In this document: positions 1 to 64,000 of the stretch, one piece after another
Position numbering within the stretch: position 1 is the stretch's first letter
Layout of the letters: every line of letters begins with the position of its first letter
Assembly (NCBI RefSeq): GCF_963506605.1
Contig: NC_083276.1
Coordinates: 47,740,001 to 47,804,000, forward strand
DNA length: 64,000 bases
Direction: 5' to 3'
Source: Zootoca vivipara
Taxonomy: Eukaryota
Translations under genes and position numbers: made by a program
The notes under the pieces: generated by a model
Seen by the model: the letters and a program-made list of their open reading frames with translations, nothing else
Told to the model about the DNA's origin: nothing
Databases searched by the model: none

Positions 1-47
1 CATGGCAAATGAGGCATGGCAGTGAGACCAAGGAAGATGCCCTGTAC

Positions 48-119
48 CTGATGTGCTGGTGAGACTTAATTCACTGCTTGTGCTTGGCAGTGATGGGCCT
101 GAGGTTCCCTTCTTCTGAC
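48..119 (-). CDS. ZFYVE26: Spastizin coding exon 12 (72 nt); gene continues beyond the left edge
   Basis: QKKGTSGPSLPSTSSELSLTSTS resembles human SNPSLESTSSELSTSTS. Confidence 0.9.
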
Positions 120-398
120 CTGAAGAAGAAAACAAGCAGTTTGCAAAATACACTTTGGCCACACAAAGCAACTGAGAACATTTTATTCCAGGTTCCATGG
201 GAATGATGGAAAGAGAGAAGCCAGTAACATTGATATGATTGTTTGGCCATTAGCCATTGTTAAAAGAATAGCTTATAAAGCCTTGCGGAGGGAGCCTCAG
301 AGGGGCTTCCTCTCTCACATAGAGGACACTGACTAGCACTTACAACATAGGGATACTTGTTTTTCTTTGGCCTCAAGTCTAAAGTGAGCACTGAGAGT

Positions 399-401
<3 letters not shown>

Positions 402-482
<81 letters not shown>
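402..482. repeat. Compound (CT)n(GT)n microsatellite
   Basis: Seen directly. Confidence 0.97.
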
Positions 483-487
<5 letters not shown>

Positions 488-715
488 AAATTTCCATAAA
501 GTTCACATAAACATTCCAATAAATAATGGATTTTTCTTTTATCGGTATATCATCAGTTTTGTTTTGTTTTGAATAATAATAATGATATCTGATTCAGGGC
601 TCTAGTAGACCATGATGGGTCACAGCCCCACAAATCCCCACAATCACAGACATAAAGTTCTGAAAGAGGGGAGCAGAGCTGCACACAAGGTTCTATCACA
701 TTTTCTTCACCTCAC

Positions 716-808
716 CTGGCTTTGGCCTTTGAGACGGGCTGTGCCTTCTCTTTGAGTTGGACCCCCTGGTTAAGTTTCCACATGTTTTACTGGGAACACG
801 TTGACCTC
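716..808 (-). CDS. ZFYVE26: Spastizin coding exon 11 (93 nt)
   Basis: Basic, poorly conserved exon GQRVPSKTCGNLTRGSNSKRRHSPSQRPKP; ctcttctag| and |GTGAG; phase 1-1. Confidence 0.8.
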
Positions 809-865
809 CTAGAAGAGCAACAGTCAGTTAAGTTCTAGCCGCAACATTGAAGCTATTGTGTAAAC

Positions 866-1049
866 CAGCGGTAGTCAACCTTTTTATACCTACCGCCCAC
901 TAATGCATCTTTCTTGATGGTGAAATTTCCTTACCCCCCACCAGCGCTCAATGGAAGGAGGATTCAGCTTGTGCCGTAGAACCCCCTACCGCCCAGCTAG
1001 AATCCTGAAATGCCCACTAGTGGGCGGCAGGGACCAGATTGACAACCCC
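866..1049. mobile_element. hAT-type non-autonomous DNA transposon
   Basis: CAGCGGTAGTCAACC ... GATTGACAACCCC termini; flanks gtgtaaac/atgtaaac. Confidence 0.65.
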
Positions 1050-1618
1050 ATGTAAACTGACACATTTTACTTCTGGATGGGCAGTAAGAGCTACATTTTG
1101 CAGAGCTTGGAGAATTTATGAAGGGACCTGAATGGTGAGGATTTGTGGTAGATAAGCTAAAAAGGGCACTGGGAAACATGGAATGGGCTTACTGGCAACA
1201 GAGAAGCACCTTCTAAGGCAGTCTCACAGTAAGCTGCCCAGAATTAGGGACAAGCATCAAAAATAATGATGGTTACGTTTGACTTTGGCCGGTGAAACCA
1301 TTTTGGGCAAACCACTTCTACCTGTCCTAGCCCCAGAGTCATACATTAAGTCAGGTGTGGGGCAGGTAAGGGCTTTGCCAAAAGAGGCATTGCAAGTGCT
1401 GCCATCTGAAACAGCTGCTATAACAAAGGCAGGGGGTTTCATTATAGGCATCTTGCTGCCTGTGAGATGCTGGCCCTGCCCACCTGTCAAACTGGCCCCA
1501 CCCACCCCTCTCAAGGCACATCCTAATAAGGATCAGTTAAGTTCTAGCCGCAACATTGAGCCATGAATATGTGCCTCTATTTCTTCCCTGGCTCCTTGAG
1601 GGTATGAAGTCTCTTGCT

Positions 1619-1754
1619 CAGGCATCCCCAAACTGCGGCCCTCCAGATGTTTTGGCCTACAACTCCCATGATCCCTAGCTAAGAGGACCAGTTGTCAGGG
1701 ATGATGGGAATTGTAGGCCAAAACATCTGGAGGGCCGAAGTTTGGGGGTGCCTG
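1619..1754. mobile_element. ~136-bp palindromic hAT MITE
   Basis: CAGGCATCCCCAAACT...AGTTTGGGGGTGCCTG TIRs; 8-bp TSD CTCTTGCT. Confidence 0.9.
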
Positions 1755-1819
1755 CTCTTGCTGCTTGCTTGCCCGTTTCAAAGCGCCACTGAAGTAGTAA
1801 GCCACTTGGAACCTCTTAC

Positions 1820-2479
1820 CTGCATTTCTGTTGCTGAGCACTATTTTGTGCCGCCACTGAGCTTCAGAGAGGTACTTGGAGAGCAGCTGCACACGACAAC
1901 TAAAGCCATCTCTGTTAGCAGACACATTCAAGCAGTCCAGCAGTGCAAGCTCTTCCTGAGCCACATGCTTCGAGTCCCAGGGGGAAGAGCCCTCCATTTC
2001 TTTCAGATGGTCCTGGAGCATGTTGAGAATGATCTCCATTGCTACATCATCTGCTAAAAACCCAGAGGTGCCACGGATGAAATGCTTCAAATCCAGATGG
2101 CTCCAGCTGAAGGACTCACATGTCTTGTGATCTGACTGCAAATCATGCAGCTTTGGGATGCTGAGATACTCGTGAGGTGTACCATAGGCAGTGCATGTCT
2201 CAAGTCTCCTTCCGGGCTCTGCCGAGTGCTGTGGACTCGCCGAGGTAGAAGAGCCTTGGCTAGCACAACGCTCAAGCCTCCTGGCGGCACAGTTCTTTTT
2301 CTCAAGGACAGACTCTTCTGTGTTGCCCTCCTCGTGGGGATCATCACCGCAGAGGTCGCTGTAGGAGACAAAGAGCAAGGAGAAGATGTTCTCCAGGAGT
2401 TCCAGGCGTAGAGGAACAGGGACAGTCCTTAAAAACTGCTGGCACTTGGCAAGATACTGAGCAAAGAGACCTGCATAAT
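1820..2479 (-). CDS. ZFYVE26: Spastizin coding exon 10 (660 nt)
   Basis: YLAKCQQFL...LELLENIFSLL...LDLKHF...GFLAD...SEAQWRHKIV; donor CAG|GTAAG. Confidence 0.95.
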
Positions 2480-3099
2480 CTGCATTTGGGGAAACAAAAC
2501 ATTAGAAACAGATTTACTATTTCCCCTGCTCTCTTCATTCAAGGACTGGACGCTCAAGATAAAGGTAACTACCCTATGGGCGTCATGCACCCTGAACTCT
2601 CTAGCCCTGTCTTCTTCCACTTCTTCCTCCTCCAGCACTTTCTTCTACACTTTCTACCTTCTCCCCCATCACATTTTATGACTTCCCTAGGAACTTCCCC
2701 TTGTAAGTTCTTTGGGGTAGGGACATATCATATCTGTTCTTTGCAAAGCAACATAGACACACAGATGGTGCAGAATATATAAAAACCTCTTTAAATAACA
2801 AACCTATGTAGGCATGTCAATATCCAGTCTAAATATCATTTATTTCTAACTCCATATAAAAAGAGTATGCATGATAAAGTTGTATATTGTTTACAAAAAC
2901 AAAACTCAAGAGGGGGGAAAGGTTCTAACTTTAATGTTTGCATGCTAAATATGCAGAAATGCGCCTGAAAATTAGGCAACATTCATATCCCAGCCGCCTG
3001 TCTTAAATGCCCCCAGCTTAAAAACTCTACTGAGGGTTTTGATACAGCCACAAAATAAAGAAGGGATGGGTAGCATTTAGTTGGACATTCAATAATAAG

Positions 3100-3455
3100 A
3101 ATAATAAGAAGAAGAATTTATTATTTATACCCTGCCCATCTCGCTGGGTTTCCCCAGTCACTCTGGGCGGCTTCCAACAGAAAAATAAAATAATTGATTA
3201 AAGATTAAAAGCCTCCCTAAACAGGGCTGCCTTCAGATGTCTTCTAAAAATCTGGTAGCTGTTTTTCTCTTCGACATCCAATGGGAGGGAGTTCCACAGG
3301 CCAGGTGCCACTACCGAGAAGGCCCTCTGCCTGGTTCCCTGCAACTTGGCTTCTTGCAACGAGGGAACCGCCAGAAGGCCCTCAGTGCTGGACCTCAGTG
3401 TCCAGGCAGAACAATGGGGGTGGAGACGCTCCTTCAGGTATACTGGGCCGAGGCC
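3100..3455 (-). mobile_element. L2-type LINE 3' fragment
   Basis: Reverse-complement homology to 37575-37935; AT-rich tail. Confidence 0.7.
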
Positions 3456-3509
3456 ATTTTCAACATCACTTACGTAGCACTGGCCATTTCCAAAAACAGA
3501 ATGCAGGCT

Positions 3510-3672
3510 GTGCCTTAGACCAAGTCAGAGTGTCAGTCCGTCTAAGTCAGTGACTGGCAGCAGCTCTCCAGGGTTTTCGGGGAGAGGGTCCTTCCCAGCC
3601 CTAGAGACTCCGGGGATTGAACCCGGTACCTTCTGCATGCAAGTCATGTGCTTTACCACTAAGCTACAGCTC
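3510..3672 (-). mobile_element. tRNA-derived SINE (Squam3-like)
   Basis: tRNA-like head GAGCTGTAGCTTAGTGGTAAAGCAC...GGTTCAATCCC plus body shared with 10150-10325 and 20078-20230. Confidence 0.65.
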
Positions 3673-4311
3673 TTGCCCTGACACATTAGCCCATCTCATC
3701 CAGATAACAGAAACAAGGTGCAGAATTAGACTAGCAGCACTAGGACAAGGGAGTCAAAGAGAAGGAGTCTACGGATTCATATCTAGCGCAGTCTATAAAT
3801 ATAATCCAAATGCTATCCTCAACAGTGAGCCCATATTAAATAATTCAATTCACAGCTTATCAGGAAAAGAGTTAACATTTTGACCTTGTGCAACAGCTGT
3901 TGTGCTATTTTACACACTCGTAAAAATAAAAAATGACGCAATTGCTCCTACAGTAAGGGTGAATTCTCAGCAGAAGGCCTCCACAAATCAGCCCATTGGT
4001 ATACCCAAACCTCCTACATATGATTGCAACTGCCAATTTCACTCAGCTTGAAAAGGATTTTTATTTAACTGTAAAGGGCTTAAAAAAAGGGAAATACGCT
4101 GTAATACTTCCCTATACATTATGGTCCACCTATTCCAGTTTGTGCACGCATAAAATCTCCTTGCAGAAGCAATGAATGGCTTTAGGGGAGGGTGGAAGAA
4201 AGAGAAGGCACCAGCCCCTCCATAAATCCTTACAGCTTAGTGGGCCAGAGTGTGGTACCCAAAGAGCTAAACCTCTGGAGTAATGCCTTGCTACTTTGGA
4301 GCACCCAACAG

Positions 4312-4443
4312 CAGTAATGGCCAAACTTGGCCCTCCAGATGTTTTGGGACTACAACTCCCACCATCCCTAACAGGGCCAGTGGTCAGGGATGATGGGAAT
4401 TGTAGTCCCAAAACAGCTGGAGGGCCAAGTTTGGCCATCACTG
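4312..4443. mobile_element. Palindromic hAT MITE (same family as 1619)
   Basis: CAGTAATGGCCAAACTT...AAGTTTGGCCATCACTG. Confidence 0.85.
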
Positions 4444-4812
4444 CCCTACACCTCTAGAAATCACTTACTGATCCTGTGGACTCCTTTCTACACCTTTATC
4501 CATAAATTATTACTTGACGATCCTCTCCTTCCATAAACCCCACCTTTCCCCTACAAAGTTTGGGCCAGTGGAGATATCACTGCCAAAGAAATTGATGGGG
4601 CAAAGGAACGAAAGCACACCATCCCATCCGATCATGGAACATGGTGAAATGATGGCACAGAAGATTGCAATCTCTCTTGCTGCACCAGCATTACAGTTCT
4701 GAAAAATAGAAAACCCTATTCAGGTGTGTCTTGTTCTGCAGAAAGAAGTAGATGAACATCGAATAAAAATCAACAATGACTTTTGTTACAAGGTATGTGG
4801 AAGCTACCAGAC

Positions 4813-5025
4813 CTGGGCAAAGGGTCTGATCTGCAGATTTGCCCTCGCCAGGCATCTCCTCAGGGGGGCCGTTGACAAAAAAGTTCCTGCAGTCTTTGCA
4901 ATGTGAATCTTTGTGTGCATTGACACAGAGGGCGTATATGGCATATTTCATGGCACAAAATGCCTGGAAAAGAATGAGATTGCGACGCAGGCTCAAATGA
5001 CTGGAAGCTGCCATCGCCGTTGAAT
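4813..5025 (-). CDS. ZFYVE26: Spastizin coding exon 9 (213 nt)
   Basis: Contains NLILFQAFCAMKYAIYALCVNAH; donor CAG|GTCTGG is weak but gives the required phase. Confidence 0.88.
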
Positions 5026-5815
5026 CTAAAAAAAGAAAGAGAAAGTGGGAAATGGAAAGGTGAGTTTGTTCAGCTATAGGGAAGTTATTAACATTTCCAA
5101 AGCCTGGAATCGGTGCTCCCACCCAATCCCAAACAAGGTTAGAGAAACTGCAGACCAACAACTGGTGTAGCACACGGGGTTGTGTGTGTGTCTGAGGGAG
5201 AGAAGGAAAAATAAAGAAACAGATTGTGGCTGTATTGTGAGTGGATGTGGGCTTTAACCTTTTACCCTCATTGCAGCCCCAACAGGAATTGTCCCTGCCT
5301 ATACCTTCATTTCACAATGAGAAGAGAGCTTTGAATTGTACCAGTGGGAGACCCTCCCCCCTGAAACAATAAACACACACACACGGTTCCAATGAGGACC
5401 ACAGCAGGGGCAAAGGCTTGCAGTTCACACGCCACAGTCCCCATCTGCCTCATCCCCATATACATTGGCTATTAATATCACCCAAAAAACCCTGCACACC
5501 AGTTCATGATTTGCTTTCAGTTTCAAAGAATCGTGGCTTAGCATTCTGTAGGAACCAGAGACTTTAAACAAGCCAACATCAAACTAAATGCTATGAAGCT
5601 GGCTTCTTTAATTGACCATACTTTTCTTTCAAACCACAGTTTCTGGTTCGTAGGCAACACTAAGCCAAGATTTCTTAGAAACGCAAAAGAAAATTCTAGC
5701 AAAGCCCTTCTTGCCATGACAAACAATAGTGTATCCAACAAACAGGTTAGATGGACACTTGGCCATATCTACAGCCGCCTCACACACACACACACACACA
5801 CACACACCAATCTAC

Positions 5816-5979
5816 CTTGAGTTTCTTCTGTGTCCCTGGCTGGAATTGCCTGAAGAAGTTCAGTGACAGCTTCTTCGTTCAGGGCCACAAGATTAGTAAG
5901 ATGGTGCAGAAAGTAAAGGGATGAGTGGGATTCCAAACTGTGCAGGTGCTGCAGAAGAACCTTCTCTGGGATAATATTA
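5816..5979 (-). CDS. ZFYVE26: Spastizin coding exon 8 (164 nt)
   Basis: NIIPEKVLLQHLHSLESHSSLYFLHHLTNLVALNEEAVTELLQAIPARDTEETQ. Confidence 0.95.
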
Positions 5980-6293
5980 CTGCATGAGAAAAGAAGCCTT
6001 GTTTCAGTGGCAGCAAGATTAGCTTGTAACCTCACATTTTTTCAAGAGAAGGATTCACAACACTCTGATTTGTCTGCATGAAGTCTTTTAGATACCTGTT
6101 ATGGGGAATGTAAGTTGAGTGCTTAATGTGTGTAGCAACTGGCCATTGCACACATTCCCCAGGCCTCATGGACATCACCCACGATGTGCACATCCATCCT
6201 TGCAGAACATTTGTAAATCAAATGAATTTTATGTTTTCTCCAGCCATTGTGCACAATTCTCAACAGGTTTCCCCACCACCACCATGCTGTTAC

Positions 6294-6382
6294 CTATTCT
6301 GCTGAATACACCATTCAAGAACTTCCACTTGGGCACATAGTCCATCACAGAAGTCTTTTAATACTGAGTCATTGTGGAGATC
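6294..6382 (-). CDS. ZFYVE26: Spastizin coding exon 7 (89 nt)
   Basis: DLHNDSVLKDFCDGLCAQVEVLEWCIQQN. Confidence 0.94.
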
Positions 6383-6527
6383 CTGTTAAAAAGAAATAGG
6401 TTTGCATCCATTCAAAGCAAAAGAAAAAAGAAAAGCCCTCCAATTCCTCTTCTTAAGAAACTGACTGGAATCAAAGCAAGGGAAAACATTGTGCCTTCCC
6501 TCACAGGCTTAATGAGGCCTGACATAC

Positions 6528-6692
6528 CTGAGATTTGTGAAGAGTCCACAGCAGCATTTTTGCCGATTCTAAACTGTGACACTGAGTCCACCCTAACAAT
6601 ATCAGGAGGCGACTGAGGTGGCTGAATTCTTGCCGTAGTAAACCATTGAGGCTGGAGAAGTCTTCCCTTTTCAATAAAGTTAATGCTGTACC
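6528..6692 (-). CDS. ZFYVE26: Spastizin coding exon 6 (165 nt)
   Basis: GTALTLLKREDFSSLNGLLRQEFSHLSRLLILLGWTQCHSLESAKMLLWTLHKSQ. Confidence 0.95.
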
Positions 6693-7554
6693 CTAGAGAA
6701 AAGAACCACTTGTTTGTTTTAAGACTGTAGAAGGCCTGAGTGGGAAGGAGAGTTAAAATTGCAAATGTTAAAAACAGTTCTAAGAGAATTTTCATGTTCT
6801 GTTCCTATGGCCTGTAGGGAAGCAGCCCCTGGAAAATGTATGGATAAAAAGTGCTATCACTACCCTTCTCTCTTAGTTCCAAATAACTCCCTTCAGCATT
6901 TTATGTAGACACAAATCATTCTAGCATAATGATGATCCAAAACCTGTACTGGGCATGGACCAATTCAAAGGGACTATGGCTATGAAGAATGCATGCCTTG
7001 TATGCGTCAAGGTTCCATGTTTAATCGCGGGCATCTTGGGTACAAAGACCCTTTATTGAGATCTCAGAGAGCTAGCTATTGTCAATTGGGTTGGACAGTA
7101 CTTACAGTGGACGTTCAGCCTGACTCCACAGAAGCAGATGCTAATATCTATATTAAGTGCTTCAACTCACTTAAATCCCATTCACCTTTATACACTATTT
7201 ACACTCTTGTTTCAGACCTTTTCAGAGGCACCATTTCAAAACATATGAAGGGTGTTACCCGTAGCAAGCCCCTTGATTTAGATAGGTAAGCCCACCTTCA
7301 AAAATAAACAAATCCAAGAAAGAAAAACCTAAGTTACACCATGAATCAGAGTAAGCATCTACATAAAGCACACAGAGTACTAGTTTGCAGTTTACCTAAC
7401 TACTAAGCCACTAAAACTGCAGCACATTTGCCAAAGGTCTTGATGATAACGCTGGTAGTGACTTCACAAAGTTCTTTGCCTAACTCAGAAACATTGGCAG
7501 CCACACGATCCATTACTCAACTCCTCCTATGTGAATGTCTCATAAGTGATTTAC

Positions 7555-7685
7555 CAGAATTTGTTCCAAAAAGTGCTTGTTGCTGCTCAGGCAGTAGAAA
7601 TAGGCAGCTTTCCAAGAATGAGCGTGTTCACGATCCAAGAACAATGCCATCACTGCTCGCTCTACATCCAGCTGTTCAGATGTAC
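7555..7685 (-). CDS. ZFYVE26: Spastizin coding exon 5 (131 nt)
   Basis: TSEQLDVERAVMALFLDREHAHSWKAAYFYCLSSNKHFLEQIL. Confidence 0.95.
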
Positions 7686-7854
7686 CTGAAACACCCATAA
7701 GTAGGGTTAATTTCACATATAGTTAAGACACAGAGTAGCACCAAGATGGGCAGTCTCTCTATACATTTCAGCTACAGTCACCAATTATCTTCTGCTTAAA
7801 CTAAGCCAACAATTATCATTGCACAGCAAAGAGAACATGCAAATTTAAACAAAC

Positions 7855-8395
7855 CTTTGCCAGGTGACTTCAGTCCCAGCAGCTTCTCTCTCATCTTCTC
7901 AATGAATACACTGCTGAACAGGTTGAGTAAGGCATGGCTGTCTTTCCTGAGCAGACAGCTGAGCAGCCTCTCCTCTTTCAGCGGGCTCCGCTCAGCCCAA
8001 CAGGCATCCAGAAGTTCTCGGCAGAGAAGCCGTAGCTCTCCAGTCTGATTCTCCACCTCCAAATTCAACATGCCAAGGGCACGATAAATTTCATCCATGG
8101 CCTCGCTCCCACCAGATTCCGACAACTCTGGATTTAGCTGGAGGCGCTTCAAATATTTTAGGGACTCCCAGAGAAAGTCAACGAAGATGTGTTGTGGAGA
8201 GCCGCTGTGTGAGAGCGAAGAGCTCTGCTCAGCAGAGTCTTTCTGGAGAAGCTCCAAGATGGCTTGCAGCTTCCGAGGAGCCTGCAACAGCATCTTTCGG
8301 AGGGCAGAGAACACCTCGGCACTGAACAGCTGCACGGCTCCATCTCTTGGCTTCCTATTTGGCCCATGCCTGTTTCCAAAAGCTTCATATAGTTC
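7855..8395 (-). CDS. ZFYVE26: Spastizin coding exon 4 (541 nt)
   Basis: ELYEAF...SPLKEERLLSCLLRK...SPGK; open frame, AG/GT flanks. Confidence 0.93.
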
Positions 8396-10777
8396 CTGGG
8401 GAAATAGCTGGATTAACAGAAGATTCTTTCCACAAATACAACTGAGAGACGTAAAGAGGTAAGCAGATATATAAAATATGGAGGAGCTGTCAACAGCATT
8501 GGCCCAGTTTACACTGGGGGTCTAAGAGAGCCCCAAACGTAGTTAAACATCTGCAGCTAGACAGCCCCATTCCAGCTCTGTCTGCATACTGCAGCCACCT
8601 CCTACCTGCTTTCTCATCATCCATAGTACAAGGATTCTTCATGGAGCACCAGAGAAGAAATGTTGTTGGGTCCCTGAGACTTCCTTGCTCCTCTCTGGTG
8701 CTACAAGAAGTATCCCCTAAGTGGCAGAGAATGCATGAGCTGATGGTGATAGAACAGAGAGAAGAACTGGAATTAGGTTCTCTGGATGACTGTAGAACCG
8801 ATAGTTGCTACAGCGAAGCAGAGATGTCTGGCCACAGCGAGGATCTTTTTAATTCTCCTGTGTGAACTGGGCCATTGTCTGCTATCTAGGCCAAAGAACA
8901 AGAACTGCAAACACTATTAATGCTTATAGCTATTAAAAAGAAATCAGCAAGAAGATGCAAAATTGACAGAAACAAGAGGAGAAATAAATGATGGGATGGT
9001 GGTGCTGTCCAGCAATTAGAGGGCCAAAGGTTCCCCACCCCTGCAGTGGAGAAACTCCCTTTCTCCCCATGCTGCTCCTGCTGATAAATATGAATTATCA
9101 GGTTATTATAACCCCCACTCCCAATCAGAGACACTCTATCCCACTTGTCACACCCTAGTTAGATTTCCTTCATTTTTGCCAGGAAATAGCTTCTTTGCAA
9201 GAAAACTAATGAACCTGACTATTAAACAAGTAAAGGGCAGAATGAGCATCAAGCATTTCATTATCAAAATATTTTCACGTGCTAGCCTCTCTTGTAAATT
9301 CATTCTACACCTAAAGAGTAGGCCAGGGAGAACTTTAAAATCAAAGCAATAGTTATCAGCTTTAAATAATGAAGTGAAGGTTTCAGAAAGCCATATCAAA
9401 AGTTAGTTACATTTTCAAAGGGAAGCTAAACCAGCTGCATCTTGTACAGAAAGCCGCATGATTTTCTCTTCTTCTTTCAGTCCTATTTAAGGGGTTTCTC
9501 ACCACAGCCATTATGTAGCTGGTTACAGATGTCTGAGTCACGTGAGTTTCTGACTCCATTTTTAAAATCATGACACATGATCCTAGAGCACCTTTCTGTT
9601 CCACAAACATTCATTTTCTTTAATGAAGTTTTTTACACAAGTAGAATGATGTGGTAATATAGGATGCAATAATATCAATAATAAACTGGTGACCTCTTAA
9701 AACAAGTAGAACTCATAAACAGTGTTCCTGGAAAAAATTAAATCAGTTGAACCATTTGGTATTTGATCTCAGGTTGGTAATATCCAGTCCAGAACTGAAA
9801 ACAAAGCACTTACAGGAAAAAACTGAGAAGCCTAAGAGTTTGGCACTAAGACTCAGAACTTTCCCTATTACCTAGACCTTTTGGACTAGAAGACAGAGCT
9901 ATGCAGATCCACTAGCAGTCTGAACAATACTTCATTATGGACCTTAAAACTGAACAACTTTTCTGGAATTGAAGTGGGCCTAACAATTTTACTACACAAA
10001 GGCAGGCAGTTTCCCAACTGTTGTTTATGAGTTATGTTGGAAGGTCCAGAATCCAACATCTAATACATATTAGGTTAAAAACAAACAACCATCAACCTTC
10101 ACAAGAGAGGTGACAAAGTGATAATAAGATAAAATTGTAACATAGGAATATATTTTATACCAAGTCAGTCCACTGGTCCATCAAGCTTGGTACAACCTAC
10201 ACAGACTGGCCTCAACTCTCCAGAGTTTCAAGCAAGATTCTTCCCCAACCCTTCCTAGAGCTGCCAGCATTTGAACCTGGGGCCTATTGCATGAAAAGCG
10301 TGTGCTTTCCCACTCAGCTTGGCCCTTCCCCAAATTAATGCATCCAAAGTATGACTGTTCCCCTTGAAGGAATCAGTGAAATTCCCAATAATCAATCATC
10401 TTCAGAAGGCTGGAGCTGACTGGCAATAAACCTAAGCATAAGGGGGAAGCCTCGCTGGCAAACATCCACAGAGATGACCATCAAAACACTCAAGAAAACT
10501 AGGTTACATAGGTTATATATTTTTGAACAAGCCACACAAAGTTCACTTAAATATGCATGGATTTAGACCAAAAAGTGAAGCGGTGACTGCTCATCTGAAT
10601 CACAGCCAGCTAACTCCTGGATCACCCCACATTTCATATGAATTCCAGGAGTTGGAATTATCTCAGGGCTGTACTGCTCAGCTGTATTTGTTGTTCATAC
10701 ACGAGCTTTGCACACATAAGAGCAACATTAAATGTAACATCTGTTGAACCAAGTTCACCCTCAAGAAGTAATCACAC

Positions 10778-10867
10778 CTTTAGAACAGCATGTGAGACAT
10801 CCTTTTCTAGTTCTTCTAGGAGAAGCAAGAACTCAATTTCTCTCTGGAGAGCTTCTGGAACTGTTTT
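10778..10867 (-). CDS. ZFYVE26: Spastizin coding exon 3 (90 nt)
   Basis: KTVPEALQREIEFLLLLEELEKDVSHAVLK; ttccag| and |GTGTGA. Confidence 0.92.
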
Positions 10868-11144
10868 CTGGAATGAATAGAGAGAACAGAAATTGGAATG
10901 ATATGTATTATAATAGGTATGCAAATAAAATATATCTAGTGAGCGCTTCTTGGCAGACATTTTAGATGTTTTAAAGCTTTTAGGAGCTGGGCAGAGATTG
11001 CAACTTATTTCCCAGTCTACTTTGATACTTCCTGCTCAAATAGACTAATTTCAAATAGACAGGGATTCAGCCAACAACTTGCCAGTACTTATAAACCAAA
11101 TATTTGGTTCAATTAGTTTTAAAGATGACAGCTACAATCTAGGG

Positions 11145-11280
11145 CAGGCTTCCTCAAACTCAGCCCTCCAGATGTTTTTGGCCTACAACTCCCATGATCC
11201 CTATCTAGCAGGACCAGTGGTCAGAGATGATGGGAATTGTAGTCTCAAAACATCTGGAGGGCTGAGTTTGAGGAAGCTTG
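11145..11280. mobile_element. Palindromic hAT MITE
   Basis: TIRs; TSD atctaggg/atctaagg. Confidence 0.85.
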
Positions 11281-11907
11281 ATCTAAGGGAACAATTTATG
11301 GGAACCTTGCAGAGAGCTGGAGGGTGGTGCTTTTGCCAGCGGCAGGGGCAAGGGCATTGCCAAATCTAAAAGAATGTTTTTGCCCCACTGATTCAGTAAG
11401 ACTGCCACCTTTCTTACTAGGTCAACTTCTATGACTATACCAGCTGCTTAGCACACAGAAACGAAGCAGAGGATTTTCTTATCACTTTATCCCCATGACA
11501 GAATCTATATCTGTGTAAGTTCTGCATGTCAGTCTGCCTTTCAATGCACAAGGGCAGGGACATCAAAAACTTAGAACTGCCACTGGTGTTTTGCAATAAT
11601 TGAAAAGAAAGCATCATCATATGCATCATTTTGCTATTTGAACAAAGGTAGCTATTTTGCATTGTGGCCTATCCATTCAGAATATCAACAGGACTTGCAC
11701 TAGCAAATCAATTGAAGAAGAGCATAATGTTACAGTCATAGCCAAAGTCTTCTTTAATGGTCTTGTGATTTATTTTTATTTTTTTGTAATTACTGAAACA
11801 GCAGCAATTCTCAAACTTCATTAGGCAGTACAAAATTTCTCAAATAAGGACAGAAGTATTTTCTTATCTACAAAATTTCTCAAATAAGGACAGAAGTATT
11901 TTTTTAC

Positions 11908-11986
11908 CTGCTCCCATGCAAGCCAAGTCTGCAAAACAAGGAGCCAAAACCAAGCAAGTTTTTGAGGACTACGGTTCGATCCACAC
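11908..11986 (-). CDS. ZFYVE26: Spastizin coding exon 2 (79 nt)
   Basis: (R)CGSNRSPQKLAWFWLLVLQTWLAWEQ; AG/GT flanks, phase-consistent. Confidence 0.93.
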
Positions 11987-12724
11987 CTACAAGGAGATAT
12001 CCCAAAATTAGTCATTTTCTATACTAAATTCATTTATCTAAAAATCTCAGTAGATTTTGAACTGCAGCCTTAAAAAGAGCAGCTCATAACCCCCAAAGCA
12101 ATGGTGCTCAAAGCTCTACCACAATCAAATCCATCCTTGAACAAAGGAAATTCAAAGGGAGACTACAAGATGAAAGCAGTAAATGGCAGTACTGTATATC
12201 AAGAGGTTCAGTACTATTGCTTGTCTATGGAATTGCCAAAATCATTTGACATCACATTACATGTAATAACTGACTTACAAATGTCAGGATACCTGTGTTT
12301 TCAAACATTGTTTTTTGTGAATCGTCACTGTTATGTGATTCTCACCATCTGCACATTTCTGCATTCCACTTCCTTCTTTCATCAAAGTTTACAATCACGC
12401 TTCCCTTCTGCAAATACTTGCTATTCAGGATTGGAGTTGACAGAAGTCTATGTCATAATAAATTTCTTAGTCAATAATCTTTGTTAATAGCGTTGGAAAT
12501 GATTAACACTGCTGCCCTTTTGAAATGAATAAGGAACACATTTAAAATGCACTTTAAGGCTCCATTCACTTACCTGGGAAAAAGCCCCACTGAAAATAAT
12601 GGGACTTACTTCAGAGCATCTATGTATAGCACTGCACTGTAATATTTTAAAACTTGCAACTTCAACTTTCACGCACTTTTTCTACTTTCAACTGTTAGTT
12701 ACCAAAAGTCACTGTAGCGCTCAC

Positions 12725-12915
12725 CTCATATGAGAAGGGCAGACTATTAGAGCATGAAGGATCTTTTCCACTTTTTCACAGCCATCTTCCTGCCACCGGT
12801 GTAACTGAGGAATGCAGGCCTGTGCAAGTTCCCAGTCTTCCCTCTTCACACAATCACAAAAAAACCAGAAGAGCTGTTCCAGGGATGCAGATTCCTCCTT
12901 ACCAAATGGATGCAT
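12725..12915 (-). CDS. ZFYVE26: Spastizin, first coding exon (191 nt)
   Basis: MHPFGKEESASLEQLFWFFCDCVKREDWELAQACIPQL matches the spastizin N-terminus (human MNHPFGKEEAASQKQLFGFFCECLRRGEWELAQAC); donor AG|GTGAG. Confidence 0.96.
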
Positions 12916-13939
12916 CTTCCGGCTTCAAAATGCAAACAAAAGATTAGAACTCATCAGATCCTATTCTGAAATCATATTTGTCAAACATTCACTTACAATG
13001 CACTTCCTAAAATGAGAGATGGAAATCTACAGAAAGATTATGTCTTTCCCTACACAAAGTTAGAATGTCTAGCAGGACAGACATCTAACACTAATACATT
13101 TGATTGTCCACATAAACAAACAAAACAAAAAACACTTTTATAAAATACTGTAACAAGAATAGCAATTGTCTTGTTTGCTCATTGAAAATCCGTCAAAACA
13201 TTTGCAGGTAAAGAGGTGAGAGTGAAAACAGGAAAGTGGAAACTGCAGCTGACTAGCCTTCCCTCAGGCCTAACAATAGCAAGTTGAGAGACTAAGCTTA
13301 TCTTGAGTGGAAATACAGGGGACAGTATGGGTGCAACGGAAGCTATAATGGGGTTAAATCTTTGTGAGGATATGGAGATCTCTGAGGGGGGGTGGGGCTG
13401 AGCCAGAGCCAGAGAGGGTTAGCAAATTCTGCATTAAGATGAGCAAAACCTTTTAGCCCAGCAAGAATTATTCCTGCAGGTTAAAAAAAACCAAAGTCAT
13501 CTAGTGGACTCATTAATAAACCAGGGCTCATTTATTATAGCTGAACAGTTCTTATGGTGCCACATCTGACTTAACTGCTCTGTGGGAAACTTTCCACTGC
13601 CAAATAAACTTTACCCAGCTAATCTATGATGAATCAAGCCCCCCTTGATCATGCAACTTGCTCTAATTCACATTTCAGTTTCTTAAAGAAGTACCTTGAC
13701 AGGCACTACTATTCAAGTATCAAGCTTAAAAGTATCTGGTCTAGGTACCTTCACGCAGAATTACGCCCCACCAAGCAAGCTCAGTAGAGCTGACTCCAAA
13801 GAGGGCAAATGAATGTAGCGCTGACGTTCCGTGGCTGCTTTTTATACTTGACAACTTTGCTAAAAGGTTACTCTCATCACGTGGGCAACTGTTAATTTAA
13901 AAGCCTGGATATATTTAAATAACCACCCGCAACAATCTA

Positions 13940-14450
13940 CTAGTGCCTTCCTTGCTCGTCTCGGCAAGCGAGCTGCCATGCCCATCTCATCTGAACTGCT
14001 CCGCCTAAGTACCCTCGGCAGGAGGCTCTCCTGCGTCCTCCTCCGAGTCTCGTCTCACCCAGCGGACTTTTCCCTTTCGCCCCCACCCTCCCCATACTTC
14101 CCCCCGGCATGTAAAGGCAGCGCAGGCAGGGAACCAGCACCTCGTGCCTCGCATAAGACCCACCTGGAAGAGAGGTCCAACCACCAGTAGAATATACATT
14201 CGCCTCGCCTCAGCAGCTTATCCTACTGTCATCGGCGCTACCTGCACTCCCAGAAAGAATAAAGTCCTGTTGCCGCGGCCATGTTGAAAAGCTAATCAGG
14301 TGATCGAAACGGCAGGCGGAACAACCGGCTTATTGGACAAGGGGGACGCCATCTTTCTCTAGGGCAAGGAAGCCCAACAGTTGCCATCTCTCAAGCGGGC
14401 AAAAATATCACGTGTCTGGAAAGGCAGGCGCTCGTGGACCGCATAACGTA
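13940..14450. promoter_or_regulatory. CpG-rich promoter and probable non-coding exon 1 of ZFYVE26, possibly bidirectional with the galectin-like gene
   Basis: Local CpG enrichment; YY1-type motifs (CAACATGGCCGC on - strand ~14275-14286; CGCCATCTT ~14347); E-box CACGTG at 14409; candidate - strand donor CAG|GTAGCG ~14241. Confidence 0.7.
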
Positions 14451-15148
14451 CAATTTATTTACTCATTTTTTTTTAAAAAAAATGTATTCATCCGAAGATC
14501 ACGTTCTCCCTCATCCTCTCTAGTTCGGTTGGCTGGGATCTACCCAGATTTACCATACAGTCCTCCTTTATTCCACTAGCTGGCCGGATCCCTAGCTTTC
14601 GTTATAAAAAATAAAATAAGCTAATGTCCCATCAGGCAAAATGTGCTGGCCTTCCGAGCCATTCTTCTTTTTTTAAAAAAAGCTACTGTAGCCTACTGTC
14701 ATATTTTAATGTTGCTAGCCAATGAAGCAAGTGATAGCTGTGACTGACATTTAAGAAAGCAGAGCATACAGGCGAGGGTCCTTAACGGAGAAATGATGTT
14801 GACTTTTTATAGTGTTTATTATTAGAGCTTCTAATAGCAAATAACTTGTTAGGTCAATGAAGACTGCAATCTCTCTTACCTGGGAGTAAGTCCTGAAGAA
14901 TTGAGTGTTACTTGCTTTTGACTGTACATGTATAGGATTGTGATGTGTAGGGTGAAAAAACTTGTTATATTTTCATTTCATTGGTGCCATTCAGCCTTAT
15001 TGTCAGTCTTAGTGCTGTTCAACAGAATGAATTTCATGTACAGTACTCACAGGCATTATTTATTTATACTGTACACTATTCCATTATGTGTGACAAGTGT
15101 TATGTATTGAAGTTCTCACCCTGGGCCAGCAGGGGGATAGTTTATATA

Positions 15149-15330
15149 CCGTATATTCCGGCCTATAAGACGACTGGGCGTATAAGATGACCCCCAACTT
15201 TTCCAGTTAAAATATAGAGTTTGGGATATACTCACTGTATAAGAAATACGACCCGACGTATAAGACGACCCCTGACTTTTGAGAAGATTTTCCTGGGTTA
15301 AAAAGTAGTCTTATACGCAGGAATATACTG
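15149..15330. mobile_element. Tc1/mariner-type MITE
   Basis: TA|CCGTATATTCC...GGAATATACTG|TA; repeated TATAAGACGAC motifs. Confidence 0.8.
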
Positions 15331-15366
15331 TAGTTTTCACTCAGGTCTTCGTTAGTTAGTTTAGGC

Positions 15367-15502
15367 CAGGCATCCCCAAACTTCGGCCCTCCAGATGTTT
15401 TGGACTACAATTCCCATCATCCCTGACCACTGGTCCTGTTAGCTAGGGATCATGGGAGTTGCAGGCCAAAACATCTGGAGGGCTGCAGTTTCAGGATGCC
15501 TG
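15367..15502. mobile_element. Palindromic hAT MITE
   Basis: Perfect 8-bp TSD GTTTAGGC. Confidence 0.9.
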
Positions 15503-15512
15503 GTTTAGGCAG

Positions 15513-16001
15513 TGTCAGGGGGACTCCCTACAGGGAGCCTCCCCCCATCATCCTGACTAGCGACAGCGCTAGTAGCGGGTCAGGGGGAAGCGGAATGGAA
15601 GGGGGAAGGCTCAGCGAGGCATCAGAGTCCTGGCAACGCTGTGGAGAACAGACGGTGGAAGAAGGGTTCAGCGACGTATCGGAGCCCCTGCACCACTCTG
15701 ACCATCTAGGAGAGGAGGCGTCAGGGAAGTGTCGGAGCCCAGGCACCGTCCTAGCCAGCAAGGGGAAGAAGGAACACTGCTCCACGCACCCAAACGCAGG
15801 GTGAAGGGGCGGCGTATCGGGGTGCCCAGGTTATTATGCCCGCCCCAAAGCTGGCGGATGCCATTGCCGGGTTCTGAGAGTGACTAAGCGGTCATGTTTT
15901 CTGTTATCTCTGCACTGTAAATAGCATGCACAATAAAACCTTTAAAGACACAACGGACTGGAGCGTCTTTACTCAGGAGTAGCTGCAACAACTCCCTGGC
16001 A
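15513..16001 (+). mobile_element. Solo LTR (Gypsy-like, 489 bp)
   Basis: TGTCAGGG...CCCTGGCA termini, 5-bp TSD GGCAG, AATAAA at ~15932. Confidence 0.8.
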
Positions 16002-16540
16002 GGCAGGAAACCCTGGGTGGTTGTTGTTGTTGTTGTTGTTACAATGTTACAATAATGTCAGCCGGCTGCCTATAAAAGCAGGCCGGCTGAGCTACCAGTT
16101 AGTCTGTTCCAGCTTATGAATAAAGAACTGCTTGAAGAAATTGCTGTGTCGTCTGCTGGTCTACCCACTATTAAACAACTGTGGTACAAGTATATCCTCT
16201 ATTATATGTGTATAAAAACTGTTGTTGTTCTTGCACCTCTTAAGCCAGTCTTTGAAACTTACTGGTTGATCAATGGCAAAATGAACAAATCCCCCTATTC
16301 CCAAAGCATTATGTCAAATATTCTTCCCTCTAACTCTGTCTGGCATCCATCTGAAGATGTTGACTGTTGTGTGACTCAGCTATGTGCATGGGTGGTGTCT
16401 AACTGGTGTTTGCTAGAGATAATGTTCCCCACGACATCCTCTATTCTGGCTCTTTTGTTTGTTTTGCTTATAGGCAGGAAAAGAACAAAACTTTTTCCAT
16501 AGACTTCTAAGAAGGCCTGAGTGTAACAGGCCAAAAAAAG

Positions 16541-16567
16541 ATGACGGAAAATGAAAAGTGCACAACT
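16541..16567 (+). CDS. Galectin-related protein (LGALSL-like), candidate start exon MTENEKCTT
   Basis: aagATGa context, phase-0 donor |GTAAGT; strong acceptor ttttgtttgttttgcttatag at 16473 upstream; joins in frame to the exon at 20431. Confidence 0.6.
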
Positions 16568-16936
16568 GTAAGTATTAAAAAAACCTACTTTCTACTTTCT
16601 TGCAAGCCTATTTATTTGTGCAAGTATGTAAAGAGGAAGCGGCGAAAGAGTTTTTATTTAACTTATTCATTTTAAAGTTACGGTATATCTCTTTGAATCC
16701 TGGGGGGGGGGGGGAGAGAACCAGACATGGCATTGGCCTGCCAGTGCTAATCCCGTAAATGTCTTAGTTGACTGTAGCATCCACATTGTTCAGACAGAGT
16801 GCTATTAAGTGCTTCTGATGCACTGAAATCAGAAGCAGAAAAAAAGAAAAAAGAGGGCTCAGAAAGTGGGAGGCCAGACAAACTGAACTAGTCTGTTCCC
16901 CTCTGCGAGTACAGCAGCATATATTTCCCCCACTTA

Positions 16937-17290
16937 AAGGTAAAGGTAAAGGGACCCCTGACCATTAGGTCCAGTCGTGACCGACTCTGGGGTTGCGCGC
17001 TCATCTCGCATTATTGGCCGAGGGAGCCAGCGTATAGCTTCCAGGTCATGTGGCCAGCATGACAAAGCCGCTTCTGGTAAACCAGAGCAGCACATGGAAA
17101 CGCCGTTTACCTTCCCGCTGTAGCGGTTCCTATTTATCTACTTGCATTTTGACGTGCTTTCGAACTGCTAGGTTGGCAGGAGCTGGGACCAAGCAACAGG
17201 AGCTCACCCCATCACAGGGATTCGAACCGCCGACCTTCTGATCAGCAAGCCCTAGGCTCAGTGGTTTAATCACAACGCCACCTGGGTCCC
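16937..17290 (-). mobile_element. Sauria SINE, full length
   Basis: GGGACCCAGGTGGCG head, (ACCTTT)n tail, 14-bp TSD ATTTCCCCCACTTA. Confidence 0.93.
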
Positions 17291-18962
17291 TCATTTCCCC
17301 CACTTACCATACTGTAAATAGGCCAAGGGATTCTCTAACCATCTTAAGTGACTATGTTTGAAACTGTTTTAAGTCCGTTTTTATTTTTCATTTTTAAAAA
17401 AATCATTCATACACTTGCCACCTTGGCAGGAAGGTCAGGATATAAATTCTCTGAACTGCACTGCAGGGTTGTAGTAAACTACCCTCTTCCACCCTCTCGG
17501 CAATGGAACTGCTGCCAACCATGAAATTATTACCGGTACAGTAGTTGTGAGATAACATTATTGTTTTAGATGTTTGAAACTGTTTTAAGCCCATTTTTAT
17601 TTTTCATTTTAAAAAAATCATTCATACACTTGCCATCTTGGCAGGGAGGGCAGGATATAAAATTAATAATAATAAATTCCCACGTAATGCAGTGAGACTT
17701 ACTTCTGAGTAAACCCATTGAGAACCAGGCTGCACAAGAAAAGCTACTGCAAAGTCCTTTTATGGATGGCATTTTAAGATTAAGATTCTATAGAAATAAC
17801 TGGTTAAATTGAAAATGGGAAATGTTTTGCAACTGTGAGGCTTTAGCATAACCAATGACGGTCATGAAAACGTTTCTTTTTTCAAATGCGTATCAAGTAA
17901 CCACATCCATCCTTGCGGATGGCAGGGCCAGGAATCAATCTAGATTGAAAGCAGCATGCTAAGGACAAGCATGAACAATTCCAGACTAAGAAAACACTAT
18001 ATTTTTATGCTACAAATGGCTTAGTGTTTGTGCAGCCATTGTGGTGCAGTGCAGAATCAATCTGCAAGCAGCTTTTATTTTTGGAATGAAGCCAGTTCCA
18101 ATAAGTACTTTTCAGAAGCAAATAGTAGATCTGGATTGTTTGTGTACTATGTAGAGAAAAACAAGCACTCAGTCTCCTTTAATTCTAGAATAAAATGTCA
18201 TGTGTGCACAGCTTAAGAGTCATCCAGTACATTCTTGTACTGGCAGTTCATAATTGCTCTGGGAGGTGTTTGGACACACAGTTCAAACATTCCAGATTAC
18301 ATTCCATTCTGTGATCAGTGCTTTTTCATTGTCTAGCAAGTATTCATGCGATAGGTCTCCTCACTCCATCTCTCCACAAGACTAGAGGGAAAGAGGGGGA
18401 AAATTCAAAGTTATGCCTGAATTTGAGATTAGTAGTTTTGTCCTCGGTGTATTCAAGCAGGTTTCAATGAAGGATTGCTATGCCTGTAGTGAGCAAGGGG
18501 TGTGACCCTCCAGATGTTGGACTCAGGAGCTCCCATCACTTGCAGCCAGCATAGCCAATGGTCATTTTAATATATCAACATCTGGAGGGCCACAGGTGCA
18601 TCATCCCTGCTGAGTAGCCATCTCTCTTAAACAGGATTTGGCAGTGGGTGCGGGGTGGGAGGAGATTGTAATGTTTCAAAAACTGGCAAAGTATTTACAA
18701 CCAGAGACAATGCTTCAGAATAGTTCTGAAATAAGAGGCATATTGTTATGTGTCACCCCAATCTCTGAGTGGTGAGAAATTCCAGGAATTCCAGTGCTTA
18801 CCTAGGGTTCAGCTTTCTTGAAATGAAAGTCAGTGGAGACTACACTTTCTTTAGGATCAGGGGAAGCATTTCCCGTTTCATCACTTGAGTCCTCCCCTGC
18901 AGTTTTATCCTCACAAAAGCCCTTTGACGTAGCTTAGGAAGAGAGAGATGGGTCATCTAGTG

Positions 18963-19336
18963 CAGCGTTTCTCAACCGCTGTTCCGTGGCACACTAGTGT
19001 GCCGCAAGACGCTGGCTGGTGTGCCGCGACATGCGGCGACGAGAAGGGCGATTTGCATTGTCATGTGCCTGGCGGCCGCCAATAAAAAACGCTGACCCGC
19101 CGGAAAGCAATATTTCTCCTACTCTTTCCCAAAGCTCAGTGCAAACGAGCCTGGCGGCCGGCAATACTCAGCACTGACCCGCCGGAAAGCAATATTTGGC
19201 AAGTGTTTCTTACAGTCATAATTATAATATAGGGCGACACAGAGTTAAATTTTTTAACCTTTTTAATGGTGGTGTGCCTCGTGATTTTTTTCACGGAACA
19301 AGTGTGCCGTGGCCCAAAAAAGGTTGAGAAACACTG
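18963..19336. mobile_element. hAT (Charlie-like) non-autonomous element
   Basis: CAGCGTTTCTCAACC...GGTTGAGAAACACTG TIRs; perfect TSD ATCTAGTG. Confidence 0.9.
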
Positions 19337-19372
19337 ATCTAGTGAGCTTCAGAGCTGAGGATTTGACTCCGG

Positions 19373-19544
19373 GGCTGTGTATACACCATACATTTGAAGC
19401 ACTTAGCTTCCCTTCTCAATAATACTGGGAACTATAGTTTACCTCTCACAGAACCACAATTTCCAGCACCCTTAATAAACTACAGTTCCTAGATTCTTTG
19501 AGGGGAAGTCATGTGCTTTAAATATATGTTGTGTGTATACAGCC
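19373..19544. mobile_element. Palindromic MITE (possibly PIF/Harbinger-like)
   Basis: GGCTGTGTATACAC...GTGTATACAGCC termini; related degenerate copy ~27890-28065. Confidence 0.55.
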
Positions 19545-20077
19545 ACAGGTCTCCATTTCCAGTCCGACATTCATTGTATTACACTGGCTGTTCACTACAC
19601 ATTTATTAAGTCTAGAGTAACCCAAGTGTGAAACGAGGGCACTCAACCTTTTGGGGCTTGAGGGTACATTTGGAACTGTTGGAGGTACCATAAATATCCA
19701 TTTCACAGAAGAAAAACAGGTGATGCTCACTGACCCCCATAACATGCAAAACACCTAGTCCTCGCAAAAAAAAACACCCAGATAAAACCGAGACAAAAAA
19801 AGCAGGCAATCTTTCTAAAAGTCAGTTCCCCAACCAACCAAAAGCCTAAAAAACTACTTTAAAAAATTGAGAGGGGTCAGGGCCTTGACAAGTGCCAAGG
19901 GGGCTGTCTGAAAATGAAATGCTTTGATGAGGCAGTGCAATCCTCAGCAAGACCTACAGTCCAAGGTAGCAATCTTGTGTACGTTTATCTGGGTGTAACC
20001 CTCAGTGAACTCCAGTTAAAAGGTTTGAGCTTCACATCCATTTTCCTTTCTCCTACAGGGTGGCTCTTTGGATGAAA

Positions 20078-20230
20078 GGCTGTAGCTCAGTTGTAGGTAG
20101 AGCACTTCCTCTGCATGCATAAGGTCCCAGGGTCAAACCCCAGCATCTCCAGAGAGGACTGGGAATGTCCCCGTCTGAAACCCTAGAGAGCCACTGCCAG
20201 TCACATTATTCCAGTACCAACCAAGATGGA
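20078..20230 (+). mobile_element. tRNA-derived SINE (Squam3-like)
   Basis: GGCTGTAGCTCAGT...GGTCAAACCCCAGCATCTCC head with non-tRNA body. Confidence 0.7.
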
Positions 20231-20430
20231 CCAATAGTCTGACTTGGTATAAGACAGATTTCTATGTAGTTGTTTTTAATGCAGAGCTTAAAAGACAGGT
20301 CCACCTAGTCCTAGGAAGAAAACTCCTGTGTACATATACTGTTAGTAATAGATAAATATGCAAATTTGTATTTTATTGTACAGGTGTCGTTTTCAAACAC
20401 ATATTCAGAATTATTGTTTCCCCCCATTAG

Positions 20431-20519
20431 GTGGAGAAATACGTCGGTGAGATTAAAGGAGGACTAAGGCCAACCATGAAAATCACTATCATGGGGGTAA
20501 TATGCCCTGCCCCCAAGAG
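20431..20519 (+). CDS. Galectin-related protein, CRD exon 1 (89 nt), GC donor
   Basis: VEKYVGEIKGGLRPTMKITIMGVICPAPK resembles LGALSL GHIKGGMRPGKKVLVMGIV; donor AG|GCAAGT. Confidence 0.88.
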
Positions 20520-21797
20520 GCAAGTGTGTCAGCTGGCATTCTAGCAGCTGCTTCATGGATGTATCTGGCGAAAATTGCTTATAGGTGCAGATCTATTGAG
20601 GGATAGCATTAGCTGGGTAAAAAGGGAGAGATCGCATTGTCATCTTTATTTAAGATTACAATATGGAGGACATCAGAGGAGCACTCAACATAATTCACTA
20701 TTTCTGCACTGTAGCTCAGCAGAGCATAACTGACCATTCTTAGCTCACACATCCAGACACTAGTCTCTTCCCATTCTAACATTCTATGATTCCATAATTA
20801 AGTCTCCTGTGAACCCAAAGTAATCACTCAGAAAGGTGGCTGCCTGCTGGAACTCTGCATGCTCCTTCCAATTCGCCTTCACTGGGGGTGGGCAATCCTG
20901 CTGACCCATCTCTGCTTCAGTTGTGGTTGGAGCACTGAATCATCCTGATTAATGTCAGAATTGCCTCTACCGTCACCAAGGCTCTCTATTGCCTCTCTGC
21001 ATGAGCCAGTGCTGTGTGCTTCCATCCTTCCCATTGGGAGGGCAGGGGAAAGGGGTCATGACACTTCTGATGCAAAGATGGAGGAGAAATAGCTGTTCCC
21101 AGAGGAGGCATTTCCAGAATGATGCCCCATGCACAGGGCCAGCCCTACCAGTAGGCAGAAAGCGGGAACCCAACTGTTCCTTCTGTACCCCCCAGCTGTT
21201 TCCTTTGTTGCTGTTTAGTCCTGCCGGTTCCCTCTAATCTGGCCTGCTGCTTTATGTGCAGTGCAAGAAGCTATCCCATCACCCCTGGTGCTGAAGGAAA
21301 ATTAATCTGCATGTCTGGTCAGGTGTTTAAAATTTGCTTGAGTAGCCACACACAATGCATCGTTGCCTCATATATCTGTGCTGTTTCTTACAGAGCACTA
21401 TGATGATGTCACACTATAAAGGCAGGCTGTGTGTCATATCTGATGTATGTTTCTGGACAGCTCTCAAAAGGCTTTTTCAGGGTCTAGGCCAGTGCAGTTT
21501 AGCTACTTTTCTCCAATTGCAGCTGGAGGTAAGCATTTAATGCAGGGTTGGAGAGCCTGTGGCCCTCTAGAGACATTGCTGGGCTCCCACCAACCCCAGT
21601 CTGCATGGCCCATGGTGAAGGATGGTGGGAGCTGCAGTCCAACAGCATTTGGAGGGCCACAGGTTTCACATCCTTAGACTAGGCCATACTTACCCTGGAA
21701 ACAAATATGACATTATAATGCCACAGCATGTGATAAATGAGCTCACTATCATGTTAGATTGCTGAATCGTTACTTATCACATGTTCATTCCTTCAAG

Positions 21798-21972
21798 TTT
21801 TTCAGTGACTTTGCTCTGTGATCCCATGGATGCCAGTCTGGACATTGGGCTGTTGCTTGCGGTCAGCTTTCTTGAGAAATCCATTGTCCGGAATTCACGG
21901 ATTGCTGGGAAATGGGGTAAAGAGGAAAAGACCATTCCCTACTTCCCATTTACAGCAGGGGAGTCATTTAAG
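21798..21972 (+). CDS. Galectin-related protein, CRD exon 2 (175 nt)
   Basis: FSVTLLCDPMDASLDIGLLLAVSFLEKSIVRNSRIAGKWGKEEKTIPYFPFTAGESFK; RNS...WG.EE...PYFPF galectin signature. Confidence 0.93.
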
Positions 21973-22007
21973 GTAATTTTACTTGATAGTATGGGAGATA
22001 GATATGT

Positions 22008-22010
<3 letters not shown>

Positions 22011-22060
<50 letters not shown>
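22011..22060. repeat. (TA)n microsatellite
   Basis: Seen directly. Confidence 0.97.
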
Positions 22061-22065
<5 letters not shown>

Positions 22066-22488
22066 CCTAAGATCTTCTGGCCCAGTGTGGTCTCTTTTGA
22101 CTGACAGCAGCTCTCCAAGGCTTTGGGCAGATTTTCTTTTTCAACTGTTCAGATCATCTAACTATAGGTGCTTGGAACTAAAGTTGTGGTCGTGTTTGTA
22201 ATAAACATGTCCTTTGTTTGCTCCATCTGTATTTACAGGATCAAAGGAAGACCATTTATTTATTTATAAAGATATTTCTAGGCTGTCAAGTCATAATAAA
22301 ATATGGTTGTCATTTAAGTGGATCTTCCAGTGTAATGTTTTCAATTCATTTTCAAAAGCATCTATACATAATCAAATCCCATTGAAATCAATAAGCTTGC
22401 GACTCATTATTTTGTGGGTGCCCAACTTTATTGGGATTGATGTCAGGCTCTGCCCCTGCCACCCATGGATCTCCTTTGTTTTTTTCAG

Positions 22489-22632
22489 ATGGAGCTCTTG
22501 TGCGAGCATCAGCAGATTCGGGTCTTGCTCGATGGACGTCAGCTCTGCAGTTTCACTCATCGTGTGCAGCCTATGCAAAGGGTGACAGCTTTACAAATCT
22601 CCGGAGACTTCAGGCTCACCAAAGTGGCTTGA
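22489..22632 (+). CDS. Galectin-related protein, last exon (144 nt incl. TGA)
   Basis: MELLCEHQQIRVLLDGRQLCSFTHRVQPMQRVTALQISGDFRLTKVA* resembles [33 protein letters not shown]...INGDLQITKLG. Confidence 0.93.
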   Translation: MELLCEHQQIRVLLDGRQLCSFTHRVQPMQRVTALQISGDFRLTKVA

Positions 22633-23429
22633 AGAAAAGAATATATAATATATAATCCCCTATCTCCCCTTGGTTGTTGAAGAAATGTTCTCCCTATGCC
22701 GTTGGATGTTGTTCATTACTTTTGCTCTTATGTGTGCTTCTTGAGATTTTAAATGAAGGCTGTGCTCTATAAATAGCCCTATTATACCTTGATAAGTTGC
22801 AGCAATATATTTCAATGTGCATTGTTTTACAGCTGCAGCAGCACTTTTGTCACATCACCGGCTTAAAACTCAGATTCTTTTTCTCAATTCAGATTGAAGC
22901 TGGTTTGAGGGGAAATGCATCAAAACACAGTGTTTCATAAGAAATGACAGGGTAGATATGAAGCGTAGCTATCGTCATGTGTACACTATTTCCTAAACCA
23001 GCAATGGGAGGATGTAGAATTAATGAGACTATGTACACAGCCTATGATAAGCTACCATATGTTAAAAGGCAGCACATATGTAGTTGTACTTTTTCCTAGC
23101 TGTATATCATCTGATCCGAAGCATTTCTGGTGTGGACAGTCATGCAACGACAACATGAAGAAAACAATGTGGTGAGAAAAAGGAGCATTCCTAATAAAGC
23201 AGTCCCTATTCCACATCGTGTGCATGCCCCCAACATAAGGGTGGATCAGACTGGGAATACAGGACTTTACATGCACCTTTTGCCTAACAGTTGGATTTAA
23301 GAAGCCAGTATACAGAATTTGTATGAATTAGCCTCAAGGTGCAGCTCTCATCAAGCTTTCCTTTGTGAAGGGGGATGGTGAACATGGACTATCGCTCTCA
23401 TTATCCCTGACCATTGGTTATGCCACTAC

Positions 23430-23565
23430 CAGGCATAGGCAAACTCAGCCCTCCAGATGTTTTGGGACTACAACTCCCATCATCCCTAGCTAACAGGACC
23501 AGTGGTCAGGGGTGATGGGAGTTGTATTCCCAAAACATCTGGAGGGCCGAGTTTGCCTGTGCCTG
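23430..23565. mobile_element. Palindromic hAT MITE nested in an older related element
   Basis: CAGGCATAGGCAAACT...AGTTTGCCTGTGCCTG. Confidence 0.85.
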
Positions 23566-25194
23566 GGTTATGCTGACTGGGGCTGAAAGAAACTGGAGTC
23601 TCACAAGATCTGGGGGGCAGCCGATTCCCCATCCTTGCTATATGACTTCAGAGAAAACACACAGAATTCTCTCTGGCTACATTTGGGATCTCGGCAAAAT
23701 GAAAGGTTGGATGCACAGAAAACAGTAATTTTCAAAACTGAATGGGAGGGTTTCATATTATAGTGTTTGAAAATATATGCTCAGGCTTGAACCGGCAGCC
23801 AAACGCAGCAACTCTGCACATCATCTTTCCTGCTGGTTGTGACGGTTGAGTTTTATTATATAAAGTTGTTTTCCACAAACAACCAAATCCATAGGCCAAA
23901 TTTAGGCTAAGTCTCTGGTGCTTTTGAAATTATTAACATTTAAAGGCATACTATAAGTGGCTCATCACTGTTTATTTTCTTTAAAAAAACTTTTTTGCAA
24001 TTTTACAGCTACAGAATAAATAAACAAATTGGAAATACAAACAAATCATAGAAAAGATCATACAAAAAATAAAATATGGAAGATCATTAAAACATATCCC
24101 AAATATGACTTTTAAATCATTACCTTCTGTGAAACATCAGTGTGTCAGAGCTTCTTAAGTGTTTCACAGGACATTTTTATTTTAAAAAAGAAAAGAAAAT
24201 ACTATATTTGGCATGCAGTTCAAACTGCAGCAATTACCCATCTTGAGACATCTAGCTTCATTATCCTCTACAGAAATTAATTTCCCACATGTAAAACACA
24301 ACATTAAAAATATTGGACCTGCCATTTCCCCCTTTCCTCTCCCTTCTGGCAGAAGGCACTTCTGATTGTAAGAGGCGAATTGTTCTCAGGAACTTAAACT
24401 GGGCAGTGGGCTCTATACATGAACTTTCATATGGTCATACACAAATAGGCCAGCTTAGAAAGGTATAATATTCTATAAAAAAAACCAGAACTGAAGCTTA
24501 AAACCATCTAAAAGCTGGCAATGAAATTATATTGGTGTAAATCAGTAACACTATGGGAGGAATTCAATGTTGTGCAATGATGAACCTTCCGTTTGTACAA
24601 GTATTTCATCTTGACAGGCAGAACAGTTTCCCCTGCTCTTCTGACCCTGCATGCTATTCTGGGTGTTCTCTTGACACCCCCCCCCTCTAGGCAACTTCAG
24701 GGGGAATGGGAGGAGGAAAGGGGAGAAAGACCCATTGCACAAGTGGGGATCCTTATGCAGGGCTTCTGCTGATGGGGCTTGTTAGGCAAATCCCACCCTA
24801 TCCCGATAACCTTCTGGGCTGCGAAGATAAACGGAAACAGATGGCAGAGGTCCAATTCAATTTCCAAGCTTGATGTCCCCATTCTAGGTTTGTCCAACTC
24901 TGTGTCATGTGATTTAGCTTCACTCAGATGACTGTACCTGGTTGAATATTCAGAATTCCCAGAATGATTCTAGGAAAATGATGCATAAGTATTGTGGACC
25001 ACATACAGGAGCGGACTTTTTAAAAATCTGAAGGTACAAGTCTTCAGATAAGGAAAGTGCGGTAAAGGCCCAAGTAGATTTGTTGGATGCAGCCTAAATA
25101 ACTCACTCATGCACCTCAAAAACCAACTATTATATTACCCCCAAAGCAACAATCCAAGTCAATGGTTTTGTCCACATCAGAAATTTGCAAAAGT

Positions 25195-25322
25195 CTATGT
25201 TAGCTGTTTGATGGCTTCAATCCAGCTTGCCCTCTCTGCCTTGGAACTGGCCTGCATAAAGTAGTGAATGTCATTCTTTGTTATGATTTTGAAGAGGTTG
25301 CCCTGCACATTCCCTTTCACTC
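25195..25322 (-). CDS. PLEK2: Pleckstrin-2 last exon incl. TAG
   Basis: VKGNVQGNLFKIITKNDIHYFMQASSKAERASWIEAIKQLT*. Confidence 0.96.
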
Positions 25323-25476
25323 CTGCAACAAAAAGGAAAGGGCAAAGACTGTTAGCAAGGTTCAGGGACAGGGACAGTACAACTACTGCAGTAATAGCAA
25401 AATCTCACAAGGGAGAGGGTTTGAATATGATAACGCAGTCTTGCTTTTGTTGATAAGAGAGTGTGTTCTTTTTTGG

Positions 25477-25770
25477 CAATCACTCGGAGCCGAATAAGAT
25501 TGTCTTCCATTAACACGGTTTTAACAGTGAGTCCGTAAGTGACTGTGGAGGCCAATTCTGGATCCACAGGTCCTTCCACAGTGAGGACATAGGTTTCCGT
25601 GTGGGCGCTGATCACGGTGAGGGTTTGCCACGTGTGCCTTCCTCATAGCACATTTCTCCCTTTTGTCCTGAGTTTGAGCATCTTCAAAGCCTATGACACC
25701 TTTGTTAAAGGCTGCCCTCCAATTTGAGTGCTTGCAGGCTAGTGTTTCCCAGTTGTCAGTGTTTATACTA
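25477..25770 (-). mobile_element. RTE-clade LINE 3' fragment
   Basis: - strand encodes CPHCGRTCGSRIGLHSHLRTHC* (RTE C-terminal motif); second copy at 57327-57620. Confidence 0.8.
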
Positions 25771-25818
25771 CATTTTATACTACAATTTTAAAGATTTGCC
25801 TACTGCACTGATACAAAT

Positions 25819-26483
25819 ACAATACTAATATATCATATTCTGTAATCACCTTAACATGAGACACACATAATGCCCAAATCAGTCACATAATATAAAAGTC
25901 TTATAAAGTATATTAAAGTCCAAACCATATATATTGAATATTAGGCCCAAAATAAATCAGTCCAAACGAGAGAAGTAACAACTCCATGAAGTAATAAAAA
26001 GTCCTATGGGACCTACATTATTTAAGGACAATAAGGAATTTGTTGAAAAATGGGTGTCCATTCTGAACAAATGTTCATGTGACCTTATGCTTTTGATTAT
26101 AGAACAATCGGCTCATGATTAAGACAAGATCAATGCTGAGTTAATGGATTTAAAATAACCTTCTCTGTTTTTACTACTTCATGGAGTTGTTACTTCTCTC
26201 GTTTGGACTGATACTGAACTCCATGTAATATCAACAGTCTATGATTTGTTACCTCATGGAATTGTCATATCCTATGTTTGGATGGTACTGGACTCTATGA
26301 ACCTTACATGTACTATGGACTTTTGCGTTTGGCTGTACCATCGTCTATGTATTGATTTATTTTGGGCCTAATATTCAATATATATGGTTTGGACTTTAAA
26401 AAAACTTTATAAGACTTTTATATTATGTGACTGATTTGGGTGTTATGTTAAGGTGATTACAGAATATGATATATTCGTATTGT
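25819..26483. repeat. Long inverted repeat (fold-back)
   Basis: 25819-26000 is the reverse complement of 26168-26483 apart from a ~144-bp block present only in the right arm. Confidence 0.9.
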
Positions 26484-27278
26484 GATAATCAGCCGGTTAC
26501 GTTTAGTGTGGTGTGAAAATATTGTGGACGTAGCCCAGGTTCATTGTTGTGCACTGATATAAATACAGGCTTGGATCTGGTGTGCTAGCGGAAGCTAGTG
26601 CAAGGGCTCCCGCTAAAAAAAGTGGGTTTCTTCCCCCTCTTGTCTGCCTGAGCACCCACACACCTTGTCCAAATCCACTTTGGAGGGTTGGGAGAATTTC
26701 TAGAACAGCAGAAAGGGCATACCACTTCATCTGGAAAGCAGAAATGCTTGCACAAGAGTGTGAAGTATGATGCGATGTTGAATTATTCTCTTTATCTTTA
26801 CATGACCTCCCACCCACCCAAGTGCCATGAAAGGCCAAAAAAGCAACACTTGTTTTCTCCATGCTATACTGTCCTTAATCTGGCAACATGGCTGCTTGAG
26901 CTATTTATAATCAAGAGAGCCATTCCTATTGTCACAGTTGCCCCTTTTCAAGGCACCCTAGTTGGTGCTAAGACTGGAGAAGGGGCAAACAGGGCCTGGC
27001 CACCTGGCCTTTATGACAATTTCCTAAACTACTGTTTTTGGAAACCTACAGGGGAGGTGTGATTTGGCTAAATTAGGAGGGTGTGGAATTTGTGGATTTC
27101 ATTATGCCCACTACCATTACCACTTAATCTCCCATAACTGGGAGCCCAAGCCCTAATATCTGAAATGGCTTCAGCTTTCCCAGTGTAAGCAGCTGGTTCA
27201 TACTAAGCTTTATTCATAAACAAGAAAGGAACACGTGAAGAGCTCCACAACCGAAGGAACTGTTACGTTCATACTTGC

Positions 27279-27357
27279 CTGTTGGGACTCCATTATCTTC
27301 CAATGCTGAGACAAGGCAACCACGGAGAGAGAATCCCCCAACTGGTCGGTTATCTTC
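27279..27357 (-). CDS. PLEK2: Pleckstrin-2 exon 8 (79 nt), GC donor
   Basis: EDNRPVGGFSLRGCLVSALEDNGVPT; donor CAG|GCAAGT. Confidence 0.94.
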
Positions 27358-28326
27358 CTATGGTGGGTAGAAAGAGTCCAAAGGGAGAAGTAAGGAATAT
27401 GAATTATATGTTCTATGCAACACATTTCACTTTGGCAAGACATGCAGTAGTTGGCCACATCAGCACAACATGAAACTTGTCCCAGCCTGTTCCTCTTTAG
27501 GAATAGGCCTCTGCAATTCTTTTCCAGCAGTGTTGGGCTCACTGGAGGTTCTAGGTGTTAATTATGTACAGAGGTAGTATCTTAATTTTAAAAAATTATA
27601 CATGTCTTCCTCCAAAGTGTTTTAATAACAGAGTTGAATTCTAAAGACAAGGGGGAAATTATAGGAACCTAGGAAGCTGTCTTATATTGCATCAGACAGT
27701 TTTTGCCCATCTATTATTAATTATTATTAATTGATTCCATTGATGAATTGCCTTAATAAAAACATTATCTAGGCAACATACACAGCAAGATCAACAAAAC
27801 CAACGCATATTATATAATTCAATGAAATCATAAATAAATTGTGATAAAATCAACCCAGCAGTGTCATAAATCCAATCTAGATCGACACAGGTTGTGAATT
27901 ATACCTTTGAAGCAGATTCTTTGCCTCAAATAATTATGGGCACTGTAGTTTCTTAAGGGTTGCTGGAAATTATAAATCTGCGAGGAGTAAACTGCAGTGC
28001 CCAAAATTCTTTGATGGAAATAATGTGCTCTGAATGTGCTTTAAATATTTGGTGTGCGCACAGCCACAGACCAAACTCCAGCAACCAACCCAATTAGCAT
28101 AACAACAAAACACAGCGCCATGTGTGCCGCCTTGCCCCTGCAACTGAGAGAGCCGGGGCACAACATGCACCCCCCCCCAAAAAAAATGCCATATTTGTTG
28201 AGCACAATAGGTTTAGTTTCAGCCTCACAGGAGTCTAACCTAAGCACAAAAAATTCAGATCTATTTTACCAAAAAGTTACACACAAGACATGAGGTAGTT
28301 TATGTATTGGGAGTCCACCATCTCAC

Positions 28327-28410
28327 CTTTGTGGGGTCATAATAGTGTAGGAAAGCAGGGTCAGCCCTCAGGACAAAGCGCCTCACCTTCCAGTTTTTCC
28401 TCTTGTGTCC
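28327..28410 (-). CDS. PLEK2: Pleckstrin-2 exon 7 (C-terminal PH domain)
   Basis: GHKRKNWKVRRFVLRADPAFLHYYDPTK. Confidence 0.96.
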
Positions 28411-29671
28411 CTAAAAGTTGAAAAGATTAATAGATTCCATTTCACCTTCCGTTTCTCAGTTTGTCCTTCTGAAATGGCCTGTAGATCTGCATACACTGAG
28501 ACGTTTCTCATTATCTGTTTTACCACATTTTATCTTCACAACAGCCCTGTGAAACAGGTTTAGCCGAGAGGAATATTGTCATAGCCAAGCAAGTTAGGCA
28601 AAGAAACATTTTCAGAAGCAGAATTGAAGTCATTGTGCATTTTGCCAAGTCACTACATCAACTTCCTTTCCTAGCTCAAATAGAGACAGACGTATCTGAA
28701 TAGCAACTGTAGGCTAGATTCGAATGCTTGTCTTTGAGAACCAAATTTGCTTCAGAATCAGAATATAATAATGTACACAGTTGGACCGCTGTTTCATAGA
28801 AGAGAAGATCTGGTTTTAGTGCAAATTATTTTGGAATTCTGCTAAGAATGAAATTCAAAAGGATCACTTGGCACACAAATCCTTGCGGGGGTTTCTGACC
28901 TCACTATTCACCAAGGCACTTCACAATGGTCTCTTAATTCCATTTTAACTTTCAGTGCACCAAAGTGTGTGGGGAACAACCCGATTTACAAAACTATTTG
29001 AAATCAGTATAGATAGTTCTGTGTCCGGGGGGGGGGGGGAGGAATCAAAGGCTTTCCTGGTCAGAAAATTGTTTTTGCCAATTATGATTTGAACAGCATT
29101 TCTTAAGTCACACAAAAAGCTAAAGCATACATTCAGAAATATCACAAGGTCCAGTGCTTTTTGTGTTGTACCACATCAGGTGAAAGATTGTGTTTCTCAA
29201 TTATTCTCTACCTCAAACATTATTTGCTAAAGGAAAGGTAGCATTTCTGCAAGAAGGATTCCAGTTAGTTTTCTAAAGGCAAATATATTTCCTACTGAAG
29301 TATTAGGCATAGAACACCACATTTTCTTTCTATACATTTGGTCCTATGTGCACTCTTTTGCAACACTGTTCATGTGATTGTGATCTTTGGGTTGCATTCA
29401 ACAGTACGTCAGCAAACCTCCCCCTCTCCTCTCCTTATGTGCCCTCCTCAAATCTGCTCCAGAGCCTCCCCCAATGCACTGGAGCAGTTTTTGAGGGTGG
29501 GCATGAGCAGAAGAGGCGAGAGAAGTCCCATTGTACAAGCAGATACAACCCATATTGTTTAATTTGATTACCCAACTTTCTTCTTTAAAAAGAGCTTAAG
29601 AATATACTAAATACAGCATGGCCCAGCCTCTCATTCTCCACTTGCCAACATGATTCAGAAGTCATGGTCAC

Positions 29672-29773
29672 CTGTTTTATTAAAAATCCTTGTTTTAAAA
29701 TGGTGCCACTCAGTTCAATAATGTTAAGATGAATATTTTCTTTGGAGGTGGTTCTCTTCTTATAGTTTTCCGC
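29672..29773 (-). CDS. PLEK2: Pleckstrin-2 exon 6
   Basis: AENYKKRTTSKENIHLNIIELSGTILKQGFLIKQ. Confidence 0.95.
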
Positions 29774-30433
29774 CTGCAATAAAAATTAAAGATATTGGGG
29801 AAATTGGGGTAGCAAAACTAGTACAAAATATAGAAGCCTTCCTTTCCTCCTTTCACATGGAACTTTCATTCCTCAGTCTTAGAAACTTCCATCTTCAAAG
29901 CGGGTTTGTTTGTTTTTTGCCAGACACGATAAACAGCAGGGCTGGTCTCAGCACCCAGTCTCCTCGGGCAGTTGCCAGGACCCCAGTGCTCTTAAAGGGC
30001 CCACCACTACTGATGTCACCCCTAGACAGGTGGCTCACAGCCACCCATTGCAGGTCTTAGCACTGCTGCCACCACTCCCAGCAAATAACGCTGCTGGAGA
30101 GGCCCAGGGGGCCTTTTGCTGCCTCCTCACTAGTAAACAGACGCAGAAGCGCATAAATTAAGGTTCATTATGGCAGGTACAAAGAGCTGTTCCCAGATAA
30201 ACGCCAAACTGTTCCTGTTGAATGTCCACACCCAACCCAAAGTCCAACTACTGTATTAGTCAGATATAACTTGGAAAGCATTAGAAAGATTTTCCCCAAG
30301 TTATCTTTTGGCCTGATTTGCATTTGCCTGCAAATCTTTCCTATCAGTCTCCCCAATGCATATGCAGACTGCCCCCGTTTTTTTTATTGTCCTCATATGC
30401 AGAAAGGAGAATTCCAGAAATCCCATCACTTAC

Positions 30434-30621
30434 AAATGTGTACAGAGCTGTAGAGTCGTCCAAAAACTGCTCTGTCAAATCGCCATTCCTCATGGCTTCA
30501 ACACTGCGGGCTCCCACAGGCTTAATGACATTTTCATCCACCAGCACAGAGGCCAGGGGGACAGCCTCTAGACGGGAGGCTGCAAAACTATTGGAAATCA
30601 GCCAGTCAACCAGAATAGAGC
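30434..30621 (-). CDS. PLEK2: Pleckstrin-2 exon 5 (DEP domain)
   Basis: SILVDWLISNSFAASRLEAV...EQFLDDSTALYTF. Confidence 0.96.
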
Positions 30622-31567
30622 CTGAAAAGAATAAAGGTGGCTGTTAAGGTGAGCAAAAACTGCATGCAGCCAGTCAATTCCCAAGGAAGGTAGAGGTTTT
30701 CAGTACTCGTCCTCTAATAGAGAAACGAGACTTAAATTGTAATATATCCAGACTGAAGAGCATACATTTGCATGCACGTTTTCATAAACTTGGCAGGTAG
30801 GACTGTCTTTCTGGATAACCTTATTCTCATTCTCAAGGCATTTTGCAGGCAAAGGGGACCTTTTCAACTCTACATTTATATGATTCTGTGAAGCACACAC
30901 ACACAATTCATAAATGATACCTAAAATTAGAGGTGTTTGGGCTCCAGACTGCTGTATTTTTCCCTTGCATTTTAATCTTTCCTTTCTTTAAGGAGCATAG
31001 TACAGTGTAGATGGGTCTCCCTCTTTCCTTTCATTTCATCCTCATCACAGCCCAGGGAGGTAGATAGGCTGAGAGGCCATGATTGGCTCAAAGTCACCCA
31101 GTGAACTTCACGGCCAAGTAGGGAATTGAACCCAAATCCCCTGGTCCTAAAGCAATTCATTAATTCAGGGGTAGCCAATGTGGTGTCCTCCAGTTGCAGT
31201 TGGATCAACTGCAGTCACCTCTAGACATTTGTTTAGCTGGCTGGGGCTGATGGAAGTTGTAGTTGAACACCATATGAAGGGCACCATGTTAGCCACCCAC
31301 CCCACACTCCAAACACTACCCAAATACTAGGTTTGGAAGCCACTCCCACTAATGTGAAAGTAGGCTACCTCCATCTAATCACCAGCATGTGAGGTCTGGC
31401 TGTAGCTACTAGTGGGAGAGAAATCACTGAAGATGTGCTCTTATTGTTCATGTCCCAGGGCTGTGGCCTAATAATGAAAACAAGGTTCTGAAGCTGCACC
31501 ATGGTGGGCCCTGGGAGAAAACAACATTCCTTTGCATCAGATTATATTGAAGTACTAGGAGGTTAAA

Positions 31568-31932
31568 GGGACCCAGGTGGCGCTGTGGGTTAAACCACAG
31601 AGTCTAGGGCTTGCTGATCAGAAGGTCAGCAGGTTCGAATCCCTGTGACGGGGTGAGCTCCCGTTGCTCGGTCCCAGCTCCTGCCCACCTAGCAGTTCGA
31701 AAGCACATCAAAGTGCAAGTAGATAAATAGGGACCGCTCCGGTGGGAAGGTAAACGGCGTTTCCGTGCGCTGCTCTGGTTCGCCAGAAGCAGCTTTGTCA
31801 TGCTGGCCACATGACTTGGAAGCTGTCTGCGGACAAACGCCGGCTCCCTCGGCCTATAGAGCGAGATGAGCGCGCAACCCCAGAGTCGGACACGACTGGA
31901 CCGGATGGTCAGGGACCCTTTACCTTTAACTT
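31568..31932 (+). mobile_element. Sauria SINE, full length
   Basis: Head and tail as above; 13-bp TSD TACTAGGAGGTTA. Confidence 0.93.
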
Positions 31933-31965
31933 TACTAGGAGGTTAGTAACATGAGGTTTGCCTAC

Positions 31966-32057
31966 CTGTAAAACTTTCTTTATATGTGCTGCCTTGTTCT
32001 GTGTTGGGTGTGAGCTTAATTCCACTGCTGTTGTCATGCATTTTGTCCACAATGTGA
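31966..32057 (-). CDS. PLEK2: Pleckstrin-2 exon 4 (DEP domain start)
   Basis: HIVDKMHDNSSGIKLTPNTEQGSTYKESFT. Confidence 0.95.
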
Positions 32058-33104
32058 CTGGGGGGAAAAACCAGCCAAAGGGTTAGTGTTTAAGAAAATA
32101 GAGAATCCGGTTTTGTGAGGGGACTCAAATCCCTCTGTCTCAATTCATACAGCCAATAAAGAGCACAGTTTTGATCCAAGGTACCTCAGGCATGAGTGGA
32201 AGGCAATTCCAGTTACACACAGGAGAGTACCATTGATATCTGTCCCTTCAGTCCTCTATCCTTGATTCAATCAAGTAGTGGCATAGAGGGGGGGCATGGG
32301 GCCATTGCCCTGGATGCACAATTGGGGGTGGTGGGCGAACTAGGCTGGGAAATGTTGGGGGTGATCTTCAATCTCCACATGTCTCTCCCTCGCCTGACAT
32401 GTAAGTGCCTGCCCAGTAGTGGTGGCAAGGGCCAGATGAGCGCACTCTACACCCGCCCCGTGTGCTGGCAAACAGCGCTATGCCCTTGCTTGACTGCATC
32501 TCATTCTACGTTGCTGTCAAGTAAGCTCAGTCTTGGGATTTATAGTCCAGTGGGGCCCCTCTTTAGATGGTAAGGCATATTACTTCACTTCAAAATGCGG
32601 TAAAGCAGCCTTGCTGCATTTGGGGGTTCCCCTGGTCATTCTATGTGGGGCTCTGAGCTTCTGCCCTAAAGTCCTGCCCTGATGGCACCACTGTCCAGAG
32701 AGTCCCCTGACCCTCAGGTCTATAAAAACATAAGAGCAGCCCTGCAGAATCAGACCAAATGTCAACCTAGTCCAGCATTTATTGTCTTGCAGTTGCCAAG
32801 CAGAAGGCCATGGGGAGACCACAAACTTTTCCTCCTTAACAAACCATGAGTGGTTAGCCAAAACAAACCTTGGCTACAACTTATGGTTTGTCCGAATTGA
32901 GACAAAACACAATCTTGGATTCTAACAATGGCTTAGCTTCAGGTAGCACAGCATCAGAATTGGGGGAGAAGTGAAGCAGCCATGACATTTGCTATGAGCA
33001 TGTTCGCATTTAGCCAGTGTCTGGCTTAGTGTTATGTACAAACCGGGCTACACCCCCCCACACAAATTGCAGGAAAGCAGATGGAGGCATTATTTAACAC
33101 TTAC

Positions 33105-33286
33105 TTCAGGCTGATATTTGAGGGGAGTTTGAATGAATTTTTCATGCGGTGAAGTTGCTGGACTTGCACTGGGTTGCCAGCATGAATAGCACCAGTTATA
33201 TCCAACGCCCAGGCATCACGCTCTTCCCGAGAGCAGAAATCGAGGAAATACTCTGTGTTTGTTTTTGTCTTCAGTTTAATGACCAA
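33105..33286 (-). CDS. PLEK2: Pleckstrin-2 exon 3
   Basis: LVIKLKTKTNTEYFLDFCSREERDAWALDITGAIHAG... Confidence 0.96.
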
Positions 33287-33472
33287 CTACAAATAAACCC
33301 ACAAAAAACAACATTACATTATTTGCTAGAAATTATCAGCGCATCACTCAGAAATACTTACTGAAATTTGAGAGACCTTGAACAGCTTTACCTTTCTGGT
33401 CATAAACAGATGTGATCAAACATTTTCACAGGTAAAACTACATGATAAATCTACCTGTGTTTTATTTATCAC

Positions 33473-33536
<64 letters not shown>
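33473..33536. repeat. (ATCT)n microsatellite
   Basis: Seen directly. Confidence 0.97.
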
Positions 33537-33538
<2 letters not shown>

Positions 33539-33886
33539 TTCCTGGAAATTAAGGATATGTGTGGGTTTCAGGTGTGCTGCTTTGATGTTTGAGTACTATA
33601 ATATGTTCAATTCTTAAAAATACAGTATGAGATATCTATCACTTGCCTTCCCTAGCTAAACTAGAGAAAATGTGTAAGATTTGTGATAGGATCTCACAAC
33701 ATTTTTCCAGAGCTTAGAAGTAGCCATTTTCAACACTGCTCTTCACCCCTAGCTAGAGGGAAAATGTCTAGCTAATATGACCCACAAGTTCCTGGTACCA
33801 GCACTGCCCCCTTCTAATATGTTCCATTTTCTAGAGCCAACACAGCAACAGTAATTTATACCAAATGGGAAGAGAATTGGACATAC

Positions 33887-34048
33887 CGGCCTGTTATACT
33901 CCAAACATGGACAAGTCATTGTGCAGCCATCCAAAATAATCCTGCCTTTTGGAGAAGACTCTTTCTTTCCTCCCACAACTTTATAATAGAGCAGTCTGTC
34001 CTGGAGAAGAACAAACCATCTTGCTTTCCAGTTGTGGACAACATGTCC
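33887..34048 (-). CDS. PLEK2: Pleckstrin-2 exon 2 (N-terminal PH domain)
   Basis: GHVVHNWKARWFVL...KGRIILDGCTMTCPCLEYNRP. Confidence 0.96.
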
Positions 34049-34516
34049 CTGCAAACAAAAAGTGTCTATCGTAGGTGCAGCTTATAAGCAACATTTATTA
34101 TTACCTGCTTTGGTTTTGCATAGCCATGAACTTATTAGTCATTGCACTCAATTGATTTATATAGCCTCTAATGTGCTCTCATCTGGTAGGACTTTAAACA
34201 GAGTTCTTACTTTCTTTCCACATATCCAAGGTTTCCCCAAATGTATTTTAGTAATTCCACATGTGAGCTTTTTGCAACGATAGCAGTTTTCCAGGCAGTC
34301 GTTACAGGTATGAGCACAATAACCTGGTGCCAGTACTGAGTACCCTTAATATAATAGCACTAACTACTATTATACAGTGGGAAAGATTCACCCCAACTAA
34401 TCCATGGCAGAAATGAAATAGATTTGTCTCACTCAGATCCAAATTCAGTTTTACAGTCACTAGACATGAGTGGCTCTCAAAAGGTCCTACCCTACCATGC
34501 AGCAAGGTAGGGCAAT

Positions 34517-35171
34517 TGTTGTTGTTGTTTAGTCGTTTAGTTGTGTCCGACTCTTCGTGACCCCATGGACCATAGCACGCCAGGCACTCCTGTAATCCAC
34601 TGCCTCCCGCACAGGGCCGGCCCTACATGCAGGCTGGGTGGCGCAGGGCACCACGGCGCCGGCCCGTCAGGAGGGCGCCGCGAGCTGCGCCCACCCGCTG
34701 GCCGGCCGGTCCGCCGCGCAGCTGCGCCCACGGCAGCCGTGCTGCGCCTGCCCGCCCACCACGCTGCGCCTACCCGCCCGCCCGCCGCGCAGCAGTGCCT
34801 GTGGCAGCCGCGTGGCGCCCACCGCGCTGGGAAATGGGGCGGGAGGGCGCCAGAAGGATTCGGCGCACCACGGCGCCAGGGGCGCTTAAGACGGCACTGC
34901 TCCCGCAGTTTGGTCAAACTCATGTTCGTAGCTTCGAGAACACTGTCCAACCATCTCGTCCTCTGTCGTCCCCTTCTCCTTGTGCCCTCAATCTTTCCCA
35001 ACATCAGGGTTTTTTCCAGGGAGTCTTCTCTTCTCATGAGGTGGCCAAAGTATTGGAGCCTCAGCTTCACGATCTGTCCTTCCAGGGAGCACTCAGGGCT
35101 GATTTCCTTAAGAATGGATAGGTTTGATCTTCTGGCAGTCCATGGGACTCTCAAGAGTCTCCTCCAGCACC
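34517..35171 (-). mobile_element. 5'-truncated BovB (RTE) LINE
   Basis: RVPWTARRSNLSILKEISPECSLEGQIVKLRLQYFGHLMRREDSLEKTLMLGKIEG; (CAA)n tail; 12-bp TSD AGGTAGGGCAAT. Confidence 0.93.
34612..34899. mobile_element. GC-rich hAT MITE nested in BovB
   Basis: CAGGGCCGGCC...GACGGCACTG imperfect TIRs; perfect 8-bp TSD CTCCCGCA. Confidence 0.85.
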
Positions 35172-35695
35172 AGGTAGGGCAATAGATATTTATTTATTTA
35201 TTGCAATAAATTTTGGGGGGGGGGAATCCAATACTTTTTGAAGTGGTGGGCCCTAGCATGGGGGAGGCATCATTTGGTACTCAGCCTCAGGCAGTGACAT
35301 GTTTTTGGTGTTACTCAGCTTTGACTTTTACAACAGAGAGGATTCAAACCATACATAGCACGGGGTGGGGTTCTAGCTTTAAAAACCCAGATTTCAGACA
35401 ATGCTCTCAAGTTCCATACAGCAGTTCTCATCTGTTTTTAGTTTACCCAACATATTGCTACCTCAACAACATGACATTTCACTGTTGGAAGCAGTTTGCC
35501 TCTGGATATCAGGTGTAGGGAAGCACAATGGATAGAGCTGTCCCACTTGCAGGTTTCTCCTAGGCATCTGGCTGGCCACTGTGAAAGCAGGATGTTGGAC
35601 TAGCTGGGCCTTTGGCCTGATCCAGGAGTTCTTTGCTTATGTTCTACACTCTACCCCCAAGCAGACGGCTCTGTCAGCCAACTGTAGTACTAGAG

Positions 35696-35978
35696 TCATA
35701 GAATCATAGAGTTGGAAGAGACCACAAGGGCCATCCAGTCCAACCCCATCCCCTGCCAAGCAGGAAACACCATCAAAGCATTCTTGACATATGCAATGTC
35801 AAGCCTCTGCTTAAAGACCTCCAAAGGAGGAGACTCCACCACACTTCTCGGTAGCAAATTCCACTGCCGAACAGCTCTTACTGCCAGGAAGTTCTTCCTA
35901 ATGTTTAGGTGGAATCTTCTTTCTTGTAGTTTGAATCCATTGCTCCGTGTCTGCTTCTCTGGAGCAGCAGAAAACACC
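35696..35978 (-). mobile_element. CR1 LINE 3' end
   Basis: TRSNGFKLQERRFHLNIRKNFL...WNLLPRSVVESP; (ATTCTATG) tail. Confidence 0.9.
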
Positions 35979-37051
35979 TAGTCTCCGTTCTGTTTTCCCT
36001 GTTTTCCCTTAGTGGGGCTAATGGAAACCTCTGGGGGCAACTTAGATCAGGGAAAGAGCATGGTGGGGAAGAGAAAGAATAAATGCCCAATCAAATTAGG
36101 AACTCTGTGGCTTCTCTGAAGTAGAGAAAAGAAATCCAGTCATTAATCTCCTGCATCTTGTGCAATTTGGCGCTTGACATGAGCATAGAGAAAGCACATT
36201 GGACTGGATAAATTGTTAGAAATTAGGGCCCTTCTGAAGATCTGATAAAGACAATGACAGATCAAGAGAGGTGGTATGTTTCAGATTATTGCAAAAGGAT
36301 AATTTGAATAACTTGGGCTACATTTTGAACCTGGAGCCCTCCTAACATAAACTGAGTGTGCACAATAAAAGGTAAAAGATCAAGATGAGCAGACAGGTAG
36401 AGCAAGAAGAACTAGATTGTTGCTCTGACCTGTTGCACCCTAGGTCAGAAGGGCAGGATTTAGGGAGAGCTGCTTGAAAAGCAAGACAAGAATAAAAGAT
36501 GACAGCAGCGGTGGATCTTGAGGAGATCTGCATACATGCAAGACAGGACCTGACAGTGAATAAGATGCTGCAGGTCAGAGCAAGAAAGGAATGTTAGCAG
36601 AATGTTAGCATAGAACTCTAGAGCAGTATCTAAGCCTTATACATCCTTTGCGTAGCTATGGGAGACATTCACATTGGAAAAGCAATAATCTGAGTATATG
36701 TATTACATTTGATATTTATAGCTCACTCTCTTTCCCAAACGACGGCAAACACATTTTTAAAAGGGAGGTTGCAAGTCTGAAACCAACTAGAGTTAAAACT
36801 GTGGCTGCACATTTACAACCGTGGCTGTGTGTGCTCTCCCATTCATTTACTCTGCCTCCGGGACTCTCACACCACTGATTTGGGAAGTGGTGTACACATG
36901 CCATTAGCCACAATCCATATCTATCTTGTCGTTCCTTATGAAACATTGCTTATTGATCCATTCCCCCCCCCCAAAAAAAACCCAGCAAGAGAAGCTGAGA
37001 AAAAGAACAACCTAGTTGTGTTTTAAGCTGGTAATGTTTACATCGCCTTAC

Positions 37052-37099
37052 CTTTTTAACAAGAAAGCCTTCCTTTAGAATTCCACTTCCTTCCTCCAT
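37052..37099 (-). CDS. PLEK2: Pleckstrin-2 coding exon 1 (48 nt)
   Basis: MEEGSGILKEGFLVKK|GTAAG; human MEDGVLKEGFLVKR. Confidence 0.93.
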
Positions 37100-37574
37100 G
37101 CTGATCCAGTAGGAGGTGAATGTGCCTTCCAAGACGTCTGCAAGCAACTGCAAGCCGATCCCTCTGCATGAGGAGTTTTAAAACAGACTGTTTTCTTAAC
37201 CACCTCCTCCTGTGCTGTGACGTCTACTCCCCTCCCTACCCAGGAGACAATAAGCAAATAGTGAGCTGGCACTGGGAGATCACCTGTCCTTAAGGGAATA
37301 CAAAACAGGGAAAGTTTAACAAGGTAATTGTACCATAGCAGTACTTCCCCTAGAACTGTGAATGGATCAAGCTCATTGAATGACTCAGAAGATATTAGTC
37401 AGCCATCCAGATTATACAACACAGGAAGGAGACAGACTTTCTGTAGATAGAAGCCAAGGACTGGAGGTTCCCATGTTTTGCTCACTGGGCATTTCCAGTT
37501 TTTATATATTATTTATTATTATCTCCATGTACTAAAACATAGATCAGGGACAAGCACTGTGGCTACCACAGGAC

Positions 37575-37935
37575 TCGGACTTGACCCAGTATACCTGAAG
37601 GAGTGTCTCCACCGTCATCATTCAGCCCAAACACTGAGGTCCAGCTCCGAGGGACTTCTGGCTGTTCCCTCACTGCGAGAAGTGAATCTACAGGGAACCA
37701 GGCAGAGGGCCTTTTCAGCAGTGGCACCTGCCCTGTGGAACACCCTCCCATCAGATGTCAAGGAAATAAACAAGTATCTGACTTTTAGAAGACATCTGAA
37801 GGCAGCCCTGTTTAGGGAAGTTTTTAATGTTTGATGTTTTATTGTGTTTTTAATATTCTGTCGGGAGCCACCTAGCATGGCTGGGGATATAAATAATAAA
37901 ATTATAAGCCAGATATAAATAATAAAATTATTATT
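37575..37935 (+). mobile_element. L2-type LINE 3' fragment
   Basis: RAFSAVAPALWNTLP...FRRHLKAALF motif. Confidence 0.8.
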
Positions 37936-40900
37936 ATGATGATTATTATTACATGGCAAAAAGGTCATTTGAAAGGAATTTTCCTTAGCTGCAGGGAAAA
38001 GGAGCAATGTAAATGAACTGAATTTAAGAAAGGAAAAATGAAAAACTTGGGGAATCAAAATACAAATATTTCTCCATTCTATGAAAGTATTTTCAATACT
38101 AATGAATTTACTATGCAATGGCTGTGATCCTTACCCAGCACATGTGTGCACCATATCAACATGTATGTTAGGATTCTTAAGCTACATTAGTCCCATCAGT
38201 ACACACAAACACATTCCAGTCTCCTAAGTCATAAACTTGTTAAAAACAACAACACGCTAAAACAAAAAGCAGGTTTATAGTTTGACATAGGGTCAGCTCC
38301 TGGGATAAAAATGGATGAAAATGCAAAAAAACACATTATTGTGCTTGCATAATCTCTCCCACATACATTTTTCATTGTTTTGATTTGTAGCTAAGAGTAG
38401 AATCTAAAGCCTAAAATGTGCATGGGTTTCTATGAAGGGAAGTTCTAGCATACAGAAATCACCTGAGGTGCATACATGGAGAATGTAAACAAAAGTTGTT
38501 GTTGTTGGCATCTGTCTGTCTCAAGAGACAATGGAGTGCGTCTCTGGAGGCAAAGTCTGCATTAGCAGTGCCAAAGTGATGTCCCTGGGGTCCAAGCCTG
38601 GGCAGTGTGCATGGAGGTCCAAGGATATGTTGGAACTACTGGCTCATGCTCCATTTCCAATCCAGTAGATCTAATGTACACACATGGGCTCCCAAAATGC
38701 ACAGAGGGCTTCTGTTTGCACAGGGACTTTTCTCATAACCTCAGTCCCTCCCAGGGACATTTCCAGGTTTACGACACTGCTTCCGACATTGACATGAATG
38801 AGAAAGTCCTAAATTGTACAGAGTTCTGTATTTTTTGTTGTTTTGAATTTACCGACATGTTCTGTATTTTGTATATTTGTGTATTAATTGTTCTCTATTT
38901 TAATGTTTGTTTGCTGTAAGCTGCTCTGGGCCCAGCTTGTTATGGAAAAATGGCACATATAAACCATCAGTCACTCAATATTTGCACTGGAGCCTTATGG
39001 ATCCATAGATAAGGGTGAAAGTCTTTAGAAAAGTGGCTAACGTGTGGGCCTCCAGATGTTGCTTTAAGTTAGCCTTCCTGCTTTAGAAACACCTTTAGGC
39101 TCAAGGCTAGCAACATTCTTCCCTGCTATTGTGAGGCTTACCAGTCTCCCATATCACTGTCTGGTAGAAAGCAGGCTTTGTTGGTCAAAACATATGACTT
39201 AAAGTAGGATCATAGAGATAAGAATTCAGTAAGGGCAAATTCATGCCATGCTTGTAATACTTCTGAAATACTTGCTGTTTTCCCACTTGAGATAACAATC
39301 TGAACTCTTAACAGTGTGAGTCACAGGATAGGAAACATTAGTCACTACATCATCGTCCCACATAGTATCCAGGCTATGGGTGCACAGATGATTGTGGACT
39401 GGGTGGGAGGGAAATAAGAAGGCATCTGATAGAATAATCTGGTATAAGAAGTCAACCCAACAACTTGCTCCCTTATTCTCTTGGCCAGGGGTGGCCAACT
39501 TCTGTATTCCTAGAGACACTTTTCAAACACTGACCTTAGGGCTGGAACTATCTGTGCATTATTCCAGCCAGCTGCACTGGCTGCCTGTTCCTTTCCAAGC
39601 CCACCCCCGCCCACCATGTGAACCTGCCTTAGCCCTGGGTTCAGCTACAGCAGTCCTGCTTGGATGCTGGTAGTAGGGGTAGTTTTATTTTTATTTCAAG
39701 CTCTTTCATAACTAAGATCATAGGTTGCTGATTTTGCTATCTTGGCAATTTTGTTATTATGCACAGGGAGAGAGGAGAGGGAGAAGTTCCATTGTGCTAA
39801 AAGAATTACTTTGTGGATATCATCCTATGGCTTTCAATGCCAATGAGCAGTGTGCTGGCGTATCCTGAAATTGTGACTGCTTTGCTTCTACCCTGCTGAT
39901 ATTACATAGCCAGGAAACAAGTGATGGTCTAGCTTGTCATGCTGTCTGAAAACAGCCTTGTGGTTTGTTTCTTTCTAAATAAGCCAATGACAAACCTTGG
40001 TTACCACTCATAATTTGTTTGGAAAGAAACAAACCACAGGGTTTGATGTAGCAAGTCAGTCTATGGCTTGTTTCCTGGTAGCGGTTGGAACAAAATGCCC
40101 ACTGCCTCAGCATGCTCTTAATTCACATGAAACCAGTTTAACTATGGCTGTGATGTGCAGTCAGGTCAGTGATTGTGGATTAGGGTTTGTATAGTTTAAT
40201 CTTTCTTGAAATGAAATGGTTTTACTGCTCTATTTATATTTTGATTTTCTTGTTAATTTTAAAATGTCTTTATTGTGCATTGTGTATCACTTTGGGAATA
40301 TATTTGTAGCTTGAAAGGTGACTAAGAAGTTTATTAAATAAAATAAATAAAGCAAACTCTAATGGATGATAAGGCTCTAGAAGTTATCAGTGGCAAGGAC
40401 TTAAAAAATGCAAATACAGTACTGGATAGTGGGAAGTCATAAGGGCATGTGTATCAGGGAAAAGGGTAACGCAGGAATAAATGTGCTTCCTGAAAGATCC
40501 CTCACAGATCCTCTCTAGCGTACTTCCGAAAAAGCAATTCAGCGAAATGTACATTCAACGAACGTGGAAAGCCAACATTACTTTTCCTAGAAGAGAAATG
40601 GAGTTCAAAATCTTTTACCATACATATGTTAAACTTAAAATGTCACAAAGAACCAGATTTTTTAAAAATAAAAAACCCCACTACTTTGGGTTTCTTTTCT
40701 AAAATCAAGCAGTATATAAAGTTTATGAAATAAAATAAATAAAACCACCTTGTATTCCTGCTCTCAATACAGCAAAACAATGGGGGAGGGGGAGGTTCAA
40801 AGTCCTGAAAGTTTTCCTGTAAGGAACAAATCTTCACAGACAATTAAAGGAAGTGACTAGATAGGTTTGTTTTGAATGCCAGGGACTCAGAAAGGGTGTT

Positions 40901-41979
40901 GTGGTGGTGCAAGGAGTCTAGAAACCCTCTTAAGGTTATGCCTGAGAGCTCTTAGCTCTCCCTAGCTATAGGAGGCTGTTGTTACAGCCAAGGGTCAATT
41001 GATAACAGAACTGGAAAATACCATTTAGAATCTTTAATACAATTAAAGATTGATATGTACTAATTATTTCTAGTCTCTGCTGAGTGATGGGTTTTTAATG
41101 AGGTAGTTCTAACTTCCGTATTTTGTGCCGCTTTCAGATTTTAATATTGAACTTTACTGTACTATTGTGCTTCTAATCTTTTTATATTGACTTACTGTAT
41201 ACCACCTGGAGTTTCAAGTAACCAATATAAAACACACACATTACCATGTACATTATAGCATTCCACACACAAACAAGGTGGAGGCTGAATATTTGAGTGT
41301 AGGTAAGAGTTCAAAGCAGAGATCTGAATTTCAGCATTGCTTAACTTGTCATCACAAGCAGCTCGATTTAGAAGTAAACATAACCTCATGTCATAGAAGA
41401 CAGGTAGAAGCCTGTATGTGTGTAGGACTCAACACAGACAGTGATGTCAGGCTCATGAAAACAGACATAGCTGCAGGATCTAATCAGAACCAGGTGTTTG
41501 CTTTTTGTTCTGTAGACCACCCACATCAAGAGAGGGAGAAGGGAGAAGTCACCCGTCTGAGATTTCTGTCAGAACTTTTCTGAGGTCCTCAGGATTTCCT
41601 TTGGTGGGAAAAAGTTTGCAGCCATATTTGTATTGTGTGCCATAGGCCTAAGTATTAAATTTATCAGCTACAGGTGTTAATGGTCACCACACTGGAATAC
41701 AACCATTTGAGCTTTCTACCCTGGGAGCAGAAAAGGCTATTTCCCCCAGTGACATTCCTCCCAGTTGGGATTACTGGGAAATACACAATTACACATGAAG
41801 GTTCTCAGGATTTATCTGTTCCACCAAAGGCTGCTGGGAAAATGAAACATGTGATTGTAATCTCTGTAGAATTTTTAGGTGCACTTATCAATGCTTCCTA
41901 AATTGTTGCTATAATATTGAATCTATAATACTATTGAATCTGCATGTTCACTATCTACATTTCCCCTCATGAAATAAGG

Positions 41980-42228
41980 CAGGGGTAGGCAACCTAAGGC
42001 CCGGGGGCCGGATGCGGCCGAATCGCCTTCCCAATCCGGCATGCGGACAGTCCGGGAATCAGTGTGTTTTTACATGAGTAGAATGTGTTCTTTTATTTAA
42101 AATGCATCTCTGAGTTATTTGTGGGGCATAGGAATTCGTTCATCCCCCCCCCCAAATATAGTCTGGACTACCACATGGTTTGATGGACGGTGGACCGGCC
42201 CATGGCGGAAAAAGGTTGCTGACCCCTG
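41980..42228. mobile_element. hAT non-autonomous element
   Basis: CAGGGGTAGGCAACCT...AGGTTGCTGACCCCTG; perfect TSD AAATAAGG. Confidence 0.9.
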
Positions 42229-43086
42229 AAATAAGGGAACCATTACATGAGAAATTGGCCTGATACCTTCCCTTAAACATCAAATGATTAACTTAAAATG
42301 AATGATACCACCTCATTCAAATGTTGTAAGTTAAGATACCTTCTTTCCATAGCAACACTTAAACCCAACAGCCATAAACAGAGAATCTGGATTTTCTAAT
42401 GCACAACAATGGACACAGAAGCGTAGATGTGTAGAGTTGGGCCATTTGAGCTTTCTACCACCTGCAATGCAGGAATCACATTTCACGGTTGTGAGCTAGC
42501 CCAAGACATTTTGTTGCATCAGGCAAAGGACAAGATGGTGCCCTCTGCACCCCCCTTTCCAAATTCCACATTCAGAAGCTGACAGGACTGGCAGTTAAAT
42601 TGACTTTATTTCGCCTTTAGCAGTAAGACCTTTGCCCCTATGTGCATTACAACTCTCTTAAGAATGTAAAAAGAGGAAGAAAAGCCTAGATAAATACCCA
42701 AGAAATTTATTGAATATTTGCATGAGAAGTCTGTGGAGGTGGTTTAATTTCCAGAAACTTCATTACCAGACATACTGAATGGTTGCCCATCTTGATTTGT
42801 TAGATATGAAGATAGTAAATACAACCTTTAGACAATGCCTGGTTTATTGTGGGGAAGGGAATTACATCTTCAGAGAGAAGCATCTTCCCTTTGAGGAAGT
42901 TAAGCAGCACTTTAGAAGCAGATAGCAGATGGTTTCTTGGTTCTTCAAAATTTGGTCTCATTAAAATTTGAAAATATTTAAGTCTTTTCTTGCGGAGTTT
43001 TCAATATCAGACACCTTATCACTCAAAAGTGTTGTCACTGGCTGGTGTTTGTGTAATTGCAACCCTTTTCTTTAATCCCATGCAAT

Positions 43087-43239
<153 letters not shown>

Positions 43240-43918
43240 TTAAGTTATCTTGCAGTGTGACCCAGAAACCAGTTGAACAGACGTGCTTGCATCAAAAAGG
43301 CATCACACAACTAGAGCGACTGCAGCTCGCTTATCCAAATGTTAAAAACAATGATGTATCAATCTGCTAGATATGTTGCCAAAAGGCTGTACAAACAGCA
43401 GTAGTTTGTAATAATGTCCTGCAAATGATGCTGTCGAAGCTCCATCTCAAACACTTATGTGCAGGCCGGAATCCTCAAGGAGGTTTCACTACAGCTCAGT
43501 TTGCAGCATGCTGCCTGGTTTGTGATTGTAGTCTTAAGATCACCACCCAGTTACCTGCAGTACCTTTTCCAACGGTTGCCACTACTAAATAGCTTTTATG
43601 TGTTGTATTTTATTCTGTCAAATTGCTTTGAGACAGTTTATAATAATAATATTTATGTTTTATACCGGCTGAGCAGGTTAAACCTGGAGATAGCATATGA
43701 GATATTACCCAACAACTTCATCAAGTGGATTTCTCTCACAAGACATAAAAGTGCTCTATTGTACTTCAAATCCAAATCGTACCTGTGATGGAGCATTGTG
43801 CTCTGAGAGTATAGTTTCCCCTGGAATCGGCCTTTGGGCTAAATTCCCAATAGCTGCCAGTTGTCGGTTTCAATGTTTGCAGAAGGCAAGCAGAATTTAC
43901 TCGTAGGCATTCTACACA

Positions 43919-44130
43919 CAGTGGTGCCTCGACTTACGAAGGCGGTCCGTTCTGCGGCGCTCTTCGTAAGTCGAAACCTTCGGTTGTCGAAGCGTCCATT
44001 GTGCGCATGCATGAAGCGCGATTTTGCGCTTTGCACAGAACGTGTGTGCGGTGAAAAGACTTCCGGGTTTGCCGACTTTGTAAGTCGAAACCTTCGGAAG
44101 TCGAGGCATTCGGATGTCGAGGTACCATTG
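43919..44130. mobile_element. Tigger/pogo-type MITE
   Basis: CAGTGGTGCCTCGAC...GTCGAGGTACCATTG|TA. Confidence 0.85.
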
Positions 44131-44612
44131 TATACAGTTTCCAGTATCTCTCTACTTGAGATAAGTGACATTTCTAATAAATGGAAGGATCAGTATCAAT
44201 TGTGTGCTGAAAATATGGCTAGTGTTTAATAATCCCTTTAGCATATTTTCTATTAAGATGCCAGCTTCTGCTGCTATGCTATAGTTGGGGGAAAAGGCAA
44301 CTGCGGTGAATAAAGCGCACCATACCCACCCCCTGCTGGACAAAATGAGCAACCTGGAAACCTGCCAGCTGCAGAGCCGGTGACTTTACCTTCACATAAC
44401 CTTTCTTTGCAAACTATTCCCCAGTCCTTACAGACCCATTTTAGCCACTTTTCAGGTCAAGGGAGGGAAAGTGGAAAGAGGGGAGAGAAGGATGCTGTAG
44501 TGTTCTGACTAATGTATGGTTGACCAAGGTTAAATGAGAGTCCCTAAACAAAGACACCTCCCCTCAGCACCAAAGTACAGGGTACACAAAAAGATGGTGT
44601 TCAGATACGGTA

Positions 44613-44828
44613 CAGTCAGACCTCGGGTTACAGACGCTTCAGGTTGTGCGTTTTTGGGTTGCACACTGTGCCTAACCTGGAAGTACCGGAACAGGTTATT
44701 TCTGGTTTTTGGCGCTTTGCGCATGCGCAAAAAGCACCAAACCGCGACCTGTGCATGCACAGACGCGCCATTGCGGGTTGTGAACGTGCCTCCCACACGG
44801 ATCACGTTCGCAACCCGAGGGTCCACTG
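44613..44828. mobile_element. Tigger/pogo-type MITE
   Basis: TA|CAGTCAGACCTCGGGTT...AACCCGAGGGTCCACTG|TA. Confidence 0.85.
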
Positions 44829-45363
44829 TATAAGGATATTAACAGTATGGCCCAAGTACTAAAATAATGGACAAGTAAATTTTTTGGAAGCTCAAACTAC
44901 CACAGCACACCTTGACCTTGGCCTGGTATGGCAACCAGTGCAGATCTCTGGGGTGCTATATGCTGAAAGGGTCTCACTCCTGTTCATAACTATGCTGCAG
45001 CATTCTGCACAAACTGGATCAAGGGGCAAGGGAAGCCACACAGAGTGCCCTGTACTAATCTAATCTTGAAGTCACCCTGAACTACTGTGGAATATTTAGT
45101 GTTAAGTTATAATTATAGTGTATGGTCGCTTTTAATGTCTTGCTATTCTCGTTTTAAAATGTGTATTTTGTTTTGAATCATTATTCTAGTTCAAATGTTG
45201 TATTTTAGTTTTATTTCTTAAAGTCTATAAGCCATTTGGAGGCTTTTTGTGAAAAGTGAAATAAACACAAGATAGTGGATTGGATGGGAGTATCTTTCTT
45301 TCTCCAAAGTTGAGGCCCACAATCTTTAAAATTTGAAGGAGCAGGAAGGTGGTCTTCAGGTTA

Positions 45364-45549
<186 letters not shown>

Positions 45550-46174
45550 CTACAAGAGGTGTGCAAAAACCAAGTCTGGAAAAAATACTGAACCACCACA
45601 GAGAAAAACGGGATTTCCAGGATGTGTAGAAAATGCTACTTTAATATTATAGTAATGGGTAAGGAGCAAAAGAGGACATAACTGTGTCTTGTTTTCTCTT
45701 GCAACGGTTTTTCGCCCCAGTAACAGAAAACGGTTCATATTAAAAATGAAACAATGTGAAATAAATACAGGCAACAGCTATTTTGTATGTGTTCAAGGTA
45801 CATGTGTGCTGTTGTCAGACACGGAATAGGGCATAACAGGGTGAGCTTATAGGTGCCCTGCCGTTGCAAGTGACGATCCGGAATACAACGCCTGCACAAA
45901 TTAGGAGTTATCTGTAACGTAATACCCCCAGTAAAACTGGGACATTCCCAAAGTCATAACTAGATTTCCTTTCAAGTGGACTACCCTGAAAGGATTTCTC
46001 TCACCTCACCACCCTTCTCCATCTCACACACACAATTTACATGAGGTCTATCATGGATGTATGTGTCAAAACCACAAGCAGGTACAGTATTATCCAATGT
46101 CCCAACTGATGCAGGATGCTGCAAATTTCTCATATTCATAGTTTTCCAGAACACACATCTTGGCTATCACTTAC

Positions 46175-46272
46175 TTTGATAGGCATGCTTTCTGTAGAAC
46201 AGCACAGGCCAGCTCTAAGAGCTTCTTTCACTGCATCAATACCCTCGTAGCCATAACAGGCAACTTCAATAT
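46175..46272 (-). CDS. EIF2S1: eIF2-alpha coding exon 5 (98 nt)
   Basis: [32 protein letters not shown]. Confidence 0.98.
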
Positions 46273-47198
46273 CTAGATGGGCCATAATGACAGATTACGT
46301 TAAAACACAGCTAAAATATTATCAAAAAAAGACAGCAGAGATTAAAACCTGTCATTTATTCTATTATTATTTAGCCCTCTGTACAGTATTTTAATATCCC
46401 TCTCATAAATTTATCTCTAATCAGGACAGGTGCACTGAAACTTTGTAGCTAAGACACGGCTTGTCCATACAGACTCCTGCAAAGCAATCATGTTAACAAG
46501 AAGGCAAACTATGGGCATGACAATACTTCAGTTAGATGGTTCCACAGCTGGCTGAACATCCAAGCTTACTGAGAATGACTACATGTCAAACTGTGTGCCA
46601 CAGGGCTCTGTCCTAGTTCCAGCACTGTTCAACATGGTCATAAAAGGGATGCAAAAAAGCCCCTGTGCTTCTCATTTTAACTTGTTTTATTCTTCAGACA
46701 GAATTTCCGTGTAGCACTAATTTATGAGCTAGCAGACATGTCAGGATTAGCCTCAACAATCCTGAAACCACTCCCCAGTGATTCATAACATGGAACTAGT
46801 ATTGCTGTGGTCAAGCCTGATCTTGCATACTAGCATAATTAGCTCTGAGACTGTCATATTCCTTCAAGAAGCTTTAGGGAAGTCCTAAGTTAAAAACATG
46901 AAAAGTTAAATGACTGGTTAGATTGCTCAAGTAACTCACAACTATAAACTCTAAAGGCAAGGAATGACAAGCTTCAGGTAGTTTTACAGCAATCCAGTCA
47001 AACAGCTTATTTGTGTGACCTCATTCACAACATTTTGTACAACATACTGGTATGTGCAGAAAACTTGTTGTCAAAGTAAACTCACCAAGCATATCTTTAT
47101 TCATCCATGTAGGATATTCTTCCATAAGACTGCAATGAGGAACTCAGTCTAAATTAACAAGCCTCGTTTCTTTAATCAATTCTGCTCTGGGGACTTAC

Positions 47199-47305
47199 CT
47201 GCTCGGATTTTGACTGCTTGTGGTGTCAGGCGCCTATTGATATTATCAATTAGCACACGCTTCTCATCTTCTGTCAGATCCAGTCCATCAAGGATTGCAG
47301 GATCC
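47199..47305 (-). CDS. EIF2S1: eIF2-alpha coding exon 4 (107 nt)
   Basis: [35 protein letters not shown]. Confidence 0.98.
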
Positions 47306-48088
47306 CTAGTAAAAGACCCATAAATGTAAGCCTGCCAGCATTCCTTAAAATGCATTTTAACAGGAGAGAAAGGACCAACATTGAGGCATTTCTCAACACT
47401 GATAATGGAAAGCAGGAGGGATTTGCGTGAACTTGTTCTCCAGTCTTTCTCCTGCCTATGGTTAAGAAATAGGTACTGGCCTAAATCATTCAAGGCATCA
47501 TTTATTTGTAAACACAATTTACAATACAATACTGTCCAAGCAGTATTACAAAATGTAACTTTTTATCAACATAAATTTAAACCATTACATCCTTTAAAAA
47601 CAGTATTTTGACCATATTCTTACCCTTATCATTGTGAGCATGCACTTATTATTCTAGTACATTAGTCCATTTTTCTGTGAAATCTTGTAATCTTTGTTCT
47701 CTGACTCTGATGTTGTATACTAGTTATATTTTCTATTTAATTTATTATAGAAAAGTAGTATGTTCTTTATTTCAGAGCATTACCAGAACATATTAAATAC
47801 ATCTGAGCTATGCAGTGCTCCCCCCTAAAATAACATTTAGGGGTACTCTAATTTTCTTACTCATATTGAAATACTGCCCCTCAATGAGGCCAAACTTATA
47901 TTCACAAAATGTTTAGGAGTATGTGTACCTTGTGTACCCCCCCAAGAAAAAAAGCACTGCAGCTATGTCAATTTCACCTTCAACAATTGTTACTATGCCC
48001 TGTATACATTTTATTAAGGCTAACAGGGAGTTAGATACCATAAAAACAGAATTTTTACAAAAAAACCTCCTTGTACCATAACAGACAA

Positions 48089-48424
48089 GGGATGCATGTG
48101 GCGCTGTTGTTTAAACCACTGAGCCTAGGGCTTGCCGATCAGAAGGTCAGCGGTTCGAATCCCCGCGATGGGGTGAGCGCCCATTGCTCGGTCCCTGATC
48201 CTGCCAACCTAGCACGTCAAGTGCAAGTAGATAAATAGGTACCGCTCCGGCGGGAAGGTAAACGGCGTTTCCATGCACTGCTCTGGTTTGCCAGAAGCAG
48301 CTTAGTCATGCTGGCCACATGACCCGGAAGCTGTCTGCGGACAAACGCCGGCGAGATGAGTGCCGCAACCCCAGAGTCATCCGCGACTGGACTTAATGGT
48401 CAGGGGCTCCTTTAGCTTTACCTT
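48089..48424 (+). mobile_element. Sauria SINE
   Basis: Family sequence; 12-bp TSD CCATAACAGACA. Confidence 0.9.
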
Positions 48425-48995
48425 GCCATAACAGACACTTTGAATTTTATACATGTTTCCAAATATAATTCCATCATATGGTAAGAGCTTGCTATCACTT
48501 ATCTAAGCAGTTAAAATCTAACACAAACCTTGTGCATCATTAGTCTTAACTTGATCTGCACATTCTACTATGGCTGTTAAGTTTGTAGTGCTCTATGGTA
48601 AGGCTGCATCTCAACTGCCTTAATTCAGTTTGCAGGTAGGGGCTCATGTGACCACATGAATTTGATACAAAACAAATCCATTTCAAATAGACCAGTGAAA
48701 TGAAGGATTCTTGCAAAGCCTTCTCAGGAACATGTTTTAATATGAAGAAACATTCCATCAATAGCAATGAGCATGAACAAGAAATGAATGCGGAAAGGTA
48801 CTCCTGCAGGCTACTCTGTAGTCTAATATTTATTTCCCCTTAAACCTTATTAAAATATAAACATTACCAAAAGTTGCTGTATCTGAGCTGACATTTGCTG
48901 ATCAGTCAGGCACAGAAGGTTCGTTGCATATGACATTTTATAGCAAACTAAACCCACTGAAAGGGGTAATACAAGCTGAAAAAGTAGTGTACTTA

Positions 48996-49148
<153 letters not shown>

Positions 49149-49423
49149 CTACATACAACAAGGAAGATGTCCAGAAATGCATACAATTACTTCCAATGCG
49201 GAGAATAAATAATATGAAAAAATACAAAAGGGTGACAACTGCTTGTGCATTTTGCACATTAAGATACCCTTTCTGAAAGAAACACTGGCCACCTTCACAC
49301 CTAACACTAAGTCAAACCATGGCTTAACACAAAGATGCTGGCCCCTGGTAAGGAGAACACAAGCCACTTTGCTCCACCCCAGTTCTTTTAGCTTTACATA
49401 GCAGCTAATCATGGCCAAGGAGG

Positions 49424-50420
49424 AATCATAGCATTGTAGAGTTGGAAGGTACCCAGAGGGTCATTCTAGTCCAACCCTTTACAATGTAGGAATCTCAATT
49501 AAAGCATACATGACAGATGAATATCAAACCATTGCTTAAATACCTCCACAGAAGTAGAGTCCATTGGGAATGTGTTCCATTGTCAAGCAGGTCTTACTGT
49601 CAAAAAGATCTTCCTGATGTTTAGTCGAAATCTCTTTTCTTGTAACCGTAATCCATTGGTTTGTGTCCTACCCTCTGGAGCAGGAATAAACAAGCTTGCT
49701 CCATTTTTCATGTGACAGCCCTTTAGATATTTGAAGGTGGCTATATTGAAGGTGGCTATATTGAAGGTGACTCTTTTCCAGTCTAAACATACCCAGTGTC
49801 CTCAACCATTCCTCATAAGGTTTGGTTTCAGGACCCTTGGTCATCTTGGTTGCCCTCCTCTGCACATGTTCCAGCTTGGACAAAGTACTGTTACTTCCCT
49901 TGATCTGGACACTATACCTCTGTTGATACAGCCTAGAGCAGCATTAGTTTTTTTAAGGTTTTTTTTTTTTTGCTGCATCACACTGTTGGCTCATGCTAAG
50001 CTTGTGGTCTACTAAGATCCCCAAATCCTTTTTCACCTGGACTACCGGCAAGCCAGGTGTCTCCCATCTTATATTAGTGCAGCTGGTTCTTCCTGCCTAA
50101 GTTTAGAAGCTTACATTTGTCCCTATTGAAATGCATTTTGTTGGTTTTGGCCCAGTTCTCCAATCCACTACAGTCATCTTGGATCCTGATTTGGTCCTCT
50201 GTGACATTGGTTATCCCTCCCAGTTTGGTGTCACCGGCAAATTTGATGAGCATCCCCTCAATACCCTCCTTCAAGTCATCTATAAAGATGCTGAACAACA
50301 ATGAGCCCAGGAAAGAACCCTACAGCACCTCACCTGTCATCCTTTTTTTGACAATGATGAACCATTATTGATCACTCTTTGGGTTTGGCCAGTCAACTAG
50401 TTACACCTCCATCTAATAGT
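49424..50420 (-). mobile_element. Degenerate CR1 LINE (RT and 3' end)
   Basis: LFSIFIDDL...KFAGDTKLGG...MHFNRDKCK and [11 protein letters not shown] motifs. Confidence 0.88.
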
Positions 50421-51299
50421 CACCTCAGCTAAGCCAGATGCTGGTATAAGTGCTGCACTATGCTAAAAAATATCAAGGAGCAGCAAGGAGGGTGCAAGCT
50501 CCTTTCTGAAATGTTTGTGTGGTCCCAGTAAGTCATAGTTTGGCTTACTGTGAAATGTGAACGAGGCCACTAAATATTTCTTTTTCTTTCTAAAAAATGT
50601 TTAAATAAGAATCTGTGTAGTTATTTTAATTTTACTGCAGTACAATACAGTAAAACAAGTGTACTCCAGGGGCACAAAACCTCTAGCCTAGAAGGCATCC
50701 TCTGAGGCTTCCCACCTGGTCCTCTCCTCTTTGTCCCTGTCCCTCTGCCTGTGCTGTCTAAAGAAAGAAGTGGGGAAAGCAGCAAATTGCAGGTGCTGGA
50801 AGTCCAAGTGGAGGCTCTTTTGCCCTTTGTTCCATTCCCATTTAGATTAGGACCCTCCATCCTTGCTATTGGCACTGTCCCACAAGGATCAATTAAAAAC
50901 TTTTTGGGCAATGCAAACTGCAGGTGTGGGAGATCCAACTGACATTCAAGTGCAAAACCACTTACAAATGCTCGTCTTGGTACAGAAACCATTGAACAGT
51001 AGGAAAAGGTTGCACAGAAGAACATGCTACCACACCCAGCTAACAACTATAAAGCTACATCATATCACACTACACTGAAATTTTGCCAGCTTCTTTAATA
51101 TTCTTCATGAAATTCTGAAATGAAGCCAGAACTCTCTTACTTTTATAGTTATGCTGTATATTGCACATTGAACTGCAACTCGCATTTGTATAAAATATAA
51201 AAACAAATGTGTCCAACAAATATCAGTGTTGTTCATGCAAATTAACACATCAGGTTTATGGCTCTCCCTTCTATTTCTTTATACAGTATATCAAATTCT

Positions 51300-51900
51300 G
51301 GACTGAGGTGTCACCAGTATGTTGATGACATGCAGTCCTATTTCTCCATTAACATCTGCATCAGGAGAGGCTGTGAAAGTTTTGGACTGGTGTCTGGATG
51401 CAGTGGTGGACTGGATGAGAGTCAATGAACTCTGTTTAAATCCTGGGAAGATAGAGGCTCTTTGGGTGGGTGACTCCCATATTCAGGAAACTGGCAAGTT
51501 ACCTGTTCTAGATTATTATTATTTATTAATTTTGTATACCGCTCTTCATCCGAATTTCACAGGGCAGTTCGCAACATAAAAATACAAAATGTGAACACAA
51601 AAAACATAATAATAACTCCCCGCCCACAAACACATCTAAAAACCCATGGGATGATTAATCAACCAACAGCCTGGTTATAGAGAAATGCTTTTGTCTGGTG
51701 CCTGACAAAAATGAGAAACCGAGCCTTTAGCGTCAGTCTGGTGGAATGTCTTGCCAACTGAGATTCAACAGGCACCTTCTGGCCAACTTCTAAATGCCTG
51801 CTGAAAACTTATCTATTCTACCAGGCCTATGAAGACAATTAAGAGTACATCCCACACAATGGTCTATGGATGTTTGTTTTCAATTTCTTATTGCTTTTAA
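51300..51900 (+). mobile_element. Old L2 fragments
   Basis: WMRVNELCLNPGKIE resembles the L2 RT C-terminal WM..N.LKLNP.KTE motif. Confidence 0.6.
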
Positions 51901-52446
51901 CTTTTTCTGATGTCACTGTCAGGTTTTATATTTTATATTGTAAACTGCTGTGGTATATTTTTATGATACAATGGAATATTATTTTTATAAATAACTAAGA
52001 TAAGATGAAACAGACAAAAGTTAACACAAATTCACTTTCATGCTGGTAAATTTTCAGGCATTTTCATGCTGAGGCATTTTCAGTGATACAGAACAATATA
52101 TATCACATTTCTTCTCAATGCTCTTGTTCATTTAAATCAGGCTTAGAAAAGTTCTTGCAAGTCCAAACACTCTAAACAATTATTAACACTATTGCATAAA
52201 CTATCATTGCAGGTGTGGAGAACCTGTGACCCTGCAGATCAGGGTTGGCAACATGGTGCCCACACAGTATAGCAGACTACAACTCCTATCACCATTGGCA
52301 ATACTAGCTGCGGCTGATGGGAGTTCAGCAACATCTGGAGGATATACAGTGGCTACCCTTGCTCCAGATGACTGATTCCTAACTCCTCATCTGCATGGTC
52401 AATGACTAGGGATAATGAGAGCTGCACTCCAACATCTGGAGGGTCA

Positions 52447-52662
<216 letters not shown>

Positions 52663-52875
52663 TTAATACAAAATAAAGTATCTCAAAACAGTGAGTATTC
52701 AAAACAATTTCTAAACTCATAAAAAGCCACTTCTATCTACTTAAGGCAGTAGAAAACACTTCTTGTTTCAGGAAGAAACGTTTTATAAACCCACTTTTCT
52801 ATATAGAAGCCAGCTACAGGTAGGCTATGACAGAATGCATTAGACTGCATACTTAGAATTTGAAATAACACTCTA

Positions 52876-53160
<285 letters not shown>

Positions 53161-54495
53161 TCATTTGTAACAGCCTAAACTGAATCATGATTTAAAATAC
53201 GGCAAAAAGTTACATCTATTTAGGTTGTTCTGGTACTGGAAAACTTCCCATTTTCCTGCAAGTAGCAGAAAAAATGGAAAACATACCAGACACGCATGTT
53301 TGCAGAACGCTGCTTAGAAACCTCCTTGTCACTCTCTGTGTTTTGGGCCGACATTATGGTCGCCACAACTACATCGCTATGAAACCCTCTCGTTTTTCTC
53401 CGTCCAGTTTTCCCCTGGACGGTTATTGACTAGTTCTTCCCCCGAGACACCAAACGTGGGATCTGTGTGACAAAGCGTGACTTAAAGAGAGGCGTCGCGG
53501 CCGTGTGAGGAGGGGACAGGTATCCTTTTGTGACATAATCCGCACCTCACCGAGGGAGGCCTGTGTCCCAAGAGAAGCGCGGCCGGGAAAGCCGATGCCT
53601 CACGTCGGAAGAGGCCCCGCGGTCCCCTCGCGCGGAAACCGAGGGGGTTCGCAGCCCTCCGCGGAACGGGATGGGGAGGCTCCGTCTCGGCCTGCCGGGC
53701 GCGCCCCGCGAGTATCCCGCATGGCGGAGGACACCCATGCACCCACCATCTCGATCCCTCGCTCGCTCGCCGCAGCCGGGCGTCGGTCACAGAGCGGCCC
53801 TCCTCCCACTCGTAGGCCGCCCCGGAGCGGCCAGCCCTCCTGCCGCTTGCTTACCTGTCTCCTACACAGGCCGCGCTCTCTGCGCTCCGGGCTGGGGTCT
53901 CGGCTGACTGCTCGTATCCGCCTCTGGTCACAGCGTGTACCCCGCCTCAAAATGCGCAGCCGCCATCCCGCCTCTTCCGGAAGCATTTTCGGGGGAAAGT
54001 AGCCGGAAGCATTTCCACCCAGCTGCTCCCATAAATCTTTGGTGCCCTGATAGACGGGATGGCGGGAAGTAAAGGCTTGCGCGACACGACCGCCAAGCCT
54101 TATTGGCGCCTCCCGCCCACAGCGGAATTGCTTTTCTGCACAGAGATACAAAAGTGTAGAATGGTCACCGCGGCTATTTGTATTGGGAAGCGGAGGCAGA
54201 ATGCAAGGATTTCTCAGGTTGTAGTCGGAATTGTACATTTACCATAGTTTGTAAAAGGTGGAGCTAGGTTCGTTTGGCTTTCCAACCCCCGCCAAAAAAG
54301 AAATCGCATCACAAAAGACTGCTGTATAGATTTCAGACTATCCTAAAGGTGGTATCCCATTCCCATAGCATGCAGATATTCAGCGCCGTTGAACGTAGAA
54401 GCCTTGTGCTCCACTGATTTGCATGCAAGGGTGCTGCGTATTAAAATATTTCAAAACTTTTCCGCACAACTCTCTCTCTTCTGCCCCAGGATACC

Positions 54496-54529
54496 AAACA
54501 AACAAACAAACAAACAAACAAACAAACAA
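54496..54529. repeat. (AAAC)n microsatellite inside the bidirectional promoter
   Basis: Seen directly. Confidence 0.95.
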
Positions 54530-54975
54530 GGAAGGAACGTGGGATTTGTACCGCCTGTGAGCCTAACGTACAACAACAAAGGCAATGGATAAATGGATTG
54601 TATCATTAAGAATCCAAGGGATGGAGCAGCGCCACAATGGGGAATTAGAGCATGTGGCGGATTTCCACTTTTGCTGGAAGTTCAGTCTGTACGGCAACTC
54701 TCTAAAAATGATCCGTTTCTCTGCGACATGCAGTCGGCGGGTCCTCGGCAGTTGCACTTATCTCGGAAGTCAAGACTTTATACCATAGAGTTTTTGCCAA
54801 AGCTCTCCTGTCTAGGATTCTTGCTCTATGCCTTTTGACGCGGCGCCCGCCGGGCTGAGCGCCCTGAGGAGCCGAGGAGGAGGAGGTGCCTCCTCGGTGA
54901 CGGGCGTCGTGGAGGGCGGGGCTTCGTGGTTGAAAGCGGAACTGGAGGCCGCGATGCCCTTGGTAACCAAGAGGA

Positions 54976-54985
54976 GTCACGTGAC
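54976..54985. promoter_or_regulatory. CLEAR element (TFEB/TFE3 E-box) GTCACGTGAC
   Basis: Perfect palindromic consensus ~85 bp upstream of the ATP6V1D ATG. Confidence 0.8.
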
Positions 54986-55068
54986 AGGAGCGGGATTGCA
55001 GCTGAGAGAAGGAAGCGAAGGAGCCAGCGGCGTCTCTTGAGCAATCTCCGCCGACCACCCCGGGCAAG

Positions 55069-55109
55069 ATGTCAGGCAAAGACAGGATCGAGGTTTTCCC
55101 TTCGCGGAT
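55069..55109 (+). CDS. ATP6V1D: V-ATPase V1 subunit D exon 1 (41 nt)
   Basis: MSGKDRIEVFPSRM; |GTGAGT. Confidence 0.97.
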
Positions 55110-57174
55110 GTGAGTGACGCTTCTCTCCTGGTCCTTTCAGGGCCTCCCTTGGACGGTGGTGGGGGCCGGTCATTTCCTTCCCTGCGGCCCCACAGCCGGA
55201 CACTGCGCTGGGGGTTGTTTAGCTCTCAAATTCAAGCTGCCACGGATCAGCCACAAAAACACCCTTTAGCCGCCGTCACGGGGGTGCATTTTCTCACCCT
55301 TTTAATTCACAAAGGGAGGGTGCGATCCGTTTTCAGCGGCCTTAAGACCCCAATAGAAATGTAGTTATTTTGGATTGCTTCAATTCGCGTTGAATTTGGA
55401 GAGCGCTTTGGTGTGCAGAATTTGATACTCAACAAATTCTGTTTCGAATCCTATAACTATCACCAATGTATTGATTGGCATTGGTTAAGTTTACAAGGGG
55501 TTGTGGGAGGAACTCGTTGGAATATAAAGGTACAGTAATGTTACCTGTCATATAAGAGTCCCCCCCCTTCATTCAGACAAGTCAGACTTGTAGGCTTAAA
55601 AAATGGGGAAGTGAAATGTGAGTTGTTTCCAGGTCAAAATGGCAAATGCTTTGTCATATGGTCAGATGTCTTTGACAGTTATGGAACAGGGTTGTCATTT
55701 TATCTGACTTTGCAATGCTTGAAATGTCTCCTATTATTATTAATATGTTTTCTAGCCAGAGGATATTAGGAAGGGGCACTACTAAAAAAGAGAGGAATGT
55801 GAAGCCTCAAAATGATGCTCAAAAGTAGAAAGTTTATTCTAGTACATAAGATTGCAACCTTGGTAATTTCAAAATAGAAACTTCTTAATAACAAACAACT
55901 GTGTTCAGCTTTCAAACTGAATCTTGAGAGGGAGAACTGAGTTTCCTTATGAGCACTCTTATTTTAAAGGCTGTAAGTCTTCTGTTTCTTTTAAGTGCCA
56001 TAAAATTAATTGTACTTCTAGTGCCTAGCTTGGCAGTTTCTCATTTTCACACATTGCCATACTATTTTGTTAACTTGGAAGTCCCATTGATTTCAGTGGA
56101 ATTTTCTCTAGGCAGGTATGCATTGAATTTCACCCTTGCAGTATAATCATATGCAGAGTTTTTATTATGAGTATAGATTCCTGCTCCTTACATAGATCAG
56201 CCATATTTCCAGTATGTTTGCTGAATCTGGCATGGGATTCTTGATAGTAAACAGAGCCATGTTTAGTGTCCACACACAGTTTTGCTGAATCTTGTTCCAG
56301 CTGGTAAATGAGTTAGCTTGAGATAGAGAGGCAGTGGTGCAAGCCAGTCAGTGCAGGAATACGGACACTAGACCTTCCCTTCATTTAAAGAAGTTGCAGT
56401 TCTCTTCCTCAAGTTGATTTCCATCTTAGGCAGTTCCTGGGAGACATATTATAAGCTCTCTAAGGAATTGCCATGAAATCTCCTTATTCAATATTTCTAG
56501 TACCGCCCAAAATTATTTTGTTGTTGTTTCCAATTACTTTTCCTTGGAGATCATGGGAATCATGGGTGGACACAGCAATTACTGAACAGGCAAAAACCAT
56601 TGAATTCAGGCAAATCCATAGAGTGAGCACAGACCGTTGTTTACTGCGTGGCAGCTGCTTGTTACCATTCTTTGAGATAATTGCAAGCATGTAGAAAGCA
56701 AGTTGTGTCTAGCCATTAGGTGAAGCCAATGTTATTGCTTCTTGCTACGATTATAAAAGTGAGGCAGGGGCCTGCAGTGGTTGTCTTATTTTCAAATGTC
56801 CACCATTTGTCATAGGATTGCCTCTGTCCATGCTGCTGTTCATACGTTACCAGGTAGCTCCCTTTTCTAACCTGGAACTATTGGGAAAAGTAGTATGTGA
56901 TGTGATTTGGTTTGTGTTGAATGGTAGAAGAGACCGTTCATAATGCAAAACAAATTCTTGAGTTTCCAGTAAGAAACTTAGCTTATGATAGGGTTGCCAT
57001 ATTTCTAAAAGTGAAAATTCGGACAGAAAGGTTGCTGAACTTCCTTTGGCAGAGTGAACCAATTCTAAAGTTCTCTTGTCAGCACTTCTGTAGCAGCCTC
57101 TCCATAAAACTGGAGTTTGTCATCTTTGCTTATTTGGTATGGGGATTGCAAGCGTGTTTAGAATTGCAGCCTAA

Positions 57175-57326
57175 NNNNNNNNNNNNNNNNNNNNNNNNNN
57201 NNNNNNNNNNNNNNNNNNNNNNNNNNNNNNNNNNNNNNNNNNNNNNNNNNNNNNNNNNNNNNNNNNNNNNNNNNNNNNNNNNNNNNNNNNNNNNNNNNNN
57301 NNNNNNNNNNNNNNNNNNNNNNNNNN
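57175..57326. other. Assembly gap (152 N) in ATP6V1D intron 1
   Basis: Run of N. Confidence 1.
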
Positions 57327-57620
57327 TCCATGAATAGAGTCTTAACAGTGAGTCCATAAGTGACTGTGGAGGCCAGTTCTGGATCCACACGTCCTTCCAC
57401 AGTGGAGACATAGATTTCTGGGTGGGAGTTGATCATGGTGAGGGTTTGCCAAACATGCCTTCCTCTTAGCTCATTTCTCCCTTTCGTCCTGAGTTTGAGC
57501 ATCTTCAAAGTCCATGACACCTTTGGTAAAGGCTGTTCTCCAAAATTGGACGCTCATAAGCCATTGTTTCCCAGTTGTTGGTGTTTATACTATATTTTTT
57601 AAGATTTCCCTTGAGAGATT
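57327..57620 (-). mobile_element. RTE-clade LINE 3' fragment abutting the assembly gap
   Basis: Homologous to 25477-25770. Confidence 0.8.
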
Positions 57621-57856
57621 CTTTAAACCTCTTTTATGATGTACCCTTCAGTGCACAGTAGGTATTATTACAGAGTAAACAGGCATAGGATTGGACTGTC
57701 AGACATGTGTTGTAAGTGTATGTTCAAGTTCTGTGAGCTAAAGAATATTTCCTCTTGTTTTTAGGAATGTGCCTTTCCAGGAACATTCTTCTCTTTTTCC
57801 CAGATCACCTCCAGTGACAAGATCAAAAGTATTTATTACTTTTTTGAATTTGACAG

Positions 57857-57974
57857 GGCTCAGACCATCATGAAGGCCCGTTTGAAAGGAGCCCAGACAG
57901 GTCGCAACCTCTTGAAGAAGAAATCTGATGCTCTGACTATGAGATTCCGGCAGATCCTTAAAAAAATTATTGAG
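57857..57974 (+). CDS. ATP6V1D: V-ATPase D exon 2
   Basis: AQTIMKARLKGAQTGRNLLKKKSDALTMRFRQILKKIIE. Confidence 0.98.
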
Positions 57975-58165
57975 GTAGGGTGTTTTAATGTACTGAATTT
58001 ACCTGCTAAAGAATCACCAATGTACAAACCGTTATAATAGCAGGAATGAGTTTTGCTCTTTTTAAAACAAAAACAAACCAGGCCCACTCCAGACTTAACT
58101 CTCATTATCAGTTGTAACCTGTATATTGGCTTCAGAAAATGTCCTTTTTTGGGTTGTATTTGCAG

Positions 58166-58245
58166 ACAAAGATGTTGATGGGTGAGGTGATGAGAGAAGC
58201 AGCCTTTTCTCTTGCTGAGGCAAAGTTCACAGCTGGAGACTTCAG
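58166..58245 (+). CDS. ATP6V1D: V-ATPase D exon 3
   Basis: TKMLMGEVMREAAFSLAEAKFTAGDF. Confidence 0.98.
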
Positions 58246-59135
58246 GTAAAGCTCACAAATGGGTGTTGTTGAAGGAACTTCTGTGTGAGACATTTGGCCT
58301 CTCTCAAGAGGTGAAGCATTCCTTTCTATTTGTGGAGGAGATTGGGAGGAAAATGAAAATTCTGCAGCAGGAAAAGGTAGAACGCAAACCCCATAGGAAA
58401 TTAAATATATTTCCAGAGTGTCTGCAACGATAAACGAGCAGAAGAAAAATATGAGGGCAGGGAATAACACTAAAGTTGTGATAGACTCCACAGTGTTCTA
58501 AATATTACTACCTACCTTCATATTTTAGCTTCTTCTAGTTGACAAATGACTCCTTGAGTTTCTGTGACTTTGTGTTCCAGTAGCAGTCATCGATTACTCT
58601 TTAAAATAAATTACCACTGCATTGCCTACAGTGCATCAGAGCATGTTTTGAAGACTGATCAGCATGGTTTGCTGTGGTCACTGCTTTGAACATTATGAAA
58701 ATGGCAGTTCACTAATCATGATTTCAGAAACATTTTAGGAATATATTAAAATGGAACACCCCATTTCACAGGTATAAAGCATCTATGAAGCATTTATGAA
58801 TAAGAAAAACAGCAGTGCAATTTTTATTGGTTCAAGAGCTGGAACCTTTAATTCAGCTTAGTACTGCATTTGAAAAAAAAACAACCTCTAGTACTTTTCT
58901 GCTTTATAGGACACCATGATGTTGTGATATGTATACACTGTCCTGGATTAAGCCTCACAAGTGAGACTTGCTCTGAGAAAACATACATGGAATTGTGCAG
59001 CAGGTGCTAGGAGCAGGTTTTCTATATATGGTGCTGTGTTCGCATTAAACATACTTTATGAAAACTAAGAAAATATACTGGCAATTGCTTCCTCAAATCC
59101 GTTGAATATGTACTGATACATATTTGTTTCTGCAG

Positions 59136-59203
59136 TACAACTGTGATTCAGAATGTGAACAAAGCTCAGGTCAAGATCAGAGCTAAGAAAGACAATGTAG
59201 CAG
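59136..59203 (+). CDS. ATP6V1D: V-ATPase D exon 4
   Basis: TTVIQNVNKAQVKIRAKKDNVA. Confidence 0.97.
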
Positions 59204-59307
59204 GTGTGTATCTTTATGCTACACATAATATAATTATTTTAAATTAAATTTATTTAATTATTTAAGTCACTGAGAAACTACCACATTGTTTATTGCGGCT
59301 TATAGTA

Positions 59308-59725
59308 GAATCAAATAGTTGGAGTGGACTTTGAACGTTACCGATTCCTGTTCAATGCAGAATCTGATAAATTGCTATCCAGCCACTCTTTAAATGCCTC
59401 CAGCACTGTAGAGCCGACCACTTCCCCAGGCTGCCTGTGATACTGTTGAAACAGTAGGAAGCTTCTAAAGTTTATCCAAAATCTGCTTCCTTGCCATTTT
59501 CACTTGTTTGTTCTAGACCCGGATCAGCAGAGAATAACTGTTCTACATTCTGTGGCAGCCCTTCATATTTTTGAAGCCTGCCATGTCTCCCCTTATCTAC
59601 TTCTTCTTAAGCCTAAATATACCCAGCTCTTTCAGCTGTTGCTCATAGGATGGTTTCCAGACTTTTCACGCTACTGCTGGCCCTGCTCTGGGCACACTTC
59701 AGTCTGTCAGTGTTTTTATTAAAAT
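59308..59725 (-). mobile_element. Old CR1 fragment
   Basis: Similarity to the 3' ends at 35696 and 49424. Confidence 0.6.
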
Positions 59726-59962
59726 ATGGCTCATTTTATAAACCGAACTTCAGAGGATGTGTTCTGGTTCATTTAAACCATCATTTCTCATGACACCTGA
59801 ACTTGGAAACTGTGATTTAAGTGCTCCCTATAAACCAGAATCAAACTGGCTTTAGGTCCCAAAGGGTGTGGTTGTGAGTGTTATGAGAACAAGATGGCGG
59901 CCAGAATAGAAATTAGGAAGTGGAATTCATTAATTACACAAACTGCTGTGTATCTTTTACAG

Positions 59963-60007
59963 GTGTGACCCTGCCAGTTTTTGAACATTACCAAGAAGGA
60001 GGAGACA
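59963..60007 (+). CDS. ATP6V1D: V-ATPase D exon 5
   Basis: VTLPVFEHYQEGGD. Confidence 0.97.
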
Positions 60008-60162
60008 GTAAGAAGTGATTTTTCTTTTCTTTTCCTTATCTCAAGAGGTTTTGATGTGATCTTAGCTTTAATATGCCATGTTTGAGAGCCTTGAAAACTG
60101 TATCTTCTGTAACTGGCCTGTGGTATAATATAATAAGCAATGGTTATGTGGACGATTTACAG

Positions 60163-60298
60163 CAGGCATCCCCAAACTTCGGCCCTCCAGATGTTTTGGA
60201 CTACAATTCCCATAATCCTTGACCACTGGTCCTCTTAGCTAGGGATCATGGGAGTTGTAGGCCAAAACATCTGGAGGGCCGCAGTTTGGGGATGCCTG
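60163..60298. mobile_element. Palindromic hAT MITE
   Basis: Perfect TSD ATTTACAG. Confidence 0.9.
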
Positions 60299-61026
60299 AT
60301 TTACAGCTTTTCTGTAAATGTTTAGGAAAGAATTTAACACTGCACTCTTCTGATAATTCTGTCAAGTGCAAGTACTGTATTTCTGCTTGCCTGATAAAAC
60401 AACCCTCACACTCTGCCCCTGTATGCTGCTCTGAGGGTTCTCCCTGCCTTCCATGGCAGATTTTTTTTGGGGGGGGGGAAAGCCCCTTTACACTAGCAGG
60501 AGCCCTTGCACCGACTTCTGCTAGCACTCTGGGACTAACCCTCAATTTTTTAAAAATCATGGGTTGCTTTTATATACTGGAGGAGAGGTTAACATGTGAA
60601 AGACCACATGGTGCCTTTTAAATGCAATCCTTAGCTTTGGGAAGTTATGGAAACTCATGCTATTTACTTTAGTAGGGTCAAGATGGCATTTTTTGGGCGA
60701 TATCATTTGTGCGATGGAACTTCCCCTTCCTTTTGTAGTCCTACCTCCACCCCACTCCAGGAGGGTTCTCTAACCCTCTGGGTCAGACTTTGAGGGTACA
60801 GGGATTGGAGAGGAAGGGGAAATTCTATCACACTGGTGGAAACCCACTCTGCAAGCGCCCTGACACCGTCAGGTATATCCCTTTATAACTATTTGCATTT
60901 TCCATATTAGAAGTGGAAGCTGAGATGAGTGGCTGATGGTTTAGTTTTCTGTTTGGTGGTTGATTTTTGGTGGTTGATTTTCTGTTACTAATGAGGCTGC
61001 TAATGGTACTGGATGAATTCTTTCAG

Positions 61027-61130
61027 GTTATGAGCTGACTGGTTTAGCCAGAGGTGGGGAGCAGCTGGCCAAACTGAAAAGGAACTATGCCAAAGCAGTA
61101 GAACTCCTCGTGGAATTGGCCTCTCTGCAG
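61027..61130 (+). CDS. ATP6V1D: V-ATPase D exon 6
   Basis: YELTGLARGGEQLAKLKRNYAKAVELLVELASLQ. Confidence 0.98.
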
Positions 61131-62000
61131 GTAGGTGGAGAAAGAAAACTATTAGAAGGACCTCTGGTATGGCTGTATATATAATAATTATTTGTGAGGT
61201 CTTTTTAAAGTATCTGCTTCCTTTTCTAATTGATCATCTGTAGTTGTTCCTAAGATATACTTTGAGGACAAGAGGAACTGCATATTGTGCTCTGACCTGA
61301 AGTCAGGGGGTGCATGGTGGTGCCAGGGAGTGGTATGGCTTTCGTTTAAGGGGAAATTAGATTTCAGCCTTTGGACTTTGCTTCCAAAACACTGATGAGC
61401 TGACAATTGCACAGAATCCCATCTTGTTGCACTAAGTTTGTGCTAGGCTCTCAACTTCTTTGAAAGGAGCGCACAGCTGGGTCTTTTTGTTGAGTTCCTG
61501 AATCTGGATTATCAGCCTGGTAGAATGTTGTGTGCTCACTTTTGTGTGCGCTTATGGATGTACACATTGTACAATAGGCCCTTCTTTCTGCCACTAACAG
61601 TATATAGGCTACAGTATCCTGTGCAAGAATTAGCAACACACCCCGCTTTTCACCTTACAAATTAACACTAGAATGTGGGTAAATCAGCACTGGGATTGTG
61701 GGCAGCGAATTTATATTTTGCCATCCCCTAATAGTAGGCTGGTGCAAAAAAAGCTGTGCTAGTAAGTTTGGAAGACTGAGTTGTCAATAAATAAATACCC
61801 TATTTAGGGAAACTTGTTTGTGAAATACTGAGTGAGTGACCAAGCCTGCATGATGCCAGATCAATTTATCTTTCTTAGCAATAATGTCCCATATATTTGC
61901 GGACATGTCTCTGCTCAGGGCTGAGGTACAAAGAGCTAGTGCATGATGCTTCTTTCGTATAAATATCTAATTTTCTGCTCATTCCTTCCCCTTTCTATAG

Positions 62001-62067
62001 ACTTCGTTTGTTACACTAGATGAAGCCATCAAGATAACCAATAGGCGTGTGAATGCTATTGAGCATG
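62001..62067 (+). CDS. ATP6V1D: V-ATPase D exon 7
   Basis: TSFVTLDEAIKITNRRVNAIEH. Confidence 0.98.
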
Positions 62068-62849
62068 GTGAGTCAAAGGAGATAATCCTTAAGTTAGTCT
62101 TGCCCAGCCCGATACCTTCCAGATGTTTTGGGCTACAACTGCTGGGGATGATGGGAGTTGTTGTCCAAAACATCTGGAGGGTATCAGGCTGGGTGAGTTT
62201 GCCTTAGGTGCTCTTGAACACAGAAAGGACGGTGTGTTCTAACTATGGTGAATGAGCTGGTTTGCATAACAGGGCGAGCAATATGTGGGCTCTCAGATTG
62301 CAGCTGCTTTGCTCCTCCTCAGTCCATTTGGCTTAGGGTGTCATCTGAACCAGGTCCAAATGGAGAGCATAACCAAAAAATACTGCCCACCATAAATTGG
62401 GTAGTAAATGAAGCTTCCTAATATGCATCCTAATACCATGATGCGATTCAGAGCTGTGCTGATGGGTGGCTTTTCCAAGGCCCCATTTCATAGTACTGTC
62501 TTGGAAGAGGTCAGAATCTAGAAGAACCATCTTCCCTAAGATGACCCTTTCCTCCCACAACCACTATGTTTGTGGCCCCTGGAACACCACATCACTGTGA
62601 AGCATTTTTCCTTTTGCTCTGGCACACTCTGGCCATTCTGTGTAGTGCTTAAATTACTGTGCCATACAACAAACTATGCATCTAACTCAGGAGATGATAA
62701 CCTGGGCACCCCTTGGCAGGATTAGACTACACACATATCTATGTATGTTCAAAAACATAGATGGCAATCACCAGTATAACTAATTTTTGCATGGCTGCCC
62801 TCCTTGTACTTATAGAATCATACTTACTAATAGCAATTTCTTTTTATAG

Positions 62850-62928
62850 TGATTATTCCCAGGATTGAACGTACACTCTCTTATATCATAACTGAGTTGG
62901 ATGAGCGAGAGCGAGAGGAGTTTTACAG
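62850..62928 (+). CDS. ATP6V1D: V-ATPase D exon 8; final exon lies beyond the window
   Basis: [25 protein letters not shown]. Confidence 0.98.
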
Positions 62929-64000
62929 GTGAGTGACTTCGTAATCCAAAAATAGGAAATTATGAATCTGGAAAATATTGTTGGTGTGGTACAGATGTTA
63001 AGTGCGGGGTAAGAAAAATACATCTAAGACCTTCAGCCTAGGTCATTATGCCAGTCTGGAAGCTTGGAGTTGCTTCAGGAAAGTTTGCTTTAGCAGGAGG
63101 CTCTGCTGATTATATTTGTTGTAGACCACTTCAAAAACACTTGTTGGGAACAGGGTTATAAACCCTTAAATGAAGAACATTCTAAAGGTATTGCTGCATT
63201 TTTTCTCCTGAGTGATTCCTTTTGAGTATCCTCAGGAACAGAATCATGTGGAGAAATAAAAATGTAAACTGGGTTGCATATGGGTACAGCCAGTGACTGC
63301 TGACACCATTTCCCATAATCACAGTTGCACTTTTCTTGCCCTCTGTGATCTTGGGAATCGCTGCTAAGCACTATGAGTGGAATCAAATAGCTGCCTTGGG
63401 ATGGAGTCTTTTGATCCCATGAATGTTAACCAAAGAGGAGGGAATTTTTGCACACTCAATGTTTTTCCTGCAGTTCCACCACCACGTTTTCAACCTCTTT
63501 TTGCAAAGTCTCCCAATTCTGTGGAGTCTATTGCGGTGGGAACCTGCAGTGAGGAGGAGTTAACAGAAATGGCCTCCCCCTTCTTGGATTCCACTCCATA
63601 TGAGTGTGCAACCTGGTTCATACTGATTCCCTCCCAACAGTCCTTGCTAACCTGATGTCCTCCAGATGTTTTAGACTACATCTCCCATCAACCAACAGTC
63701 AGGTTGGCTGGGACTAATGGAGTTGTTCTCCAAAAGATCTGGAGGACACCAGGTAGTTAGTACCCTCGTTCCTTTCCCTACCCCTGCTCTAAGCAACCAC
63801 CTCACTTTTTCTAGGAAGAAATTCTAATTTTATATAATTGTGCCAAAGGAAAACAGGTGCAAAAAAGTTTCAAAGATACAATGGAAAGTACACCTCCACC
63901 TCCAAATGCTGGTGCATTCTGCCCTTGAATTTTCAGCTAAGTTCCACAGAATTGATGGCCCATTACTGCCAACTATTTCTCATTGGAGTAGAATACAAAT

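Follow-up and report, generated by a model that had tools for sequence, protein, structure and literature searches.

The window analyzed here, a 64,000-nucleotide stretch of the Zootoca vivipara genome, contains an intact, transcribed and spliced galectin-related gene, which we identify with near certainty as the orthologue of LGALSL2 (synonyms LGALSLA, "galectin-related protein A/2" and "galectin-like 2"). The explanation that best accounts for the data as a whole, to which we give a probability of about 0.92, is that the gene is an LGALSL2 orthologue in the sister lineage of LGALSL/GRP, that this lineage would have arisen prior to the jawed-vertebrate radiation, been retained from sharks to birds and gone missing in mammals, and that its product has a proposed non-classical role. 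The finding is already known, because Günther & Galuska (Front Immunol 2023, PMC10343441) have described LGALSL2/LGALSLA as an ohnologue that mammals lost, a chicken study has followed (Günther et al. 2026, PMC13696195), and the gene itself is in RefSeq. The first-pass annotation of this DNA had treated the lineage as undescribed, while the 2023 article makes the same arguments from ohnology, mammalian loss and synteny.

As that annotation proposed, the gene is intact. Four coding exons of 27+89+175+144 nt, all on the forward strand, join in frame without a stop to encode a 144-aa single-domain galectin-fold protein, and the joined translation is exactly that of RefSeq XP_034975909.1 (P0001), "galectin-related protein A-like [Zootoca vivipara]". 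Every one of the motifs that annotation had named (IKGGLRP, IPYFPF, ELLCEH, DGRQL..F.HR and ISGD..LTK) is found in the protein. The coding part of exon 1 (16541–16567) encodes the peptide MTENEKCTT, with the start codon in the context AAAAAGATGA and a donor ACT/gtaagt; an N-terminal MTEN[DE][KR] is common to the tuatara, turtle, bird and frog orthologues. The gene start had been placed at 16474, which does not hold: no ATG is present there, an in-frame TAA lies at 16508, and coding begins at 16541. Position 16474 directly follows the acceptor-like sequence ...ttgcttatag/G, and in Elgaria and Chrysemys the long isoforms that have been predicted run on across the equivalent region. The lacertid CTG at 16517 occupies the site of an upstream ATG, which adds 8 residues, in geckos, skinks, varanids and agamids.

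Exon 2 (20431–20519, 89 nt) encodes strands S1–F2 and lies between the acceptor cccccattag and a GC donor, AG/gcaagt. Exon 3 (21798–21972, 175 nt) encodes residues 39–97, a stretch that the structure model assigns to S3 through the beginning of F3 and that includes the sugar-site residues and IPYFPF, and exon 4 (22489–22632, 144 nt including the TGA) encodes strands F3–F1. This layout, with a short middle exon spanning S3–F3, is of the CRD2 type. The 3′ untranslated region (22633–23300) is covered by RNA-derived contigs (X1 records 3, 5 and 6) and by raw RNA reads (X21 and X22); it has an AATAAA at 23193, yet the RNA-derived contigs extend to at least 23300.

Both the exon 2–3 and exon 3–4 junctions are backed by spliced RNA-derived contigs from two independent studies, which settles in favor of expression a check that the first-pass annotation had left to be made. 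In contigs X1 and X4, 20517/20519 is spliced directly to 21796/21798; the two pairs both differ by 2, and intron 2 is therefore a GC–AG intron. The same contigs show the GT–AG joint from 21972 to 22489. The raw RNA runs X21 and X22 each hold few LGALSL2 reads, too few to reveal junctions. Reads of X22 within intron 2 (21411–21713) are no evidence for intron retention, because they match at only 95–99% and lie on a dispersed repeat.

An exhaustive HMMER list consisted mostly of multi-domain invertebrate galectins, and named relatives were drawn from cluster look-ups and from word searches with region 7–64 of the stop-free open reading frame at 21781–22101. In a maximum-likelihood tree of 54 rows, the Zootoca gene falls in a starred clade (98/99*) of shark, ray-finned fish, coelacanth, amphibian and sauropsid sequences, from which mammals are absent. 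LGALSL forms a separate starred clade (98/98*) with the same species groups plus mammals. Within the LGALSL2 clade the branching matches the species tree, with the Zootoca gene beside that of Podarcis, and the tree shows the LGALSL/LGALSL2 split to be older than the shark/bony-vertebrate divergence. Both genes are present in Paroedura, Xenopus tropicalis, gar, Mobula and Polypterus. An approximately unbiased (AU) test rejects a sauropsid-only duplication (p 1e-82). Within its lineage the Zootoca protein is well conserved, at 95% identity with Podarcis, about 75% with birds and 56% with skate. Together with the further AU test given below, the two clades and the presence of two genes per species bear out the claim of a second GRP lineage apart from LGALSL.

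The domain and fold are in line with this assignment. PF00337 matches exon 3 at E 2.3e-11 and exon 4 at E 4.3e-10, both well past chance. The nearest solved protein to exon 3 is chicken GRP (5it6, E 4e-10), and for exon 4 the human and chicken GRP proteins score E 6e-10. An AlphaFold model of the protein has a pLDDT of 90.4 and 10 strands of at least 3 residues; it superposes on 5it6 with TM scores of 0.88/0.95 and an rmsd of 1.2 Å, and its top Foldseek matches are galectin CRDs throughout. The protein is thus modeled as a galectin β-sandwich without an N-terminal tail whose nearest fold is that of GRP. Of the residues of the classical sugar site, the S4-strand His-Asn-Arg triad is replaced by Leu58, Ala60 and Ser62 and the S6 Arg by Lys83; Val69, Asn71, Trp78 and Glu81 are retained. 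The Trp is present in 52/52 aligned members of the lineage. Position 62, Ser in Zootoca, is Asn in most lineage members.

Given that, among solved proteins, GRP comes closest in both sequence and fold, and that GRP-like motifs are common to both proteins, the gene could be read as a fast-evolving 1:1 orthologue of LGALSL (GRP, HSPC159). That reading is refuted, because lacertid genomes hold both genes: Podarcis muralis and Lacerta agilis each have their own LGALSL of 171 aa (P0378) on another chromosome-sized contig. Forcing the Zootoca gene inside LGALSL costs 49.9 lnL (p-AU 3e-5), and its identity to LGALSL proteins is just 35–44%, which accords with the earlier remark that it is more diverged than an LGALSL orthologue should be. 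It also lacks the roughly 30-residue N-terminal tail of LGALSL, as had been noted, and its neighbors are PLEK2 and ZFYVE26, not PELI1, VPS54 and UGP2. We consider the chance of 1:1 orthology negligible. A different objection concerns the term ohnologue, since LGALSL and LGALSL2 may be ancient paralogues from a small-scale duplication long ago, one copy of which was then translocated. The tree dates the split only to before the shark/bony-vertebrate divergence, and it gives no firm placement to the lamprey and hagfish sequences, which lie on long branches. Against this, LGALS8+LGALSL and LGALS3+LGALSL2 occur as pairs on matching paralogous chromosome segments (PMC10343441), and the PLEK/PLEK2 and PELI1/PELI2 pairs flank the two loci (in part after a table in PMC10343441), which makes a small-scale origin quite improbable.

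It might also be argued that the Zootoca LGALSL2 gene is a decaying or unexpressed copy that is intact in appearance only, a view for which one could cite the very low counts in the two raw RNA runs and the disappearance of the classical sugar-binding triad. The loss of the triad is lineage-wide, however, and includes the expressed chicken protein. Members of the lineage as far apart as skate and lizard keep the 144-aa frame at one length, with alignment columns that are invariant or nearly so, and the confidently predicted fold and the spliced transcripts from two independent studies likewise speak against decay, to which we attach scarcely any weight. As for GRIFIN, the lens galectin-related inter-fibre protein, it too is a single-CRD protein, and its sugar site is degenerate in mammals. 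The GRIFIN orthology that was to be checked is not borne out: chicken GRIFIN (5nld) matches exon 3 at E 0.039, compared with 4e-10 for GRP, and the GRIFIN synteny of chst12, lfng, eif3b and brat1 (PMC10343441) differs from that of the Zootoca gene.

The neighboring genes agree with the orthology of the Zootoca gene to LGALSL2. ZFYVE26 (1–12924, reverse strand) lies directly upstream, head-to-head with it; the first coding exon of ZFYVE26 is at 12724–12924, and the gene extends past the window start. It was identified by matches to PDB 8yad_C over residues 3–65, 121–288 and 548–751; a Pfam search of its open reading frames returned no match. PLEK2, the neighbor named by the first-pass annotation, is indeed found directly downstream (25198–37177, reverse strand), where open reading frames with Pfam DEP and PH domains give a PH-DEP-PH protein tail-to-tail with LGALSL2; 2.6 kb separate its last coding exon from the stop codon of LGALSL2. 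These are two of the three synteny markers (vti1b, zfyve26 and plek2) given for LGALSL2 in PMC10343441; the third, VTI1B, is outside the 64-kb window.

In the protein databases, no mammal is among 94 word-search matches, and the named mammalian representatives from the protein cluster look-ups and the tree all fall within LGALSL, with none in LGALSL2. Two candidates were rejected: an elephant-shrew protein (P0160), considered as a second mammalian lineage, is nested in mammalian LGALSL in the tree, and an unnamed Logan cluster (P0153), considered as a mammalian remnant, is nearest to teleost LGALSL2 and includes read-through intron sequence. Judged from the protein databases together with PMC10343441 and PMC13696195, LGALSL2 appears to be missing from mammals.

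The lizard gene order is ATP6V1D-EIF2S1-PLEK2-LGALSL2-ZFYVE26, which places LGALSL2 exactly between PLEK2 and ZFYVE26. At the human locus, we take it that a block from TMEM229B to RDH12 parts PLEK2 from ZFYVE26 and that PLEK2 is presumably inverted with respect to EIF2S1. If the human order is as given, LGALSL2 would have sat where a rearrangement broke the chromosome, and the mammalian stem may have lost it through that event rather than by gradual decay, a suggestion that we regard as unlikely.

Compared with known systems, the Zootoca gene shows no substantive difference from LGALSL2/LGALSLA as described in the 2023 and 2026 papers (zebrafish Lgalsla type). It shares with them the clade, the length of ∼144 aa, the absent tail, the CRD2-type exons, the ZFYVE26 and PLEK2 neighbors, the loss of the S4 triad with the Trp kept, and the apparent absence from mammals; the lacertid CTG and Ser62 are the only details that differ. 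LGALSL (2jj6, 3b9c and 5it6) is the nearest relative by sequence and fold. Both have a single galectin-fold domain with a large S3–S4 loop, a degenerate classical sugar site and the motifs IPYFPF and E.LCEH. LGALSL differs in having the N-terminal tail and in lying in another paralogon, that of PELI1, VPS54 and UGP2, and it occurs in mammals. It also evolves more slowly: gecko and frog LGALSL are 77% identical, and gecko and frog LGALSL2 are 62% identical.

The first-pass description of the function as essentially uncharacterised is outdated by the chicken study of October 2026 (PMC13696195), which reports expression in testis and epididymis and no binding on a glycan array. The site changes and these chicken results suggest that LGALSL2 would not be a classical β-galactoside lectin and that its function in chicken would be tied to vesicles in Sertoli cells and in cells of the efferent ducts. 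It may more likely act as a small soluble adaptor for protein partners or unusual glycans, binding mainly through the better-conserved F-face and loops. By extension from this single chicken study, we give such a mechanism in the lizard about even odds. The result is slight as a discovery and serves rather as a check, in which a correct gene model and evolutionary inference were rebuilt from raw sequence alone. The compact and well-defined ZFYVE26-LGALSL2-PLEK2 locus with its GC–AG intron is usable in a comparative study of the apparent mammalian loss of LGALSL2.

The galectin-like gene LGALSL2 is encoded on the forward strand by four coding exons, and each of the four pieces reported in the first-pass annotation is found in the window. 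Exon 1 (16541–16567, 27 nt) begins with ATG ACG and ends with ACT before a gtaagt donor; exon 2 (20431–20519, 89 nt) runs from a cccccattag acceptor to an AG/gcaagt donor; exon 3 (21798–21972, 175 nt) is bounded by ccttcaag and AAG/gtaatt; and exon 4 (22489–22632, 144 nt) follows tttttttcag and closes with a TGA stop. The coding sequence sums to 27+89+175+144 = 435 nt, or 144 codons plus the stop. Comparison by script shows that the joined model is exactly P0001, the database protein XP_034975909.1 ("galectin-related protein A-like [Zootoca vivipara]", 144 aa, 100% identical), and the gene model is already present in RefSeq. Support for exon 1 comes from the RefSeq model together with the N-terminus MTEN[DE][KR], which is conserved in tuatara, turtles, birds, and frogs.

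The gene had been proposed to begin at 16474, which does not hold as a coding start: there is no ATG at this position, and a TAA lies in frame at 16508. Position 16474 may be an acceptor-like site (ttgcttatag/G). It does not fix the 5′ limit of exon 1, because DNA equivalent to that upstream of the ATG exon is translated into similar peptides in the long isoforms predicted for Elgaria and Chrysemys. The stretch at 16406–16510 translates to ...ILYSGSFVCFAYRQEKNKTFSIDF, which is akin to the N-terminal extensions in those isoforms (P0028 from Elgaria and P0014 from Chrysemys); this likeness suggests a conserved 5′ region, either promoter or UTR. Immediately 5′ of the ATG, 16517–16540 reads CTG AGT GTA ACA GGC CAA AAA AAG (LSVTGQKK). 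Geckos, one skink, one varanid, and one agamid have ATG at the codon matching the lacertid CTG at 16517, and their predicted proteins are 152–154 aa long (MS.TGQKK-MTEN...); the lacertid protein begins at MTEN, as in turtles, birds, and frogs. The 120-aa RefSeq "isoform X2" entries from Podarcis and Lacerta (P0391, P0394, and P0395) start at the internal Met25 (MKITIMG...), and therefore imply the use of alternative 5′ exons, with the ATG exon skipped.

LGALSL2 is transcribed in Zootoca. RNA-derived Logan contigs from two runs of the same organism, belonging to two studies, are spliced exactly as in the model at the exon 2–3 and 3–4 junctions. The contig joint from 20517 to 21796 has two ambiguous bases and resolves to 20519/21798 with GC..AG ends; that from 21970 to 22487 (cut +2) resolves to 21972/22489 with GT..AG ends. 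Intron 2 (20520–21797) is thus of the GC-AG type (AG/gcaagt ... caag/), as seen in the spliced contigs of both studies. The contigs extend across the 3′ UTR to 23300 at least, and two raw RNA-seq runs contribute a handful of reads only, in exon 4 and the UTR. Within the 3′ UTR, the 32 nt at 22892–22923 are common to another, more abundant 1210-nt contig in set X1 (depth 16), and also occur in three reads of raw run X22 with loose ends on either side; this is a short repeat or motif common to another transcript. A single inserted base is also recorded after 22908. Reads of X22 at 21411–21713 are only 95–99% alike because a dispersed repeat copy sits in intron 2. This short repeat occurs on both strands (4133–4453, 11200–11366, 15427–15520, 21447–21677, 60055–60300, and 62080–62204), has a translation including ...RDDGNCSPKTSGGPSL... 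or ...RDHGSCRPKHLEGRSLGMP..., and is probably a squamate SINE. Intron 3 carries a (TA)n microsatellite of ~50 nt at 22010–22060, and read mapping skipped 21995–22069 as repeat.

Relatives were sought exon by exon, with full-length searches using P0001. Since an exon-length query misses full-length proteins in the word search, the natural stop-free ORF at 21781–22101 (region 7–64) was taken as query, and it returned P0001. Exons 3 and 4 match Pfam PF00337 (E 2e-11 and 4e-10), and among solved proteins they come closest to chicken GRP (5it6) and human GRP (2jj6/3b9c), GRP being the product of the sister lineage LGALSL. Queried with P0001, the word search brought up proteins of this type from squamates, tuatara, turtles, alligator, birds, frogs, one newt, one caecilian, gar, sharks, and rays, with no mammal among the matches. 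One exhaustive HMMER search, together with cluster names, extended this set to coelacanth, bichir ("LEGLA"), sturgeon, and teleost "galectin-related protein A", and recovered lamprey, hagfish, and the LGALSL lineage as well; catfish GRP, used as a seed, retrieved named LGALSL proteins spanning sharks to mammals.

The maximum-likelihood tree has 54 rows, takes C-terminal domains of invertebrate galectins as its root, and contains two starred clades, LGALSL (98/98) and LGALSL2 (98/99). The former holds chimaera, sharks, rays, ray-finned fishes including "lgalslb", lungfish, frog, squamates, turtle, bird, and mammals; the latter holds sharks, rays, bichir, gar, sturgeon, teleost "A", coelacanth, amphibians, and sauropsids. 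The window gene adjoins Podarcis in the LGALSL2 clade, where branching matches the species tree, and five species (Paroedura, Xenopus tropicalis, gar, Mobula, and Polypterus) occur in both clades. AU tests on groups named after the tree was seen reject placement of the lacertid gene within LGALSL (p 3e-5) as well as a duplication confined to sauropsids (p 1e-82). A separate LGALSL of 171 aa also exists in Podarcis muralis and Lacerta agilis, on a different chromosome-sized contig. The proposal of a second GRP lineage apart from LGALSL is borne out by these results, and the tree places the split before the shark/bony-vertebrate divergence. The tree alone is no proof of whole-genome duplication, because the lamprey and hagfish proteins sit on long branches with unresolved placement. 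One candidate mammalian LGALSL2, P0160 from the elephant shrew Elephantulus edwardii, was rejected since it groups within mammalian LGALSL; this second LGALSL-type sequence of the species lies inside a 366-aa "uncharacterized protein" prediction and is probably a retrocopy or annotation fusion.

ZFYVE26 (minus strand; PDB 8yad_C residues 3–65, 121–288, and 548–751) lies head-to-head with LGALSL2, from its first coding exon at 12724–12924 on to the window start. PLEK2, already named as a neighbor in the first-pass annotation, is a PH-DEP-PH gene at ~25.2–37.2 kb on the minus strand, tail-to-tail with LGALSL2; beyond it are EIF2S1 (minus) and ATP6V1D (plus). These two appear to share a head-to-head promoter region in the GC-rich stretch between them, 53500–55100, and 152 N at 57175–57326 in the ATP6V1D region are an assembly gap or masked. 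LINE-type ORF fragments (reverse-transcriptase, C-terminal parts; 34540–35193, 50077–50319, and 25524–25787, all minus) lie in PLEK2 and EIF2S1 introns and beside the PLEK2 3′ end.

The first-pass observation is confirmed and its interpretation supported, and the lineage, its mammalian loss, and its synteny are already known. A 2023 article (Front Immunol, PMC10343441) names the gene LGALSL2, "also called LGALSLA", reports it in all Gnathostomata with loss in Mammalia, lists vti1b, zfyve26, and plek2 as syntenic, and interprets the pairs LGALS8+LGALSL and LGALS3+LGALSL2 as loci duplicated in the second whole-genome duplication. The claimed loss agrees with that article and with the lack of mammals among the word-search matches; the lineage is not new. 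Nor is function essentially uncharacterised, as had been stated: in chicken (Poult Sci, October 2026, PMC13696195), LGALSL2 is expressed mainly in testis and epididymis, the recombinant protein binds to vesicles in Sertoli cells and proximal efferent ductules, and a broad glycan array gave no significant binding. Lizards are absent by name from both articles, with reptiles in their alignment.

The AlphaFold model of lizard LGALSL2, built from an 80-row alignment, is a confident beta-sandwich (pLDDT 90.4). Its top solved match is chicken GRP (TM 0.88/0.95, rmsd 1.2 Å, 40% identity); human GRP ranks next, ahead of C-terminal domains from galectins 5, 9, 8, and 4. As the first-pass annotation had noted, the protein is without the N-terminal tail of LGALSL; that tail has ~30 residues. 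Identity between gecko and frog is 62% for LGALSL2 and 77% for LGALSL, and between gecko and skate 51% and 63%; by these comparisons, LGALSL2 is the faster-evolving. Sugar-site residues were read from the alignment to classical invertebrate domains. The S4 His-x-Asn-x-Arg positions are Leu58, Ala60, and Ser62; S5 Val-x-Asn is retained (V69, N71), as are the S6 Trp and Glu (W78, E81), with Arg replaced by Lys83. The S6 Trp occurs in 52/52 aligned members of the lineage. Rough strand-wise conservation is somewhat higher for F-strands than S-strands in both lineages (0.82 vs 0.76 and 0.88 vs 0.81), and the chicken study describes this site pattern too, along with conservation of the F-face. Together, the site changes and the chicken work suggest that lizard LGALSL2 likely would act as a non-classical, largely glycan-independent binding protein.
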